The notes beneath the pieces are model-generated. The model ran no database searches. It was not told the DNA's origin and worked only from the letters and a program-made list of their open reading frames with translations. A program made the position numbers and the translations under genes. A stretch of 64,000 nucleotides of DNA from Minisyncoccota bacterium (GTDB lineage: Bacteria > Patescibacteriota > Minisyncoccia > Phycocordibacterales > Phycocordibacteraceae). The stretch's first letter is position 1. Each line of letters opens with the position of its first letter. Shown piece after piece: positions 1 through 64,000 of this stretch. The stretch spans positions 6,878-70,877 of the forward strand of contig JALHQL010000003.1 in the NCBI GenBank assembly GCA_022841985.1, in the 5' to 3' direction.

Positions 1-177
1 GCCGCCGATGTGAAGGCAAATGCGGCCGTCTATCAAGAAATAATAGACGCCAATAAGACCGAAGCTCAGAAAGTCGGCATCAACGCAACACCTTCCTTTG
101 TCATTGACAAGCAGATGATTCAGGGAGCGTATCCATACGCGAATTTCAAAGCAGTGATAGACGAAGCTCTGAAGTAA
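1..177 (+). CDS. DsbA-like thiol:disulfide oxidoreductase, C-terminal fragment (5' end outside the window)
   Basis: Frame 1 is open from nt 1 to TAA at 175-177. The tail ...GINATPSFVIDKQMIQGAYPYANFKAVIDEALK resembles the C-terminus of DsbA/thioredoxin-fold proteins and of the DsbA-like gene at 60076..60723. Confidence 0.4.
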   Translation, partial: AADVKANAAVYQEIIDANKTEAQKVGINATPSFVIDKQMIQGAYPYANFKAVIDEALK

Positions 178-186
178 TCAGTAATG

Positions 187-225
187 CAATCGCAACACTC
201 CACACTCTGTGGAGTGTTGCGATTG
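187..225 (+). terminator. Rho-independent terminator-like hairpin (17-bp perfect stem, 5-nt loop)
   Basis: caatcgcaacactccac / gtggagtgttgcgattg inverted repeat, followed by a T-rich run. It lies directly after the stop of the upstream CDS. Confidence 0.5.
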
Positions 226-239
226 TTATAATTATTCGT

Positions 240-686
240 ATGCGAATTCATGAATTAGGCCATGTCGTGCTGTATGTTACCGAGCTCACACGGATGGCAA
301 ATTTCTATGAAAAAGTACTCGGTTTCAACCAGATTTCTCATGAATGGCCCATGGCACTTTTCTCGGGCGGCCGAACGCACCATGAGCTCTTGCTTATTGA
401 GGTTGGCGGCAATCCCCACGGAGCAGAACGCGTTCATGAATTACGGCCCGGCCTCTACCATATTGGCTTCAAGATTGGTGACGGTCCTGACGCTGCAAAG
501 AAGGCATATCTCGAACTCAAAGAAAAAGGTGTACACATAATTGGCATGACTGACCACGCTGTGACTCATAGCATTTATATTCTAGATCCTGATGGTAATG
601 AGCTCGAGCTTTATGCCGACGTGAGCAACGATTGGAGGAAAAATCCAAAGGTAGTTCTTGCGCCGCCGAAGCCTCTGAGGTTTTAA
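240..686 (+). CDS. VOC family protein (glyoxalase/bleomycin resistance/extradiol dioxygenase fold)
   Basis: 148 aa. MRIHELGHVVLYVTELTRMANFYEKVLGF... is a typical N-terminal beta-alpha-beta-beta-beta VOC module, with conserved H/E metal ligands (HHELLLIEV...HIGF). Confidence 0.65.
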   Translation: MRIHELGHVVLYVTELTRMANFYEKVLGFNQISHEWPMALFSGGRTHHELLLIEVGGNPHGAERVHELRPGLYHIGFKIGDGPDAAKKAYLELKEKGVHIIGMTDHAVTHSIYILDPDGNELELYADVSNDWRKNPKVVLAPPKPLRF

Positions 687-707
687 ACACTGTAGTATGA
701 TGGGGGC

Positions 708-1451
708 ATGACTCTAACTTGGATTTATACGCTTAGCAGCGTCGGCGTAGTTAGCCTTATTTCGCTCATAAGTATTTTTGCTTTAGCAATTAAACAAGAA
801 CGTCTTCAGAGTATTCTTCTGTACCTCGTGAGTTTTTCTGCCGGCGCATTACTCGGGGATGTATTTATTCACATCCTTCCGGAAATCATGGGGGGAGAAT
901 CAGCTTTGCGAAACGGCATATACGTGCTCGTTGGAATCATGCTTTTCTTCGTATTGGAGCGCGTTCTTATGTGGCACCATTCGCATAGCTCCCATGACGA
1001 AAAAATACATTCAGTCGCGTACCTCACCATCATTGGGGATGCGCTTCATAACTTTCTCGATGGTATTGCTATTGCAGCAGCTTTCTTAATAAGTATTCCC
1101 GTTGGTATAGCTACAGCCACCGCAGTCATCTTTCATGAAATTCCTCAAGAAATAGGGCAATTTGCCGTATTAGTACATGGGGGGTGGAGTAGAACAAAAG
1201 CGCTGCTGTATAACTTTTTTTCAGCGCTCACCGCGATTCTTGGAGCATTGCTGGTGTTGTTTTTTGCCAAGAGTTTTGAAGAAGCTCCTGCGGTATTGTT
1301 AGGACTGAGTGCTGCAAGTTTCGTCTATATCGCAATGTCAGATTTGATTCCTGAATTGCAAAAAGAACCCCATATAGGTCGATTCGCCCTCCAGTTGGTG
1401 TGGATGACGGCTGGTATTGGAATTATGGCAGCCCTACTTTTGCTTGAATAA
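708..1451 (+). CDS. ZIP family divalent metal (zinc) transporter
   Basis: 247 aa polytopic membrane protein with a His-rich loop (HHSHSSHDEKIH) and the ZIP signature helices HNFLDGIAI and HEIPQEIGQFAVL. Confidence 0.75.
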   Translation: MTLTWIYTLSSVGVVSLISLISIFALAIKQERLQSILLYLVSFSAGALLGDVFIHILPEIMGGESALRNGIYVLVGIMLFFVLERVLMWHHSHSSHDEKIHSVAYLTIIGDALHNFLDGIAIAAAFLISIPVGIATATAVIFHEIPQEIGQFAVLVHGGWSRTKALLYNFFSALTAILGALLVLFFAKSFEEAPAVLLGLSAASFVYIAMSDLIPELQKEPHIGRFALQLVWMTAGIGIMAALLLLE

Positions 1452-1474
1452 AATCGGCGGCATATACTTTCAGT

Positions 1475-1819
1475 ATGAAAATATTTTTCCACTGGGTTAC
1501 TTCGACTATCGCGATCTTAATAGCGGCATACATTGTCCCAGGCGTCATGGTAACCCCTGTCGGTGCACTCGTTGCTGCTGTGATTCTTGGCGCGATCAAT
1601 CTTTTCATTCGTCCAATTCTTCTCATTCTGACGCTCCCGATAACCATCCTTACGCTTGGTCTCTTCTCGATCGTCATAAACGCGTTTATGGTCATGCTGA
1701 CATCGTATCTCGTGCCCGGGTTGATAATTATTGGTTTTTGGCCGGCATTTTTCTTCGCACTCGTACTCTCTGTCGTAAATTGGGTTTTCAATATCTGGAA
1801 CCGTCCGTACTATGATTGA
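1475..1819 (+). CDS. Phage-holin-IV-like (DUF360-type) small membrane protein
   Basis: 114 aa with 3-4 TM helices. The motif GALVAAVILGAINLFIRPIL is typical of DUF360/YvlD-type proteins. Confidence 0.4.
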   Translation: MKIFFHWVTSTIAILIAAYIVPGVMVTPVGALVAAVILGAINLFIRPILLILTLPITILTLGLFSIVINAFMVMLTSYLVPGLIIIGFWPAFFFALVLSVVNWVFNIWNRPYYD

Positions 1820-2021
1820 TCCTGAACTCTCCGCCAAGCTCGAAGAAATTTCTGCAAAAGCAGACCGTGCATATCGTGCTTCAGAAAGTGTCCGCAGATA
1901 TCTCTTTTGGACGGGCGTTATTACCCTCGCCCTTTTTGTATTACCACTCATCGGTCTCGCATTCGCACTTCCTCAATTTGTTAGCTCCTATGTCGCAACT
2001 CTAAACGGACTCGGTCTCTAG
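1812..2021 (+). CDS. Small hypothetical membrane protein
   Basis: 69 aa with one predicted TM segment. It overlaps the upstream gene by 8 nt. No recognisable domain. Confidence 0.25.
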   Translation: MIDPELSAKLEEISAKADRAYRASESVRRYLFWTGVITLALFVLPLIGLAFALPQFVSSYVATLNGLGL

Positions 2022-2054
2022 CATTTACTTGACGATGAAGCCGCCAAGGGGATG

Positions 2055-2711
2055 CTAAACCCCTCGTTTGCCACGAGCGAGATTGGTAATAATAGGAAGA
2101 AAGGAGATGGCGATGATTACGAGCGCGATAGGGGCCACGTATTTCCAGCTATTTGGAATCACCGAGCCGAGAAGGAAACCAAAAAGCGTCATTCCTGTAC
2201 CCCATAAGATCGCACCGATAACGTTGTATGCAAGAAATTTCCTATAGGTCATAGAACCAGCGCCAGCAAGGATAGGCGCGATAGTACGTACGACGGGTAC
2301 AAATCGCGCAAGAATAATCGCCCGACCGCCATATTTCTGGTAAAAACGCTCAGTGCGTCTGAGATATTCTTGTTTGAAATACCATGAATCCTTACGGTCC
2401 TGGAGATGGTCTCCTACCTTTGCTCCAAACCAGTATCCAACCGAGTCGCCAAGTATCGCAGCGATCACAATGATCGTTATAAGAGGTCCTATAGAGAAAA
2501 AATTATTTGTCGCGAGAAGCCCTGCGACGAAAAGCAACGAGTCGCCGGGAAGGAACATGCCGACAAGAAGCCCGCTCTCAGCAAAAACGAGGAGGGCGAT
2601 ACCGATATAACCCCCTGTCTGCAGAATAGCAATCGGGTCGAGCTGTATACATGCCAAAAAGAAATTGATCATTCGGGTACAGTATACTAGAACAAATGGA
2701 ATCAGCACCAA
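2055..2711 (-). CDS. DedA family (VTT domain) membrane protein
   Basis: 218 aa. The DedA signature is GYIGIALLVFAESGLLVGMFLPGDSLLFVAGLL, with further TM helices. Confidence 0.75.
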   Translation of the reverse strand: MVLIPFVLVYCTRMINFFLACIQLDPIAILQTGGYIGIALLVFAESGLLVGMFLPGDSLLFVAGLLATNNFFSIGPLITIIVIAAILGDSVGYWFGAKVGDHLQDRKDSWYFKQEYLRRTERFYQKYGGRAIILARFVPVVRTIAPILAGAGSMTYRKFLAYNVIGAILWGTGMTLFGFLLGSVIPNSWKYVAPIALVIIAISFLPIITNLARGKRGV

Positions 2712-5458
2712 AATTATCTACGCCAGAAGATGAGCTTGCGTATCTCCGCGAGCAGGTGATGCGCAAAGAGGCAGAGCTCGCGAAAGGCGGGACTCGCGAG
2801 CGAGTCAAGATTATTTCTGAACAGATACACGAACATGCTGCGGCTCCTTCCGAAATGCTTACAAACGGATATCGCATGAACGAAGCTTCTGTAAGCGGCG
2901 CTGCAGACCAAATACTTGCCGAACTCAATCTTGGCGGTAGTGAACAGGCTATCAAGAGCTTGCAGCAAACTATAGAAAAAAAGGGAATCAAGAATGCGCT
3001 TTCCGTACTTGAAAAACTGCACGATCCGCATGTCGCAGACGACTTCCATCGGTATCTTGTACGTTACGTAGCTGCCGGCCTGCTTGCTCCCGGATACGAT
3101 GAGAAGGCGCCTCGTTTCCAGGCACTTAAAATGACCTTGTATGAAATTGCGCTTCCGGGGCCGAAAAATGCGGAGACACATGACCGCACCAAAACGCTCA
3201 AAGAACTTATTTCCGGAATGGAACAATTCTATGCCGGCCTTCTTTCGGTTGAAGATGCAAACTTGGGCGAGCCTCACTACTATGCACTCGAACTCGCAGT
3301 GCCCGCTGATAGTCCCGAGCTCCAATTTTATGCTGCGGTGCCAAATGGGAAGCGAAACCTTTTTGAAAAACAGCTCCTCGCCATATTCCCCGACGCACAC
3401 CTCGTGCCACAACCATCTGACTACAATATTTTCGCTTCAGGCGGCGTTTCGCTCGCCTCGACTGCAACTTTTACAGAGAATCCAGCCTTGCCGCTTAAAG
3501 ATTACACCGACTTCGATTATGACCCTATCAATGCGATTACAAATGCGTTTGCCAAGATAGAACACACGGGTGAAGGCGCTGCACTCCAAATCATCATCGC
3601 TCCAAAGGGAGAGCGGCATGTGAAGCATTATCGAAAAATTCTTCAAGCTTTACGCAAGGGAGAAAAGCATTCTTCGGCATTTAGCATTCCAGACACGGCT
3701 TTAGGCGCCTTTGCGCGCGATATCGGGCGAACTCTTTTTTCAAACAAGCCGAAAGATGTGGTGAAAGCAAAAGAGGCCGAGACGCGCCAGATCGAGGCAA
3801 ACAAAGCGTACATTGAACAGGTAGAAAAGAAGATTGCGGCCCCTATTGTTGGCGTGACGTTGCGGCTAGTAACTTCCTCCAAGGATGAACACACTGCCGA
3901 ACAAGTGCTCGGCGAGCTTGAGGCGGCGTTTAACCAGTTCGCGAATACGCAAGGGAATCGATTCACATTTGCGCGCGCCGCTCCGCGGCGCGCGCAAGAA
4001 ATTCTCAATGATTTTTCCTTCCGTTTGCCGGACGCGGCGCGTACCCTCCCGTTGTCGCTTCGCGAACTCACGACTATATATCACTTTCCACCATCCGGCA
4101 TCGAGAGCTCTCCGCACTTGAAGCAGGCACGCTTCACACATGCTCCTGCACCTCTTTCGTTACCGCAGTCAGGGGTGCTTCTTGGTATCAATAACTACCG
4201 CGGACAAGAAACACATCTTCATCTCGCTCCAGAGGATCGTTTGCGGCATCTTTACATCATTGGTCAAACAGGTACCGGTAAAACCGGGCTTATGAAGTCG
4301 ATGATCGTGCAAGATATTAAAAATGGCGAAGGTTGCTGCTTTATTGATCCACACGGCTCCGATATCTTAGACATTCTTGCTGCGATACCTCCTGAGCGCT
4401 ACAAAGATATAATTTATTTTGATCCTGCAGATATTTCTCGTCCATTTGGTCTTAATTTTCTCGAGTATGATCTTTCGCGTCCCGAACAGAAAACGTTCAT
4501 TGTGAATGAGTTATTGATGATCTTCCGCAGACTCTACGGCGATGTACCGGAGTCTATGGGACCGGCTTTTGAACAATATTTTCGCAATGCAACTCTGCTC
4601 GTGATGGAGGATCCGACGAGTGGTTCAACGATACTCGATATCGCTCGGGTTCTTTCTAATAAAGAGTTTCGAGAACAGAAACTTGCGAAGAGCATGAATC
4701 CTGTTGTGAACCAATTTTGGAGCGAAATTGCGACAAAAGCTGGCGGCGATGCCGCTCTTGAAAATATCGTCCCGTACATTACGAATAAATTTGACGATTT
4801 CACTGCCAACGACTTTATCCGCCCGATTGTGGGGCAGCAAGAGTCTTCCTTTAAATTTCGCGAGGTCATGGACACAAAGAAAATTCTCCTTATCAATCTT
4901 TCTAAAGGCCGTCTTGGTGAGAAAAATGCGAATCTTCTTGGTCTTATCATTGTCGGGAAGCTCTTCATGGCAGCACTCTCTCGTGCAGATAATCCGCGAG
5001 CGCCGTATCCACCGTTTTATCTCTATATCGACGAGTTCCAAAACGTTACGACCGATTCTATCCCCGGGATTCTCTCCGAGGCACGCAAATACAAGCTCGC
5101 GCTTACGGTAGCGCATCAGTTCCTCACCCAGATAGAGGAGAAGACGCGCAATGCGGTGTTTGGCAACGTCGGGAATATGGCGGTCTTCCGTACTGGCGAA
5201 GAGGATGCGGAGTTCTTCGCTAAGCAATTCGCCCCTGTTTTCGAAGCGCTTGATTTCGTCAATATAGAAAACTACAATGCGTATGTGAAAATTCTCGCGA
5301 AAGGCATTCCTCAAAAACCTTTTGACATGAAAACGCCGCCCTTGCCTCAAACAAATCTGGCTCAGATAGATGATCTTATTCACCTCTCATCGCTCACGTA
5401 TGGTCGCGACCGTGCTACAGTCGAAAATATGATTCGCGAGCGCTATCTTTCGAAATAA
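2696..5458 (+). CDS. FtsK/HerA/TraG-superfamily P-loop ATPase (DUF87/TraD-VirD4-like C-terminal half) with an ~480-aa uncharacterised soluble N-terminal region and no TM segment
   Basis: 920 aa. Walker A is IIGQTGTGKTGL. Walker B is YLYIDEFQNV. It is followed by ILSEARKYKLALTVAHQFLTQI, resembling the arginine-finger/Q-x-x-x-QL region of TraD/VirD4/FtsK ATPases. The N-terminal half has no match I recognise. Confidence 0.6.
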   Translation: MESAPKLSTPEDELAYLREQVMRKEAELAKGGTRERVKIISEQIHEHAAAPSEMLTNGYRMNEASVSGAADQILAELNLGGSEQAIKSLQQTIEKKGIKNALSVLEKLHDPHVADDFHRYLVRYVAAGLLAPGYDEKAPRFQALKMTLYEIALPGPKNAETHDRTKTLKELISGMEQFYAGLLSVEDANLGEPHYYALELAVPADSPELQFYAAVPNGKRNLFEKQLLAIFPDAHLVPQPSDYNIFASGGVSLASTATFTENPALPLKDYTDFDYDPINAITNAFAKIEHTGEGAALQIIIAPKGERHVKHYRKILQALRKGEKHSSAFSIPDTALGAFARDIGRTLFSNKPKDVVKAKEAETRQIEANKAYIEQVEKKIAAPIVGVTLRLVTSSKDEHTAEQVLGELEAAFNQFANTQGNRFTFARAAPRRAQEILNDFSFRLPDAARTLPLSLRELTTIYHFPPSGIESSPHLKQARFTHAPAPLSLPQSGVLLGINNYRGQETHLHLAPEDRLRHLYIIGQTGTGKTGLMKSMIVQDIKNGEGCCFIDPHGSDILDILAAIPPERYKDIIYFDPADISRPFGLNFLEYDLSRPEQKTFIVNELLMIFRRLYGDVPESMGPAFEQYFRNATLLVMEDPTSGSTILDIARVLSNKEFREQKLAKSMNPVVNQFWSEIATKAGGDAALENIVPYITNKFDDFTANDFIRPIVGQQESSFKFREVMDTKKILLINLSKGRLGEKNANLLGLIIVGKLFMAALSRADNPRAPYPPFYLYIDEFQNVTTDSIPGILSEARKYKLALTVAHQFLTQIEEKTRNAVFGNVGNMAVFRTGEEDAEFFAKQFAPVFEALDFVNIENYNAYVKILAKGIPQKPFDMKTPPLPQTNLAQIDDLIHLSSLTYGRDRATVENMIRERYLSK

Positions 5459-5461
5459 TCC

Positions 5462-8116
5462 ATGTCCGAAAAGCGGCCACGCGGGAAGAAAGCAGAATAT
5501 CCGGAATTCGATCCTAAGCCAGCTTTGGAAAAGCTCATTAATAAAGCATCAAAACCCTCCGGAAAGACAGCGGTAGAATCGAGTAGGGAAGCACATCAAG
5601 AAAAACAACCAGAAGCTCCAACTGAATCTCTGTCTGAGAAAGAACTTGAAAAACTCCTTCTGGACGCGGCTATTCGAAACATTGAGAGTCCAGATAGTTT
5701 TAAGGAAGTACTTAGGACGGTATTTGAGCGCACGGGTGGAATTTCTCCTGTTAATCTCGAAAGAATAAGAGCCTCCGCAAAACAGCATCTTGTCGGACCT
5801 GGTAATTATGATGAAGTTGAAAAATATATCAATGAGGAGGGATATAGATCGAAGGATCCCGTATCAAAGGAGCAGTCCAAAACTCCAGTTGAATCTCTAT
5901 CCAAGGAGCAATTGGGAAATCACATAATAAGTAGAGAAAACGATGCGTTTTTGCAGGAGTATCTTGGAAGATTTGATACTCTCAATTTCAAACCAGGATT
6001 TTTACCTGAAGAACTAGCTAAAGAGACAAATGATGCTCAACTTCAAATTTTTCTTAAAAAAATAAATGAGGAAAGAAAGCCTCTTGGAGTAACGTTTTTA
6101 AAATATATCAATGAACTGAGAGAGGCTGGCGCATCGCCTGAAGCAATTCAAACAATGATGGATGTAGCTGAAAAAAGGCTTGATACAGACATGTTTAAAA
6201 AACTGCAAGGCTTTGTTTACAATGAACAGGTGCATTACGAAGATAAAGAAAAAGGTAAAGAAGCAGTCGAAAAAAACGAAGTAGGACTCTCAAAGGGGGG
6301 TGTTGTCGCTGTCAGTCCAGAGTCAGGAGGCATTGTTCCAGAGAACCTTCCCCATGGTTCACCGGATGAGTTAGAAAAATTTGAAAAAGGCCTCATTGAA
6401 AGCGTGGGAAAATGGAAGAAAAAAAGAAATAAAATTGGTTCAAAAGAATCTCTCCAGGCGAATATGCCAATAGTTGCTGATGATCCTTCTATTGTTGATG
6501 CTGAATGGAGATCTGTATCGACACGGAGAATGGTAGAGGATGCTCGGGAGACTGTATCGTCTCCGCCACAGGATGAGCCCATCGTGTCACATACAGAAGT
6601 TCCCAAAGGTACTTTTTTTACTCCGGAGCAGGAAGAGCATCTATCAGGGGAGAGACATGAAGCATGGGAGCCTACGACACGCGCGGAGTTTATAGCGGAA
6701 TTACGTAATCTCATTTTCGGAGAAAGGAAGAGCAGAGGAAGTAATGAGCAGAACGAAGGACTAAAGACATATATTACAAAACGTTCGGAAGAATTGGGAG
6801 AAAAGGCGAAAGAATATGGTCCTATAGTCGCGGGATATATTGGTAATAAAATCGAGCGATACAATAAGTTGGGTTGGAAGACGAAGCTTGCTATCACCGG
6901 GGCTCTTGTGGCTGGAACCGCGCTTTCTGCAGGAGTTCCGGGAATTATCTCGGGAGGTTTTACTGCCGCCTTATGGAGCCAGCGTGCCATTGGAGCTATT
7001 GGCATGGGTATAAACAAGCGTAAAAAACTTGATGCCGAAATAGCCGCAAATCCGGAGCACAAACTTGCGGGGAAGTCTGAGTGGGAAAAAAATAAGCATG
7101 CAGCTTTGTACGCCACAGGATATATGTTGGCCACGTCAGGAGCCGTATACTTGGGCGTCGAAGGGTTAAAGGCGGCCGCAGAGAGCGAGTGGCTCGCCAA
7201 TATGCTCGGGCATCATTCAGATAGTTTAGAAATGTCTGAATCTTCAATCGAAGTTTTGCCGGACCCGACATCCGTACAAGAGTTAGATCCAACACTTTTT
7301 GCAGAAGAAAAAGGCAATGATCAATTGCGAATTCTTGCGGAGACTTCTTTAGCGAAACACTTGACGCCAAATGAGTGGGCTGTCCTCAATAATCATATAG
7401 CGAGCCTCACGCCTCGAGAGCGGTCTATTTTTGATCAGTTCACCACCGAATATTCAAACAAAATTAACGCTGGACAAGATGTTCCGGAACAAATTCTGAA
7501 CAATATGCCGGGTAATTCAGAAACACCCCCTCCCGATCTTTCTAGCCCAGAAGCGGCTACAATCGTTCCTGATACAGAGATTACAGAAAAATCTCTCGGC
7601 GCACAGTCGACAGATGCACCCTTCGGGTATGACCCTATTGATGGGCATGCTATGTCCGAACTGGAAGCTCAGAAGTTAGCTGATCTCAGGAACGCCATGC
7701 ACGAGGAAACCGCGAGAGAGGCGGGCGGAATGCCGCCTCGTCAGACGGAAGAAAAAGGATTTTTTGAAAAGCTCTTCGGTTCGTCTGACGAAAATCCGAC
7801 AGAGACAGTTGGTCAGTTCAGCATCGATTCTGTATCCGCGGCAGAACCACACATATATGCTGATGCGGACGGGCACTTATTCGCCCATGGCGGCTCAATC
7901 GAGGCTAGAATAGAGGAAATCCAAAAATTTCTCACTGAGAATCCAGATAAAATCGTATATGGCACAGATGACAATGGTCAATACCGGATTCCTTGGTATC
8001 TATATGAAGGTCGAGCACTCCCAAGTGAGCCGGTACGCACTAATGGCTTTTTCGGATTCGGGTCGGTGCTTATGGATGCGGCAAAGCCTGAAGAATTTGT
8101 AAAAAAGATTAAATAA
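5462..8116 (+). CDS. Large acidic, low-complexity hypothetical protein with a central two-helix membrane anchor
   Basis: 884 aa. Starts 3 nt after the ATPase stop. K/E-rich, with repeated KTPVESLSKEQL / EAPTESLSEKELEKL motifs. The hydrophobic pair is KTKLAITGALVAGTALSAGVPGIISGGFTAALW...YATGYMLATSGAVYLGV. No recognisable domain. Confidence 0.5.
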   Translation: MSEKRPRGKKAEYPEFDPKPALEKLINKASKPSGKTAVESSREAHQEKQPEAPTESLSEKELEKLLLDAAIRNIESPDSFKEVLRTVFERTGGISPVNLERIRASAKQHLVGPGNYDEVEKYINEEGYRSKDPVSKEQSKTPVESLSKEQLGNHIISRENDAFLQEYLGRFDTLNFKPGFLPEELAKETNDAQLQIFLKKINEERKPLGVTFLKYINELREAGASPEAIQTMMDVAEKRLDTDMFKKLQGFVYNEQVHYEDKEKGKEAVEKNEVGLSKGGVVAVSPESGGIVPENLPHGSPDELEKFEKGLIESVGKWKKKRNKIGSKESLQANMPIVADDPSIVDAEWRSVSTRRMVEDARETVSSPPQDEPIVSHTEVPKGTFFTPEQEEHLSGERHEAWEPTTRAEFIAELRNLIFGERKSRGSNEQNEGLKTYITKRSEELGEKAKEYGPIVAGYIGNKIERYNKLGWKTKLAITGALVAGTALSAGVPGIISGGFTAALWSQRAIGAIGMGINKRKKLDAEIAANPEHKLAGKSEWEKNKHAALYATGYMLATSGAVYLGVEGLKAAAESEWLANMLGHHSDSLEMSESSIEVLPDPTSVQELDPTLFAEEKGNDQLRILAETSLAKHLTPNEWAVLNNHIASLTPRERSIFDQFTTEYSNKINAGQDVPEQILNNMPGNSETPPPDLSSPEAATIVPDTEITEKSLGAQSTDAPFGYDPIDGHAMSELEAQKLADLRNAMHEETAREAGGMPPRQTEEKGFFEKLFGSSDENPTETVGQFSIDSVSAAEPHIYADADGHLFAHGGSIEARIEEIQKFLTENPDKIVYGTDDNGQYRIPWYLYEGRALPSEPVRTNGFFGFGSVLMDAAKPEEFVKKIK

Positions 8117-8124
8117 CTCATGCT

Positions 8125-8433
8125 ATGATTCCACCTATGCAAGATGAAATGACCGCACTTATTGCTAAAGATCTCGGTATTAAAGATCTTCCTCTCGAAG
8201 AACAGCACTCTCTCATCGCGCAGTTCGGTGAGATAGCACTCAAAGCCGCCACCTTTGCGGTCGTAGGGAAACTTACCAATGATAAGCGAGATGAATTTGC
8301 GAAGCTTGCACAGGCGGGAGATCCAACTGCACTCAAGACATTCCTTGATCACGAAGTCCCCGGACATGAAAACATAGCAAAAGCCGCGGTTGCCGAAGAG
8401 GTAAAGCGGTTTAAGGCTTTTCAAGCCCCGTAG
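8125..8433 (+). CDS. Hypothetical small protein
   Basis: 102 aa, soluble, helical. It follows the large protein after an 8-nt gap. No recognised domain. Confidence 0.35.
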   Translation: MIPPMQDEMTALIAKDLGIKDLPLEEQHSLIAQFGEIALKAATFAVVGKLTNDKRDEFAKLAQAGDPTALKTFLDHEVPGHENIAKAAVAEEVKRFKAFQAP

Positions 8434-8464
8434 TATACTTGCCTTGTAATTATTATTTATTGAT

Positions 8465-8968
8465 ATGCAACCAACTCAAACCGGTATCGCCACTGCGCTT
8501 GCGCTCGTCGTCGTTATTACATTTTTCATTTTCCCGGGCCTCTTGCCTTTTAGGGCAGCAGCCCCTGCAAATGAGATGAACCCTGAAATTACCAATACTC
8601 AAACAGTACCTACTACTATGCCTACCGAAACTGAACTTAAAATAACTGATGAAATCGTGGGCACTGGTGCTGCTGCGGCAGCAGGTGACAGTGTGACGGT
8701 GCAGTATGTCGGATCACTCACAAACGGTGCTGTCTTTGATGCCTCTGCCAATCACGGAACCACTGGCTTCACCTTTACTCTCGGAGTGGGGCAGGTAATC
8801 CAGGGTTGGGATCAGGGTATAGTCGGTATGAAAGAAGGAGGGAAGCGCAAACTCGTTATTCCTGCATCGCTTGCATACGGCGATCGAGGAGCTGGAAACA
8901 TTATTCCGCCAGGTGCGACGCTTGTCTTTGTAGTGGAGCTGCTAAAGGTACAGAAGAGAGCTCGCTAA
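8465..8968 (+). CDS. FKBP-type peptidyl-prolyl cis-trans isomerase, membrane-anchored/secreted
   Basis: 167 aa with an N-terminal hydrophobic segment. The FKBP core is VQYVGSLTNGAVFDAS...GQVIQGWDQGIVGMKEGGKRKLVIPASLAYGDRGAGNIIPPGATLVFVVELLKV. Confidence 0.8.
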   Translation: MQPTQTGIATALALVVVITFFIFPGLLPFRAAAPANEMNPEITNTQTVPTTMPTETELKITDEIVGTGAAAAAGDSVTVQYVGSLTNGAVFDASANHGTTGFTFTLGVGQVIQGWDQGIVGMKEGGKRKLVIPASLAYGDRGAGNIIPPGATLVFVVELLKVQKRAR

Positions 8969-8987
8969 GACAAATAGACAAAAGAAA

Positions 8988-9019
8988 ATGGGCGGGAGTC
9001 TTTCGAGACTCCCGCCCAT
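8988..9019. terminator. Bidirectional terminator-like hairpin between convergent genes
   Basis: atgggcgggagtct ttcg agactcccgcccat, a 14-bp perfect stem, lying between the FKBP stop and the minus-strand lipoprotein stop. Confidence 0.5.
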
Positions 9020-9025
9020 GTTGTG

Positions 9026-9559
9026 TTATGGATACACACTCTCAATAATCGGTTGCACTTTATATGCCGGGAATCGGTGTAGCATTTCTCTGCCACAATT
9101 CTGGAAGGTATAATCCTTTCCAGAGAGAGTTATGGCTCCATACGGGATTCCGAATGCACCGCCTGCAGCTGCACCGTACGTACCGTACTGGCTCGCAATA
9201 GCCCCAGGAAAGGCAAGGGAACCCAGGTAGCCTCCCAAGAATCCTGATGCGGCGAAAATAGTAGCATCCCAGGTGAGTGTTACCAGATTGTGAGGATGTG
9301 TAATGCGCGTTAATTCTGCGCAAGCTTCCTCCACTCGGGAAACCGCCTCTAATTGTTTAGAGGTTGGACTTTCTCCGGATACGACGTAGCTTATTGCTGA
9401 GCCAAGTCGCGCCCATTTCGGAACGTAGTTTTGATGCGTTACAATTGTTGCTCTCTCGCCATCGGGCATGGTAAGCGGAATCAGCTTCCGCTCACCTTGA
9501 CTGGCACATCCAGAAACGAAAAGTGCCATTGCTAGAACCGGGCACGTTAGTCTCCGCAT
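9026..9559 (-). CDS. Lipoprotein (LxxC lipobox) with a C-terminal glycine-zipper-like segment
   Basis: 177 aa. MRRLTCPVLAMALFVSGCASQ fits signal peptidase II. The C-terminal GAIASQYGTYGAAAGGAFGIPYGAI is a glycine zipper. Confidence 0.5.
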   Translation of the reverse strand: MRRLTCPVLAMALFVSGCASQGERKLIPLTMPDGERATIVTHQNYVPKWARLGSAISYVVSGESPTSKQLEAVSRVEEACAELTRITHPHNLVTLTWDATIFAASGFLGGYLGSLAFPGAIASQYGTYGAAAGGAFGIPYGAITLSGKDYTFQNCGREMLHRFPAYKVQPIIESVYP

Positions 9560-9677
9560 TGGAACACCCCCTCCCTCTATGACTGGTTAATTATGTTGTG
9601 TACAAAATCCCCTGAGGAACATGATACAGGATAATCTGTATTTGTCAATACAGACCAGGTACGTTACTCTGGCATAC

Positions 9678-10898
9678 ATGAGCGCGATTAATTTCAAGAT
9701 AGAGAAGCGCACGGCTGGCGGAGCCGGCCGTGCGGGAATTCTCTCTACTCCTCACGGCACTATCCGCACGCCTGCCTTTGCGCCAGTCGGTACAAAAGCA
9801 AATGTAAAGGGTATTTTACCGAGTGCTCTTGAGGCTCTTGGTGCTGAAGTCGTACTTGCGAACACCTACCATCTCTATTTGCAGCCGGGCGAGAAGATAG
9901 TAAAAGATGCCGGCGGACTTGGAAAGTTTATGGGTTGGAAGGGTCCGACAATGACCGATTCGGGTGGTTTCCAGGTCTTCTCTCTCGGGGCTGCTTTTGG
10001 AAAGACTATTTCGAAATTTACAAAAGAAGACTCTCCACCAGAAGAGTCTGTTGCTGTATACGACGAAGGAGTGGCAAGCCAGCATGGACAGCTCGCAGTT
10101 ATTGACGATGAGGGAGTTTCGTTCACTTCGCACCTTGATGGCTCGCTGCATCGCTTTACGCCCGAGCGCTCAGTCGAGATCCAGCATTCGCTCGGCGCGG
10201 ATATTTTTTTCGCGTTCGATGAGTGCACGTCACCAACCGAGCCCTATGCGTATCAGAGAGAGGCGATGGAGCGAACGCATCGTTGGGCAGAGCGTTCTCT
10301 GAAGGCGCACCGGCAGAATATAGACGCAGTGGGGAAGCAGGCGCTTTTCGGTATCGTGCAGGGCGGTCGGCATGAAGATTTACGTAAAGAGTCAGCGCGC
10401 GAAATTGTTCGTTTGGGTTTCGATGGTGTTGGCATCGGAGGATCATTTTCTAAAGAGGATATGCGCGGAGCTCTCTCCGCGGCCATGAGCGAACTTCCAG
10501 AAGAACTTCCGCGACATTTCCTTGGTATTGGCGAGCCGAGCGACATTCTTGAAGGTATTGCGAGCGGTATGGATCTCTTTGATTGTGTTGCGGCAACACG
10601 ACTTGGTCGCCATGGCTCTATCTACACGAAACACGGTTTACTTCATCTGAAAAACGAAAAGTATCGAAATGATTTTTCTGCACTCGATTCAGGTACTGTC
10701 ATTTCCGGTACAGAATCGTTTACGCGTGCATACGTGTCGCATCTCCTGCGAAGTGGAGAAATGCTCGGAGCGGTCATCGCCTCGATGCATAATGTCGGTT
10801 TTATTTTGCGGCTTTTTGCGGATGCTCGCCAAGCTATCCTTGATGGACGATTTGAGGATTATCGTGCAGACTTCATTCGCACATACACCCATGGCTAA
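9678..10898 (+). CDS. tgt: Queuine tRNA-ribosyltransferase (tRNA-guanine transglycosylase)
   Basis: Motifs are RTPAFAPVGT, VLANTYHLYLQPG, TDSGGFQVFSL, LFGIVQGG and GIGEPSD. The start was chosen at ATG 9678 (MSAINFKIEK...). The ORF track starts at 9621. The C-terminal Zn subdomain lacks the CxCxxC cysteines (see findings). Confidence 0.85.
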   Translation: MSAINFKIEKRTAGGAGRAGILSTPHGTIRTPAFAPVGTKANVKGILPSALEALGAEVVLANTYHLYLQPGEKIVKDAGGLGKFMGWKGPTMTDSGGFQVFSLGAAFGKTISKFTKEDSPPEESVAVYDEGVASQHGQLAVIDDEGVSFTSHLDGSLHRFTPERSVEIQHSLGADIFFAFDECTSPTEPYAYQREAMERTHRWAERSLKAHRQNIDAVGKQALFGIVQGGRHEDLRKESAREIVRLGFDGVGIGGSFSKEDMRGALSAAMSELPEELPRHFLGIGEPSDILEGIASGMDLFDCVAATRLGRHGSIYTKHGLLHLKNEKYRNDFSALDSGTVISGTESFTRAYVSHLLRSGEMLGAVIASMHNVGFILRLFADARQAILDGRFEDYRADFIRTYTHG

Positions 10899-12924
10899 TT
10901 TTAAACTACATACTCCATTTCCTCCGGCGGGCGACCAGCCGCAGGCTATCGCGGCCCTTGAGAAAGGGCTGAAGAAAGGTCTGCGTCACCAGACATTGTT
11001 TGGTGTGACTGGAAGTGGCAAAACCTTTACGGTAGCGAACGTCATCGCAAAACATGATAAGCCGACGCTTGTCCTTGCTCACAACAAAACGCTCGCAGCT
11101 CAGCTCGCGCAGGAGTATCGAGAGTTCTTTCCCGAAAACGCGGTGCATTATTTCGTCTCGTACTACGACTACTACCAACCAGAGGCATATATCGCGCACT
11201 CGGATACCTATATTGAGAAAGAGGCGATGATCAACGCCGAGATAGACCGTTTGCGTCACGCTGCAACACAGGCACTGCTTACTCGCAAAGACGTTATCAT
11301 TGTCGCTTCAGTTTCAGCTATCTATGGTCTTGGTTCGCCTGAAGAATATGAAAAAGTGCATGTGAAGATAGAAAAAGGGTCAGTCGAAGATCGTGCGGCT
11401 CTTATTCGGAAACTCATTGGTATTTATTTTGAACGGACGATCGCTGACCTTAATCCTGGGCAGTTGCGTGCCATCGGGAATTCGCTTGAGTTTATGCCGG
11501 TGAACGAACGCTCGATTTACCGCATCACGTTTGATGGCGATCGTATCACCTCTATCGATCAGCTTGATCCGGTTTCGCGTGCGCGAATGTCTGCACCTGA
11601 ATCAATTTTTGTGTTCCCAGCAAAACACTTTGTTACAAATGAAGAGGATCGATTGCGTGCCATTGAGAATATCAAGCTTGAGCTTGCGGAGCAGCTTGCG
11701 AAGTTTAAACGTGAAGAAAAGCCATTGGAGCATGAACGTCTAAAGCGGCGCACACTCCACGACCTCGCTCTTATTCGTGAACTCGGTTATACAAGCGGGA
11801 TTGAGAATTACTCTCGTCACTTTGACGGCAGAAAGCCGGGTGAACCGCCGTATACGCTTCTTTCGTATTTTCCGAAAGATTTTCTTACCGTTATCGACGA
11901 GTCGCATGTCACTGTCCCGCAAATAGGCGGTATGTATGCGGGTGATAAGTCGAGGAAAGATACGCTCGTCGAATACGGATTCCGTCTTCCTTCTGCACGT
12001 GACAATCGCCCGCTTCGGTTTGAAGAATTTGAAAAGCGTACGGGACAGATCTTGTATACAAGTGCGACGCCGGGACCATATGAGCGCGAGCATTCCGAGC
12101 AGGTTGTTGAGCAAATCATCCGCCCGACGGGTCTTATTGATCCCGAACTCACGGTACGTGCCGTAAGCGAAACAAGTAGCTATAAAGGACAAGTCGCCGA
12201 TTTTATCGCGGAAGCAGGATTGGTTATCAAGCGTGGTGGTAGAGCACTCGCGACAACTCTTACCAAACAAATGGCCGAAGATCTTTCTTCATTCTTGCGC
12301 GAAAAGGGCATTAAGGCAGAGTATCTTCATTCGGATGTGAAGACGATAGATCGTATCGACATCCTTACTAATTTTCGTAAGGGCATATTTGACATCTTGA
12401 TCGGTGTAAATCTCTTGCGCGAAGGACTCGACTTACCGGAGGTTGAGCTTGTGGGTATCTTAGATGCTGACAAGGAAGGATTCCTTCGTAGCGAAACTTC
12501 GCTCATTCAGACCATTGGCCGCGCAGCTCGCAATGTCCTCGGCCGAGTCATTTTGTATGCTGATACCATCACAGGTTCGCTTGAGGGAGCCATAGGTGAG
12601 ACGAATCGACGGCGCGCGATTCAGATGACCTATAACGAGAAACATGGCATTACGCCTCAGACCATCAAGAAAGAAATACATGACATCGCGGCCTCGATGC
12701 GTACGGAGCATCAGCGCACTATTGATGAACTTCTTGTGCTTGATACTCTTGCGTACAAAGACGATCCAGCGGCATTCATTAAACGGAAGAGGGAAGAAAT
12801 GGCGGAGGCTGTGGAACAACTCGATTTCGAAACAGCAGCACTTATTCGTGATGAGCTGTATAAGCTCGAAGGAAACGGACCAAAAAAGAAACCTCGCGCG
12901 CGTAAGGCTCTTTCGGGGGCGTGA
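10891..12924 (+). CDS. uvrB: Excinuclease ABC subunit B
   Basis: Start at ATG 10891 (MANFKLHTPFPPAGDQPQAIAAL), overlapping the tgt stop by 8 nt. The track ORF from 10669 is a read-through artefact. Walker A is GVTGSGKTFT, with helicase motifs, the beta-hairpin region and a C-terminal UvrC-binding helix (ALIRDELYKLE). Confidence 0.9.
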   Translation: MANFKLHTPFPPAGDQPQAIAALEKGLKKGLRHQTLFGVTGSGKTFTVANVIAKHDKPTLVLAHNKTLAAQLAQEYREFFPENAVHYFVSYYDYYQPEAYIAHSDTYIEKEAMINAEIDRLRHAATQALLTRKDVIIVASVSAIYGLGSPEEYEKVHVKIEKGSVEDRAALIRKLIGIYFERTIADLNPGQLRAIGNSLEFMPVNERSIYRITFDGDRITSIDQLDPVSRARMSAPESIFVFPAKHFVTNEEDRLRAIENIKLELAEQLAKFKREEKPLEHERLKRRTLHDLALIRELGYTSGIENYSRHFDGRKPGEPPYTLLSYFPKDFLTVIDESHVTVPQIGGMYAGDKSRKDTLVEYGFRLPSARDNRPLRFEEFEKRTGQILYTSATPGPYEREHSEQVVEQIIRPTGLIDPELTVRAVSETSSYKGQVADFIAEAGLVIKRGGRALATTLTKQMAEDLSSFLREKGIKAEYLHSDVKTIDRIDILTNFRKGIFDILIGVNLLREGLDLPEVELVGILDADKEGFLRSETSLIQTIGRAARNVLGRVILYADTITGSLEGAIGETNRRRAIQMTYNEKHGITPQTIKKEIHDIAASMRTEHQRTIDELLVLDTLAYKDDPAAFIKRKREEMAEAVEQLDFETAALIRDELYKLEGNGPKKKPRARKALSGA

Positions 12925-13012
12925 TCTGTATCGGATGAGTTGTTAGTTATCCACATAATGCAGCACAAGTCGTAGGTTCTTTTCGCACGGTACCTATATA
13001 CTGTAACCATAA

Positions 13013-13333
13013 ATGAACGACAATTCAGAACCTTTTTTTGGAACCAGGTCGAAGATACTAGTAGGTATTGTAATTATGCTTTTCGTTCTGTGGCTCTGGA
13101 TGAGTTGGCTTCAAGGGGTGTTCCCGTTCTCGTCAGGCGGCACTGTCACAACATCGGAAAAAATAGAACAGCAGCTATCAGAAAAAGATGTGCTTGGTTC
13201 TCTCACGTCATCTGCCCCCTCCTCCACGACGCCGAGCCCTTCAGTACTCGAAAGCCTTACTCCAACCTCGAAAAAGGGAAATGCAGCGTCCGCCGATACC
13301 TCAGTGCTTGACTCACTAACTTCAACAGAATAA
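13013..13333 (+). CDS. Small membrane-anchored S/T-rich hypothetical protein
   Basis: 106 aa with an N-terminal TM segment and an S/T/P-rich tail carrying a three-fold VL(G/E/D)SLT motif. Confidence 0.35.
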   Translation: MNDNSEPFFGTRSKILVGIVIMLFVLWLWMSWLQGVFPFSSGGTVTTSEKIEQQLSEKDVLGSLTSSAPSSTTPSPSVLESLTPTSKKGNAASADTSVLDSLTSTE

Positions 13334-13337
13334 CAAC

Positions 13338-14468
13338 ATGTTCATGCTTCCCACATTCATCTTCCGCCATCGTTATGTATCGTTTCTTACAGGCACGATA
13401 ACGCTAATTCTCGTAGTCCTTGGAGGTATTTCTGTGCATGCGCAATCTGGTGGTCAACCGGTAACCGGTTGGGCATGGTCTTCAAACATCGGCTGGATTA
13501 GTTTTGATGGCGTAGGGTATGGCGTGTCCGAAGATTCAGGGACGGGCGCACTTTCTGGTTATGCATGGTCTTCAAACATCGGCTGGATTAGTTTTAATTC
13601 GGCTCATGTCTCTGGCTGTCCATCCGGCTCATGTGCACCGCAAGTCAATTTATCAACAGGAAATTTGAATGGATGGGCACGCGCTTGCGCGGCATTTGCT
13701 AACAAAAATGCTTGTAGCGGCGCGCTTGATCCAAACGGCGGTGGATGGGACGGGTGGATTGCTCTTTCTGGTACTGCGGTTAATGGCACTTTGTATGGTG
13801 TTACTCAAAATAATACTACCGGTGCATGGAATGGATTCGCATGGGGTTCTGATACGGTAGGAGCAATCAGTATGGCTGGTACGATAAATGGTGTGCCGTA
13901 CGGAGTCTTTGGCAATTGTTCTGGTCCGTGCGTAGGAGCTACGTCCCCACAAGCATTCCTTTATGTTGATGAATCTACTATTGCTCAAGGTGGATCTACA
14001 ATGATCCGTTGGTCTTCTGTTAACGCATCCTCCTGTACGGGTACAGGCTTTACTGCAGGAGGTCCCTCAGGCGGTGTCTCGACAGGAACACTAAGCGCTC
14101 CCGGAACCTATCCCTATCAGGTTGTTTGCACGGATACGAGCGGTCAAGTCTCTCCTCCTGCCTCGGCGGTAGTTACAGTGCTACCTCCTTATGGTCTGAC
14201 CATTTCGGCAACTCCCGCACGTGTAAGTTCTGGCTCTACCTCGAGCATATCGTGGAGTGCTTATGGGGTACAGTCGTGCGAAGTATCCGGGCCGGGCCTT
14301 ACTACAGTAAGCGGAAATGCAGACGCAAGTAATAATTTCTCTACAGGTTCTCCACAGAGCGTTACAATAAACAGCCAGGCTACTTTCACTATCACTTGTC
14401 AGGCTGCCGGTACGTCGGTTTCCAGGTCTGTAGTGGTGAATCTTCTACCGTCTTTCCAGGAATTTTAA
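13338..14468 (+). CDS. Secreted hypothetical protein with tandem GW(A)WSSNIGWISF repeats and a Cys-containing C-terminal region
   Basis: 376 aa with a signal peptide ending ...SVHAQS. G(W/Y)AWSSNIGWISF occurs twice, 30 aa apart, encoded by a perfect 33-nt DNA repeat. No known domain recognised. Confidence 0.5.
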   Translation: MFMLPTFIFRHRYVSFLTGTITLILVVLGGISVHAQSGGQPVTGWAWSSNIGWISFDGVGYGVSEDSGTGALSGYAWSSNIGWISFNSAHVSGCPSGSCAPQVNLSTGNLNGWARACAAFANKNACSGALDPNGGGWDGWIALSGTAVNGTLYGVTQNNTTGAWNGFAWGSDTVGAISMAGTINGVPYGVFGNCSGPCVGATSPQAFLYVDESTIAQGGSTMIRWSSVNASSCTGTGFTAGGPSGGVSTGTLSAPGTYPYQVVCTDTSGQVSPPASAVVTVLPPYGLTISATPARVSSGSTSSISWSAYGVQSCEVSGPGLTTVSGNADASNNFSTGSPQSVTINSQATFTITCQAAGTSVSRSVVVNLLPSFQEF

Positions 14469-14489
14469 AAATTAAATAGTACATTATCT

Positions 14490-15188
14490 ATGAAAATTAA
14501 TCGCATACTCTCACAAATCGCTCTCGTTACAGGAACTCTTCTATTCTCTCTCGGGATTCAGACGTATGCCCAAACATGGAGCGCACCCACAGTCTCTCCG
14601 CCAAATAGCAATGCTTATACTCCGCTCACTATTGGTCCAGCGGCACAAATAAAGGCAGGCGGACTCCTCCTCAGTACGGGTAATGCAGTCAATGGCCTCC
14701 TCGTGCAAAACGGCAATGTCGGCATTGGAACGATAAGTCCAACCGCTAAGCTCGATGTGGCAGGAAACCTAAGGGTGGCAGGAGAAGTAAAGATTGGAAA
14801 TTCTGGTGCGGCCTGTACGACCGCTAATCTTGGCTCCGTGCGTTATGCTCCAGCACCTATTGATGCTGTGCAGTATTGTGCCAGCAGTGGTGGCACGCCG
14901 GTTTGGAAACACATTTCTCCGCCGCCGCCTTTAACAATCAGTGCTATCGGTCAGTGCCCCAACCCCAACCCCAATGGGGGCGGTAACAATTGCCCCCCGA
15001 GCAATGTCGGCGGGGCAGCTGCATCGGCAACTCGTCTTTGTGTACTAGCCGGTCGCTCCAACTACCTTTCTACAACAAACCAGACGATTGCTGGAAACAT
15101 TGTCGGGGGCGCATATTGGAATGGCAGCAGGTGGGTGAGTACCTCATGGGGAGGAGGGCAGGTTACCTCGTCGATTGTGTGTCAATAA
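14490..15188 (+). CDS. Secreted hypothetical protein, paralog of 34049..34609 (shared ~95-aa N-terminal module)
   Basis: 232 aa. Signal peptide MKINRILSQIALVTGTLLFSLGIQTYAQ. The N-terminal region is ~85% identical to the 34049 protein, including GNVGIGT(I/T)SPTAKLDV. The C-terminal region is unrelated and Cys-containing. Confidence 0.5.
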   Translation: MKINRILSQIALVTGTLLFSLGIQTYAQTWSAPTVSPPNSNAYTPLTIGPAAQIKAGGLLLSTGNAVNGLLVQNGNVGIGTISPTAKLDVAGNLRVAGEVKIGNSGAACTTANLGSVRYAPAPIDAVQYCASSGGTPVWKHISPPPPLTISAIGQCPNPNPNGGGNNCPPSNVGGAAASATRLCVLAGRSNYLSTTNQTIAGNIVGGAYWNGSRWVSTSWGGGQVTSSIVCQ

Positions 15189-15245
15189 GAGAATCGCTCA
15201 TATTACCGACCCTGTTTATAGAAATTATTGATACATTGGAACTAA

Positions 15246-15431
15246 ATTTCTGATCGTGTCGATGCTTCGTGTGCAGCGGGCGAGACTATGACCGGGGCTA
15301 GTTGTCGTGGTGTAGACACCTGCTCTGGCAGTGATTCCTCTGCCTATGGCGGATACCTGACGGATGCTGGAATTGTTTGCTCAACTCAAACCTGTACAAC
15401 CCACACAGCGTATGTTCGTTGCTGCAGGTAA
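15246..15431 (+). pseudogene. In-frame remnant homologous to the Cys-rich C-terminal domain of the 34049..34609 paralog
   Basis: It is in the same frame as 14490..15188 but separated by 57 nt carrying TAA/TAG/TAA/TGA stops. It translates to ...ETMTGASCRGVDTCSGSDSSAYGGYLTDAGIVCSTQTCTTHTAYVRCCR. The paralog has EAMTGGGCNCQDTASGGDSSAYGGYPSGNGWTCPNTTASGCGRNTAYVRCVSY. Confidence 0.35.
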
Positions 15432-15543
15432 GTTCCGAGGATCTGTAGTGGTTAGTTAGAAGAAGTGATATAGTCTAGCCGCACCTGCCCCTCCATGGGC
15501 AGGCGGCTGTGCCTCTGTCAGCACACTATTTTTATAGAATCGT

Positions 15544-18255
15544 ATGAAAAAAACAAAAGCTGAAGGACGCGAACATCGACACGGAAGCCCCGTTAGAGAC
15601 GGGTCGCTTTCAGCGCACCGATCTAACGGGGTAAACTCGCATGATCACCATCTCGGTAGTGAGTGGCTGACCGTTCGTGGAGCAAGGACCCACAACTTGA
15701 AAAATATTTCTGCTGAGATGCCGCGTGGAGCGATGACAGTGATTACCGGTCTTTCAGGAAGCGGTAAGTCGTCTCTTGCATTCGATACTATTTTTGCCGA
15801 AGGACAGCGGCGCTACGTCGAGTCTCTCTCTGCATATGCGCGTCAATTTCTCAATCAGATGGCGAAGCCGGACGTCGATGAAATCACGGGCCTTTCACCA
15901 GCTATTTCCATAGATCAGAAAAGTCGTTCAAATAACCCACGCTCGACAGTAGCGACTGTCACCGAGATTTACGATTATCTGCGCGTCCTTTATGCACGTG
16001 CCGGACAGCCATATTGTATTCATCACGACGTACCAATCGTGCGACTCTCAAAAGAGGAGATGATTAAGATGGTGTTCTCGCGTGTCGATGCGAAGCGCAA
16101 AGGAGCGGGAACATCTGTTATGGGTGTTGCGGTAGACAAAACAGCAGTGACTATTTATGCGCCAGTTGTTGTCGGCAGGAAGGGTGAATATTATCAGCTA
16201 CTCTATGACCTCCTTGGTAAAGGATATGAGCGAGTCGTTATCGACGGGAAAACACAATCGCTACGAGAAAAAATAGTGCTTGACCGCAATAAACAGCACA
16301 GCATCGACGTGCTTGTGGACTCTATTTTTGTCTCTGAATTTGCGCGTACGACCGCAGGTGCCCGCGAGAGGCTTTCGGAAGCGCTTGAACTCGCACTCAA
16401 GCAATCGGATGGCCTGGTGAAAATTCAACACGCCGACGGTACACTCGAAACCCTTTCGTCAAAGTTTATTTGTCCAGACGATGGGGCATCTTTCCCCGAA
16501 GTCGAACCGCGCCTCTTCTCTTTCAATTCACCGTATGGCGCGTGTCCAGCCTGCCATGGTCTTGGCACCGAGTCACTTTTTTCAGAGGAAATATGCCAAG
16601 CCTGCGAAGGAAAGCGCCTTCGCCCGGAGGCATTGCGGGTATTTCTTAAATCCAAGAAGGATAAAACACTCGGGAAAAGCGTCGTAGACTTTACCAATAT
16701 GTCGATTAGGGAGGCGAAAGAGTTTGTCGATTCCATCGAGCTCTCGGAGATGAAAAAAGACATTGCTGAGCCAATCCTCAAGGAGATCAATAGTCGCCTC
16801 TCGTTCATGTTGAACGTTGGTCTTGATTACCTTACGCTCAATCGTTCGGCGGCGACACTTTCAGGTGGAGAAGCGCAACGCATCCGACTTGCTTCACAAC
16901 TCGGTAGCGGACTCACTGGTGCGCTGTATGTGCTCGATGAGCCGACTATCGGCCTCCATCAGCGCGACAATGACCGTCTTATCAAGACACTGCTTGTTTT
17001 AAAAGAGCTCGGTAACACTATTATCGTCGTTGAACACGATGAAGACACGATTTATTCCGCTGACTATCTCATTGATATTGGCCCGGGTGCAGGTGTGCAC
17101 GGCGGGAAAGTCGTCGTATCTGGTTGGCTTGATGATCTTCTGACCGCAAAAGAGAATAAAAGCAACTCTCTTACTCTCTCGTATTTGCGTCAAGAAAAAG
17201 AAATATCTGTACCTGAAAAGCGACGTACTAGCGAAAAAGGCTATATAAAAGTCCGTGGGGCGACTCTTCACAATCTGATAAACCAAAACATCGATGTGCC
17301 CTTAGGGAAACTCGTTTGCATTACGGGCGTATCCGGTAGTGGAAAATCGACGTTTCTTTACGACATTTTGCATCGCAATATTGCTGGACGCTTTATGCGC
17401 CGCGAAGCGAAGCTCGAACACATTTCCTCTCTGACTGGTACGGAATATATCGGCCGTGCGGTTCTCATAGATCAATCACCCATTGGGCGTACGCCACGCT
17501 CAAACCCGGCAACATATACCGGCGCTTTTACACATATCCGAGATCTTTTCGCCGCGACTCCCGAAGCGCGCGCCCGTGGATGGAAGCCGGGCCGTTTCTC
17601 CTTTAACGTTCCGGGGGGTCGTTGTGAAGCATGCCAAGGGAATGGCTCTATTGCGGTTGAGATGCACTTTCTACCAACAGTGTATGTAACCTGTGATATC
17701 TGTATGGGCAAACGCTTTATGAAAGAAACACTCGAGATTACATTTCGGGGTAAGACGATTCATGAAGTACTTCAAATGACTATTGAAGAAGCAGAGAAAT
17801 TTTTTGCGGATATCCCCGCGATTGCCGATCGTTTGATGAGTTTGAATTCAACTGGGCTTGAATATCTCACACTCGGACAAAGTGCGACGACACTCTCCGG
17901 CGGAGAAGCACAGCGTGTAAAAATAGCGAGCGAACTCTATCGGTCAATGACAATGAAAACGATATATCTTCTTGATGAACCCACGGTCGGTCTCCACTAT
18001 GAAGACGTACGTAAACTCATCGAGATTCTGCAGGAACTGGTGCTTCGGGGGAATACCGTGGTCGTCATTGAGCATAATCTCGACGTGATAAAGAGCTCTG
18101 ACTACGTGATTGACTTTGGTCCTGAAGGAGGTGCTGGAGGCGGAAAAATTATTGCAAAAGGCACACCCGAAGAAGTTGCTGACACGGAGGGTTCGTATAC
18201 GGGCGAATATCTGGCAAAAGCGTTACGACAGCATGCAAAAAAACGAACTACATAA
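15544..18255 (+). CDS. uvrA: Excinuclease ABC subunit A
   Basis: 903 aa. Two ABC ATPase modules (GLSGSGKSSLAF..., GVSGSGKSTFLY..., LSGGEAQR x2) and Zn-finger Cys pairs (CPACHG, CEACQG). There is an ~40-aa N-terminal extension before the canonical VRGARTHNLKNI, so the start is uncertain. Confidence 0.9.
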   Translation: MKKTKAEGREHRHGSPVRDGSLSAHRSNGVNSHDHHLGSEWLTVRGARTHNLKNISAEMPRGAMTVITGLSGSGKSSLAFDTIFAEGQRRYVESLSAYARQFLNQMAKPDVDEITGLSPAISIDQKSRSNNPRSTVATVTEIYDYLRVLYARAGQPYCIHHDVPIVRLSKEEMIKMVFSRVDAKRKGAGTSVMGVAVDKTAVTIYAPVVVGRKGEYYQLLYDLLGKGYERVVIDGKTQSLREKIVLDRNKQHSIDVLVDSIFVSEFARTTAGARERLSEALELALKQSDGLVKIQHADGTLETLSSKFICPDDGASFPEVEPRLFSFNSPYGACPACHGLGTESLFSEEICQACEGKRLRPEALRVFLKSKKDKTLGKSVVDFTNMSIREAKEFVDSIELSEMKKDIAEPILKEINSRLSFMLNVGLDYLTLNRSAATLSGGEAQRIRLASQLGSGLTGALYVLDEPTIGLHQRDNDRLIKTLLVLKELGNTIIVVEHDEDTIYSADYLIDIGPGAGVHGGKVVVSGWLDDLLTAKENKSNSLTLSYLRQEKEISVPEKRRTSEKGYIKVRGATLHNLINQNIDVPLGKLVCITGVSGSGKSTFLYDILHRNIAGRFMRREAKLEHISSLTGTEYIGRAVLIDQSPIGRTPRSNPATYTGAFTHIRDLFAATPEARARGWKPGRFSFNVPGGRCEACQGNGSIAVEMHFLPTVYVTCDICMGKRFMKETLEITFRGKTIHEVLQMTIEEAEKFFADIPAIADRLMSLNSTGLEYLTLGQSATTLSGGEAQRVKIASELYRSMTMKTIYLLDEPTVGLHYEDVRKLIEILQELVLRGNTVVVIEHNLDVIKSSDYVIDFGPEGGAGGGKIIAKGTPEEVADTEGSYTGEYLAKALRQHAKKRTT

Positions 18256-19483
18256 ATTCAATTTGCCAGATGTGCCCGGTGTGTATCTCTTTAAACAGGG
18301 GCGTAAGGTCCTGTATGTTGGCAAGGCGACCTCGCTGCGCGATCGGGTGCGGTCGTATTTCGATGATGATCTGATAGCAACTCGAGGACCGCGAGTAGTC
18401 GATATGGTGACAAAAGCTGATCGCGTCGTGTATGAGACAACGCCGACCGTGCTTGAGGCATTGGTGCGTGAAGCTGCGCTCATCCGCCTCTATCATCCGC
18501 CAGCAAACACTGAGGGAAAAGATGATAAGACTTTTCTCTATACGGTTATTACATACGAAGAGATTCCACGGGTGCTTATCATGCGCGGCAAGGATATAGA
18601 TTTCAAGGCAAAACATACAACCGATGGACAGAAAATTAAAGCTTTTTATGGTCCATTTCCTTCTGGAACACAGTTGCGTGAGGGTCTCCGACTCATACGG
18701 CGTATCTTTCCATTTTTTGATACTGAAAAGCCAATCGGCACGAAGAGTAAGCATCAGACAGCCAAGATAGAATTCAATACACAGATTAGACAATATCCAC
18801 GAGTATTTTCAGTACAAGAGTATAGTCGTACGATACGGCACGTCATGCTTTTTTTAAGTGGCCGCGGGAAAGAGTTGCGGGCAACACTAGAGAAAGATAT
18901 GCATCGCGCGGCTAAAGAGGAACGTTTCGAGGATGCATCTGCTGCGAGACGCGAACTATTTGCACTTGATCATATTCAGGACGTTTCGCTCATCAAGGAC
19001 GAGCGGCTTGAGGATGCTCGGGAAAAACAAGGGAGCGCCCGTATCGAAGCCTATGATACTGCGCACCTTTCGGGTACGAATGCTATCGGGGTGATGACGG
19101 TCATACTTGGTGGCGTACCAAGTAAGAAAGAGTATCGAACGTTCCGTATACGCGGGGTACAGAAGAACGATGATATCGCGTCTTTGAAAGAAATACTTTC
19201 ACGTCGGCTCGGTCACCCAGAGTGGCAATTGCCGCAAGCGATAGTGGTGGATGGTGGGACGACGCATAAAAAAGCCGCGGAGGGTATCCTCAAAGAGGCA
19301 GGAGTCAACAATATCCCGGTTGTTGCTGTGGTAAAGGATGAACGCCATCGTCCGCGTGAGGTTATTGGCGCGCAACGTGCTTGTGTCACTGAAGCGGATG
19401 CTGTATTGGCCAATAGCGAAGCGCATCGCTTCTCTCTCGCACGCCATCGAGCAGCTCGTTCACGAAATATACGAGTGAGGTAA
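18233..19483 (+). CDS. uvrC: Excinuclease ABC subunit C, short form lacking the C-terminal (HhH)2 domain
   Basis: Start at ATG 18233, overlapping the uvrA stop by 23 nt. The track ORF from 18110 is a frame artefact. Contains GIY-YIG (PDVPGVYLFKQGRKVLYVGKATSLRDRVRSYF), the UvrBC helix (ERFEDASAARRELFALDHI) and an RNase H-like domain (EAYDTAHLSGTNAIGVMTV). 416 aa versus about 600 typical. Confidence 0.8.
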   Translation: MQKNELHKFNLPDVPGVYLFKQGRKVLYVGKATSLRDRVRSYFDDDLIATRGPRVVDMVTKADRVVYETTPTVLEALVREAALIRLYHPPANTEGKDDKTFLYTVITYEEIPRVLIMRGKDIDFKAKHTTDGQKIKAFYGPFPSGTQLREGLRLIRRIFPFFDTEKPIGTKSKHQTAKIEFNTQIRQYPRVFSVQEYSRTIRHVMLFLSGRGKELRATLEKDMHRAAKEERFEDASAARRELFALDHIQDVSLIKDERLEDAREKQGSARIEAYDTAHLSGTNAIGVMTVILGGVPSKKEYRTFRIRGVQKNDDIASLKEILSRRLGHPEWQLPQAIVVDGGTTHKKAAEGILKEAGVNNIPVVAVVKDERHRPREVIGAQRACVTEADAVLANSEAHRFSLARHRAARSRNIRVR

Positions 19484-19517
19484 ATTTTGTTCCTGCTCGT
19501 TTGCTATACTTAACGGT

Positions 19518-20480
19518 ATGCAGACTATCGTCGGAGTGCTTAGAGGAGGGCCATCACGAGAACACAGTATTTCGCTCAAAACAGGTGCGGCTATTCTTGC
19601 AAATTTGCCAAGTGAGAAATATGTCGCTCGTGATATCTATATTGATAAAAGCGGGCAATGGCATGAACGCGGCCGCCCAATTTCTCCGGAGCGAGTATTG
19701 CGGCAGATTGATGTTGCGCTCATCGGTCTCCATGGGGAGTACGGCGGGAGTGGCGAAGTGCAAAGACTTCTCGAGAGGTTCAGCGTTCCATATGCAGGTG
19801 CGGATTCCCTCGGTTCCTATCTTGCGACGCATAAGCTTTTGGCGAAGGCCCGTGCAAGAGATGCGAAATTGCTTACTCCGGCATATCACTATATTGAAAG
19901 TGCTGCAGATAGTGAGGCAGCGACACATGAAATAATTCACAATTTTGTCCAACCGGTTATTGTGAAGCCTGTCGGCTGGGGCTCTTCGGTCGGCGTCTCG
20001 CTTGTTGGTGGGTATGCACCAGTACTTGCTGCCATCGAAAAACTTTTTGCTGAAGGTGCACCGCGTGTATTAGTCGAAGAATATATCCGCGGAAGGGAGG
20101 CAACTATCAGTGTTGTCGAAGGTTTGCGCGGCGAAGTTCTGTATGTATCTCCTTCTGTCGAGATTATTCCACCTAAAGGAGGTATTTTTTCTTACGATGC
20201 GAAGTGCGCTGGGGATGTTCGCCACAGCTGTCCTGGGAATTTTTCGCGCGTTATCACCGAAGAGTTGCAGCGTGTCGCAAAGGTGATACATCGTGCCCTC
20301 GGTCTCCGCCATTATTCCCGAAGTGATTTTATCGTCTCGCCCAAAGGTATCTATTATCTGGAAACCAATACGCTTCCAGGTCTTATGAAAGAATCACTCT
20401 TGCCGAAATCCCTTGCAGCTGTGGGTGTCCCTTTTCCTGATTTCCTTGAGCATCTGGTCAATTTGGCTCAGACGCGGTAA
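19518..20480 (+). CDS. ddl: D-alanine--D-alanine ligase
   Basis: 320 aa. Ddl N-terminal signature MQTIVGVLRGGPSREHSISLKTGAAI, an ATP-grasp core and C-terminal YYLETNTLPGL. Confidence 0.85.
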   Translation: MQTIVGVLRGGPSREHSISLKTGAAILANLPSEKYVARDIYIDKSGQWHERGRPISPERVLRQIDVALIGLHGEYGGSGEVQRLLERFSVPYAGADSLGSYLATHKLLAKARARDAKLLTPAYHYIESAADSEAATHEIIHNFVQPVIVKPVGWGSSVGVSLVGGYAPVLAAIEKLFAEGAPRVLVEEYIRGREATISVVEGLRGEVLYVSPSVEIIPPKGGIFSYDAKCAGDVRHSCPGNFSRVITEELQRVAKVIHRALGLRHYSRSDFIVSPKGIYYLETNTLPGLMKESLLPKSLAAVGVPFPDFLEHLVNLAQTR

Positions 20481-20494
20481 AGTAGAGAGCGTTC

Positions 20495-20567
20495 GGGCCC
20501 TTAGCTCATTTGGTAGAGCACCTCATTTGCAATGAGGGGGTGACCGGTTCGAATCCGGTAGGGTCCA
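20495..20567 (+). tRNA. tRNA-Ala (anticodon UGC)
   Basis: Manual fold. Acceptor GGGCCCT/AGGGTCC with G3:U70. Anticodon stem CCTCA/TGAGG, loop TTTGCAA. T-loop TTCGAAT. 73 nt, CCA not encoded. Confidence 0.8.
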
Positions 20568-20621
20568 CTAAACAAAGAATCTGGGAATCGTACGGAATAT
20601 CTGTTATGGTTAAGTGCGTTC

Positions 20622-20695
20622 GCGCTCTTAGCTCAGTTGGTTAGAGCGTCCGCCTCACACGCGGAAGGTCGCAAGTTCGAATCTTGCAGAGCGCA
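20622..20695 (+). tRNA. tRNA-Val (anticodon CAC)
   Basis: Manual fold. Acceptor GCGCTCT/AGAGCGC. Anticodon stem TCCGC/GCGGA, loop CTCACAC. T-arm GCAAG-TTCGAAT-CTTGC. 74 nt. Confidence 0.8.
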
Positions 20696-20757
20696 CAAGC
20701 AAGCAAAACTGCGAGGTAGGGTCGTGAAAATTTGTGCCTGACCACAAGTACACAAAG

Positions 20758-20828
20758 CGGGCTGGAGTATGCCGGTAGTACGCACGCTTCGGGTGCGTGT
20801 AGACCGGGTTCAATTCCCGGCAGCCCGA
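20758..20828 (+). tRNA. tRNA-Pro (anticodon CGG)
   Basis: Manual fold. Acceptor CGGGCTG/CAGCCCG with the C1:G72 characteristic of bacterial tRNA-Pro. D-stem GTAT/GTAC. Anticodon stem CACGC/GCGTG, loop TTCGGGT. T-arm CCGGG-TTCAATT-CCCGG. G at position 8 is atypical, so the boundaries are moderately confident. Confidence 0.6.
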
Positions 20829-20868
20829 CAAAACTATAATGCGGATACGCAAGACACGTATCCGTAAA

Positions 20869-20939
20869 CGGGATATCGTATAGTGGTAGTACGCAAGGCT
20901 GGGGGTCTTGCAGTCCCGGTCCGATTCCGGGTATCCCGA
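20869..20939 (+). tRNA. tRNA-Pro (anticodon GGG)
   Basis: Manual fold. Acceptor CGGGATA/TATCCCG (C1:G72). The D-arm is identical to the neighbouring tRNA-Pro. Anticodon stem CAAGG/TCTTG, loop CTGGGGG. T-arm CCCGG-TCCGATT-CCGGG. Confidence 0.6.
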
Positions 20940-20976
20940 TGAATTTTGTTTTTCCTCATGCTAGAATCGTCCGCAC

Positions 20977-20997
20977 GGGCCATTAGCTCAACTGGTA
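20977..20997 (+). pseudogene. Decayed tRNA-Ala 5' fragment (21 nt identical to the 5' end of tRNA-Ala at 21128)
   Basis: gggccattagctcaactggta is identical to 21128..21148. A second degenerate piece (gtagagcgcttcattatggtcc, ~21075..21096) resembles the D-arm plus 3' acceptor of the same tRNA. Confidence 0.4.
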
Positions 20998-21127
20998 AGC
21001 CCTTCGGGCTTCCTCCCTGCGCTCGCCTCGGACAAATAAACGAAGACGTTTTTTGTCGCTCGGCTCGCTTGGCAGTAGAGCGCTTCATTATGGTCCCGTG
21101 CCGTTCGGGTACATATGTGCGGACATC

Positions 21128-21200
21128 GGGCCATTAGCTCAACTGGTAGAGCGCGTCATTCGCATTGACGAGGCAAGCGGTTCGACTCCGCTATGGTCCA
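21128..21200 (+). tRNA. tRNA-Ala (anticodon CGC), CCA encoded at 21201..21203
   Basis: Manual fold. Acceptor GGGCCAT/ATGGTCC with G3:U70. Anticodon stem CGTCA/TGACG, loop TTCGCAT. T-loop TTCGACT. The 3' CCA overlaps the ATG of the downstream CDS. Confidence 0.8.
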
Positions 21201-21202
21201 CC

Positions 21203-22501
21203 ATGAGATCAGACATTGTTCATCCGGGTGCGGACAAGCTCAAGTATGAGATACGTGAGATTGTAACCGTTGCAAAGCGAGTTGCGCTCTCCGGCACACC
21301 GGTCGTGTGGGAGAATATCGGTGATCCTGTGGCTAAGGGCGAAGTTCCTCCAGAGTGGATAAAAAAAATTATCAGAGACACTCTTCAAGAAGATCAAAGT
21401 TTTTCCTATTCACCGACCAAGGGTTTGGATGAAACTCGCATCTATATCGCCCGCGAACGGAACCTCGAGGGTGGCATTCAGATACTGCCTGACGATATTT
21501 TATTTTTTAATGGGCTTGGCGACGGCATATCTCATATCTATCGGAATCTTAATCCTCGCGCGCGAATACTCGGACCCGATCCTGCCTACCCAACACATTC
21601 CTCTGCCGAAGCGGCTCATGCTAATAAGCCACACATGACGTACCGTCTTGACCCTGAAAAGGAGTGGCGGCCAGACCTTGTGGATATGGAGAAAAAGATA
21701 CGAGCAAATAAAAACATTGCTGGCATTCTTATCATTAATCCGGATAATCCGACGGGGTTTGTATATCCTCAAGAAACAATACGGGCTATAGTCGCACTCG
21801 CAAAGAAATATAAGCTTTTTATCGTTTCTGATGAAATTTATTCGAACCTTGCGTATGAAGGAAGCGGAATGCGCAAACTGGCATCGGTTATTGGCACCGT
21901 TCCGGGTATCGCTATGCGGGGAATCTCGAAAGAGTTTCCATGGCCAGGTGCAAGGTGCGGATGGATTGAGTTCTATAATCGAGGCAAGGACAAAAATTTT
22001 GATCGGTATGCGCGCTCAATCGTGGATTCAAAAATGCTTGAAGTGTGTTCGACGACGCTTCCTCAAAAAGTGTTGCCGAAAGTGATGGGGGATCCCCGCT
22101 ATTACCCCTATTTAGCAGCGCGTACACGCCATTACGAAGAACGTGCAGAGTATGCTCACGGGATACTTTCTAAAATCCCAAATATTATCGTTCACAAACC
22201 GCGTGGCGCATTTTATATGACGTGTGTGTTCCGGAAGGGGGCTCTGAAGAAAAACCAAACGCTTCCGGTACGGGGCGATCTAAAAAAGTTCATCGAGTCA
22301 TGTCTGACAAAGGCATCTTTGGATAAACGTTTTGTGTACTACCTCCTGGCTTCTACTGGTATCTGCGTTGTACCGCTCTCCTCCGGCTTTAACTCATCGC
22401 TCCAAGGGTTTCGGTTCTTGTTGTTGGAGCAGGATACCGATCGATTTAAAAAGACGATACATACGATAGCCAAAGCCATTTCTGATTTCGCAAAGTCTTG
22501 A
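21203..22501 (+). CDS. Pyridoxal-phosphate-dependent aminotransferase, class I/II (aspartate/alanine aminotransferase-like)
   Basis: Start at ATG 21203, directly after the tRNA. The track ORF from 21053 reads through the tRNA. Contains ILIINPDNPTGFVY, FIVSDEIYSNLAY, and the PLP-lysine context SKEFPWPGARCGWI. Confidence 0.75.
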   Translation: MRSDIVHPGADKLKYEIREIVTVAKRVALSGTPVVWENIGDPVAKGEVPPEWIKKIIRDTLQEDQSFSYSPTKGLDETRIYIARERNLEGGIQILPDDILFFNGLGDGISHIYRNLNPRARILGPDPAYPTHSSAEAAHANKPHMTYRLDPEKEWRPDLVDMEKKIRANKNIAGILIINPDNPTGFVYPQETIRAIVALAKKYKLFIVSDEIYSNLAYEGSGMRKLASVIGTVPGIAMRGISKEFPWPGARCGWIEFYNRGKDKNFDRYARSIVDSKMLEVCSTTLPQKVLPKVMGDPRYYPYLAARTRHYEERAEYAHGILSKIPNIIVHKPRGAFYMTCVFRKGALKKNQTLPVRGDLKKFIESCLTKASLDKRFVYYLLASTGICVVPLSSGFNSSLQGFRFLLLEQDTDRFKKTIHTIAKAISDFAKS

Positions 22502-22575
22502 GGAATTTCCTCATATAGAAAATGTCGACGCTATAGTAAGATGGTTGGCAGAAAAGATTCGCGAAAAGAAAATAA

Positions 22576-22646
22576 GGGCCTATAGTTCAGCGGTAGAACG
22601 CGTCCATGGCATGGACGAGGTCGGAGTTCGACTCTCCGTAGGTCCA
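22576..22646 (+). tRNA. tRNA-Ala (anticodon GGC)
   Basis: Manual fold. Acceptor GGGCCTA/TAGGTCC with G3:U70. D-stem GTTC/GAAC. Anticodon stem CGTCC/GGACG, loop ATGGCAT. T-arm CGGAG-TTCGACT-CTCCG. 71 nt. Confidence 0.75.
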
Positions 22647-22688
22647 CAAAATTTAATCCTCTTAGGCTCTCTGGTATACTATCCGCAT

Positions 22689-23090
22689 ATGCTGCAAGAA
22701 TTCAAACAGTTTTTGCTCCGCGGGAATGTCGTTGATTTGGCGGTCGGTGTCGTTATAGGAGCTTCTTTCGGTACTATTGTTACTGCGTTAGTACATGATC
22801 TGCTTACGCCGTTTCTCGCAGCCATCATCAAGGTGCCTGATTTTGGGGGATTATTTTTCACTCTCAATGGCAGCAAATTCATGTATGGACACTTTATTAA
22901 TGCTCTCATATCGTTTGTGCTCATAGCGGCTGCCGTGTTCTTTTTTATTGTGAAGCCAATGAATATGCTTATCTCTCGATCTCGAGGGGAAGCTCCTGCA
23001 GATCCCACAACGAAAAAATGTTCGGAATGCATAAGTGAAATACCTATTGCCGCGAAACGTTGTATGTATTGCACACAGATTGTTACCTAG
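22689..23090 (+). CDS. mscL: Large-conductance mechanosensitive channel MscL with a C-terminal CxxC...CxxC zinc-ribbon-like tail
   Basis: Start at ATG 22689 (MLQEFKQFLLRGNVVDLAVGVVIGASFGTIV...), a canonical MscL N-terminus and TM1. The track ORF from 22545 reads through the tRNA. The C-terminus is KKCSECISEIPIAAKRCMYCTQIVT. Confidence 0.8.
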   Translation: MLQEFKQFLLRGNVVDLAVGVVIGASFGTIVTALVHDLLTPFLAAIIKVPDFGGLFFTLNGSKFMYGHFINALISFVLIAAAVFFFIVKPMNMLISRSRGEAPADPTTKKCSECISEIPIAAKRCMYCTQIVT

Positions 23091-23095
23091 GAAAT

Positions 23096-23124
23096 ACAAA
23101 ACCCCGCTAAAAGCGGGGTTTTGT
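23096..23124. terminator. Bidirectional rho-independent terminator
   Basis: acaaaaccccgc taaaa gcggggttttgt, a 12-bp stem flanked by A- and T-runs, between convergent mscL and the SWIB gene. Confidence 0.55.
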
Positions 23125-23141
23125 ATGCGTTCTGCATCAGT

Positions 23142-23393
23142 TTAGCTCAAATGCGCCGAGACAAGCTTTGTCATCTCAAACATTGTTACTTCGCTCTTGC
23201 CGCCAAATATTGCCTTCAACTTATCATCGGAAAGAATATTCCGCTTATTCTTTGGGTTCTGAAGACTATTCTTCTTAATGTATACCCAAAGCTGCTTAAC
23301 GACTTCGGTTCTTGGCATCGGGCCTTTGCCTACGACCGCTTCAAGTTCAGGTGAAAGGGTAAGCGGTTTCGAGAGAGCTGCGTTTATTGCCAT
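23142..23393 (-). CDS. SWIB/MDM2 domain protein
   Basis: Start taken at Met MAINAALSK. The track ORF extends to 23444. LSPELEAVVGKGPMPRTEVVKQLWVYIKKNSLQNPKNKRNILSDDKLKAIFGGKSEVTMFEMTKLVSAHL matches the SWIB consensus throughout. Confidence 0.7.
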   Translation of the reverse strand: MAINAALSKPLTLSPELEAVVGKGPMPRTEVVKQLWVYIKKNSLQNPKNKRNILSDDKLKAIFGGKSEVTMFEMTKLVSAHLS

Positions 23394-23553
23394 AGTGAAT
23401 GTAATTCTATTAATACTAATGGACTGATCTAGTATATAGCACATATTGCCCTTTGTTTGCTAGGGTGTGGGCAATGAGCACAAAGACGTCTTGAGATGAC
23501 TGTCCCTCCTGTATTATTGCACAAAGCATAAAAGGCAGTCATACTGGGGGGGT

Positions 23554-23973
23554 ATGGCTTTTGAAGGTAACGGGGTCGACATCGTTTCTCCGCGGCGCAC
23601 GGTACCGCACTATCACGGCGACGAGGTCCGAACGCTTTTCTTTGTGAGCGCTATTGTTCTTGTTGTTGCGCAGTCTACTGGTGCTGAACTCCCGCTTTCC
23701 TCGGTCGGTACGGTGGCTTCTGCTGTTGTGTTGGTGATTATGGCCGGTATTACGAATCCGGCGCAATATGGAATCCACTTCATGAATGCCCTTATTTCGG
23801 TATCGGGAGCACTCTTGTTTGGTATAACGGCTATCGATAAGTATCGTGCGGGAATGCGCTTGTTGGACTCTTCTTTCGTCTACGTGGAAGTGCTTGCGCT
23901 CTTCTCACTCTCGGCCCTCTACTTCACCACACGGACAATTCGTGGACTCTTACAACGCCCGAAGCTTTCCTGA
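23554..23973 (+). CDS. Hypothetical polytopic membrane protein
   Basis: 139 aa with about four predicted TM helices. No recognised domain. Confidence 0.35.
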   Translation: MAFEGNGVDIVSPRRTVPHYHGDEVRTLFFVSAIVLVVAQSTGAELPLSSVGTVASAVVLVIMAGITNPAQYGIHFMNALISVSGALLFGITAIDKYRAGMRLLDSSFVYVEVLALFSLSALYFTTRTIRGLLQRPKLS

Positions 23974-23985
23974 TTCTATATTCCT

Positions 23986-24216
23986 ATGTCTGTCCAAAGT
24001 TTTCTTCTTAATCAATATGCCAAGTGGAAGTTAAAGGATGTGCCGGAGGCGCAGCGCGAGCAGATGACTGCACTCATCACAAAAGACCCACAACTTTTTA
24101 AAAAGATTGGTGAAGAGATTGAGCGTCGTAAGAAGGGCGGCGAAGGTGAAACGAAGGCGGCGATGGAAGTAATGAAGAAATACCGTACCGAGCTCACTGC
24201 GCTCATGCAGAAATAA
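23986..24216 (+). CDS. Hypothetical small charged protein
   Basis: 76 aa, K/E-rich and helical. No recognised domain. Confidence 0.3.
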   Translation: MSVQSFLLNQYAKWKLKDVPEAQREQMTALITKDPQLFKKIGEEIERRKKGGEGETKAAMEVMKKYRTELTALMQK

Positions 24217-24255
24217 GGGTTGCGCAAAAGCTAAAGTAGCCTTAGGGTGCTTATA

Positions 24256-25353
24256 ATGTTGAAAATAGGAATTGTCGGATTGCCAAACGTGGGGAAATCC
24301 ACGCTTTTTAATGCTCTTACGAAAGCGAGCGTGCCGGCCGAGAATTATCCTTTTTGCACGATCGATCCTTCAGTTGGAGTGGTCGGCGTTCCTGATGCCC
24401 GACTCGCAATGCTCGCTAAATTTTCGTCGAGCGCAAAAGTCATTCCCGCTGCAATAGAATTCGTCGATATCGCTGGACTAGTGAAAGGTGCCGCAACAGG
24501 CGAAGGCTTAGGGAATCAATTTCTTGCGAATATTCGTGAGACCGATGCAATCCTCCAAGTTGTTCGTTTTTTTGACGACCCGAACGTGCTACATGTTGAT
24601 GCAAATATTGAGCCCTACAAAGACATTGAGATCATAAATATGGAGCTCGTACTCGCCGATGCGGAACAGGTGCGTAAACGTCGCGATAAACTCGCCCGCG
24701 ATATAAAAGCTGGCGACAAAGACGCAAGCGTCGAGGATGCGGCGCTTGCTAAGCTTGAAGAAGGCTTTTCAGCGGGAAAGCTTGCGCTTCACGCGGGACT
24801 CTCGTCGGAAGAGCAGAAGCGCGTCGAGTATTTGAATCTTCTCACGATGAAGCCGATCCTCTACGCACTCAACCGGAAAAGTGGAGGGAAAAATCTGGAT
24901 GAGCTTAAAGACGGTCGTGCACAACGAGCGTACGATCTCATCAAGACGCTCGGGGGGCGTTATGTTTTCGTGGATGCTGCTACCGAGCGCGAACTGAACG
25001 ATGTCTCCGACGTCGATCGTGCCGGATTCCGCGAGGAGCTCGGAGTTTCTGAAGATGGGCTTGCCGGTCTCATCAGAGGTGCGTATGAGACACTCGGCCT
25101 TATTTCATTCTTTACGACGGGAGCTGATGAAACACGTGCATGGACGATCAAGGAGGGAAGTACGGCGCCGATAGCTGGTTCAGCTATCCATAATGATTTT
25201 TTGGAGAAGTTCATTCGCGCCGAAGTTGTTGCCACTGATGACTTGCTTGCTGCCGGCAGTTACGCAACTGCACGCGAAACAGCAAAAGTTCGTACCGAAG
25301 GGAAGGAATACGTTGTCAAAGATGGTGACGTTATGGTGTTTCTCCACGGGTGA
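24256..25353 (+). CDS. ychF: Redox-regulated ATPase YchF (Obg-family GTPase fold)
   Basis: [22 protein letters not shown] (G1), DIAGLVKGA (G3), a coiled insertion and a C-terminal TGS domain ([17 protein letters not shown]). The start is either 24247 or 24256. Confidence 0.85.
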
Positions 25354-25389
25354 TTTTTTTTAAGGCCTGTTTATGGTATAATCCACCTC

Positions 25390-26334
25390 ATGGATAAACC
25401 AAAAACAACAGCAAAAGATTTTTTCCTATGGGCAGGAGCGATGATTACGTTCTATTGGAGCATCATCGCTACAATTTTACTTATACTCAATTACATTGAC
25501 TATACGTTTCCAAACGCGCTTTCGTATCTGCCGGCCAATCCGTATGAGAGCGGCATTAGCAATGAGATGGCATCGATTATCGTTCTGCTTCCGCTCTACA
25601 TGTTCCTTATGCATCTTATACGGAAAGATGCGGCTCGTGACCCTTCAAGGAACGAAATCTGGGTACGCCGATGGGCAATCATACTGACGCTCTTTGTTGC
25701 AGGTGTCGCGATAGCGATCGATCTCATCATGCTTCTCACCACATTCTTAAGCGGAGAGGAATTGACGATAGCATTTTTGCTTAAAGTGCTTGTTGTTCTT
25801 CTTGTTGCAGCTGGAGTCTTCATGCATTTCATCGCTGATTTGAAAGGGTACTGGGATATGTTTCCAATGCGCAAGCAAGCAGTGAGTGTCAGTGTGGCAG
25901 TGCTCGCGGTTGTGGTGATAGGCGCAGGCTTCTTTATCGTCGGTACGCCAGGGCAAGCTCGCCTCGCACGCTTTGATGTGCAAAAGGTAAATGACTTAGT
26001 AAGTATGCAGTACCAGGTTACCTGTTATTTCCAGGCAAAGCAGAAGTTGCCTGCCACACTTGCCGATCTCAATAATCCTCTTGGGTGTGGCTCCACACCA
26101 GTTGATCCTCAAACCAATGAATCGTATGTATATGAGGCGACGGGCAAGCTCTCATTCAAACTATGCGCAGTATTTAATGCAGAAGGTCGCGGGAATCAAG
26201 ACATGTATCTTGAACGCACTATACCAATGCCAGTGGGCAGCAAAGGAATACAGCAAGATAATTGGCAGCACGATAGCGGGCAAGTCTGTTTTGATCGAAC
26301 TATTGATCCAAGCTTCTTCCCACCGCTCAAGTAA
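25390..26334 (+). CDS. Hypothetical membrane protein (5 TM helices plus a C-terminal extracytoplasmic Cys-containing domain)
   Basis: 314 aa. Hydrophobic helices in the first ~190 aa. The C-terminal ~120 aa carries 4 Cys. No recognised domain. Confidence 0.4.
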   Translation: MDKPKTTAKDFFLWAGAMITFYWSIIATILLILNYIDYTFPNALSYLPANPYESGISNEMASIIVLLPLYMFLMHLIRKDAARDPSRNEIWVRRWAIILTLFVAGVAIAIDLIMLLTTFLSGEELTIAFLLKVLVVLLVAAGVFMHFIADLKGYWDMFPMRKQAVSVSVAVLAVVVIGAGFFIVGTPGQARLARFDVQKVNDLVSMQYQVTCYFQAKQKLPATLADLNNPLGCGSTPVDPQTNESYVYEATGKLSFKLCAVFNAEGRGNQDMYLERTIPMPVGSKGIQQDNWQHDSGQVCFDRTIDPSFFPPLK

Positions 26335-26367
26335 GTGTTTTTAAGTCGGGACCCACTGCTCGATTAT

Positions 26368-29202
26368 ATGGGGTATGACCACAGCGAAATAGAGAAAAAA
26401 GCCCAAGAGAAATGGGCGACCTTGAATCTGTATGAGACAGATCTCAAAGATGACTCAAAAGAGTCGTACTATCTTCTTTTTGAGTTCCCTTATCCCTCAG
26501 GCGATCTACATATCGGGCATTGGTATGCCTACGCGATAACCGATGTCTACGCGCGTCTATTGCGTATGCGCGGGAAAAACGTTCTATTTCCGATAGGGTT
26601 TGATGCATTCGGTTTGCCAGCGGAAAATGCCGCGATGCGGAATGGCGCCGATCCAGCCATATGGACAAGAGCGAATATCGAGCGGATGAAGACACAGATC
26701 CGCTCGATGGGCACCTCGGTCGATTGGTCGAAAGAAATCATTACCTGCGATCCAAGTTACTACCAGTGGACGCAATGGCTTTTTGGGAAGCTTTTCGAAC
26801 ATAAACTCGCGGAGCATCGCGAGGCAGCGGTCAAATGGTGTCCGAAAGACCAAACAGTACTCGCCAACGAGCAGGTCGTTGACGGTTGCTGCGAACGATG
26901 TGGCACGGCGGTCGAGGAGAAACGGCTTACGCAGTGGTTTCTTAAGATTACTGACTACGCGGAGCGGCTTCTCACAGGCCTCGATGCGCTTTCGTGGCGC
27001 GAGGAAATAAAAGAGGCGCAGCGGGCCTGGATTGGGAAGAGCGAGGGCGCCTACCTCACGTTTCCAATTGTCAGTCGCGACGAGAAGATAAAAGTATTTA
27101 CCACACGACCGGACACTCTCTTCGGCGCGACCTACGTCGTACTTGCACCCGAACATCCTCTTATTGAAGGGTTTCGTAAATCCCTCATGAATGCGGACGA
27201 GGTATTTGAATATATCAAAGCGACGACGAAAAAGACCGAACGGGAACGCAGTGAAAATAAAGAGAAAACAGGTGTGAAGCTCGAAGGTATTTCAGCTATC
27301 AATCTCGCAACTAAAGAAGAGATTCCGGTGTATATTGCCGACTACGTCCTCGCGTCCTATGGTACTGGCGCCGTCATGGCCGTTCCTGCGCACGATGAAC
27401 GCGACTTCGAATTCGCAAGAGAAATGAAGCTTCCTATCAAGGAAGTAATACTGCCTGAACGCATCGACAAGAGAAATCCACCACTACCAGGCAAGGAGAG
27501 TATTGCGCGTAGAAATGTACATGCATTTGTTCGCGATCCAAAGACCGGGAAGATCTTATGCTTGCGCTGGAAAAAACATCCATGGATTACCTTTCCTATG
27601 GGCGGAATTGAGGAAGGGGAAGATGTCATCGGGGCTGCAAAACGAGAAATCAAGGAAGAAACCGGCTATACGCATCTTAAAAATCCGAGAGTGCTTGGTG
27701 GAGAAGTGCGTGCAGAATATTTTGCTGCTCATAAGGACCAGAATAGGATCTCATTTACAACACTTGTCGCATTTGATCTGAAAGACGACAAGCAAGTGGC
27801 TATTGCATCCGAGGAATCAGATGCTCATGAAGTGTTTTGGGCTGATCCTAGTGAAGTAACCGCTGCGCACATGACACACGCTGAGATGGATGTATGGCTC
27901 ACTCGACTTGCACATGAAAAAGAAGGTTCTGCGTTTACGGAATCAGGGGTATTGGCCAACTCAGGTGAGTTTAATGGCAGACGAAGTGAGGAGGTGAAAT
28001 GGGAAATTGTGCAATTCGTCGGTGGAGAAAGAACGACCCAGTACCGCCTGCGTGATTGGCTCATTTCTCGACAGCGCTATTGGGGTTGTCCGATACCAAT
28101 TGTTTACGACCCTGAAGGGAAGCCGCACGTTGTCCCCCCTGAGCATCTGCCATGGCTCTTGCCGACTGATGTGGACTTCAAGCCCACAGGTAAAGCGCCG
28201 CTCGCTTCTTCAAAAGAATTACAGGAGCGCGTTACACGTATTTTTGGCGAAGGATGGACACCGGAATATGACACGCTCGATACGTTTATGGACTCTTCAT
28301 GGTATTTTCTCCGCTATCTTGATCCGAAAGACGCTCATGATTTCTCTGATAGTGTGCTTATGAAGAAGTGGCTGCCAATCAACCGATACTCCGGGGGAAG
28401 TGAGCATACTACGATGCACCTCCTCTATGCGCGTTTCTTCATGAAAGCGCTCTACGATCTCGCACTTGTGCCGGTTGAGGAACCATTTATCGAGCGCTTC
28501 AATCGCGGACTCATCATGGGTCCCGATGGACAGAAAATGAGCAAGTCAAAAGGGAATGTCATTAATCCAGATGATTTCGTGAAAGAATATGGTGCGGATG
28601 CAGTGCGTATGTACCTCGCCTTTATTGGTCCTTACAACGAGCCCGGAAGTTATCCTTGGAATCTAGACGGCGTTGCGGCTATACGAAAATTTCTTGAACG
28701 AATTATACGTCTTGTCGAGCGAGTACAGGACATGAGCGAAATTCGTTCGACGCTGGCACTGGCACTTGCCCGGGCGAGCCACAAAGTTTCGGAAGACGGT
28801 GACAAGTTTAAGTTCAATACCAGTGTCGCAGCTCTTATGATACTTATGAATGAATTTGAGACTGCCACGATTGTTCCGAAATCTGCTTTTGCCTCTCTTG
28901 TGATCATGCTTGCGCCTTTTGCTCCGCATCTTGCTGAGCATCTTTGGGAGCGAATTGGAGGAAAGGGGAGTGTGCATCAAGCCGCATGGCCTGTCTTTCC
29001 TCAAGTAATCACTAATGAATACGAAGTCGTAGTGCAGGTAAACGGCAAACGACGTGGTTCGATACTGCTGGCTATCGACGCGACTGAATCAGATGCTGTT
29101 ATTGCCGCTCGCGCAGTGCCGACTGTAGAGGTATCTCTTGGTGGAAAGGAGCCTCGACGCGTTGTCTATGTAGCGGGTAAAATCGTCAATCTTGTGGTGT
29201 AA
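26368..29202 (+). CDS. leuS: Leucine--tRNA ligase carrying an inserted NUDIX hydrolase domain
   Basis: Start at ATG 26368. The track uses GTG 26335. Motifs are HIGH (PSGDLHIGHWYAY), CP1 editing domain (TTRPDTLFGATYVVLAPEHPL ... GTGAVMAVPAHDERDFEFA), KMSKS (GQKMSKSKGNV) and the C-terminal tRNA-binding region. A perfect Nudix box GGIEEGEDVIGAAKREIKEETGY lies inside a ~140-aa insert between the editing domain and VLANSGEFNG. Confidence 0.9.
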   Translation: MGYDHSEIEKKAQEKWATLNLYETDLKDDSKESYYLLFEFPYPSGDLHIGHWYAYAITDVYARLLRMRGKNVLFPIGFDAFGLPAENAAMRNGADPAIWTRANIERMKTQIRSMGTSVDWSKEIITCDPSYYQWTQWLFGKLFEHKLAEHREAAVKWCPKDQTVLANEQVVDGCCERCGTAVEEKRLTQWFLKITDYAERLLTGLDALSWREEIKEAQRAWIGKSEGAYLTFPIVSRDEKIKVFTTRPDTLFGATYVVLAPEHPLIEGFRKSLMNADEVFEYIKATTKKTERERSENKEKTGVKLEGISAINLATKEEIPVYIADYVLASYGTGAVMAVPAHDERDFEFAREMKLPIKEVILPERIDKRNPPLPGKESIARRNVHAFVRDPKTGKILCLRWKKHPWITFPMGGIEEGEDVIGAAKREIKEETGYTHLKNPRVLGGEVRAEYFAAHKDQNRISFTTLVAFDLKDDKQVAIASEESDAHEVFWADPSEVTAAHMTHAEMDVWLTRLAHEKEGSAFTESGVLANSGEFNGRRSEEVKWEIVQFVGGERTTQYRLRDWLISRQRYWGCPIPIVYDPEGKPHVVPPEHLPWLLPTDVDFKPTGKAPLASSKELQERVTRIFGEGWTPEYDTLDTFMDSSWYFLRYLDPKDAHDFSDSVLMKKWLPINRYSGGSEHTTMHLLYARFFMKALYDLALVPVEEPFIERFNRGLIMGPDGQKMSKSKGNVINPDDFVKEYGADAVRMYLAFIGPYNEPGSYPWNLDGVAAIRKFLERIIRLVERVQDMSEIRSTLALALARASHKVSEDGDKFKFNTSVAALMILMNEFETATIVPKSAFASLVIMLAPFAPHLAEHLWERIGGKGSVHQAAWPVFPQVITNEYEVVVQVNGKRRGSILLAIDATESDAVIAARAVPTVEVSLGGKEPRRVVYVAGKIVNLVV

Positions 29203-29251
29203 ATATACTGCTATTGACTCTTTGAGAGGTAATTGCTATAAATTATACCAC

Positions 29252-30331
29252 ATGGTCAAGTCTATCCAGACAAAAAAGGAGCGGAAGGAGGGCATAATCG
29301 TACCCTCTAACTTTTCCTTTGATAGTGCCGCGCTTGTAAAAAGTCTTTTGGCTTCTGCACCGGAGCGAGCGCGCGAAGTTCTTATTCGGCGTTTCGGTCT
29401 TGGCAGTAATCCCACTCGCGAAACGCTCGAGGCGATAGGCGATCGTTCGAGTATCACCCGTGAACGTGTCCGACAGATCGAGGCGGCTGGACTTGATGCG
29501 ATACGGGCAAGTAAGGCTTTCGCCGAGGCGAAAAAATCATTTGAGGAGATTGTTCAATATGTAGGTACTCTTGGCAGAGTCGTGCCTGAAGAAGAGTTGT
29601 TTGTTTTGCTTGGCAAAGATGAGAAGACTCGCAATCGGTTTCGTTTTCTTCTCATGATTGATTCGGCATTTTTCCGCGAGCGCGAGACGAACGATTTTCT
29701 TGCGCGTTGGCATATCGATCACACGACCGCGAAACATATTCACGATGCGCTTTCAAAACTTTATGCATCGCTTTCTGATACAGATGTTGTTTCCGAAGGA
29801 AAGATGCTCGATCTTTTCCTCGAGGAACTCAAGGGCGTGAATGACGCATACAAGAATGAAGAGGTGCTAAAGCGTTGGCTCTCTCTGTCAAAGCACATCA
29901 GTAGCAATCCGCTCGCCGAGTGGGGTCGTGTGACGGCTCCCGCAATTCGTATCAAAGGTATTCGTGATTATGCCTATCTTGCGGTAAAACGTCAGGGTTC
30001 TCCAATGCATTTCTCCGAGGTTGCTTCAACCATCGGCTCGATTTTCTCAAAGAAAGCACACATCGCAACGACGCATAATGAGCTTATTAAAGATCCACGC
30101 TTCGTGCTTGTAGGTCGCGGACTCTATGCGCTCACCGAGTGGGGTTATACGCCGGGTGTTGTGCGCGACGTCATTCGTGAGGCACTCAAGGAAGAGGGTC
30201 CGATGAAGAAGGATGAGATCGTCAAGCACGTAAAGAAAGCACGTTTCGTGAAGGACAATACCATTCTTGTGAATTTGAACGATCCGCGCTATTTCAAGCG
30301 CCTTAAAGACGGACGATATTCAGCTGTTTAA
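29252..30331 (+). CDS. DNA-binding protein with an N-terminal sigma-70 region-4-like HTH and a C-terminal HARE-HTH/RpoE(delta)-like winged helix
   Basis: The N-terminus ETLEAIGDRSSITRERVRQIEAAGLDAIR is a region-4 HTH. The C-terminus SPMHFSEVASTIGS...KDPRFVLVGRGLYALTEWGY resembles the HARE-HTH of RNA polymerase delta subunit. Confidence 0.45.
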   Translation: MVKSIQTKKERKEGIIVPSNFSFDSAALVKSLLASAPERAREVLIRRFGLGSNPTRETLEAIGDRSSITRERVRQIEAAGLDAIRASKAFAEAKKSFEEIVQYVGTLGRVVPEEELFVLLGKDEKTRNRFRFLLMIDSAFFRERETNDFLARWHIDHTTAKHIHDALSKLYASLSDTDVVSEGKMLDLFLEELKGVNDAYKNEEVLKRWLSLSKHISSNPLAEWGRVTAPAIRIKGIRDYAYLAVKRQGSPMHFSEVASTIGSIFSKKAHIATTHNELIKDPRFVLVGRGLYALTEWGYTPGVVRDVIREALKEEGPMKKDEIVKHVKKARFVKDNTILVNLNDPRYFKRLKDGRYSAV

Positions 30332-30358
30332 AAAACGACGCCACCAGCGTCGTTTTTT
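30331..30358 (+). terminator. Rho-independent terminator
   Basis: aaaaacgacgc cacca gcgtcgtttttt, directly after the stop of the HTH protein gene. Confidence 0.6.
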
Positions 30359-30553
30359 ACTACCAAGCGAGCTGAGTAACAAATGAATGTCTTCATTCAT
30401 TTGTTCGAGGCGAACGCCGGGAGAAAAGCTTCTTTACTACCAAGCGAGCTGAGTAACAAATGAATGTCTTCATTCATTTGTTCGAGGCGAACGCCGGGAG
30501 AAAAGCCTCTTTACTACCAAGCGAGCTGAGTAACAAATGAATGTCTTCATTCA
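30358..30553. repeat. Tandem direct repeat, 77-bp unit x ~2.5, each unit with a perfect 12-bp-arm palindrome
   Basis: The unit tactaccaagcgagctgagtaacaaatgaatgtcttcattcatttgttcgaggcgaacgccgggagaaaagc(t/c)tcttt recurs at 30358, 30435 and 30512. The third copy is truncated after ...gaatgtcttcattca. Each unit contains aacaaatgaatg-tctt-cattcatttgtt. Confidence 0.8.
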
Positions 30554-30617
30554 GAATACTCCGTTTGTTGTGCAGCGTGGATGGCGGGACGGGTTGTTTT
30601 ATTGGTATACTTAGCTT

Positions 30618-31964
30618 ATGTTATCGTTCTTTCAGGATATTTTTACAGAAAAATTCGGTATTCGCTTCACTGCGTGGCCGCTTTTTATATTTGGCGCGAT
30701 ACTTCTCGCAAATGCCTTCCTATGGATGCCCGATACCGTTTCTCTCGCTATCTCCCTCGCCCTCTCCCTTGCGCCAGTATGGTTGCCGTTTCTACTTGTC
30801 GGTGGAGCAGTGAAGCTTTGGTACATCTGGCAACGAGGGGAGTTCATTGCTTCCCAGGGATATGTACTTCTTGAAATAAAACCGCCGCGCAATCTCGTAA
30901 AAACACCGCTTGCCATGGAGCCATTCCTTTCGAGTTTGCATCTTACGGGAGGCGAATCGGATTGGTATAAGCTTCTTATCGGCGGCACGCGACCTAATTG
31001 GTCGCTTGAAATAGCCTCTCTTGAGGGGCAGGTACATTTTTTCGTATGGACGCGCATAAAACTTCGCGAGATCGTCGAAGCGCAGTTATATGCGCAATAT
31101 CCGGGAGTACAGGTAACCGAAGCTCCTGATTACAGCCGGCTCATTTCTGCGACGCCAGAAGAGTGGAATATTTGGGGTTGTGATTATAAAAAAGAGAGAA
31201 AAGATCCTTTGCCAATTAGGACGTATGTTCAATACGGGCTCGACAAAGTCCAGAAGGAGCCGGAACAGATTGATCCTCTTGCGAATATTATTGAGTTCAT
31301 GAGTTCCATTGGGAAGGGCGAGTACCTTTGGCTCCAGTTTGTCATACGCGCTCACAAAGGCGAGAAATACAACAAACTCAACAAAGATGGTGATGCATAT
31401 ACTTGGAAAGATGAGGCCAAGAAACTTATCGAAGAAGTTCGCGAAGAAACGCACGAAAAAGTTACTGATCCAGAGACTGGTAAAGAGGTGCTCGGATTTC
31501 CTAATCCCACCAAGGGCCAATTGGATAAAATATCCGCCATAGAAGAAAACATCGCGAAACTCGCTTTTGATGTCGGCGTGCGTTGTATATACCTTACTCG
31601 ACCGAAAAACTTCAGTCTTGCGAGGGTAATGCACATGATTACTCTCTTTAAACCATTTAACAGCGAGGTATGGAACAGTATCAATTCAACTGGCTGGTTG
31701 AAAAATTTTGCGAATTTTCCATGGGAATATCATGCGGATAAAACTAAGGATCGTTTTCGTCGGAGACTTGTCGAAGTCTATCGTCGCCGACAATTCTTCT
31801 ACGATCCCTTTTTTAAGGGAAGTTTGTCCCCGCATAAAATAATGGTAATGAGTACTGAGGAGCTTGCGACCGTCTTCCATATTCCATCGAGTTCTATTGA
31901 AGCACCGGGACTCACGCGCATACGTTCGGCGACCGGCAAAGCCCCTGTTAATCTTCCGATGTAA
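30618..31964 (+). CDS. Hypothetical membrane protein (two N-terminal TM helices plus a ~380-aa soluble domain)
   Basis: 448 aa. N-terminal FGIRFTAWPLFIFGAILLANAFLW...LAISLALSLAPVWLPFLLVGGAV. The remainder is charged and helical. No recognised domain. Confidence 0.45.
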   Translation: MLSFFQDIFTEKFGIRFTAWPLFIFGAILLANAFLWMPDTVSLAISLALSLAPVWLPFLLVGGAVKLWYIWQRGEFIASQGYVLLEIKPPRNLVKTPLAMEPFLSSLHLTGGESDWYKLLIGGTRPNWSLEIASLEGQVHFFVWTRIKLREIVEAQLYAQYPGVQVTEAPDYSRLISATPEEWNIWGCDYKKERKDPLPIRTYVQYGLDKVQKEPEQIDPLANIIEFMSSIGKGEYLWLQFVIRAHKGEKYNKLNKDGDAYTWKDEAKKLIEEVREETHEKVTDPETGKEVLGFPNPTKGQLDKISAIEENIAKLAFDVGVRCIYLTRPKNFSLARVMHMITLFKPFNSEVWNSINSTGWLKNFANFPWEYHADKTKDRFRRRLVEVYRRRQFFYDPFFKGSLSPHKIMVMSTEELATVFHIPSSSIEAPGLTRIRSATGKAPVNLPM

Positions 31965-31969
31965 CTCAC

Positions 31970-32926
31970 ATGGATTTTTTGAAACGACAAAACCCATGGA
32001 TGGTAGCGTTTGTGGCTGCAGTATTTCTCGTTGTCGTCTATCAAGTATCGTTTGCGGCGCCCGCAAGTTTTCCTTCGGGAAGCATTACGACTATTGTTCG
32101 TGGGGCCTCTGCTCCGTTTGTTGCTAGCCAGCTTGCTGAGGAGCATATCATCGCACATCCTTCACTTCTGCTTTTCGTTTTACGGGTCTCAGGTGCAAGT
32201 TCTCACATACAAGCAGGGACTTATTATTTTGAGAAACCGCAAAATGTATTCGTTGTTGCCTATCGGATTGTAAAGGGCGCTCACGACCTTCCTCCGGTGC
32301 GCATCACTTTCCCCGAAGGAGTGACGGTGCGCGAGGTAGCAATTAAAATCGAAGACGCATTTCCCGGCATAAATAAGAAGGACTTTATTGCAGAGGCGCA
32401 GAAATACGAAGGATATCTTTTCCCTGATACGTATCTTCTCCCACCTTCCTCAGATGCTGCGTCAATAGTGTCTTTGATGCGCGCAAATTTTGATACCAAG
32501 ATAGCGACATTGACCAATGAAATTGCCGCTTCGGGCCGTTCACTTTCCGATATTGTCATCATGGCGTCGCTCCTTGAGAAAGAAGCGCGCACGACTGAAA
32601 GTAGGCGCATGGTCGCCGGCATTCTCTTTAATCGTCTGAAGATTGATATGCCGTTACAAGTTGACGCAGTCTTCGGCTACATTTTCAACCGCGATACCTA
32701 CTCACCTTCATATGCGGACTTAAAAGTTAATTCGCTTTATAACACGTATATCCATAGAGGTCTCCCGCCGGGACCGATAGCCAATCCTGGTCTTGATTCT
32801 CTTCAAGCGGTGCTGCGTCCAGCAAAAACGAACTATTTGTACTACCTTACGGGAAAAGATAATCTGATGCACTATGCTACGACCTACGCCGATCACCAAG
32901 CTAACCAAAAAAGGTATTTAGATTAG
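31970..32926 (+). CDS. mltG: Endolytic murein transglycosylase MltG (YceG-like)
   Basis: 318 aa with an N-terminal TM anchor. YceG core motifs are LLEKEAR, LQVDAV, LYNTYIHRGLPPGPIANPGLDSLQAVLRP and NYLYYLTGKD. Confidence 0.8.
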   Translation: MDFLKRQNPWMVAFVAAVFLVVVYQVSFAAPASFPSGSITTIVRGASAPFVASQLAEEHIIAHPSLLLFVLRVSGASSHIQAGTYYFEKPQNVFVVAYRIVKGAHDLPPVRITFPEGVTVREVAIKIEDAFPGINKKDFIAEAQKYEGYLFPDTYLLPPSSDAASIVSLMRANFDTKIATLTNEIAASGRSLSDIVIMASLLEKEARTTESRRMVAGILFNRLKIDMPLQVDAVFGYIFNRDTYSPSYADLKVNSLYNTYIHRGLPPGPIANPGLDSLQAVLRPAKTNYLYYLTGKDNLMHYATTYADHQANQKRYLD

Positions 32927-32936
32927 AATACTACAC

Positions 32937-33971
32937 ATGGATGTACGAGGGGAAAATATATACGTAGGCCTTTCGGGAGGCGTTGATTCTGCTGTTTCAG
33001 CAGCGCTTTTGGTGCGCGCTGGGGCAAAAGTAACGGGTGTATTTATCAAGGGATGGTATCCGCCAGGACTGCCCTGTACTTGGGCGAGTGAGCGCAGGGA
33101 TGCGATGCGGGTCGCAGCACGGCTCAAGATACCGTTCCGTACGCTCGACGCAAGCACTGAGTATAAAAAGAGTGTCATTGACTATCTGCTCGCCGAATAT
33201 CGTGCTGGGCGCACGCCGAATCCGGACATCATGTGCAACAAGGAAGTAAAGTTCGGTGCATTTTATCAGTATGCGAAATCTCTCGGAGCGGACACTATCG
33301 CGACGGGGCACTATAGGAGCGGCGAGAAAGACCAGAGCTATTTCCTCTCTGCTGTGCCAAAAGAAATTTTAGCCGCTACAGTATTTCCGGTAGGGAATAT
33401 GGAGAAGAGCGAGGTGCGTGCACTTGCGAAACGATTTAATTTGCCGGTGGCTCGGAAGAAAGATAGCCAGGGAGTCTGTTTTCTCGGGAGCGTATCGATT
33501 GAAGAATTCTTGAAAAGTGAATTTGGCGTTCAGCCCGGATATGCCAAAAATGAAAAGGGCAATATCGTTGGTCAACATGATGGAGTTCTTCTCTTCACGC
33601 TTGGACAACGTATTGCTCTGCGAGAGACGAACGAAGCCGGTCCATGGTTTGTTCTTAGGAAAGATGTCGAGAGAAATGAGCTCACGGTAGGGAAAACACG
33701 GTCTGGAAGCATCGAGAATGTGTCCGGGGAAATTTCGTTCAGTAATGCCAATTGGTTCACTGAACCGATTGGTGCCGTAGAGGCGCAATATCGTTATCGA
33801 GGTCCCCGTGTGCAAGGATATATTAAAGAAAATTCTTTTGTTAGCAGCGAGCTGCTTCCTGAAATCCCTACTCCCGGACAATCCATTGTTTTCTACCAAA
33901 AAAACGAATTAGTCGGAGGAGGAATTATTAATGTATTCCCTGGAAAAACTGACTTTCACAGAAATTCATAG
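32937..33971 (+). CDS. mnmA: tRNA-specific 2-thiouridylase MnmA
   Basis: 344 aa. PP-loop IYVGLSGGVDSAVSAALL, catalytic Cys context, ATGHY motif and a C-terminal beta-barrel. Confidence 0.85.
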   Translation: MDVRGENIYVGLSGGVDSAVSAALLVRAGAKVTGVFIKGWYPPGLPCTWASERRDAMRVAARLKIPFRTLDASTEYKKSVIDYLLAEYRAGRTPNPDIMCNKEVKFGAFYQYAKSLGADTIATGHYRSGEKDQSYFLSAVPKEILAATVFPVGNMEKSEVRALAKRFNLPVARKKDSQGVCFLGSVSIEEFLKSEFGVQPGYAKNEKGNIVGQHDGVLLFTLGQRIALRETNEAGPWFVLRKDVERNELTVGKTRSGSIENVSGEISFSNANWFTEPIGAVEAQYRYRGPRVQGYIKENSFVSSELLPEIPTPGQSIVFYQKNELVGGGIINVFPGKTDFHRNS

Positions 33972-34048
33972 TTCAAATGGCATTGTAAACAAAACTTATC
34001 AACACGCCGCGTCTACTTTCCCAAGAAAGCATCGTATACTTCGAGCAT

Positions 34049-34609
34049 ATGACCAACCGCATCCTTCCACAAATCGCCCTCGTTACAGGAACTCTTCTAT
34101 TCTCTCTCGGGATTCAGACGTATGCCCAAACATGGAGTGCCCCAACAGCCTCTCCACCAAATAGCAATGCGTACGCCCCACTCAATACTAGTCCCGCAGC
34201 ACAAATAAAAACTGGTGGTCTTCTTCTCAACACAGGTGGCGCAATCAACGGTCTCATCGTGCAAAACGGCAATGTCGGCATTGGAACGACAAGTCCCACT
34301 GCAAAACTCGATGTTCAAGGATACGTGAAGGGAACGGGTCTGTGCATAGGCAATGATTGCAGAACTTCATGGGCAGCACCGAGATACACGACTCGTAATT
34401 CGGCAACTGTTCAAAACCGTAGTGTATCCGTTGCGTGCCAGATTAATGAGGCTATGACGGGAGGGGGATGCAATTGTCAGGATACTGCCAGTGGTGGGGA
34501 TTCTTCGGCATATGGAGGATATCCGTCTGGTAACGGATGGACTTGCCCGAATACTACTGCTAGTGGATGCGGAAGAAATACAGCATACGTACGTTGCGTT
34601 AGCTACTAA
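34049..34609 (+). CDS. Secreted hypothetical protein, paralog of 14490..15188 with a Cys-rich C-terminal domain
   Basis: 186 aa. Signal peptide MTNRILPQIALVTGTLLFSLGIQTYAQ. Shared N-terminal module through GNVGIGTTSPTAKLDV. The C-terminal CNCQDTASGGDSSAYGGYPSGNGWTCPNTTASGCGRNTAYVRC matches the remnant at 15246..15431. Confidence 0.5.
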   Translation: MTNRILPQIALVTGTLLFSLGIQTYAQTWSAPTASPPNSNAYAPLNTSPAAQIKTGGLLLNTGGAINGLIVQNGNVGIGTTSPTAKLDVQGYVKGTGLCIGNDCRTSWAAPRYTTRNSATVQNRSVSVACQINEAMTGGGCNCQDTASGGDSSAYGGYPSGNGWTCPNTTASGCGRNTAYVRCVSY

Positions 34610-34847
34610 TTGTACTAAGTCAACGTGTTGTGGTAAGCGCTTGGTATCAAGGTCCAGCATCTCACCGAGTATAGCCTTCTCGTATCGATTCATACGGTGT
34701 GCCCCTTTACGGACGAGATTCTCAATTGCCTGAACACTAGAATCATACCGCGCCTCTTGCGCTTTCAATGAGCTTCGCTGACCACAGAAAGTATCAACAA
34801 CCCGATACTAACGTACACGGGTCAGCGAGAAATGGTATTATTGTCCC

Positions 34848-35258
34848 ATGAACCATACTCGTCTTCTTGTTGCTGCAACTATCATTGCACTGGTGGTCTT
34901 TGTTAGTTTCGTGCTTTCAGTCCCACGCACGAATGATACTGAGGAAACAGTGACGACGCAGAGTGTTCCGATGACACCTCTTGTCACGATACGCGACTCG
35001 TTTAAAAAAGGCTTGCACACGATTACCGGCTCGATTGAAGCCCCAAACGCTTGTACTAGCGTGAGCGCAGAAGCAAGTGTTACGGGTGATGCGACAAGTA
35101 CACAGAGTATACTCGTTGCGATTGCCATGTCCGCCGATGAGGGTATTTGTCTCCAGCTCCCGACTTCCGCTACTTTCGAGACATCGGTCGAAGCTCCGGC
35201 AGGTCTGCCGCTCATTGTAACGGTGAATGGAACAACGGCGACTACAAGTGCTCCGTAA
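34848..35258 (+). CDS. Hypothetical membrane-anchored/secreted protein
   Basis: 136 aa with an N-terminal TM/signal anchor and a T/S-rich extracytoplasmic domain. No recognised domain. Confidence 0.35.
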   Translation: MNHTRLLVAATIIALVVFVSFVLSVPRTNDTEETVTTQSVPMTPLVTIRDSFKKGLHTITGSIEAPNACTSVSAEASVTGDATSTQSILVAIAMSADEGICLQLPTSATFETSVEAPAGLPLIVTVNGTTATTSAP

Positions 35259-35278
35259 CTTTTTAATTACAAAACTCC

Positions 35279-36148
35279 ATGACATCGTCAGTCGTTATTG
35301 TCAAAGCCGACGGATCAAGTGAATTATTTGATCCGGAACGGCTCGTGAGCTCGCTCCGGCGCTCTGGTGCGGGCGAGCATGCCGCAGAGCGTATCGCAGA
35401 GACAATTACGAATACGATCGCACCAGGCACTTCCTCAAAGGAAGTCTATACGCGGGCCTTTGCGCTTTTGCGCAAGGAGGCGCGTCCGGTTGCCGCTCGC
35501 TATGCGTTGCGGCGCGCGCTTCTTGAGCTCGGTCCGACCGGCCATCCATTTGAGGACTTCATCTCGCATCTCTACCGTGCAGAGGGTTGGCAAGTTGAAA
35601 CACGTAAGATAATAAAAGGAAAATGCGTATCGCACGAAGTCGATTTCTATGCATCGAATCGGGAGCGGAATACTTTTATTGCTGCCGAATTGAAGTATCA
35701 TAATGATCCTGGTTATAAAACCGATTTAAAAGTCGCACTCTACGTCAAGAGTCGTTTTGATGATATTTTCAATTGTGATTCCGCTGTCCGCTTGTGCCCG
35801 ATTGACCGCGGTCTTTTGGTTACCAATACTAAGTTTACCTCCGAAGCTATCGCTTATGCAGAATGTTCGGGTGTAGAACTCCTCGGGTGGGGGTATCCGG
35901 CAGAGAATGGTCTTTTTGCTCGTATGAGCCGTGCACATGTGTACCCTATTACTACATTGACCTGCCTTTCGAACGCTGAAAAACGGATCCTTATCGAGAG
36001 TGGCATTATTGCAGTTGATGAAATCATACGAGATCATCGTGCGCTTGATCCGCTGCGTCTCACTCCGGAGCGAGTGGGCAAGATCCTTGCTGAAGCAGAA
36101 GGTCTTCTTGAGCTTTCAAACGGTCTTCATGGTACTGTTCCCGTATGA
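35279..36148 (+). CDS. ATP-cone domain fused to a restriction-endonuclease-like (Mrr-cat, PD-(D/E)xK) domain
   Basis: The N-terminus VVIVKADGSSELFDPERLVSSL...SSKEVYTRAFALLRKEARPVAARYALRR matches the ATP-cone consensus (VIKRDGxxExFDxxKI...YxxYR). The middle EGWQVETRKIIKGKCVSHEVDFYA...IAAELKYHN gives D...E-x-K nuclease core residues. Confidence 0.55.
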   Translation: MTSSVVIVKADGSSELFDPERLVSSLRRSGAGEHAAERIAETITNTIAPGTSSKEVYTRAFALLRKEARPVAARYALRRALLELGPTGHPFEDFISHLYRAEGWQVETRKIIKGKCVSHEVDFYASNRERNTFIAAELKYHNDPGYKTDLKVALYVKSRFDDIFNCDSAVRLCPIDRGLLVTNTKFTSEAIAYAECSGVELLGWGYPAENGLFARMSRAHVYPITTLTCLSNAEKRILIESGIIAVDEIIRDHRALDPLRLTPERVGKILAEAEGLLELSNGLHGTVPV

Positions 36149-36612
36149 AAGGATACTTCTCCGTAAACTCTTTTATCGCCGGCATTATGTTCGGCATCCT
36201 GCTCACAGGCGCTTGGTTCTTTAGCGACAGCTTTACTCCGGCACCATCCCCCTCTTCCTCTGCTGATACGACGATTGAAATGCAAGAAGGAGGCTCAGTA
36301 TCCGTTGGGCCCCAGTCTGCGGGCAATACGGCTGTCGTCGAGTCGGTTACTGTGCCACCACCAGGTGTGTGGGTCGCAGTGCGGGAAGTCGTGGACGATG
36401 AACTTGGGAATGTGCTAGGTGCCGCACGGGTGAAAGGTCCAAGAAGCAACGTTTCCATTCCTCTCTTACGCGCAACCGAACCGGGACGAACATATGCAAT
36501 TCAATTATATCGAGATGATGCGGGGGGAGTGTTCGATGTAACGACGAACAGTATATACGTTGATTTTGATACGGGGATGCGTGTGGTTACCTATTTCACA
36601 ACCGCTGAGTGA
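36145..36612 (+). CDS. Hypothetical secreted/membrane-anchored protein
   Basis: 155 aa with an N-terminal hydrophobic segment. Overlaps neighbours by 4 nt on both sides. No recognised domain. Confidence 0.35.
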   Translation: MKGYFSVNSFIAGIMFGILLTGAWFFSDSFTPAPSPSSSADTTIEMQEGGSVSVGPQSAGNTAVVESVTVPPPGVWVAVREVVDDELGNVLGAARVKGPRSNVSIPLLRATEPGRTYAIQLYRDDAGGVFDVTTNSIYVDFDTGMRVVTYFTTAE

Positions 36613-37406
36613 TAGCTATGGCATTCGGCGGGTATAAACTCAAATGGGAGAAAGGAAGATTTAATCCATCCTCACGGGAACCGTATGTGATTTCTCGATC
36701 GAAGATAGATCGATTTCTCGAGTGCCCCCGCTGCTACTGGCTCGAAGCTCGCTACGGCATCGGTCGTCCTGACTCTCCGCCCTTTACGCTCAACAACGCG
36801 GTTGACGAACTATTTAAACGCGAGTTCGACGTCCGCAGAGCTGCAGGCGAGCCGCATCCGCTCATGAAGAAGTATGGCATCGACGCGATACCGTATGCGC
36901 ACGAGAAGATTGAGGAGTGGCGTGACGCGCTTAAGCGTGGGGTACGGTATCACGATACGGAAAACAATCTCATTGTACGTGGCGGTATTGATGATGTTTG
37001 GGTAAATCCCACTGGGGAGCTCCATGTCGTCGATTATAAAGCGACGGCTGGGAAGAAGGAGGTTACGCTTGAAGATGAGTGGAAGATTCAGTACAAGCGT
37101 CAGGTCGAAGTCTATCAATGGCTCTTTCGTCGGAACGGGTTTACGGTCTCACCGATCGCATACTTTGTCTACGCAAACGGGTTGAACGACAAAGAAGCGT
37201 TCGATGGAAAACTTGAATTCGAAATTACTATTCTGCCGTACGAGGGTGATGATTCTTGGGTACCAGACACGCTTAAGGTTTTGAAAGCTTGCTTGGTTTC
37301 CGATGCCATCCCTAAGTCCGGCGCGCATTGCGAATATTGCCCATATCGCGAAAATGCCGGTAAAATGCTACTCACTCTTCATCAGAATGGCAAAAAGAAG
37401 AAGTAA
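36609..37406 (+). CDS. PD-(D/E)xK nuclease family protein, Cas4/RecB-like with probable Fe-S cysteines
   Basis: 265 aa. N-terminal ISRSKIDRFLECPRCYW, core GGIDDVWVNPTGELHVVDYKAT plus QVEVYQ, and C-terminal HCEYCPY. Four Cys lie in the positions used by Cas4/AddB-type 4Fe-4S clusters. Confidence 0.6.
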   Translation: MIAMAFGGYKLKWEKGRFNPSSREPYVISRSKIDRFLECPRCYWLEARYGIGRPDSPPFTLNNAVDELFKREFDVRRAAGEPHPLMKKYGIDAIPYAHEKIEEWRDALKRGVRYHDTENNLIVRGGIDDVWVNPTGELHVVDYKATAGKKEVTLEDEWKIQYKRQVEVYQWLFRRNGFTVSPIAYFVYANGLNDKEAFDGKLEFEITILPYEGDDSWVPDTLKVLKACLVSDAIPKSGAHCEYCPYRENAGKMLLTLHQNGKKKK

Positions 37407-37417
37407 AAACTCTGGTG

Positions 37418-38086
37418 TTATAGTTTTGCAGTTGAAGTCGCAAGAGCTCCTTTTGGAAATTGCTTTTCAAGGTCGGCCAGGGAAGTAAATCCGTAGAACA
37501 CTTTACCGTTGATGACAAAAGCGGGCAGGGAATCCTGCACCTTGGTAACTTGGATGAGAGTTTTTAGGGCGCCAAGATCGAGATTGTAATCAAAAGAGTA
37601 GACACGTAGTTTTGGATACGTATCGCGCAAGTAGGAGAGAGCATAGCCCGCTTTATCGCAGTCGTCGCAGTCGCCGGCATTGCTGTAGAAATAAAGCACC
37701 ATCACAGGCGGTTTTGCACCGCATGCGGCAGCAAGCTGTTTGGTAATGAGATAGTCACGAATTTCAAGCAGAGAGTATTGATTTTTCAGTTGCAATACCT
37801 GAGGATTATCACTACCGAGTTGATTTTCGGTGTATGCGAGCCGGGTACCCAAATCTGCGAGTTCACCGGTCAGAGTAGTTGAGGATGCGGTACTGTCACA
37901 GGGCGCCGCTGTGAGCAAAGAAAACTGTGTATCAAGAGAGAGTATCTCTATCGAAATTTTGTCCTGTATTGCCGAAATCTCGGTAATACGAGCTTGGTTC
38001 AAATAATTAATAGCGTATGCAACCGTACTCACGAGTGCAATCGTGATACCGAGTGCTATCAGGGCATTTCGTGCAGCAAGGGGCAT
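37418..38086 (-). CDS. Membrane-anchored thioredoxin-fold-like protein (CDDC motif)
   Basis: 222 aa with an N-terminal TM anchor. The C-terminal FYSNAGDCDDCDKAGYAL...AFVINGKVF resembles a thioredoxin/DsbA-like fold with a CxxC. Confidence 0.4.
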   Translation of the reverse strand: MPLAARNALIALGITIALVSTVAYAINYLNQARITEISAIQDKISIEILSLDTQFSLLTAAPCDSTASSTTLTGELADLGTRLAYTENQLGSDNPQVLQLKNQYSLLEIRDYLITKQLAAACGAKPPVMVLYFYSNAGDCDDCDKAGYALSYLRDTYPKLRVYSFDYNLDLGALKTLIQVTKVQDSLPAFVINGKVFYGFTSLADLEKQFPKGALATSTAKL

Positions 38087-38089
38087 AGC

Positions 38090-39328
38090 TTAGTAGCGCC
38101 AACCGCGGCGTTTGCCGCGAGCGACGTCGCTTGTTGCCCGTATGAGCCACAACGGTGCGATAAACGCGTAGAGAAGAGCATAGGAAGCGATGCTAAACGG
38201 CAGATTTCCCGGTGTCTTTGAGATGTTCTTTCCGATCGTAATCAAGGTAAATGAGGCGAGCATAGTAGTGAAGGCGAGAAGCAAATACACACTTGCGGGG
38301 AAATAGAACCAATCGAACGAACCGTGTGGCAGTATTGCGTACGAGAGTGGAATGCCGGCGCGGATCTCAATCGCGGCAGAAGCGTGTTGGACAATTTTGA
38401 AAAGCACAATCGAAAAAAGCATGATACCGCTGCCAATCGAAAGCAGAGCGCTTGGCAGAACGAGCATGCCGAGAGTCCCATGCTTATAACTACCAATGAG
38501 TCCGCGGTATTCCCCCAGAATATTACGGAGGAATCCAGAGGTCCAACGTGTGCGCTGTTTAATGAGTTTAAAGAGGGTGTCGGGCGCCTTAGTATACACA
38601 CGTGCGCGCGGTGCATTCTCAATTTTATATCCTGCCTGTTGAATGCGAAGCGCCATTTCCATATCCTCAGTCTGATGCCCATATCGGAAACCGCCGAGCT
38701 CGTTCACAATAGAGCGTCGATAGAAAGAAAAAGGTCCTGGGGTAACGTAAAGACCGTTAAGCGAGGAGAGTGAATGTCGAAGCGAGATACCGAAAGTGTA
38801 TTCGGCATTTTGCATATATTGCAATATGTTATTTGGACGGTGTACTGACATGGCAGCGGTTGCCGCAGCGACGTTTGCGTCCACGAAGCAGGCCACTATC
38901 TCGCGTAACGCATCTGGCTCGACGAAAGAGTCGGCGTCGAGGCAGCCGACAATTTCAGCCTGAGTTGCTGCAATACCAGCATTTAGCGCTGTGTGCTTAC
39001 CGCCATTTTCTTTGTGGATAATACGCACGTGTGGGTGATGTGCGAATTTCTGCATGACGGACGAAGTTGCATCGGTGGAACCGTCGTTAACAAGAATGAT
39101 TTCAAGCTTCTCCTTTGGGTATTCAAGAGCAAGGAGCGATTCGCAAGTGGACGCGAGAGTCGTCATTTCATTCCAGCAGGGTACGATGACAGCAACGGTA
39201 GGAATTGTTGTGTTTAGTGTCCGCGCGCGGGCTTCGCGCGCGGGCTTCGAGAGTAATGTCACTAGGATGAACGACTCAACGAATATAGCGACAAAAAGGA
39301 AAGGATATGCGAACGTTTCGAGACCCAT
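38090..39328 (-). CDS. Family 2 glycosyltransferase (processive, cellulose-synthase/PgaC-like topology)
   Basis: 412 aa with N- and C-terminal TM helices. Contains VAVIVPCWNE, the DXD-type motifs DGSTDAT and DADS, and QRTRWTSGFL (QxxRW). Confidence 0.75.
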   Translation of the reverse strand: MGLETFAYPFLFVAIFVESFILVTLLSKPAREARARTLNTTIPTVAVIVPCWNEMTTLASTCESLLALEYPKEKLEIILVNDGSTDATSSVMQKFAHHPHVRIIHKENGGKHTALNAGIAATQAEIVGCLDADSFVEPDALREIVACFVDANVAAATAAMSVHRPNNILQYMQNAEYTFGISLRHSLSSLNGLYVTPGPFSFYRRSIVNELGGFRYGHQTEDMEMALRIQQAGYKIENAPRARVYTKAPDTLFKLIKQRTRWTSGFLRNILGEYRGLIGSYKHGTLGMLVLPSALLSIGSGIMLFSIVLFKIVQHASAAIEIRAGIPLSYAILPHGSFDWFYFPASVYLLLAFTTMLASFTLITIGKNISKTPGNLPFSIASYALLYAFIAPLWLIRATSDVARGKRRGWRY

Positions 39329-39366
39329 AATGGCGCAATTCTAGCACAATCTGCTATATTTGGGCT

Positions 39367-40107
39367 ATGAGCCAGCCGTCGGGTCGTCTCCACCCCATTT
39401 CTATTGCTATCCGCGATATAGCGGACATCTTCGGTCGTATGGGATTCGGTATCGCTTACGGTCCGGAACTTGAAGATGATTTCCATAATTTCACTGGCCT
39501 GAACATACCGCCGAATCATCCTGCGCGTGGTATGCAGGACACTTTTTGGGTTAAGGATGAGAAAGATGCTGTTTTACGCACACACACGACCTCGGTGTCT
39601 GTACGCGAACTTGAAAAGCTTGCTCAAAGAGGCGGAAATGAAATGCGTCGCATCATGCCGGGCAAAGTCTTTCGCAACGAAGCGACTGACGCCACGCATG
39701 AGGCGCAGTTCTATCAGGTTGATGGTTTTGCCGTGGGTCCTACGGGTTCAGTAACTCTTGCACACCTGAAGGGCGTGCTTATAAGTTTTTATCGTGAGTA
39801 CCTTGGTATGGATGCAAAGATTCGTTTTCGTCCGAGCTTCTTTGGCTTCACTGAGCCGTCGGTCGAGGTGGATGTTTGGTTCGAAGCACCCGGCAAAGAA
39901 GGGCGCTGGCTTGAGATGAGTGGTGGCGGAATGTTCCATCCGAACGTAATCCGCGATGCCGGACTTGATCCGAAGAAGATAGGCGGCTTTGCGTTCGGCG
40001 GCGGGCTCGAACGACTGCTTATGGTGAAGTACGGGATTCCAGATGTTCGCTTGTTTCATTCAGGCGATGTCCGATTCGTATATGGATTTGAGGAGAACAT
40101 AAAATGA
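39367..40107 (+). CDS. pheS: Phenylalanine--tRNA ligase alpha subunit (short form without the N-terminal coiled-coil)
   Basis: 246 aa. HPISIAIRDIADIFGRMGFGIAYGPELEDDFHNF (motif 1), RTHTTSVSVR (motif 2) and GFAFGGGLERLLMVKYGI (motif 3). Confidence 0.85.
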   Translation: MSQPSGRLHPISIAIRDIADIFGRMGFGIAYGPELEDDFHNFTGLNIPPNHPARGMQDTFWVKDEKDAVLRTHTTSVSVRELEKLAQRGGNEMRRIMPGKVFRNEATDATHEAQFYQVDGFAVGPTGSVTLAHLKGVLISFYREYLGMDAKIRFRPSFFGFTEPSVEVDVWFEAPGKEGRWLEMSGGGMFHPNVIRDAGLDPKKIGGFAFGGGLERLLMVKYGIPDVRLFHSGDVRFVYGFEENIK

Positions 40108-40108
40108 A

Positions 40109-41284
40109 ATGAAAATTTCTCGCAATGATCTCCAGAAATATTTCATAGCCCCACTGCCGAGTACGACGGCGATTGCGGACGCCTTTACCTTTCATTGTTT
40201 CGAAATTGAAGAAATCGAGGGCGACGTCCTGGATATAAAAGTTCTCACGAACCGAGCTGCTGATTGTAATTCAGAAGCAGGTATCGCGGTTGAACTCTCA
40301 GCGATCCTTGACCTGCCTCTCAAGAGTCAATCCACGAACGGTTTTTCCGATAAAATAATAGAAGTTTCGCTTTTGCGTATTAACGAAATCCTCGGGGCTG
40401 ACTTTTCGGAAGCAGAAGTTGAAGACGTATTTCGCCGACTTCATTTCCGCGTTGAAAAAAATGGAAACGTATTTCGTGTGGCCGCGCCTCTTCCGCGCCT
40501 CGACATCGAGATCCCCGAAGACGTGGCTGAAGAGGTTGGACGTATTCTTGGCTATGACCGTGTTCCGGAGACCGAATTCCCGCCCATTTCCGGGACACCT
40601 GACCAGGCGCGCTATCGCGGTATCGAAAAAATGAAAGATCAGCTCGTCGAGCAAGGATTCATCGAAGTTTCGACACAGTCCTTTACTACAAAGGGCGACG
40701 TGTACCTCGCCAATCCACTCGACAAGACGAAGCCTGCGCTCCGCACGTCGCTTGAAGAGAATTTGCAGAGTGCGCTTGAGCGTGCAAAACAATATGCGCC
40801 ACTCGTGCTCCCACCGAAGCAATCAGTGAAATTATTTGAAGTCGGAACTGTTTTCCCAAAAAAGGGAGAATATCTTGAGTTGCGCATGACTGAGCGGGTC
40901 AAAGAATGGGGCGACGCAGCAGGAAGCTCAGATAATCTTTCCGTAGCGAGACTTGAAGAGTATGGGAAGGATTACACACCTAAGCGGTATACGCTCAGCA
41001 CCTATAAGCCGTTTTCAGTGTACCCGTTTATCACGCGCGACATCGCACTCTGGGTTTCGAATGGTACGGAAGTTTCCGTCATTGAGAGCCTCATCCAAGG
41101 GAATGCGGGCAAGCTCCTCATTCGTCTCGACAAATTCGATCAGTTCGAAAAAGAGGGAAAAGTTTCGTATGCTTTCCGACTCGTTTTCCAATCTATAGAG
41201 CGTACGTTAACCGATGAAGAGGTAAGTGGCATTATGGAGAGCATTGCTACCGTCCTCTCCGCAAAAGGTTACGAAGTTCGTTGA
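40109..41284 (+). CDS. pheT: Phenylalanine--tRNA ligase beta subunit, strongly reduced (B5 + catalytic-like + FDX-ACB; no OB tRNA-binding or B3/B4 editing domain)
   Basis: 391 aa versus about 800 typical. Starts 2 nt after the pheS stop. N-terminal MKISRNDL..., B5-like RLDIEIPEDVAEEVGRILGYDRVP, C-terminal FDX-ACB (VSYAFRLVFQSIERTLTDEEV). Confidence 0.75.
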   Translation: MKISRNDLQKYFIAPLPSTTAIADAFTFHCFEIEEIEGDVLDIKVLTNRAADCNSEAGIAVELSAILDLPLKSQSTNGFSDKIIEVSLLRINEILGADFSEAEVEDVFRRLHFRVEKNGNVFRVAAPLPRLDIEIPEDVAEEVGRILGYDRVPETEFPPISGTPDQARYRGIEKMKDQLVEQGFIEVSTQSFTTKGDVYLANPLDKTKPALRTSLEENLQSALERAKQYAPLVLPPKQSVKLFEVGTVFPKKGEYLELRMTERVKEWGDAAGSSDNLSVARLEEYGKDYTPKRYTLSTYKPFSVYPFITRDIALWVSNGTEVSVIESLIQGNAGKLLIRLDKFDQFEKEGKVSYAFRLVFQSIERTLTDEEVSGIMESIATVLSAKGYEVR

Positions 41285-41408
41285 TCGTCGTTGAATAGCA
41301 GAAAGCTAGAAGTTGCCAGCGAGACCTGGTAGGTACATCCCAATCATGCTCAAGGCAAGCAAGACGACAAAGACGATGGTAATTGCGCGTTTCATCCTGA
41401 CAGAGTAG

Positions 41409-41449
41409 CAGAAATCCCGTGGCTGGCAACGCCAGCCACGGGATTTCTG
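41409..41449. terminator. Terminator-like hairpin with a perfect 19-bp stem
   Basis: cagaaatcccgtggctggc aac gccagccacgggatttctg, followed by T-rich tgcattattattttgg. Lies between convergent pheT and the oxidase gene. Confidence 0.5.
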
Positions 41450-41456
41450 TGCATTA

Positions 41457-43124
41457 TTATTTTGGAACAGTTGTGATCATGTCCCTTTTGATGTCGGCGA
41501 AGGTGCCGCCGACTTTCTTGCCGGGATTTAAGATATTGAGCGGATCAAAAATCTCTTTCGTTTCGGTAAAGAGTGCAACCATCTCTCCGCCGAAGAGCAT
41601 GGGGAGATAGGGTGTGCGGATGATACCGTCGTTGTGTTCTCCGGTCGTCGTCCCGCCCTCACTTATCACGAGCTCATAGACCTTGGGCGCGAGCTTAAGG
41701 ACGACTTGGCGATTCTCCTCCTTAGAGAGGTCCATAAGCGGGATGATATGGAAGTTTCCGTTACCGACATGACCCGCAATGGTGTAGATGAAATGCGTTT
41801 TGTATTCGTCGAGGAGTGCATTTAGTTTCGGCAAAAATTCAGGGTAGCTTGAGGGCGGCACGACGAAGTCATCGATAAAGGGTGCGGCATAGAGGCCGTG
41901 CACATTTTTGCGCAGAAGTGCGAAGCTCTCTCTGCGTACGATCCAATATTTTTCGGACTCTTTCTCATTTTTTTCAACTTTTGCTTGCACGTGGAGGTCG
42001 CTAAGTGCCTCCTTCGCCGCCACGGCCTTCCTATCTGCTTCTTCGATAGTGTCTTCGGCAAATTCTGCCATGAGTATCATTTTTGGCACGCCGCCGGTGG
42101 CGACCATCGCCGCTTCAGGGATGAAGTCGACGCCGAGGCGTACGGCCTTTGCAAATCCCATTTGCGAGAGCATTCCGGGGAGGAATTTCACGGCAAGTGT
42201 GAAAGTATGATTGTCGTAGCTCTCAAAAGATTCCGGTTCTTGGACGAGGACGCGCTTTACAATCTCCGGAAGAATATTGAGTTCGTAGAGGAAGACGACG
42301 AGCATGGCACGATGCTCTTTCGGCTTTACAAGTTTGAGTTTTACTTTTGTCCAGAGGGCAAGGCTGCCCTGGGAGCCGCAGACGAGCTTCGCGAGGTTGA
42401 ACATACCAGTTTTCTCATCGCGAATCCTCCAGAGACCATAACCAGCTGAGTTTTTAGAAACCTTTGGGCGGTGCTGTTCAATGAGTGTCGCGTTCTTAGT
42501 AATCAGAGCATCCATCTTTCTGTAAATATCGCCTTCAAGAGTCTGGAGTTTCTTCTTCTCTTCCAATTCTGTAGGAGTCAACGGTTTGAATGTCGTCTGT
42601 GTGCCGTCAGAGAGCACGACATCGAGCTCCTCGACATATCGCTCGGTCTGCCCGTATTTAAGCGTGCGTTCGCCGCCGGAATTATTGGCAACAATGCCTC
42701 CCATAGCAGCGATGCCGCGCGAGGCAGGATAGGAGGGGAGTATTAAATTCTTTTTTAGAGTTTCTTTTTCAAAATCGCGATAGTAGACGCCCGGCTCGGT
42801 GATGGCAAAGTCGCCGCCGATTTCGCCAATATGGTTCAAGTGTTTGGTGAACGACACTACGACACTCGTGGTGAGTGGTCCTCCGGTCATGTCAGTGCCG
42901 CCGGAGCGCGCAGCAAGCGAGACAGCCGCGCCCGCTTCGCGGGCGCGGTGCATTTCTTTCACCATCACGCTTACATCCTCCGCATCTTTTGGGTACACGA
43001 CCAATTCCGGCATTCGCGTAAAAATCGATGTGTCGCGACTCGCCCCTTTCAGTATCGCCGCATCATCCGATACTTCTCCTTTCATTACACCCGCAAGCGC
43101 CTTTTTCAAATCATTCGTACTCAT
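41457..43124 (-). CDS. FAD-binding oxidoreductase (FAD-linked oxidase / D-lactate dehydrogenase-glycolate oxidase GlcD-like)
   Basis: 555 aa. N-terminal FAD-binding PCMH domain (YPKDAEDVSVMVKE...AARSGGTDMTGGPL) and C-terminal FAD-oxidase domain (GTTTGEHNDGIIRTPYL). Confidence 0.75.
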   Translation of the reverse strand: MSTNDLKKALAGVMKGEVSDDAAILKGASRDTSIFTRMPELVVYPKDAEDVSVMVKEMHRAREAGAAVSLAARSGGTDMTGGPLTTSVVVSFTKHLNHIGEIGGDFAITEPGVYYRDFEKETLKKNLILPSYPASRGIAAMGGIVANNSGGERTLKYGQTERYVEELDVVLSDGTQTTFKPLTPTELEEKKKLQTLEGDIYRKMDALITKNATLIEQHRPKVSKNSAGYGLWRIRDEKTGMFNLAKLVCGSQGSLALWTKVKLKLVKPKEHRAMLVVFLYELNILPEIVKRVLVQEPESFESYDNHTFTLAVKFLPGMLSQMGFAKAVRLGVDFIPEAAMVATGGVPKMILMAEFAEDTIEEADRKAVAAKEALSDLHVQAKVEKNEKESEKYWIVRRESFALLRKNVHGLYAAPFIDDFVVPPSSYPEFLPKLNALLDEYKTHFIYTIAGHVGNGNFHIIPLMDLSKEENRQVVLKLAPKVYELVISEGGTTTGEHNDGIIRTPYLPMLFGGEMVALFTETKEIFDPLNILNPGKKVGGTFADIKRDMITTVPK

Positions 43125-43210
43125 TCTCTTCAGTATATACTACGAATTAAAGCTTAAGACATGCGATGTTCTAAGTTTACAATAGGAAATTGCTAGACTA
43201 GTCTTAATCT

Positions 43211-43606
43211 ATGGATCGTGAAGCATTTGAAAAATTGGTTGAGGAAGGATTTCTCCTTATCCCAGAGAAATTCCGCAAGAGGATACAGAATGTCGCTCTC
43301 TTGGTCGAGGATGAGCCGTCGAGTGAGGTGCGGCAACAAGAGGGCCTTTCTGCAGACGAGACGCTTCTCGGGCTGTATCAAGGCATCCCGGCAACCGAAC
43401 GCGGCGATTCATACGGTATCGGGCCGACGATTCCGGACACTATTACACTTTTCAAATTATCGATAGAGGAGGCGGCAGCTGGTGTGCCAGAAGAGGTGCG
43501 AAAGATCGTCGCTGAGACAATCTGGCATGAATACGCCCACTATTTCGGAATGGACGAAGACGAGGTAAGATTTCGTGAAGAGGTGCGCGGAAAACAGAGA
43601 GAGTAA
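43211..43606 (+). CDS. Metallopeptidase-family protein (HExxH, zincin-like small protein)
   Basis: 131 aa. The only clear signature is WHEYAHYFG (HExxH) near the C-terminus, as in small 'possible zinc metallopeptidase' family proteins. Confidence 0.5.
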   Translation: MDREAFEKLVEEGFLLIPEKFRKRIQNVALLVEDEPSSEVRQQEGLSADETLLGLYQGIPATERGDSYGIGPTIPDTITLFKLSIEEAAAGVPEEVRKIVAETIWHEYAHYFGMDEDEVRFREEVRGKQRE

Positions 43607-43623
43607 ACATTGCCAACATATTT

Positions 43624-44181
43624 ATGAAAACAACATCTATTCTGTATACAACAAGCATTCTTGTACTCATCATCGCAGGAGCGTGGTTCGGGCTCTCCCG
43701 CACAATAGGAAATCCTTCACTCGCTGTTCTCTCTTTTGAGGATTGCGTAAAGGAGGGGTATCCGGTCATGGAAAGCCATCCTCGGCAGTGCAGGACGCTG
43801 GATGGGAGAATATATGCCGAAGAGATACCTGAGAAAATTACCTATTTCAACGCGACCGCTAACAATATTATGGTCGAACTTCCTTTTCCTGGCGCTGTTA
43901 CCGGCAAAGATTTTTCGGTCATAGGTAAAGCTCGGGGGAATTGGTTTTTTGAAGCATCTTTTCCAATAGAGGTTCTTGATAAGGAGGGGAGCCTTCTCAC
44001 CACCGGTATAGCTCAAGCGGAAGGTGAGTGGATGACTATGGACTTCGTGCCTTTCAGGGCGGATATTAAAGCTCCACAATCCTATATCGGCGAAGCGACT
44101 CTTGTGTTAAAAAAAGATAATGCTTCAGGACTTCCAGAGCACGATGCATCGATATCATTTCCAATCACCATCGAATACTAA
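43624..44181 (+). CDS. Secreted hypothetical protein, possibly an Ig-like (Gmad2-like) domain
   Basis: 185 aa. N-terminal TM/signal, then a beta-rich domain (FEASFPIEVLDKEGSLLTTGIAQAEGEWMTMDFVPFRADI). The assignment is tentative. Confidence 0.3.
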   Translation: MKTTSILYTTSILVLIIAGAWFGLSRTIGNPSLAVLSFEDCVKEGYPVMESHPRQCRTLDGRIYAEEIPEKITYFNATANNIMVELPFPGAVTGKDFSVIGKARGNWFFEASFPIEVLDKEGSLLTTGIAQAEGEWMTMDFVPFRADIKAPQSYIGEATLVLKKDNASGLPEHDASISFPITIEY

Positions 44182-44249
44182 GTTAGCCACAGATTGGTGT
44201 ATGTAGGATATTAAAGTTGTGTATGTTGTGTTCGTAGTTGTGGATAACT

Positions 44250-44268
44250 GTCTTTCATTATGAAAGAC
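44250..44268. promoter_or_regulatory. Perfect palindrome gtctttcat-t-atgaaagac immediately upstream of lexA (candidate operator)
   Basis: 9-bp arms with a 1-nt spacer, 20 nt upstream of the lexA ATG. LexA genes are commonly autoregulated through an upstream palindromic SOS box. The motif does not match the E. coli or Gram-positive consensus. Confidence 0.25.
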
Positions 44269-44287
44269 GAGTTGTTACTCTCTATGT

Positions 44288-44977
44288 ATGGCACGCCACA
44301 CAACAGTTACTCCCGTACAAGAAAAAACTCTTTCATTCTTAAAACACTACATCGGCAAGAATGGCCAAGCGCCGACGATGGTCGAGCTCGGCAAAGAATT
44401 TAAATTGCGGTCGCTCCGCAGCGTCACGCAGCGATTAGAAAGACTCGAGCGCAAAGGCCTCATCAAACGAGACCGTTTCCAGCACCGGAGCATTCAGATT
44501 CTTAATGGCGACAGCTCAAATGTCCCGTCCGGTACCATTCAGGTGCCAGTTATTGCTTCGGCAGGATGCGACGCAATGGAAGTCTATGCGCAAGACGAAT
44601 TCGGAGAGTACATTCTCGTCGACAAAAATCTTATCAATGTACATACAAACATTGCCGCTATCAAGGCGGTCGGCGACAGTATGCAAGACGCAGGCATCAG
44701 AAATGGCGACTATGTCATCGTGGAGGTGACTGAAGCTGTTGAAAATGGCGACCGCGTTGTCGCTATCGTGGGAAACATGGCGGTTATCAAGCAATACAAG
44801 AAGGCCGACGGTGTCGTGTTCTTGAATCCTGAAAACAAAAGCGGTGCCTATCACCCAATTATCGTGGGGCAGGAAGATTCGAAGATTTTCGGTAAAGTTT
44901 TGAGCATAATTCCGGGCAGCGAATGGGTCGACGACATCAAGATTGACTACTATCCCGGGTATTCGCCGAAAAAGTAA
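44288..44977 (+). CDS. lexA: LexA repressor (winged-helix DNA-binding domain + S24 self-cleaving peptidase domain)
   Basis: 229 aa. The N-terminal winged-helix is TLSFLKHYIGKNGQAPTMVELGKEF. The C-terminal S24 domain has the Ser-Lys dyad context VGDSMQDAGI and VIKQYKK. Confidence 0.8.
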   Translation: MARHTTVTPVQEKTLSFLKHYIGKNGQAPTMVELGKEFKLRSLRSVTQRLERLERKGLIKRDRFQHRSIQILNGDSSNVPSGTIQVPVIASAGCDAMEVYAQDEFGEYILVDKNLINVHTNIAAIKAVGDSMQDAGIRNGDYVIVEVTEAVENGDRVVAIVGNMAVIKQYKKADGVVFLNPENKSGAYHPIIVGQEDSKIFGKVLSIIPGSEWVDDIKIDYYPGYSPKK

Positions 44978-45004
44978 GAAGCGATGCTCTGGTATGATTG
45001 AAGC

Positions 45005-45838
45005 ATGAAGCGGTATACGGTACCCATCGGAATAATTGTTCTGACGGTAATTGCCACGTTCTGGATACTACAGACGCAAATGGTAGAAGCGCCGATTGAC
45101 GGAATCGCATGTACCCAAGAAGCGAAACTCTGCCCTGACGGATCCGCTGTAGGGCGCACAGGTCCAGAATGCGAATTTGCCGAATGTCCCTCGACAAGCG
45201 ACTCGACCGATTCTACTACTGTGGCCCTCGCTATTGGCGCGAGTGCGGCCATCCACGGTACGACTATTGGCGTCCTCGATCTCGTCGAGGACAGTCGCTG
45301 CCCGATAGATGTGCAGTGTATTCAAGCCGGCACTGTGCGCGTACGCATTTCTATCGACTCTTATAATCTTCCTTTTACTCTCACTCTTAACCAGCCGCAG
45401 GAGATGGAGAATATGAGTATCACCCTTACTTCAGTAATTCCCGAGCAAAAATACTCACAAAAGACGGTGCCTCCAACCGATTATCGCTTTACCTTTAGGG
45501 TCATTCCTAAAGCGTCAATTGAGACCTCTACATCCGGTGTGCGCGGAACGGTACTGATCGAGCCAACCTGTCCTGTAGAGCGTATGCCGCCCGATCCTAC
45601 TTGTGCTCCGAAGCCTTATGCAACGGCAATCGTGGTGTATCGCACAGGTTCAAAATCGCCGTATATCATAGGGAATTCAAATACATCCGGGGCTTTTTTA
45701 TTCTCACTCCCGCCAGGCTCGTACACTCTTGCTGCAAAAGGCGATACGGTGTTGCCGCGATGTAACGAAACAAGTGTAGCTGTCGTACCGGACGAGTACA
45801 CCTCGGTAACCATTTCGTGCGATACCGGCATCCGATGA
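45005..45838 (+). CDS. Hypothetical secreted protein with an N-terminal signal anchor
   Basis: 277 aa. N-terminal MKRYTVPIGIIVLTVIATFWIL and a Cys-containing, beta-rich extracytoplasmic region. No recognised domain. Confidence 0.4.
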   Translation: MKRYTVPIGIIVLTVIATFWILQTQMVEAPIDGIACTQEAKLCPDGSAVGRTGPECEFAECPSTSDSTDSTTVALAIGASAAIHGTTIGVLDLVEDSRCPIDVQCIQAGTVRVRISIDSYNLPFTLTLNQPQEMENMSITLTSVIPEQKYSQKTVPPTDYRFTFRVIPKASIETSTSGVRGTVLIEPTCPVERMPPDPTCAPKPYATAIVVYRTGSKSPYIIGNSNTSGAFLFSLPPGSYTLAAKGDTVLPRCNETSVAVVPDEYTSVTISCDTGIR

Positions 45839-45843
45839 CACAT

Positions 45844-46230
45844 ATGAGCGAAGGATTGCAAAAAAATCAATATGAGGAGCTCCAGCGACAGATGAATGCC
45901 GGTTTCGAGCTCCAAAAACAAGACAATGAGGACCCTGAGCGCGGACCTATAGTGCAGCAAGTGCGTGCGGTACAGAACGCAGCATATAAAAATTTTGGAA
46001 ATGAAGAATCTACTCTTTACCCTGAATTCCAAGAATTTCAAAAATCATTCGGCGAGCATTTTGGTAGAGCCGAAGCGCAACGCTATCGTCTCTATCACGT
46101 CATTATCAGCAGTACGCCTCCCGGGAATGCGGATCTTTTCGATGCTAAAGGAGAATGGTCTATCGCAGCGGCAATGCAAAAACTCGCCGAAAAACATCAT
46201 ATTGAATACCCCGATGCACAAGCGGCATAA
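45844..46230 (+). CDS. Hypothetical protein
   Basis: 128 aa from ATG 45844 (MSEGLQKNQYEE...). The track ORF 45817 overlaps the upstream gene. No recognised domain. Confidence 0.3.
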   Translation: MSEGLQKNQYEELQRQMNAGFELQKQDNEDPERGPIVQQVRAVQNAAYKNFGNEESTLYPEFQEFQKSFGEHFGRAEAQRYRLYHVIISSTPPGNADLFDAKGEWSIAAAMQKLAEKHHIEYPDAQAA

Positions 46231-46238
46231 TCACGACC

Positions 46239-47918
46239 ATGACCCAAGGCGAGGCGATTACGATACTGAAGACGGGCGCAAACGTATTCCTCACCGGCGA
46301 GCCGGGGAGTGGCAAGACGCATACGATAAATACCTTTGTAGAATGGCTCCGCAACTCAGGCATTGAGCCCTCAGTGACTGCAGCAACCGGAATCGCTGCA
46401 ACACATGTCGGCGGCATGACACTACACTCCTGGAGCGGTATCGGCATTAGCGAATCGCTTTCAAAGGCCGATGTGGATCGCATTGCAAGCAAAGAACATA
46501 TCGCTCGTCGAATTCAAAAAGCAAAGGTGCTGATCATAGAAGAAATTTCAATGCTCTCAGCCTCGACGTTTGAAATGGCGGATTCTATTTGTCGAGAAGT
46601 ACGAAGAACTGAGAAACCCTTTGGTGGACTTACCGTGATTCTTGTGGGCGATTTCTTTCAGCTGCCGCCGGTCTCACGCGATCGCGAAGTTAAGTTTGCA
46701 TACTCTTCGCCAGTCTGGCGTGACTTAAGTTTACTCACTTGCTACCTTACCGAACAGTATCGGCAAGTCGACAGTGAATTTCTGAGTGTGCTCTCAGCGA
46801 TACGCTCCGGAAATGTCGAGGAACTGCACTATGAAGAGTTGCTGCGGCGACATAGGGATCCGGTAGAGCTCCCGCCAGGAGCACCAAAACTCTTCTCGCA
46901 CAATGCCGATGTGGATCGGATTAATAACACCGAGCTTGCCAAGCTCAAGAGCGCTTCACGGAAGTTCAGTATGAGTTCAAAAGGGAAAGATGCGATGGTC
47001 GAGGGACTCAAGCGAGGTTGCCTCTCGCCTGAAATTTTGGAGTTAAAAGAGGGTGCGGCAGTGATGTTTACTAAGAATTCTCCGCAAGGGAAGTTCGTCA
47101 ACGGGACGCTCGGTATCGTCGTCGGTTGGGGCGCCGATAGTATGCCGATCGTAGAAACAAAGGACGGCATAAAAATATCTACCGAACCGATGGAGTGGCA
47201 ACTCGAGGAGCAGGGGAAGGTAAAGGCGAGCATCTCTCAAATACCCTTACGGCTTGCCTATGCGATGACCGTGCATAAGAGCCAAGGGATGAGTATGGAC
47301 GCCGCAATCATGGATCTCTCAAAAGCATTTGAATACGGTCAGGGATACGTTGCGCTCTCGCGTGTACGGCGACTCTCGGGGGTGTTCCTTACTGGTCTTA
47401 ATGCACGTGCACTTGAAGTGCATCCGGAAATTTTGGAAAAGGACAAAGATTTTCGTGCTGCGTCTGACGCGGCGCGCGATGCCTTTGCAGAGATGCCTGC
47501 GGCAGAACCAATCGGCATGCAAAAGAAGTTTATAAAGGCGATGGGTGGAGCATGGTTTGAAGCAGAGAATGATAAAAAAAGGTCTTCTCGAGAGGCTCGA
47601 GGCAAACCTGCGACAGGCTTGCCAGGAAGACTTGCCGAGACACTTTCTGCTGCGCGTGATGGCAAATCACTCGCTGACGTTGCCAAAACTCGAGCACTCG
47701 CGGTTTCAACTATCGTAAAGCACTTGGAAGAGCTTTCAGAAATAGGAAAGCTTGTGCGCACTGATTTCGCGCATCTTTTACCGGATGTGGGCGCAACCGA
47801 TGAGATACATGAGGCACTTACCACAACCGGTAGGGAACCTCTTTCTCCAGTATTCCATGCTCTCGGCGGGCGGTATTCTTTTGAAACAATTCGTCTCGTT
47901 CGCCTCGCCCGAAATTAA
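46239..47918 (+). CDS. Pif1/RecD-like superfamily 1 ATP-dependent DNA helicase with a C-terminal HTH-like region
   Basis: 559 aa. Walker A is LTGEPGSGKTHTI. Walker B/motif II is VILVGDFFQLPPV. Motifs V/VI are YAMTVHKSQGMS and GQGYVALSRVR. The C-terminal ~90 aa is helical. Confidence 0.75.
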   Translation: MTQGEAITILKTGANVFLTGEPGSGKTHTINTFVEWLRNSGIEPSVTAATGIAATHVGGMTLHSWSGIGISESLSKADVDRIASKEHIARRIQKAKVLIIEEISMLSASTFEMADSICREVRRTEKPFGGLTVILVGDFFQLPPVSRDREVKFAYSSPVWRDLSLLTCYLTEQYRQVDSEFLSVLSAIRSGNVEELHYEELLRRHRDPVELPPGAPKLFSHNADVDRINNTELAKLKSASRKFSMSSKGKDAMVEGLKRGCLSPEILELKEGAAVMFTKNSPQGKFVNGTLGIVVGWGADSMPIVETKDGIKISTEPMEWQLEEQGKVKASISQIPLRLAYAMTVHKSQGMSMDAAIMDLSKAFEYGQGYVALSRVRRLSGVFLTGLNARALEVHPEILEKDKDFRAASDAARDAFAEMPAAEPIGMQKKFIKAMGGAWFEAENDKKRSSREARGKPATGLPGRLAETLSAARDGKSLADVAKTRALAVSTIVKHLEELSEIGKLVRTDFAHLLPDVGATDEIHEALTTTGREPLSPVFHALGGRYSFETIRLVRLARN

Positions 47919-48071
47919 GTTGACATTGTGTTATTTGTATAAATGTGCCATAATATAAACAGATGGTATTTGGGATGTTTTCAGAATACTTTGGATCTTT
48001 AAAGTACCACCGAAAGGAGATTATTGATTGACTAAGTATACTTTTCCGTTTTGAAGGAATAGGCGCTCTCA

Positions 48072-48569
48072 ATGTTTCTCAACAACCAACACAGAGGAGA
48101 CCCCCCTATGAGTAACGTCACGATTGAGGAATCGATTCGGCGCGCATTCGGTATATTTGGCACAAACGCATCGACGATACCTGTGGGCTCAGCAGATGAT
48201 TTGATGGATGCCTTCCGTCGCTACGCGTCCTCTCCCGATGTCTACACATTTGAGAAATTCAAAGAATTTCTTGCGGACGTCCGGCAGGTCGGATGCGTTG
48301 CTTCTGGTCTCGAATACTACAGTTCTCTACTAGAGACTTATATTCAGCGCGTTCCGGATCTCGGCTGGGAGCGTTGTGCGCGCCAGGTCTGGCCACTTCT
48401 TGAGGAATGCAAAAAGTGGATCGAAGTACAAGGGATTCCATTAGAAAAGATTGGTATCCGTCCCGTCTTCAGTGCCGCCCATATCAATTCCGCCGCCTAT
48501 GAGATTAGAGCATTTCTGTGCAATCATTCGGCGGGCGGGGTCTGTGATTGTGGGCATGTTTGGAAATAA
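48072..48569 (+). CDS. Hypothetical protein
   Basis: 165 aa. Alternative start at Met 48108. No recognised domain. C-terminal Cys pair CDCGH. Confidence 0.3.
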   Translation: MFLNNQHRGDPPMSNVTIEESIRRAFGIFGTNASTIPVGSADDLMDAFRRYASSPDVYTFEKFKEFLADVRQVGCVASGLEYYSSLLETYIQRVPDLGWERCARQVWPLLEECKKWIEVQGIPLEKIGIRPVFSAAHINSAAYEIRAFLCNHSAGGVCDCGHVWK

Positions 48570-48726
48570 TCAGTCGCACGAGGCCTAATTTATTCAAAAA
48601 TACCCAAACTCTCACGAGTTTGGGTATTTTAACGTTTTACATTGAGCGGTCAAAATAATTTCGAACGTTGTTTAGTACACACGATAGGTGGGTATATTAT
48701 TATTTGGATTGCTTCTTCAGAAATGG

Positions 48727-49227
48727 TCATCTGACAAGTTTTGAGAATACTTTTGTGTGCCATTCGTGTGTGTTCGGTACTTCTCCCTTATCGCAGTAAC
48801 CGAATTTTTTATAAAAGCTCCAAGAGTTTTTCCACCGTTCAGAACTCGTCAGGAGCACTTCCAAGTAATCATTCTTACTTGCGAAATGTTCGATGTAGCT
48901 AAGTAATGCACATCCAACCCCTTTGTTGGTGAAATTCTTATGTACCATGAGTACTGTTACTTGTAGCTGCTTCTTGGTATCGGCAAAAGTCGCGAGAATA
49001 TATATCGGAGTTTTCCGGTATCCAACGATACCAATCGGTATTGAGTCCTGCTGCACAGCTACGAAATACCATTCTTCTGCTTTAGGATCATTAATACTTT
49101 GAATGACAAGATTCATAAAGAATGAAATTTGGTCTTCGCCATCCATCCAGCTGGAATATATTTCTTTGATACCAAGTATATCGGCCACTGTTGCTTCACG
49201 AATCTCCACCTGTCCCATACTATGCAA
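48727..49227 (-). CDS. GNAT family N-acetyltransferase
   Basis: 166 aa. Acetyl-CoA binding motif QVTVLMVHKNFTNKGVGCALLSYIEHFA (Q/R-x-x-G-x-G/A pattern) within a GNAT fold. Confidence 0.7.
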   Translation of the reverse strand: MHSMGQVEIREATVADILGIKEIYSSWMDGEDQISFFMNLVIQSINDPKAEEWYFVAVQQDSIPIGIVGYRKTPIYILATFADTKKQLQVTVLMVHKNFTNKGVGCALLSYIEHFASKNDYLEVLLTSSERWKNSWSFYKKFGYCDKGEVPNTHEWHTKVFSKLVR

Positions 49228-49278
49228 GTATACTTGAAGAAGAAAAAGTGGAAAGCAGTGATATTCTTTAGGTAGGTA

Positions 49279-49602
49279 ATGACCGAGGACATAATCAAGG
49301 AATTAGTTTTGATGTTAGAAAACGATCAAGAAGACCTTAAAAGATTCCGAACGGGTGCCTTTACTCTCGAACAAATTCGTACCAAGGTAAAAGTCAGGAC
49401 GGCTCGCCTCAAAGAAATTCTTGCAGATGCATTTCCGAATATAAAAAATACCGGTGTTCAAGCATACACTGCGGCTCTAGTGATGGTCCTACACTCGGGC
49501 GACCATGACTTTAAGATTCTTATCCTGGAGGGGAAATCCCAACGATATGGCACCCAATTTGTAATGAAAAAGGGAAACCAGAAATTCTATTCTCGGACTT
49601 AA
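49279..49602 (+). CDS. Hypothetical protein
   Basis: 107 aa, soluble. No recognised domain. Confidence 0.3.
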   Translation: MTEDIIKELVLMLENDQEDLKRFRTGAFTLEQIRTKVKVRTARLKEILADAFPNIKNTGVQAYTAALVMVLHSGDHDFKILILEGKSQRYGTQFVMKKGNQKFYSRT

Positions 49603-49710
49603 TTCTCTTGATGAGTATGTTCGAGGAATCTCGCATACTGCCACTTCGTAAGTAGAATCCGCTTTTTGCGACGAGTGTGTTACTATGTATTTTCATTATA
49701 TTATTTCAAA

Positions 49711-51114
49711 ATGTTGTTACAAACGAAAAAAACTAAGATAGTTGCGACTATCGGTCCGGCGACAGAGTCGCCGGAGATGCTTTCTAAGCTTATCAATGCC
49801 GGTATGAACGTCGCGCGACTCAATTTAAGTCATGGCGATCACGTTGAGCATGGCGCTCGGATTACCAATGTCCGTAAGGTTGCGAAAGAACTTGGAACTC
49901 CAGTCGCTATTCTTTTTGACCTTTCTGGCCCCAAGATTCGCACTGGCGAATACACTACCGAGCGCATCACTATCGAGAAAGGAAAGAAGCTTATCCTCAC
50001 AAGCGAACCAATCGTCGGCGATGAGCATCGTTTCCATGTGAATTATCTTAAACTGCCTCAGGAGGTCAAAGAGGGGTCCGTTATCATGCTCGACGATGGG
50101 AAGAAGAAGCTTGTCGTAGAGCGTGTCGAGGGCACTGAAATACACTGTCGGGTTGAAGTCGGAGGGGAACTCAAAGGCCGCCGCGGAGTAAACGTGCCGG
50201 GTGCGTACCTCTCCATCTCTTCAATCACCGATAAGGACTTGAAGGATCTTGCTTTCGGCATGAAGAACGATGTCGATATGATCGCCCTTTCGTTTGTTCG
50301 CCGTGTCGATGACATACTCCGACTCAAGGAACTCTTGAAAGAGGCTGGGAAAAAGATCCCCGTCATCGTGAAAATAGAGACGCAAGAAGCTATCGATAAT
50401 CTCTCTGCGATACTCGCTGCTGCCGATGGTGCAATGGTGGCGCGCGGCGACCTTGCGGTAGAGGTGCCGGCGGAGCAGGTGCCGCTCTACCAGAAGCGCA
50501 TTATTCGCGAAGCGAATGCGCTCGGAAAGCCCGTCATCACCGCGACACAAATGCTCGAGTCAATGATACAGAGTCCGGTACCGACACGTGCCGAGGTATC
50601 TGACATTGCAAACGCCATCTTCGACGGTACCGACGCAGTCATGCTTTCTGAGGAAAGCACATTGGGGAAATACCCTGTTGAGGCAGTTACTATGATGACT
50701 CGAATCGCCGAGACGGTTGAAGCAAGTCTTCCAAGGGTTCCTGTCGCAGCAACAAGTATTGTGGACACTATCAGCACTTCGGTTGTAGATATCTGCGATC
50801 ATATCGGTGCTAGTGCAATCGTAGCGCTTACCGAATCGGGATCCTCTGCTCAGATGATTGCGCGCTTTAAACCTTTTTGCCCTATTATCGCGCTCTCTCC
50901 GAATCAGGCCACCGTCGAACGCCTTACCCTCGTACGTGGTGTGTATCCTTTCCTCGCGGACGCAGGTAAGACGACTGACGATGTTATCGCATTCGTATCG
51001 AAGTTTCTCATTAAAAATAAGATCGTAAAGTTAGGCGATCATGTCGTAGTTACCGCTGGGCTCAAGTTCGGAGTTCCGGGTTCTACGAACATGTTGTGCG
51101 TGATTACCGTATAA
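49711..51114 (+). CDS. pyk: Pyruvate kinase
   Basis: Start at ATG 49711 (MLLQTKKTKIVATIGPAT...). The track ORF starts 45 nt upstream. Motifs are MNVARLNLSHG, K+-site and active-site MVARGDLAVE, and the C-terminal effector domain. Confidence 0.9.
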   Translation: MLLQTKKTKIVATIGPATESPEMLSKLINAGMNVARLNLSHGDHVEHGARITNVRKVAKELGTPVAILFDLSGPKIRTGEYTTERITIEKGKKLILTSEPIVGDEHRFHVNYLKLPQEVKEGSVIMLDDGKKKLVVERVEGTEIHCRVEVGGELKGRRGVNVPGAYLSISSITDKDLKDLAFGMKNDVDMIALSFVRRVDDILRLKELLKEAGKKIPVIVKIETQEAIDNLSAILAAADGAMVARGDLAVEVPAEQVPLYQKRIIREANALGKPVITATQMLESMIQSPVPTRAEVSDIANAIFDGTDAVMLSEESTLGKYPVEAVTMMTRIAETVEASLPRVPVAATSIVDTISTSVVDICDHIGASAIVALTESGSSAQMIARFKPFCPIIALSPNQATVERLTLVRGVYPFLADAGKTTDDVIAFVSKFLIKNKIVKLGDHVVVTAGLKFGVPGSTNMLCVITV

Positions 51115-51130
51115 AGCTTTAACCTAAGTC

Positions 51131-51160
51131 AAAAAACCGCCTCAGAAGAGGCGGTTTTTT
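51131..51160. terminator. Bidirectional rho-independent terminator
   Basis: aaaaaaccgcctc agaa gaggcggtttttt, between convergent pyk and the PMM gene. Confidence 0.6.
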
Positions 51161-51163
51161 GAC

Positions 51164-51913
51164 TCATGACACCAAACCCCGAATAAACTTCATCGTATCT
51201 TCAGGGTTTATGACCGAGCGTGTCTCGGCATCAGTCTTATATGCAGCCTCATCATTGCCACCCGAACGAAGTTCGTCGCCAATATAAAGCGTGTCGGATT
51301 CTGATACTCCGATGCGCTCGCACAGCTTATGAATGCCATATGCTTTGTCAATATTTTGCTTTGTGACATCGATGCTCGTTTTCCCGCCAATCTTTACCGA
51401 AAATGTCGGTAAAGATTTGCTTATGTGCGCGTGAAGCGCTACGCGTTTCGTGCGATCGGGATCCCATGCCATTTTCTCATCAATGGGTGCTTGTTGCCCG
51501 AGCGCGGAGAGTGTGACTTGAGCACCGCGATACTCGATGCGCTCTCCGTATGCAGGTTGTGAAAAGTCGATGAGGCTGAGTACCGTACCGGCATCGCGCA
51601 TCACCTCCTCAATATGCTGGGCTTCTTTTTCAGTTAAGCGTTCTTCGTAAATCTTTTTCCATTCACCATTAGAGTATTCGTAAAGCGAGGCACCGCTTGT
51701 GGGCAGAAGATAGAGATTGGAAAGATTTGCTTCAGAAGGAAGCTGCTCAACCACTTGCGAAAGGAATTGGGGTAGTGCTCCGCCTGAAATAACCGCTACA
51801 CGAGTTTTCGCAAGGAGTTCTACGAGGAGTTCCGCCATTGCATCGGTAATCGGCTGTTTGCTCTCGGCGAGCGTGCCATCGAGATCGAACATGATAAGTT
51901 TAGGAATGCTCAT
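51164..51913 (-). CDS. Phosphomannomutase, eukaryotic type (HAD-IIB, PMM family)
   Basis: 249 aa. MFDLDGTLAESKQPITDAMAELL...VAVISGGALPQFLSQVVEQL aligns by eye with human PMM2 [23 protein letters not shown]...IGVVGGSDFEKVQEQL. Downstream GGNDxE and TLYIGDE motifs are conserved. Confidence 0.6.
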   Translation of the reverse strand: MSIPKLIMFDLDGTLAESKQPITDAMAELLVELLAKTRVAVISGGALPQFLSQVVEQLPSEANLSNLYLLPTSGASLYEYSNGEWKKIYEERLTEKEAQHIEEVMRDAGTVLSLIDFSQPAYGERIEYRGAQVTLSALGQQAPIDEKMAWDPDRTKRVALHAHISKSLPTFSVKIGGKTSIDVTKQNIDKAYGIHKLCERIGVSESDTLYIGDELRSGGNDEAAYKTDAETRSVINPEDTMKFIRGLVS

Positions 51914-51925
51914 GTACCAGAGATG

Positions 51926-53842
51926 CTAAGAGAGTGTTTTGATGATATGAGAAAGTGAACCTATTGCGACACCGACGACCCGATCGGCTCCGCCATAATA
52001 CAGAAAAATAGTATCATCGCGTACACAGGCCCCACAGGAGAATACGACATTAGGAATATCTCCTTCTTTTTCATATTTCTCAAGAGGTTCAAAAATGGGA
52101 TCAGCGGTACGCGCGATGACCGAGGTGCCAGAAGGATCAAGAAGCGCTGCGCCGAGACGGTATTTGCTATGGCGCGAAACACCGTGATAGATCATGAGCC
52201 AATTGTCACCGACTTTGATTGGCGGCCCAGCGATACCGACCTTCACTCCATCCCACATGCCGCGTCTCGCAGCCATGATTTCAATACAGCGGCTCACCCG
52301 TTTCCCCGAAACTAGGTTTGGCAATATATCGGCACAAATTTGGCCATTGATACGGTGATAGAGTAAGTAATTACCATCAATTTTTTCAGGGAGCAAAGCG
52401 AGATCTTTATCGTCTACACCTTCCGGAGTGAGAAGAAAGGGCTTGCTCCACAAGTTAAATCGTCGTGCTAGGAAATCCTCTACGCTTATGGATGAGATCG
52501 CACCTGCGGGAGCGCGCACTCCGTCGTACGCGGTATAGGTCATATGAAGCGTGTCATTGATACGCACAATGCGAGGATCTTCGCAGCCGGAATTACCTGT
52601 CGGACTTCCACGCTTCGCCTCAAAATCCTCTCGCGGCACATAGATTGGTTCCGGCAAGCGTTCATCGATAGTGACGCCATCTTTAGAGACCGCGAGTCCA
52701 ATGGTCGAAGTATTTACACTATCCATCGCGCGATACAGGATATATATCGAGCCGTCTATATCAATACTAGCCGCGTTGAAGACTACTCGACTTTCGAAAC
52801 CTCCGCCTTGGGGCAGAAGAATTGGATTCTGCGGCGCACGGATAAAGGTTCGTGCAGGACCAGCCGGATCGAGCGCGCGGAGCAAATCGGACAATCGTAC
52901 ACTTGCTTTGGCGCATACGGTATCCGCTCCACCGTACCAGATCTCAAGATAATTATCGCTAGAGAGCGTTGTGCTTGTGGGGAAGACGATGTTTGGCACA
53001 ATGCCATACTGTTCATAGATTTCCTGTGGCACGAGAATGGATTCGGTACGCGAAATAAGCTTCTGTGGATTATCGAGCTCGAGAAGTGCTGCTTCAATCG
53101 AGAACACACGATGCTGCTCATTATAATATTCTTGAATATACGAGTAGATGAGCAGCCAGCCCTGTTCAGTTTTAAGCGGTGAGGCTCCGACCTCGATATG
53201 ATCTCCTTCGTCTCTTCGCAACTCAGGAAGCGCATACTGAGCAAGATGAGCATGCCAATGCTGCCAGTATTCTGGATTGAAGAAGTCTTCGACCTGTTTC
53301 GCGCGCGCAAGTGCGATCGTCGGTCGCGGATGTTCCGCGGTCCAGTCGGTATGCGCAGTTAGGAGCAGTACGACCTCACCGTTAATGCGTTCGGGGAATA
53401 ACGTTGCAGCCTTTGCATTAAAGGGCGTGATGAGATGTCGTTCGGTGAAATTGCCGGGAGTATCGCCAATAGCGACTGCAACTTTAATGTTGTCGGGACC
53501 GAAAGGCCAGCCGCCGAGTGCAGTATAAAAACAATACCAACGACCCTCAAAGAGGGTGACGCGCGGATCTTCACAACCGAATGCGTCCCACGGTTCCTGC
53601 GGCGCAATGACTTGCTTTCTCGAATGGAAATGAATGCCATCTTCGGAAAAAGCGCTACCAATGGTCGAGAGCCCTGCCATCGACGTCTGAAGCGCGTCCG
53701 AATTCCCGAGCGCTCGATAAAAGAGATGAGCCCCGTCTTTGGTACGAACGACAGAGGGATTAAATGTTGCAAGAGATTCCCAAGGTTTCTCGCGTTGCGG
53801 CGAAAGGAGTGGATTGTGAGGTTCTCGGCGGACAATGAACAT
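51926..53842 (-). CDS. Tandem GH130-like (beta-mannoside phosphorylase/glycosidase, former DUF377) two-domain protein
   Basis: 638 aa. Two repeats of the GH130-type beta-propeller start motif (ATFNPSVVRTKDGAHLFYRALG and RVVFNAASIDIDGSIYILYRAMD) with paired acidic residues (CEDPR twice). Confidence 0.55.
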   Translation of the reverse strand: MFIVRREPHNPLLSPQREKPWESLATFNPSVVRTKDGAHLFYRALGNSDALQTSMAGLSTIGSAFSEDGIHFHSRKQVIAPQEPWDAFGCEDPRVTLFEGRWYCFYTALGGWPFGPDNIKVAVAIGDTPGNFTERHLITPFNAKAATLFPERINGEVVLLLTAHTDWTAEHPRPTIALARAKQVEDFFNPEYWQHWHAHLAQYALPELRRDEGDHIEVGASPLKTEQGWLLIYSYIQEYYNEQHRVFSIEAALLELDNPQKLISRTESILVPQEIYEQYGIVPNIVFPTSTTLSSDNYLEIWYGGADTVCAKASVRLSDLLRALDPAGPARTFIRAPQNPILLPQGGGFESRVVFNAASIDIDGSIYILYRAMDSVNTSTIGLAVSKDGVTIDERLPEPIYVPREDFEAKRGSPTGNSGCEDPRIVRINDTLHMTYTAYDGVRAPAGAISSISVEDFLARRFNLWSKPFLLTPEGVDDKDLALLPEKIDGNYLLYHRINGQICADILPNLVSGKRVSRCIEIMAARRGMWDGVKVGIAGPPIKVGDNWLMIYHGVSRHSKYRLGAALLDPSGTSVIARTADPIFEPLEKYEKEGDIPNVVFSCGACVRDDTIFLYYGGADRVVGVAIGSLSHIIKTLS

Positions 53843-53848
53843 AAATAA

Positions 53849-55030
53849 TTAGGTAGTTTGCGTAGGGAGCGCCTCTACGAATGCAGGTTGGCTACCCTCG
53901 ATAAGGGCTTTTATAAAAGTATCGAGCGGTGTGGTTGCGACACAGACCACCTTATCCGCCCCACCATAATAAACAAAGAGCATCCCGTCACGAACGACCG
54001 CACCACAAGCGTAGACGATGCCGGGCTTCCCAGCATTCTCATAATGCTCATTTGGCGAAAGAACAGGTGCAGCAGCACGGTACAAGACTTTTGTTGGGTC
54101 ATGTATATCAAGCAGCATAGCACCGAGTTGGTAACGGCTCGGGTCGCGCTCATTGATAGCGTGGTAGAAAAGGAGCCACCCGTGCTCAGTCTTCACGGGT
54201 GGTGGCCCGGCACTTCGAATGAAGCTGTCCCATGCATCCTCTCGCATCGGAAGATTATTGCGCGCTCCAACCCAACTTTCGATAAAAGGATCCTCAGAGC
54301 CAATTGCCTCAATAGAGTTGCAATAGGCGATCTCTATTTTTGGTGCAATGCTGTGGATAATCGCAAATTTACCGCCAATTTTTTCCGGGAAAAGTACCCA
54401 ATTTTTATGTCGTTCTCCTGGCTTCGAGAGGATGTACGGTCCCTCCCATTCTCCGAACCGTTCACCGATAAAAGCGTCGCAGGGGATTGATATAGCGGCG
54501 ACACGTATATAATCCCATCCATCAAACATGTTAAAGGTGACATATATTCGCCCGTCTATGGTCACCATGCGTGGATCTTCGCATCCGCCCCAACTACCAC
54601 CGGAAGGATACATGACAGGGGAGTAACGGCGCAGATGAGAGGGGGTTTTCGAGCCAGTGGAGCGCGGATTTTGTGCGACATAGGCAGGATGCGACAATCG
54701 CCGATCGAATACGACACCATCCGGACTAGCTGCATAACCAAGTCGCGAAATGCCATCCATGCCTATTGCGCGATAGATAAGATGTGTGCGGTTTCCGATA
54801 TTAATTGCCGCAGGATTCAAGACCGCTTCAGCTGTCCACGGATGGGTCCCCGGTTTGAGAATTGGATTATGAAATGACCTGTGTAGGAGTAGACGTTGGA
54901 GCTGCTCTAAATGTAAGAGTTTTACGAGTTTCTTTCGTATCGGTTTAGAGAATCCGGCGCCAAGAAGCGCTCCGATGACGAAGAAAGAAAAGAGCAGGGC
55001 GACGAGGTTTACCCAGAAATAAAAATCCAT
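53849..55030 (-). CDS. Membrane-anchored GH130-like (beta-mannoside phosphorylase/glycosidase) protein
   Basis: 393 aa. N-terminal TM helix, then AVLNPAAINIGNRTHLIYRAIG and CEDPR motifs as in the neighbouring gene. Confidence 0.5.
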   Translation of the reverse strand: MDFYFWVNLVALLFSFFVIGALLGAGFSKPIRKKLVKLLHLEQLQRLLLHRSFHNPILKPGTHPWTAEAVLNPAAINIGNRTHLIYRAIGMDGISRLGYAASPDGVVFDRRLSHPAYVAQNPRSTGSKTPSHLRRYSPVMYPSGGSWGGCEDPRMVTIDGRIYVTFNMFDGWDYIRVAAISIPCDAFIGERFGEWEGPYILSKPGERHKNWVLFPEKIGGKFAIIHSIAPKIEIAYCNSIEAIGSEDPFIESWVGARNNLPMREDAWDSFIRSAGPPPVKTEHGWLLFYHAINERDPSRYQLGAMLLDIHDPTKVLYRAAAPVLSPNEHYENAGKPGIVYACGAVVRDGMLFVYYGGADKVVCVATTPLDTFIKALIEGSQPAFVEALPTQTT

Positions 55031-55057
55031 AGAAAGAGTACTCCTTTATAGTACCAC

Positions 55058-55819
55058 TCACGTATCCATTTTTCTGACAATACACAGTGGGGTTTGTTCA
55101 TTAGATTGTCCCAGGGGATTGTCTTTGAACACATCTTTACAAAATGCATCGGATATATTTTTGTCGGATTTCCCAAGAATGGCTACTCCAAGATCGTTTG
55201 CGTCGATGATGACGACGTCATGGTGCAATACTACTGACAAACTCTTCGCGACCTTATCCGGCTCTGCTGGCCCCAGCTTTGCGTATTCATTGTAAGGCGG
55301 CAGAGTATACGAGCACGGACCATCTATGGCGTTTATGTTTTTCCCGACGACAGTATAGAAAATTCCCTGTATGCCAAAGGGTTTTGTAAGCGCAGACGCG
55401 AGCGCTCCGAGGAGTATTCGCGCCACTCCCGCTTCTCTGATTGCCAACTCCATTGTCCACGGGCTCCCAAGACCAATCCCGTAGGGAGATTTATGCACAA
55501 ACTTTACGAGAAATGTCGCGAGCAGCGACGGATGGATATCCTTTATCGGAAAAGCTCTGCTTTGGGATATCGCCACGATGCGTTCGCTGATAAAAAGGGA
55601 GTCGCCTTCGACGAGATGCGGTCCTGCATACTTCACTACGATGTCGCTAATCGAATCTTTATCGGTAATAATATGAGTTTTGATTGGCAGTCGTGCGTAG
55701 GTGCCATTCGATAACTCAATAGTCAATTTTTTACCGGCATTCGGGTTGAGAGTAGATGCAGTATCCATTATTAGAGAAGCATACCGCACCCTATGGTTTT
55801 TAGTACGCTTTATGCACAA
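55058..55819 (-). CDS. CofE-like (F420-0:gamma-glutamyl ligase family, PF01996-like) protein
   Basis: 253 aa. The true start is possibly Met at 55769. GDSLFISERIVAISQSRAF, NINAIDGPCS and VVIIDANDLGVAILG resemble the archaeal CofE blocks GDVLVVxSTVISKAEGR, CVNAGIDASN and GVIITDTNGRxxRxGxxGxAIG. The function need not be F420-related. Confidence 0.45.
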   Translation of the reverse strand: MCIKRTKNHRVRYASLIMDTASTLNPNAGKKLTIELSNGTYARLPIKTHIITDKDSISDIVVKYAGPHLVEGDSLFISERIVAISQSRAFPIKDIHPSLLATFLVKFVHKSPYGIGLGSPWTMELAIREAGVARILLGALASALTKPFGIQGIFYTVVGKNINAIDGPCSYTLPPYNEYAKLGPAEPDKVAKSLSVVLHHDVVIIDANDLGVAILGKSDKNISDAFCKDVFKDNPLGQSNEQTPLCIVRKMDT

Positions 55820-55878
55820 GGATGAGAAACCTTTGCGGGTTCATATGTAGAGATATACTACGTGTTACCATGTAAGTA

Positions 55879-56373
55879 ATGAAATCTTCGGCACTATACT
55901 TGCGCAGTGTAATTTTCGGAATTAACGATAGTCTTGTTTCTACAGTCGGATTTCTTGCGGGCATTAGTGTTGCCGGGATCCCACGATCAACGATAATTCT
56001 TGTTGGGGTCGTGTACGCTTTAGTTGAATCATTTTCAATGGCAATGGGCGACTTTGTTTCTGAAGAATCGGCAGAGGAGTACGCACGCAAGTCTAGCATC
56101 AATAATCATTCTTCGGTTGTATCGGCAGTGCTGATGTTTATTTCTTGTGTACTTGCCTCTTTAATCCCTCTTATTCCCTATATTATTTTTGCTTCTGATG
56201 CAGCATTCGTACTGTCTATCGGTCTATCGGTCATTGCACTGTTCATAGTTGGTGTGTGGAGTGCCCGGGTTTCAAGACTCCCGATGATGTGGCGTGGTGT
56301 AAGAATGGCTTCTCTTGGCGGATTTGCCATAATTGTTGGCATTGCTATCGGCACATTCATGCCAGACCTCTAA
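55879..56373 (+). CDS. VIT1/CCC1 family membrane protein
   Basis: 164 aa. FGINDSLVSTVGFLAGISVA (GxNDGxVS) and further TM helices, typical of the VIT family. Confidence 0.65.
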   Translation: MKSSALYLRSVIFGINDSLVSTVGFLAGISVAGIPRSTIILVGVVYALVESFSMAMGDFVSEESAEEYARKSSINNHSSVVSAVLMFISCVLASLIPLIPYIIFASDAAFVLSIGLSVIALFIVGVWSARVSRLPMMWRGVRMASLGGFAIIVGIAIGTFMPDL

Positions 56374-56499
56374 AAACTGACAAAAATGTCAGGGTACCCC
56401 CGATTACCTGGAGTAACCAGACCCTATTGACAATAGATTGTCAATATGCTAGTATAGAGGTGTCGATGTAGTTATTAGCTATTTCGGTAACTAAACCAC

Positions 56500-57072
56500 A
56501 TGAATACCTTAGGAGCCCTTATGGGCTTTTTGCTTTTATCTGGCGGCACAACGATGTTATCAGAAGCACCAAAAACGCCCGGATTCTCTGGCTACTCGGT
56601 GACGCTGCCAGGGCACGAGGTAACTCTTACTGCCTATAACGCCGTACCTGAACAGACTGACGATGACCCTCTTGTCACCGCCTCCGGCGCATATTCGAAC
56701 CCCGAGGTCATTGCAGCGCGTTCTCGTGACCTTGTCGATAAGTTGCCCTTTGGCACAATTATCGAGATTGACGGTACCGATGCTTCGAAAAAGAATTGCG
56801 GGTACGATATCGTTGCTCCTATCATCGGGTATCGCGTCATTGCGGATACCATGAACGCACGATACACCGACCGCATTGATATTCTCTTCGATACAGAGTC
56901 TAACTACACTCTTGCAGACGGTAGAACAAAAAATGCTGGTATAGTACTGGGTATTTGTAGCGGTGTGACAATCCGTGTTGTGGGACATGTCGCTATAAAG
57001 AACATTCCTAAGACGCAGATTGAGCTTGCAAAAATCGTAAAGGGCGACAGCAATGCACTCGCACTTAAATAA
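56500..57072 (+). CDS. 3D domain-containing protein (MltA/RlpA-like double-psi beta-barrel), secreted
   Basis: 190 aa with a signal peptide. TAYNAVPEQTDDDPLVTASGAY...FGTIIEIDG...RIDILFDT matches 3D domain conserved Asp positions. Confidence 0.6.
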   Translation: MNTLGALMGFLLLSGGTTMLSEAPKTPGFSGYSVTLPGHEVTLTAYNAVPEQTDDDPLVTASGAYSNPEVIAARSRDLVDKLPFGTIIEIDGTDASKKNCGYDIVAPIIGYRVIADTMNARYTDRIDILFDTESNYTLADGRTKNAGIVLGICSGVTIRVVGHVAIKNIPKTQIELAKIVKGDSNALALK

Positions 57073-57173
57073 GACGTAGGAACGTCTTGCTCCTCAGCGC
57101 TCGTTCGGAAAAGAAAAATTGCTTTTCTTTTCACTCACTCGCTTGAGAGTAAATCGTAGGTACTTGCAATGCA

Positions 57174-57209
57174 AAAAACACGCGCCGCTCTGCGGCGCGT
57201 GTTTTTTTG
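57174..57209 (+). terminator. Rho-independent terminator
   Basis: aaaaaacacgcgccgc tctg cggcgcgtgttttttt, lying between the 3D-domain gene and the next start at 57212. It falls inside the spurious N-terminal extension of track ORF 57119. Confidence 0.6.
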
Positions 57210-57211
57210 TT

Positions 57212-57877
57212 ATGCTTACTCCTATGCACCGTCTCACGTGCGCAAAGTCTGGACTCACACCAGAGGAATATAAGACGCTTTCCCACCTCACGACGCCAAT
57301 CAAGATTCAAGATTTTCTTGATGCTATTCCGTTTAATTTTGAAAAAAAGGGTGACACTCACATGTCCCCGCGTCGCGTATTGCGCGAGGATAGAGCGCAC
57401 TGCATCGAGGGAGCGCTGTTCGCCGCTACTGCTCTCTGGATACGAGGCGAACCCCCGCTCATCATGAACGTCTCGGCCCGGATGGGGAAAGGTGATGTCG
57501 ATCATGTTATTGCGCTCTACAAACGCGGTGGTTATTTTGGTGCTATCAGCAAGACAAATCACTCCACAATCCGCTTCCGCGACCCGATTTATCGAACGCC
57601 CCGTGAACTCGCGCTGTCATATTTCCACGAATGGTTCATGAATGAGACGGGAGAGAAGACGCTCGAGTGCTACAGCAAGCCGCTTGATATGCGCCGCTTC
57701 GGTACCGAATGGATCACGGCAGAAAAAGACTTGTGGCATATCGCCGACGCGCTCAGCGTCCTACCGCATTACCAGCTTGTGCCCAAAGGGAATCTGCGGT
57801 ACGTGCGCAAAGCTGACGCAATGGAGCTTAAAGCCGGAATGTTCATCGAATGGTCAGAATCTAATCCGAGGACATAG
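57212..57877 (+). CDS. Hypothetical protein (possible transglutaminase-like/papain-fold)
   Basis: 221 aa from ATG 57212, after the terminator. RAHCIEGALFAATALW...DHVIALYKRGGYFGAIS hints at a Cys/His active-site pair. Assignment is weak. Confidence 0.3.
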   Translation: MLTPMHRLTCAKSGLTPEEYKTLSHLTTPIKIQDFLDAIPFNFEKKGDTHMSPRRVLREDRAHCIEGALFAATALWIRGEPPLIMNVSARMGKGDVDHVIALYKRGGYFGAISKTNHSTIRFRDPIYRTPRELALSYFHEWFMNETGEKTLECYSKPLDMRRFGTEWITAEKDLWHIADALSVLPHYQLVPKGNLRYVRKADAMELKAGMFIEWSESNPRT

Positions 57878-57911
57878 ACCCCCATTAGAAAATGTGGTAA
57901 CGTTTACATAT

Positions 57912-58301
57912 ATGAAAGGCTATCTGGTCAATATCGAGCAGGCAACGAAAGAGAATACCGACTATCGCCGCGTTCTCTACACCGCCAAGCACAGTCAGTT
58001 GGTACTGATGAACCTTGCTCCTGGCGAAGAGATAGGCGAGGAACTACATCATCTGGATCAGTTTATTCGGTTTGAAGAGGGGCAGGGGCAGGTGATGCTT
58101 GATGGGGTCATACATGAAGTAAAGGCCGATGATGCACTCGTCATACCGGAAGGTACGCGTCACAACGTTATAAATACGGGCGCGGTTCATCTGAAGCTCT
58201 ATACAGTCTATTCACCACCCGAGCACAAGGACGGAACGATTGAGAAGACAAAAGCGGATGAGTATGAGGAGCATTTCGACGGCATAACAACCGAGAGCTA
58301 G
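57912..58301 (+). CDS. Cupin domain protein
   Basis: 129 aa from ATG 57912. The track ORF 57642 overlaps the upstream gene. Cupin motifs are GEEIGEELHHLDQFIRFEEGQG and ALVIPEGTRHNVINTG. Confidence 0.6.
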   Translation: MKGYLVNIEQATKENTDYRRVLYTAKHSQLVLMNLAPGEEIGEELHHLDQFIRFEEGQGQVMLDGVIHEVKADDALVIPEGTRHNVINTGAVHLKLYTVYSPPEHKDGTIEKTKADEYEEHFDGITTES

Positions 58302-58311
58302 AACTGAGCAT

Positions 58312-58710
58312 ATGCAAAAGAGAACACCGGTACATCCGGCGGGAGTGATCGTGAAGCGTTCGCGTACCGGACTCGGGCTCTTTTCAGCGCGCCCTTTCAA
58401 GAAAGGAGAGCGCATCATCGAGTATGTCGGACGGACGATATCGAATGCTGAAGCATACACAAGCCGCAGCAAGTACCTTTTCGAAGTAAATGCGCGACGG
58501 ACAATCGATGGCGCGGCGCGCACGAATATTGCCCGATACATCAATCATTCTTGCCGTCCCAATTGTGAGCCAGAGATAGAACATGGACGTATCTTTATCG
58601 ACGCGCGCAAAAATATCAGAGCGGGCGAAGAACTTTCCTATGACTATGGTAAAGAGTATCTCGATGAGCACATTAGGCCCTTGGGTTGTCGATGCGTGAA
58701 GTGCCAGTAA
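58312..58710 (+). CDS. SET domain protein (putative protein-lysine methyltransferase) with a post-SET Cys cluster
   Basis: 132 aa. Contains NHSCRPNCEP, ELSYDYG and the C-terminal LGCRCVKCQ. Confidence 0.75.
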   Translation: MQKRTPVHPAGVIVKRSRTGLGLFSARPFKKGERIIEYVGRTISNAEAYTSRSKYLFEVNARRTIDGAARTNIARYINHSCRPNCEPEIEHGRIFIDARKNIRAGEELSYDYGKEYLDEHIRPLGCRCVKCQ

Positions 58711-58722
58711 AATGCACCACAA

Positions 58723-58759
58723 AACAAAACGCCCCGCTAAAGCGGGGCGTTTTGTTTTT
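58723..58759. terminator. Bidirectional rho-independent terminator
   Basis: aaaacaaaacgccccgc taaa gcggggcgttttgttttt, between the SET gene and the convergent csp. Confidence 0.6.
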
Positions 58760-58774
58760 GCTCAATCTAATTGC

Positions 58775-58984
58775 TTAGATCTTGCTGACGTTGAGGGCGT
58801 TCGGGCCTTTTGGGCTGTCGCCAATCTCAAACGAGAGCTTGTCTCCTTCCTGGAGCTCATCGAACGAGATGTTCTTGAGCTCATTGGAATGGAAGAAAAG
58901 ATCCTTCGAACCGTCCGGTGCGCCGGCAACTTTGATGAAGCCGAAGCCCTTCTCGTTCTTCTTGATGACTGTTCCTTCTTTCAT
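58775..58984 (-). CDS. Cold-shock protein (CspA family)
   Basis: 69 aa. KGFGFI (RNP1) and DLFFHSNEL (RNP2-like), a canonical cold-shock domain. Confidence 0.85.
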   Translation of the reverse strand: MKEGTVIKKNEKGFGFIKVAGAPDGSKDLFFHSNELKNISFDELQEGDKLSFEIGDSPKGPNALNVSKI

Positions 58985-59169
58985 ACTAATGATAGATAGA
59001 TTATGTGACTAAGGTATCAAATCAGTAGCCGAAGATAGAAGCTCGATCCCACTTCTTTGGATCCAGCTCTGGTTGACTGCTGTAGGGTAGCAGACCTCTG
59101 GTTTTTTGTCAATAAACCGAACCTATTCCCGAGAGAAGTGACTCCTAGTCTAGACCAAATACACAATAC

Positions 59170-59424
59170 TTATTTACGAGGAGATGTGATTCGTGCCTTT
59201 GCTATAGCCTCTGTTACCTCTTCCACACCGGCATCAGGTACGATGACCCCGTCGATATCAAGGGTCGGACTCTTGCTTTGTCCGCTCTTTTCTTCAACTT
59301 CTTTTTTGTATGCCGGATTTTTGATGATATCTCTTTCCTCAAAAGGAAAGTTATTTTCTTTCAAATAATCAACAACATCAATCGTCCAAGGACATCCAGT
59401 TTTTGTATAGACAATGATATTCAT
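59170..59424 (-). CDS. Glutaredoxin-like protein (single-Cys CPWT motif)
   Basis: 84 aa from ATG 59424. Its ATG overlaps the TGA of the upstream PAP2 gene. The track ORF to 59616 is an upstream read-through. IIVYTKTGCPWTIDVVDYLKENNFPFEERDI...PTLDIDGVIV is a glutaredoxin/NrdH fold with only one Cys. Confidence 0.45.
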   Translation of the reverse strand: MNIIVYTKTGCPWTIDVVDYLKENNFPFEERDIIKNPAYKKEVEEKSGQSKSPTLDIDGVIVPDAGVEEVTEAIAKARITSPRK

Positions 59425-59993
59425 ATTATTTCTCTGCGAGCAAATCTTTTTGCGATTGTAATGCCTATGAGGATCCATAGTCCGCCAAGAGCATATCCGG
59501 CAAGCACGTCGCTTGGAAAGTGCACACCCAGATACAATCGGCTGAAGCCTATACTTCCTATGATTGCTACAGCCACGGTCAGTATGAACGGTTTTTTTGT
59601 AGGGAAAAGAACGCATAAGAAATACGCTATAAAACCGTACAGGGCCATTGCGATGGTGGCGTGTCCGCTCGGAAACGAGAATGAAGTCTCGATGACTGAT
59701 GAGATGAAATCACTTGGCCGTGCACGTTCCACAATTACTTTCATGATATGTCCCGTTACACCTGCACCAATGAGAGTAATTGCCAATCCTAATGCGTATA
59801 CTCGATACACTGTAAAGTACAGAAAAAAAAGCATAACAATTCCGGCGATAACAGCGACGGTAAATTCATCTCCAAAAAAAGTTATCCCACTGAAAACGTC
59901 CAAGAAGAATGGTGTTCGTATACTGAAAAGTAGTTCCTCGAACCACTGATCGGCAGCGATTATGGAAGTAATCATCACTAGATTATACAGCAA
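59421..59993 (-). CDS. PAP2 family (type 2 phosphatidic acid phosphatase/undecaprenyl-diphosphatase-like) membrane phosphatase
   Basis: 190 aa. PAP2 motifs are KxxxxxxRP (KVIVERARP), PSGH (SFPSGHA) and SRxxxxxHxxxD (SRLYLGVHFPSDV). Confidence 0.75.
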   Translation of the reverse strand: MLYNLVMITSIIAADQWFEELLFSIRTPFFLDVFSGITFFGDEFTVAVIAGIVMLFFLYFTVYRVYALGLAITLIGAGVTGHIMKVIVERARPSDFISSVIETSFSFPSGHATIAMALYGFIAYFLCVLFPTKKPFILTVAVAIIGSIGFSRLYLGVHFPSDVLAGYALGGLWILIGITIAKRFARREII

Positions 59994-60075
59994 CTTTCAT
60001 TCCTCGTTCCCTATAACTTTTTGCGACAACGAGTCCTACGATTGTGCCGATAATCGCAGAGGTGATCTAACTGTC

Positions 60076-60723
60076 TTATTGTTTGAGAGCCGCATCAATC
60101 GCTTTAGTAAGCGCAGAAAGTGTTAGATTTTTTTGTTCTACACCATTAAGAAAAATGGTCGGTGTACGATTTAGTCTAAGCGTACTTGCATCTTGAAAGT
60201 CTCGAGTGATGCGAGATGCGTACGCATGAGTATCAAGAGCCGCGCCAAATGCAGTAAGATCGAGTCCTATAGACTTAGCATAGGAGTCAAACAATACGCG
60301 TGGATTCTCACTGTTTACCCATTCTTTCTGATTTTCGTAGAGGAGCGTATGCATATCCCAATAACGCCCTTCGGCACCCGCGGCTTCCGCAGCTTCCGCA
60401 GCAGAACGAGAGTGCTTATGTTGAGGGAGAGGGAAGTTTCGGAATACAAAGTTAAATTCTGGATTCCCCCCGTAGGTAGCAATGATCTGTTTAAGTACTG
60501 GCTCGATCGCTGCGCACGCTGGACATTCAAAGTCTCCCCATTCAACCATAGTTACCTTTGCGGTCGTGGTACCGGTCATGGCGCTGTCAGGTCTAACCAT
60601 CTGCTCCTGAGCAGTCGTCTGCACTGCTCCTGGTTCAGGTGAAAGCCAAAAAAAGAGAACGAAACCGAGTATCACGACGACAAAGATGCCGGCGAGCGCT
60701 ATAAGTTGGTCAGTTAATTTCAT
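60076..60723 (-). CDS. DsbA-like thiol:disulfide oxidoreductase (CPAC active site), membrane-anchored
   Basis: 215 aa. N-terminal TM helix, WGDFECPACAAIEPVL active site and a thioredoxin fold. Confidence 0.7.
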   Translation of the reverse strand: MKLTDQLIALAGIFVVVILGFVLFFWLSPEPGAVQTTAQEQMVRPDSAMTGTTTAKVTMVEWGDFECPACAAIEPVLKQIIATYGGNPEFNFVFRNFPLPQHKHSRSAAEAAEAAGAEGRYWDMHTLLYENQKEWVNSENPRVLFDSYAKSIGLDLTAFGAALDTHAYASRITRDFQDASTLRLNRTPTIFLNGVEQKNLTLSALTKAIDAALKQ

Positions 60724-61132
60724 GGTTGAAGCGACGATGAATAATCATAAGCGCGCTAATTGCGATAAATGAGACAAGTGATGCGGTAATTAAATTAAGT
60801 CCCAAAAGCGACGGCAACTGCTCTGTACAGGATACCCCAACAGAGCATGGTGCGAACGCTTTTGAAAGAATACCATAGTATAGAAGTGTCTGATAAAAAG
60901 CAGTAAGACCGCCGAAAATGGAGAACGGAAGTACGTACGTGGAAAGTTTTAGGTCTGCGTACCAAATCCCGATAGGGATGATGACTACCAGTGGGTACAT
61001 AAATATCCTTTGCCACCAACACAACACACAAGGTTCAATGCCGAGATATTGAGCATAAAGACTTCCGAGCATCGCGATGAGCGCAATAGCAAAGGCACAA
61101 AGAGGCGCAATAGTTGCTAGTTTACGAAGCAT
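60710..61132 (-). CDS. DsbB/BdbC-family disulfide bond formation protein
   Basis: 140 aa, 4 TM helices. First periplasmic loop PCVLCWWQR (CxxC + QR), second loop Cys pair FAPCSVGVSC. Overlaps the DsbA-like gene by 14 nt. Confidence 0.65.
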   Translation of the reverse strand: MLRKLATIAPLCAFAIALIAMLGSLYAQYLGIEPCVLCWWQRIFMYPLVVIIPIGIWYADLKLSTYVLPFSIFGGLTAFYQTLLYYGILSKAFAPCSVGVSCTEQLPSLLGLNLITASLVSFIAISALMIIHRRFNHEIN

Positions 61133-61169
61133 AAATCTAGATTTCTGCAGTTTAGCATATCAGAAATGA

Positions 61170-61200
61170 AAAGCGCTACGACTTGTCGTAGCGCTTTTTC
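61170..61200. terminator. Rho-independent terminator-like hairpin
   Basis: aaaagcgctacga cttg tcgtagcgcttttt, just beyond the start of the dsbB-like gene. Confidence 0.5.
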
Positions 61201-61228
61201 GTTCGAATAGGCAACACACTCTTCCACA

Positions 61229-61423
61229 CTACCGACCCAAAATGCATATGGCAATGATGGTGACTACCGCCACAAAAGAGAGCCAGGCAACTATCCTGTT
61301 ATGCACTCTTTTCTGCCTCGTACGCATTTCATCCTCCGGGGAGGAGAAATCGGGTGATGGTGATTGAGATGCTCCAATCATGTCATTCTCTCCTTCCTGG
61401 ATGACAGTACTGACTTTCCTCAA
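61229..61423 (-). CDS. Small hypothetical membrane protein
   Basis: 64 aa with one C-terminal TM helix (AWLSFVAVVTIIAICILG). No recognised domain. Confidence 0.25.
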   Translation of the reverse strand: MRKVSTVIQEGENDMIGASQSPSPDFSSPEDEMRTRQKRVHNRIVAWLSFVAVVTIIAICILGR

Positions 61424-61804
61424 CGCCGCCTCCTTCCTTCTTTGTTGCTTGGGATTGCACTTTTATCAGACACCAAAACTTCTTGGGATGACGAAGGATT
61501 CTCTGAATCCAGAAAATGCTCTACGCCGATGGTTGCACCACAGGGGCATATTCGCACTTCAAGAATACTCCCTTGAAAGAAATCCGGGTATAGTTGATAC
61601 AGTTTGAGTTCCCAAAATCTCTCCCTTGAGAAATTTCGTTTGCATACGATGCATCGTTTGTACATGCCATCCTCCGTAATAAGGCGCGATGACAAAGAAC
61701 TCTTCTTCTATGCTATATACCCGCGATTGAAGAATCGCCTATCCTAAGAAAGACGATCGCCGCCACGTGCAATATGCGCACCGTGGCAGCGACAACGAGA
61801 GTTT

Positions 61805-62110
61805 CTATGGTTCAAAGGCTTTGCGACCGAGCGTGGAAGTGGAAGACAGTTCGGACACTCCTCTTGCGGACACGACGATGTGTCTGAAGCCTTTCGATAG
61901 AGCTTGAGAAAAGATCGAGATATCGAAGGTGAAAGGAAGAAGTACGAATGTGGGTCTAATGCGATCGCAGTCTTGGAGATGCTCTTCTGCACTCTGAGGG
62001 TTGCTTGTCGTGTACTCGATGTCTTCACCCCCAAAGATTTCAGTGAGGGCATGCACTTCACCCGGAACAAGTTGTGACGATAATTGGTGCACGAGCAAGA
62101 TTTTTACCAT
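61805..62110 (-). CDS. Hypothetical protein (weak resemblance to a degenerate receiver-like fold)
   Basis: 101 aa. Starts MVKILLVHQ..., reminiscent of a response-regulator receiver N-terminus, but the phospho-acceptor acidic residues are not evident. Confidence 0.2.
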   Translation of the reverse strand: MVKILLVHQLSSQLVPGEVHALTEIFGGEDIEYTTSNPQSAEEHLQDCDRIRPTFVLLPFTFDISIFSQALSKGFRHIVVSARGVSELSSTSTLGRKAFEP

Positions 62111-62225
62111 TTCACCCTCCTTGGCTGTGTAATTATGAATGTCATGTAAAGTGCTCTGCTATTACCATAGATACACAATAGTTTTCTGTCAAGAGTGCCC
62201 GCACGCGAGGTATACTGCGCCCGAT

Positions 62226-63041
62226 ATGAAGCGATTCATCGTCTTGGATAAAAAAATGGGCGAAACACCACTTGCAGCTATCGGTTTGTGGAAAAGAGAG
62301 AACCCAGAATATGCTGACACGACAGCATGTTACGCGGGCCGCCTAGATCCGATGGCTTCGGGGAAACTCCTCATACTTCTCGGCGATGAGTGCAAACGAC
62401 AACGCAACTACACAAACCTAGATAAGGAATATGAGATTGAGATCTTGCTTGATGTCGGTAGTGATACAGGAGATGCGCTTGGCATGCCGGAGTATTCTCA
62501 CAAAGAAGTATTTGCGGAGAAAAGGAATATTACCGATCTTCTTCGTAAAGAGCTCGGCGCGCACTTGCGCGAATACCCTGCGTTTTCTTCAAAGACTGTA
62601 AATGGCAAGCCGCTTTTCCTCTACTCGCTTGAAGGAACACTCTCGCACACAATAATGCCGAAACACATCGAACACATATACCGTATTCAATGTCAGAGCG
62701 TGTACACTATCTCAACCACAGAACTTGAGACCAGGATATCGAAATTCCTTGCATGTGTTCCGCGCACAAATGAGCCATCGAAGAGGCTTGGAGAAAATTT
62801 TCGAGTAGAGACTATTCGTGCGTGCTGGACTACGCTTCTTAACACTATTCCGGAAAGAAAATTCACCGTGCTCCGCCTAACAGTAACGTGCGCGTCCGGT
62901 ACTTATATGCGCTCCCTCGCGAGTCGTATCGGTACATCACTCCACAGTAAGGCGCTCGCGCTTTCCATCAAGCGGACAAAGATAGGGACGTATACGCCGC
63001 TGTGGGGCGGCATAGGATTTTGGCTACGCACGTACCGTTAG
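62226..63041 (+). CDS. truB: TruB-family tRNA pseudouridine synthase
   Basis: Start taken at ATG 62226 (MKRFIVLDKKMGETPLAAI...). The track ORF 62139 extends upstream. The catalytic-Asp motif YAGRLDPMASGKLLILLGDE corresponds to HxGTLDPxAxGxLxxxxG. Confidence 0.65.
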   Translation: MKRFIVLDKKMGETPLAAIGLWKRENPEYADTTACYAGRLDPMASGKLLILLGDECKRQRNYTNLDKEYEIEILLDVGSDTGDALGMPEYSHKEVFAEKRNITDLLRKELGAHLREYPAFSSKTVNGKPLFLYSLEGTLSHTIMPKHIEHIYRIQCQSVYTISTTELETRISKFLACVPRTNEPSKRLGENFRVETIRACWTTLLNTIPERKFTVLRLTVTCASGTYMRSLASRIGTSLHSKALALSIKRTKIGTYTPLWGGIGFWLRTYR

Positions 63042-63964
63042 TCAAACAAAGAAATGAGATAGGTATCGATGATGCGCTGATCAAACGTGTGAAAATATGC
63101 ATTTGATACGTGGAGATCGGTCGCAAGCTTTACGCCGACGAAGCGCCAGTGCCAGGGTTCAAATATATAGTAGCCATTGTTCTTTGGATAAGAGAGGACG
63201 AAGCCGTAGCGATGAGCATTAGCGGTAACCCAAGCATAAGCAGGTTTTGTATCAAACCCCGCAAGCTCTCCACCCGTGCCGGTCGTAATGAGATCTACAG
63301 TGGTGCCAAGCTGATGCTCAGAATAGCCTTGCTCTGCAGAAAATTGGTTCGCCGTACCAGCACCATAGGTAACGGTGTATTGTCCTTTGAGCGATTTTTG
63401 ACTGGCAAATGAACGGTACGCTGAATCGACGTAGAGCTCGATACCATCAGCCTTGGCTTGATCAAGCATCCGCTGCAAGTAAGGAAGTACTTCTGGGATT
63501 ATTTGAAGCGACCTCGTCTCTCTGTAGACATAAGCGGGAGGAATGTCGACAAGTCGCGCGGGCGCATAGGTATCACTAAGAAAGAAGACTTTGGAATACT
63601 TTGTGAGAAGTTCCGGATCAATTTTACTTAATTTTTGCAAATCCGTAATAGTTCCGGTAATGGAGCCGACTTGACTTTTGACGCCGCCCAATTGCTCTTG
63701 AATGTTCTTCTTTTCTTGCTGAAGAGCATCTCCAAGTGACGTGGTCGCCTCCGCGATGTTGCCTTGCAAAAGTGTCGTGGTTGAAGCAAGTCGTGTATCA
63801 AATTTCGTATCCAGCTCTGCAACTTGTCTCGAAAGGGTAGTGAGGTGTGTGTATCCGTACCACGAGATACCGCTCACAAGAATAATGACAAACGTAAAGC
63901 CCCCGATCACAAATGACTCATACTGCGGCATTCTCCAGACTAATTTTCCGTTTTTTGCTACCAT
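63038..63964 (-). CDS. D-alanyl-D-alanine carboxypeptidase, peptidase M15B (VanY-like), membrane-anchored with a coiled-coil linker
   Basis: 308 aa. N-terminal TM helix and coiled-coil segment. The C-terminal VanY core is YRSFASQKSL...SEHQLGTTVDLI...FEPWHWRFVG (H-x-D, E, H zinc-ligand pattern). Confidence 0.7.
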   Translation of the reverse strand: MVAKNGKLVWRMPQYESFVIGGFTFVIILVSGISWYGYTHLTTLSRQVAELDTKFDTRLASTTTLLQGNIAEATTSLGDALQQEKKNIQEQLGGVKSQVGSITGTITDLQKLSKIDPELLTKYSKVFFLSDTYAPARLVDIPPAYVYRETRSLQIIPEVLPYLQRMLDQAKADGIELYVDSAYRSFASQKSLKGQYTVTYGAGTANQFSAEQGYSEHQLGTTVDLITTGTGGELAGFDTKPAYAWVTANAHRYGFVLSYPKNNGYYIFEPWHWRFVGVKLATDLHVSNAYFHTFDQRIIDTYLISLFD

Positions 63965-64000
63965 CGGTCCAGTATACCTTGATAGACTACGATAGAAAAA

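Follow-up and report, generated by a model that had tools for sequence, protein, structure and literature searches.

Two nuclease genes lie close together on the forward strand of this stretch, and the first of them joins an ATP-cone to a PD-(D/E)xK core. The question raised by the locus is whether these enzymes act together against invading DNA, as an earlier note on the window (the whole stretch of DNA analysed, 64,000 nucleotides) had proposed, or whether they serve the upkeep of the cell's own nucleic acids.

Gene layout and domain architecture

The open reading frames listed for the window include the three consecutive genes that the earlier note had described, all on the forward strand (Table 1). 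The start of the middle gene, which encodes a DUF7282 protein, overlaps the stop of the ATP-cone nuclease gene by 4 nt (ATGA). Its product had been described as secreted, with both gene ends overlapping the neighbours; a hydrophobic N-terminal stretch is indeed seen in the sequence and the overlap at the start holds, but that at the 3' end is probably absent. The true start of the downstream nuclease gene, referred to here as PDDEXK_1, is probably ATG 36618 (262 aa), because M4 is invariant and homologues begin with 'MA', and this start leaves no overlap with the DUF7282 stop. The DUF7282 gene was called in only 18 loci overall and is an optional insert between the two nucleases; elsewhere the slot holds MgtC or is empty. 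Upstream of the ATP-cone nuclease lies a small ORF, probably co-transcribed, for which tblastn found a 137-aa homologue at the same position in the close relatives L001-L004 (54-56% identity). The window also encodes UvrA, UvrB, UvrC and LexA, with the UvrABC genes about 17-25 kb away.

Table 1 Features of the nuclease locus, with positions in the window
Feature	Position	Strand	Evidence
Small ORF, 136 aa, hydrophobic N-terminus	34848..35258	+	no Pfam match
ATP-cone::Mrr_cat(AF1548-type PD-(D/E)xK)::AF1548-like_C protein, 289 aa	35279..36148	+	
ATP-cone domain, residues 6-79	35294..35515	+	PF03477 22.8 bits, relatives, Foldseek
PD-(D/E)xK nuclease core, residues ~90-204	35546..35890	+	Mrr_cat above cut-off; 1Y88 alignment
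AF1548-like C-terminal helical domain, residues ~205-280	35891..36118	+	PF22357 in relatives; 1Y88; AF2 model
DUF7282 protein, 155 aa, N-terminal hydrophobic segment	36145..36612	+	PF23951 32.7 bits
RecB-family PDDEXK_1 nuclease, 265 aa from GTG 36609	36609..37406	+	
N-terminal CxxC (C39, C42), putative metal site of PDDEXK_1	36723..36734	+	invariant, 39 homologues
PDDEXK_1 catalytic motifs GGIDD (125-129), D142-Y-K144, Q165-x3-Y169	36981..37115	+	invariant columns
C-terminal CxxC (C241, C244), putative metal site of PDDEXK_1	37329..37340	+	invariant, 39 homologues

The cone at the N-terminus of the first nuclease had been called a very good one. This fits the family as a whole, since PF03477 is matched by 61 of 64 diverse relatives (best E = 3e-10) and the modelled N-terminus resembles the ATP-cones of RNR and NrdR with a Foldseek probability of 0.95-1.0 for most listed chains, but the window protein itself (E = 1.3e-4) stays just below the Pfam gathering threshold of 25.8 bits. 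The family profile also matches NrdR residues 50-127 weakly (E 0.02). Within the domain K9 and G12 are invariant, and E15, F17 and K/R21 are conserved. The canonical ATP-cone motif is K-R-D-G; here it reads K-A-D-G, with Ala at position 10 where RNR and NrdR have Arg. Based on this substitution and the score under the cut-off, nucleotide binding by the cone of the window protein could differ.

The nuclease core scores 24.2 bits against Mrr_cat (PF04471; cut-off 21). The D / E-x-K triad reported earlier (HEVDF, AAELK) is real: D122, E137 and K139, and E92 besides, do not vary among 64 diverse relatives that are 31-44% identical. The residues that these 64 proteins share without exception are E92 (PFEDF), D122 (HEVDF), E137-L-K139 (AELKYHN), R159, D162 and N183 (TNTKF). 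As all catalytic residues are invariant, the sequences support a catalytically competent enzyme. A third domain, overlooked in the earlier note, follows at residues ~205-280 and corresponds to AF1548-like_C (PF22357), which is matched by 47 of the 64 family members. Pfam gave no PF22357 match for the window protein itself, but the C-terminal half of PDB 1Y88 aligns to its residues ~205-276; over residues 94-276 as a whole the match to this structure has E = 4e-21 with the protein and E = 1e-51 with the family profile. In the AF2 model, which is moderate overall (pLDDT 66.6), the domain is all-helical (pLDDT 73-93), and it is read as a putative, helix-hairpin-helix-like module for binding nucleic acid. 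Pfam placed no Mrr_N-type domain in the window protein, nor is there one in its relatives, which match 20 families, and neither a Zn-ribbon nor an HTH domain was found in the ATP-cone nuclease. Profile, fold and invariant residues thus agree that the fusion of an ATP-cone to an apparently active PD-(D/E)xK nuclease is real, and a full-text search of the available literature returned no description of it, in line with its having been called functionally uncharacterised.

The third gene product scores 53.3 bits against PDDEXK_1 (PF12705; cut-off 22). Its nuclease core of the DYK/QxExY type stands as first described: D128 and D129 of GGIDD, D142, Y143, K144, Q165 and Y169 are invariant columns among 39 homologues. 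The four-cysteine arrangement does not. Cysteines in Cas4, AddB, Dna2 and Exo5 follow the pattern C...Cx2Cx5C (1+3), whereas the four that are invariant here form two pairs, C39/C42 and C241/C244, giving CxxC...CxxC (2+2); C228 varies. Against the Cas4 model TIGR00372 the protein reaches 29.2 bits (cut-off 65), and of its 120 closest homologues only 4 carry PF01930 in the precomputed annotation by Pfam. As the earlier note had said, there are no cas genes among the scanned proteins and no CRISPR-like array in the 64-kb window; the gene tables and clusters of annotated related loci held no cas genes either. A Cas4 identity was rejected on the score, the cysteine pattern and the absence of cas context. 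The structure model is confident (pLDDT 88) and finds the AdnA nuclease domain, RecE, lambda exonuclease, MGME1, Cas4 and Exo5 as fold matches, with TM-scores to any solved structure of only 0.3-0.5. Judged from its sequence, the protein belongs to the RecB family as a stand-alone enzyme of the exonuclease type, and its CxxC...CxxC cysteines form a putative metal site (Fe-S or Zn). The earlier description of the locus is therefore borne out in its genes, domains and triad, and not in its cysteine pattern.

Conservation and genomic setting

A total of 2209 homologues of the ATP-cone nuclease were found, and the best 120 of these are 75-95% identical over the full length. The family forms at least 1,075 clusters at 50% identity (E<=1e-3), with relatives in at least ~600 stretches of species-representative genomes. 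Close relatives share 77-79% identity in the ATP-cone nuclease, compared with 62-67% in MnmA and 59-72% in YceG. Over 62 CPR loci, which are not independent observations because their synteny is shared by descent, the median identity is 42% for the ATP-cone nuclease, 43% for MnmA and 53% for PDDEXK_1. Pairwise identities of the ATP-cone nuclease track those of its neighbours (Pearson r 0.65-0.77; 0.54-0.75 for pairs of housekeeping genes). Both nucleases evolve as slowly as their housekeeping neighbours or slower. They look highly conserved and vertically inherited, and the ATP-cone nuclease appears conserved across the sampled Paceibacteria. Mobile elements hardly carry it: the protein occurs in 0 of 50,697 phage records and on 2 of 72,556 plasmids, and IMG/VR gave no match.

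The conserved array in CPR runs through LeuRS, a sigma-like/HARE-HTH gene, DUF8128, YceG, MnmA, the ATP-cone nuclease, variable small genes and PDDEXK_1, followed in relatives by an MGMT-like gene, UDG and AlaRS. MnmA lies directly upstream of the ATP-cone nuclease in 54 of 55 loci. Of the CPR loci, 47 extend far enough downstream to show the gene, and PDDEXK_1 is present in 31 of these, in every case at most 1.7 kb away and in the same orientation. The co-occurrence of the two nucleases that the earlier note expected in relatives is thus present, but it falls inside a housekeeping array, and an obligate two-nuclease module is contradicted by the finding of each gene without the other: PDDEXK_1 is absent from 18/18 Bacteroidota and 80/80 non-CPR metagenome loci of the ATP-cone nuclease, and five other contigs carry PDDEXK_1 without an ATP-cone nuclease. 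A UDG or MGMT-like gene lies at most three genes downstream of PDDEXK_1 in 20 of 30 CPR loci, and UDG also follows the ATP-cone nuclease in 8 of 18 loci that lack PDDEXK_1. Conserved synteny with repair genes, which the earlier note had itself set against its defence reading, was therefore found. No nrd genes stood beside the ATP-cone nuclease in any examined locus.

Outside CPR the company is a different one. Among the 80 non-CPR metagenome loci, a beta-CASP RNase homologue lies within 3.5 kb downstream of the ATP-cone nuclease in 35 of 58, homologues of AMP phosphorylase (14/38) and PRPP synthetase (12/38) are often found downstream, and universal stress proteins (Usp) are encoded upstream in 33/80. 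Annotation shows the same operon of four genes on one plasmid from Pontibacter and one from Criblamydia, and it also occurs in Bacteroidota genomes and one Chlamydiia contig. The operon partners match T. kodakarensis AMP phosphorylase 4GA5 (1e-104), RNase TTHA0252 (3e-79) and PRPP synthetase 1U9Y (7e-40). In CPR, all three (beta-CASP, AMP phosphorylase, PRPP synthetase) were missing from every locus over +/-8 kb and from the 64-kb window, and function may have diverged between the CPR and non-CPR branches, which share ~36-48% identity.

Nucleic-acid turnover, repair or defence

The reading that we favour, at a probability of roughly 55%, is that the locus holds two separately conserved chromosomal nucleases in a long co-directional housekeeping array of a small-genome bacterium of the Paceibacteria type (CPR), with the ATP-cone enzyme gated by adenine nucleotides and acting in nucleic-acid turnover or nucleotide economy. 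By analogy with RNR and NrdR, the cone would bind adenine nucleotides and respond to ATP versus dATP or to the adenylate state. Its occupancy would alter the oligomeric state or the packing of the domains and so gate the nuclease, while the C-terminal helical domain would hold the nucleic acid. Its ligand, its substrate (DNA or RNA) and whether nucleotides switch it on or off are inferred here. The role would be one of controlled turnover tied to nucleotide economy rather than of killing invaders, as suggested by the operon partners outside CPR: homologues of a TTHA0252-type beta-CASP RNase and of AMP phosphorylase, PRPP synthetase and universal stress proteins. Paceibacteria cannot make nucleotides de novo, and the dependence of CPR bacteria on nucleotide salvage is also compatible with a turnover role. 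PDDEXK_1 most likely processes DNA ends or repair intermediates, since an MGMT-like gene and UDG usually follow it in relatives. Perhaps, and speculatively, it fills in CPR the slot of a partner exonuclease that beta-CASP holds elsewhere.

A more specific form of this reading is possible and is offered tentatively. The family could be a hitherto unrecognised, nucleotide-pool-gated 'self' nuclease, in which a shortage sensed through adenylate or dATP would set off recycling of RNA or DNA, and the fragments would pass through a partner exonuclease to salvage by AMP phosphorylase and PRPP. The partner would be the beta-CASP RNase in Bacteroidota and Chlamydiota and possibly PDDEXK_1 in Paceibacteria. 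If so, the enzyme would supply a missing upstream step of AMP/pentose-bisphosphate salvage, and CPR bacteria that are auxotrophic for nucleotides would depend on it as a core function for survival. A role of the AMP pathway has been argued for CPR bacteria in PMC5113843.

Alternatively, the two enzymes could be a housekeeping pair for DNA repair or recombination, an ATP/dATP-tuned structure-specific endonuclease and a RecB-like end-processing exonuclease working alongside UDG and MGMT-like genes. XPF/Mus81/Hef and Hjc have a nuclease followed by a C-terminal DNA-binding part, a layout that the ATP-cone nuclease resembles. The Hjc profile is weakly matched by 5 of 64 family members, JGI names some members 'Holliday junction resolvase-like', and the best fold matches of the PDDEXK_1 model are all DNA-end processors. 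The frequent UDG or MGMT-like gene near PDDEXK_1 and the presence of UvrABC and LexA in the window point the same way, but the repair genes may just share an inherited block, as UDG follows in loci without PDDEXK_1 too, and the distance to the UvrABC genes weakens the association. The partners outside CPR are of another kind altogether (an RNase-type beta-CASP, AMP phosphorylase, PRPP synthetase, Usp and energy-metabolism genes), which leaves this alternative rather doubtful.

It is unlikely that the locus has the anti-phage role advanced in the earlier note, with invading DNA degraded jointly by a Mrr-like restriction nuclease under ATP/dATP control and a Cas4-like nuclease that stands alone. 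Defence systems do use PD-(D/E)xK nucleases with a fused sensor, both genes are adjacent on one strand in two thirds of the CPR loci with sufficient sequence (31/47), and Can2 and Cdn1 are among the weak fold matches. In PADLOC, relatives of the ATP-cone nuclease match the nuclease-domain part of ZorD (24/64) and CARF_PDDEXK (14/64), but no full-length model, and the window's own protein has no match. Ten scanned neighbours, two of which gave matches, gave generic domain-level ones only, and no recognised defence system was present among them. Adjacency to housekeeping genes alone does not rule out defence; it is the very high conservation, the fixed position in the array, the near absence from phage and plasmid records and the separability of the two genes, one of which fails both the cut-off and the cysteine pattern of Cas4, that count against such a role. 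A type IV (Mrr-like) restriction enzyme was likewise rejected, as the Mrr N-terminal recognition domain is missing, inheritance is vertical rather than sporadic, and there is no association with phages, plasmids or defence islands.

PDDEXK_1 by itself might still have a defence association. In another lineage, that of the five other contigs (L089-L093), the slot just upstream of it is taken by defence-type genes of several kinds (an Eco57I-type methylase, OLD plus UvrD, SNF2 and a PHP-SMC ATPase). As these genes vary while PDDEXK_1 and the genes downstream stay constant, it appears to border an island rather than to belong to its cargo. Overall, the nuclease fusion, its uncharacterised status and the co-occurrence survive from the earlier interpretation, and the anti-phage role, the obligate module and the Cas4 label do not.

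Least probable is a non-cleaving regulator like NrdR, in which the cone would load ATP or dATP and the other domains would only bind DNA to control transcription, for instance that of nucleotide-metabolism genes. In its favour, NrdR, a repressor that binds DNA when loaded with nucleotide, is alone among stand-alone ATP-cone proteins in being well understood, the family profile weakly matches its cone, and PD-(D/E)xK folds at times bind DNA without cutting it (4/64 members weakly match NA-iREase1), but four catalytic residues invariant down to ~31% identity are hard to explain without catalysis, and there is no Zn-ribbon or HTH and no adjoining nrd gene in the examined loci.

If the favoured reading of a nucleotide-gated turnover nuclease is true, this would be the first case of an ATP-cone controlling a nuclease and not ribonucleotide reduction or its repressor, and a classic allosteric module would extend to nucleic-acid turnover. 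The family could then explain how Paceibacteria control the recycling of their own or acquired nucleic acids, and the operon outside CPR offers a concrete hypothesis that is testable in culturable Bacteroidota. For the discovery of defence systems the locus advises caution: a sensor-nuclease fusion beside a Cas4-like gene is insufficient, and conservation and synteny should be checked.

Comparison with known systems

Among the closest known systems is AF1548 of Archaeoglobus fulgidus (1Y88), the top Foldseek match, whose nuclease core and C-terminal domain are homologous end to end to those of the ATP-cone nuclease, with the same E...D...ExK residues and TNTKF motif. Unlike the ATP-cone nuclease it has 199 aa and no ATP-cone, and the alignment begins at its residue 22-23. 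The PDB entry is titled 'protein of unknown function', so that the comparison tells the fold and family of the ATP-cone nuclease and says nothing about how it works. The link to the AMP (pentose bisphosphate) pathway, through an operon with a close AMP phosphorylase homologue and a PRPP synthetase, is found outside CPR only, and no nuclease is named as part of the pathway in the passages of PMC5113843 that were covered.

PDDEXK_1 shares its D, D-x-K and QxxxY residues with RecB-family nucleases (Cas4, AddB/AdnA, RecE, lambda exonuclease, MGME1, Exo5) and, like Cas4, has cysteines close to its two ends, which is where the cluster ligands of Cas4 lie. It differs from these relatives in its CxxC...CxxC pattern and has no fused helicase. 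With Mrr-type (type IV) restriction endonucleases the ATP-cone nuclease has the Mrr_cat catalytic domain family in common.

Its N-terminal ~75 residues are an ATP-cone by Pfam and fold, as in NrdR and RNR, where occupancy by ATP or dATP switches the oligomeric state (PMC4390871), as proposed here for the nuclease. In contrast to these proteins, the output domain is a nuclease and not a Zn-ribbon DNA binder or a reductase, and the cone is shorter, with Ala for the Arg of K-R-D-G. The order differs as well: here the ATP-cone is N-terminal and the nuclease follows, whereas NrdR has an N-terminal Zn-ribbon and then the ATP-cone. The same logic, a sensor for a nucleotide ligand joined to an Mrr-like PD-(D/E)xK effector, is found in Can2, Card1 and Cdn1 (CARF/SAVED) of type III CRISPR signalling. 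Card1_endonuc is matched by 4/64 relatives and CARF_PDDEXK by the 14 noted above, and there are weak fold matches to CARF/SAVED-type fusions. Unlike those fusions, the ATP-cone nuclease has neither a CARF domain nor a CRISPR context and its presumed ligand is a housekeeping adenine nucleotide rather than cyclic oligoadenylate, and instead of being patchy in its distribution it is a core, syntenic gene.

Domain architecture of the two nucleases

The three ORFs that an earlier note had read as a candidate two-nuclease module of a kind seen in anti-phage defence are present as described there, namely an ATP-cone nuclease (gene 1), a DUF7282 protein (gene 2) and a PDDEXK_1 nuclease (gene 3). Genes 1 and 2 share 4 nt (ATGA). 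As homologues of gene 3 open with "MA..." and that methionine is invariant, its true start is probably the ATG at 36618 rather than the annotated GTG (window 36609-36620), and with this start gene 3 no longer overlaps the DUF7282 stop by 4 nt. Gene 2 was said to overlap its neighbours at both ends, which holds on its 5' side but is probably lost on its 3' side.

Coordinates of the three ORFs, other window features and compared loci (window positions unless a locus is named)
Feature	Location	Strand	Description
Gene 1	35279-36148	+	289 aa; Pfam Mrr_cat and ATP-cone
Gene 2	36145-36612	+	155 aa; Pfam DUF7282
Gene 3, as annotated	36609-37406	+	265 aa; Pfam PDDEXK_1
Two large adjacent ORFs	2696-8116		920 and 884 aa
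UvrB, UvrA, UvrC	10669-19483		UvrA and UvrC ORFs overlap
Leucyl-tRNA synthetase (LeuRS)	26335-29202		NUDIX domain (residues 392-519, 57.7 bits) inserted directly after the editing domain
Terminator-like hairpin	~30330-30358		ahead of the 77-nt repeat
77-nt tandem repeat	30356-30553		2.6 copies, 99% identity
LexA repressor	44288-44977
PIF1-type helicase	46239-47918		C-terminal HTH_40; ~9 kb downstream
PIF1+HRDC+HTH_40 helicase, Mariniphaga sediminis	L076 8902-11361		immediately downstream of the ATP-cone nuclease
Recurrent non-CPR operon	L094 1972-6597; L095 6995-11602; L100-L179		(Usp)-ATP-cone nuclease-beta-CASP RNase homologue-AMP phosphorylase homologue-PRPP synthetase
Slot directly upstream of PDDEXK_1, IMG/VR contigs of another lineage	L089-L093, ~1-5000 each		differing defence-type genes

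In Pfam, the Mrr_cat domain of gene 1 scores 24.2 bits (cut-off 21). The ATP-cone proposed earlier falls below its threshold in the window protein itself (22.8 bits, cut-off 25.8) but is well represented in the family, as 61 of 64 relatives (31-44% identity) match it, along with 60 that match Mrr_cat and 47 that match AF1548-like_C (PF22357). No PADLOC or NCBIfam model matched gene 1. Residues 94-276 align to the AF1548 crystal structure (PDB 1Y88; E = 4e-21), as does the family profile (E = 1e-51), and the fold assignment leans on this direct match because the AF2 model is only moderate (pLDDT 66.6). The model recovers 1Y88 over the C-terminal two-thirds and the ATP-cones of RNR and NrdR at the N-terminus. 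Residues K9, G12, G85, G88, F91, E92, G114, E120, D122, E137, K139, R159, D162, N183 and P223 are invariant among the 64 relatives. Among them are the ATP-cone's signature Lys and Gly and the complete PD-(D/E)xK catalytic residues, so that the nuclease core reported for gene 1 appears intact in the alignment (D122, E137, K139). Gene 1 thus looks like an active, three-domain nuclease whose ATP-cone likely binds nucleotide.

Gene 3 matches PDDEXK_1 with 53.3 bits (Pfam), and in an alignment of 39 sequences D128/D129, D142-Y-K144 and Q165...Y169 do not vary. Its invariant cysteines (C39, C42, C241 and C244) form a CxxC...CxxC pattern, while C228 varies. The pattern of Cas4, AddB, Dna2 and Exo5 is C...Cx2Cx5C, and the Cas4/AddB-type four-cysteine arrangement previously ascribed to gene 3 is therefore not what the protein carries. 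Matches to the Cas4 models of NCBIfam and PADLOC are weak, and the TIGR00372 score (29.2 bits, cut-off 65) together with the cysteine pattern rules out Cas4. A confident AF2 model (pLDDT 88) finds its top PDB matches, with TM-scores of 0.3-0.5, in the AdnA nuclease domain, RecE, lambda exonuclease, MGME1, Cas4 (Pcal_0546, SSO0001) and Exo5. Gene 3 is a RecB-family nuclease of the DNA-end-processing superfamily, and no solved member is a close match.

Conservation and gene order in Patescibacteria

For gene 1, 2209 homologues were detected. The best 120 are full length with 75-95% identity, and those few with a named source are labelled Kaiserbacteria, Parcubacteria or Paceibacterota. Clustering at 50% gave 1075 clusters at E<=1e-3 and 402 at E<=1e-30, nearly all of ~280 aa and aligned across almost the entire query. 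Two related contigs (255 kb and 268 kb) share the order LeuRS, sigma70_r4/HARE-HTH, DUF8128, YceG, MnmA, small ORF and gene 1, followed by DUF7282, PDDEXK_1, UDG, peptidases and AlaRS; on one of them an MGMT-like DNA_binding_1 gene lies between PDDEXK_1 and UDG. The same gene order was recovered with gene 3 homologues as the starting point.

Species-representative genomes hold at least 597 relatives of gene 1, the best 80 of which comprise 62 loci from Patescibacteria (CPR) and 18 from Bacteroidota, a split based on sequence-record names and on synteny shared or absent. This and the other 80-locus set below are the best 80 by similarity and not random samples, genes in the fetched loci were called by a crude longest-ORF heuristic, and CPR loci are related by descent, so that their counts are not independent. 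MnmA lies directly upstream of gene 1 in 54 of the 55 Patescibacteria loci with enough sequence. On the downstream side PDDEXK_1 is present in 31 of 47 loci, in each case on the strand of gene 1 and no more than 1.7 kb away; where both nucleases were called (33 loci), the interval holds 0 to 3 variable genes (DUF7282, MgtC). Across the 62 loci, gene 1 and YceG each have a median identity of 42% to the window proteins, MnmA has 43%, sigma/HARE-HTH 52% and PDDEXK_1 53%, and among the closest relatives gene 1 (77-79%) and sigma/HARE-HTH tie as the most conserved of the block. From one pair of loci to the next, the identity of gene 1 rises and falls with that of its neighbours (r = 0.65-0.77), as closely as housekeeping genes follow one another (0.54-0.75). 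In conservation and synteny, gene 1 is core-gene-like.

Genes around the nucleases in the window encode LeuRS, YceG, MnmA, a GT2 glycosyltransferase, an FAD oxidase, LexA, UvrABC, TGT and pyruvate kinase, as well as PheS and PheT, both assigned from synteny alone. With UvrABC and LexA, this small genome retains nucleotide-excision repair and an SOS-type regulator. The NUDIX insertion of LeuRS also occurs in two related loci (L001 and L085; 944-952 aa) and is absent from a third (L003; 760 aa). The 77-nt repeat sits between the sigma70_r4/HARE-HTH and DUF8128 genes, and every unit contains a perfect hairpin, AACAAATGAATG-TCTT-CATTCATTTGTT. The repeat matched no Rfam family, and the Rfam scan of the window returned tRNAs only. 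Of the two large ORFs, the 920-aa one has a weak TraG/TraD C-terminal match (24.8 bits) and the 884-aa one no Pfam family; the pair may represent type IV secretion or DNA-uptake coupling proteins.

Operon partners outside CPR and the proposed role of gene 1

On plasmids of Pontibacter actiniarum and Criblamydia sequanensis, gene 1 relatives lie in an operon annotated as ATP cone domain protein, MBL-fold hydrolase, thymidine phosphorylase family protein and ribose-phosphate pyrophosphokinase, flanked in Criblamydia by a P-type ATPase, phosphoketolase, glycogen phosphorylase and acetate kinase. The MBL-fold partner matches the beta-CASP enzyme Ribonuclease TTHA0252 (E = 3e-79), and the pyrophosphokinase partner matches PRPP synthetase 1U9Y (E = 7e-40). 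The phosphorylase matches PDB 4GA5/4GA4 (E = 1e-104), entitled "putative thymidine phosphorylase", which we take to be the AMP phosphorylase of T. kodakarensis. In Bacteroidota genomes and one Chlamydiia contig, beta-CASP lies directly 3' of gene 1, often with tandem Usp ahead. In an independent set of 80 non-CPR metagenome loci, 35 of 58 had beta-CASP no more than 3.5 kb downstream, 14 of 38 had the AMP phosphorylase homologue and 12 of 38 PRPP synthetase; Usp (33/80), a P-type ATPase (19/80) and a GAPDH-like gene (11/80) also occurred. Near this recurrent operon a P-type ATPase, GAPDH-like gene, phosphoketolase or acetate kinase is often found. A PIF1/HTH_40 helicase occurs downstream of gene 1 both in the window and in Mariniphaga sediminis, which may be coincidence.

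The domain architecture, the intact catalytic residues and the non-CPR operon partners of gene 1 are direct observations. By analogy with RNR and NrdR, its ATP-cone would bind ATP or dATP and could gate the nuclease by altering how the protein packs or oligomerises, serving a controlled nucleic-acid turnover tied to nucleotide economy. Neither beta-CASP, AMP phosphorylase nor PRPP synthetase was found in the examined CPR loci or the window, and the link to salvage thus comes from the loci outside CPR. For CPR bacteria, PMC5113843 proposes the AMP pathway as a way to salvage nucleotides. Speculatively, the RecB-like gene 3 could fill in CPR the partner slot held elsewhere by beta-CASP.

Alternatively, the nucleases could act in repair or recombination. 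This is the main rival to nucleotide-gated turnover. In its favour, gene 3 has the fold of end-processing enzymes, and in 20 of 30 CPR loci a UDG or MGMT-like gene lies downstream of PDDEXK_1.

Defence, mobility and relation to known systems

The earlier note expected the two nucleases to co-occur, and they do so in CPR (31 of 47 loci), but each is also found without the other. PDDEXK_1 was near gene 1 in 0 of 18 Bacteroidota and 0 of 80 further non-CPR metagenome loci, and in five IMG/VR contigs that encode a homologue of PDDEXK_1 (48-53% identity) the surrounding +/-5 kb contain no ATP-cone gene. Genes 1 and 3 are thus separable. A YceG homologue lies near PDDEXK_1 in these five contigs, and for both reasons they may be cellular fragments. 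Their slot upstream of PDDEXK_1 holds an Eco57I-type methylase with a 948-aa protein, a PHP-SMC-like ATPase, a type I R-subunit fragment with an OLD-family ATPase/TOPRIM protein and UvrD helicase (in our own reading resembling Gabija), or an SNF2 helicase, while PDDEXK_1 and its downstream genes are constant in three of the five. The slot looks like a variable defence-island hot spot beside a conserved flank or core gene, PDDEXK_1, and leaves gene 3 a small residual association with defence.

Anti-phage defence is otherwise a minor rival. For the three proteins, for ten of their neighbours and for 64 members of the family, PADLOC gave only domain-level matches, on which ground membership in a defence system was rejected, and no defence system was recognised among the window genes scanned. 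Mobility was likewise rejected, as tblastn found neither nuclease in phage records and the gene 1 protein in only 2 of 72,556 plasmids, and the IMG/VR scan yielded zero gene 1 loci. The repeat scan found nothing bounding a mobile element, and sigma-70 promoter and terminator counts in 33900-38200 equalled shuffled expectation. The absence of a CRISPR array was borne out across the 64-kb window. Conservation and context argue against a defence role, and the idea of a Cas4-like protein as partner in a defence module is for the most part unsupported, the conserved housekeeping context being the outcome that the note itself had named as refuting. NrdR-like regulation by gene 1, which shares the ATP-cone, is also a minor rival.

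A full-text literature search returned nothing on the ATP-cone nuclease fusion or its operon, in agreement with the earlier view that it is functionally uncharacterised. The family itself is already catalogued through Pfam domains, one structural-genomics structure and RefSeq names, and is both worthwhile and open to testing. Its cone is compact and carries K-A-D-G, whereas the canonical motif of RNR and NrdR is K-R-D-G. As a system, the gene 1 family is a variant of two known kinds, ATP-cone allostery and sensor-nuclease fusions.
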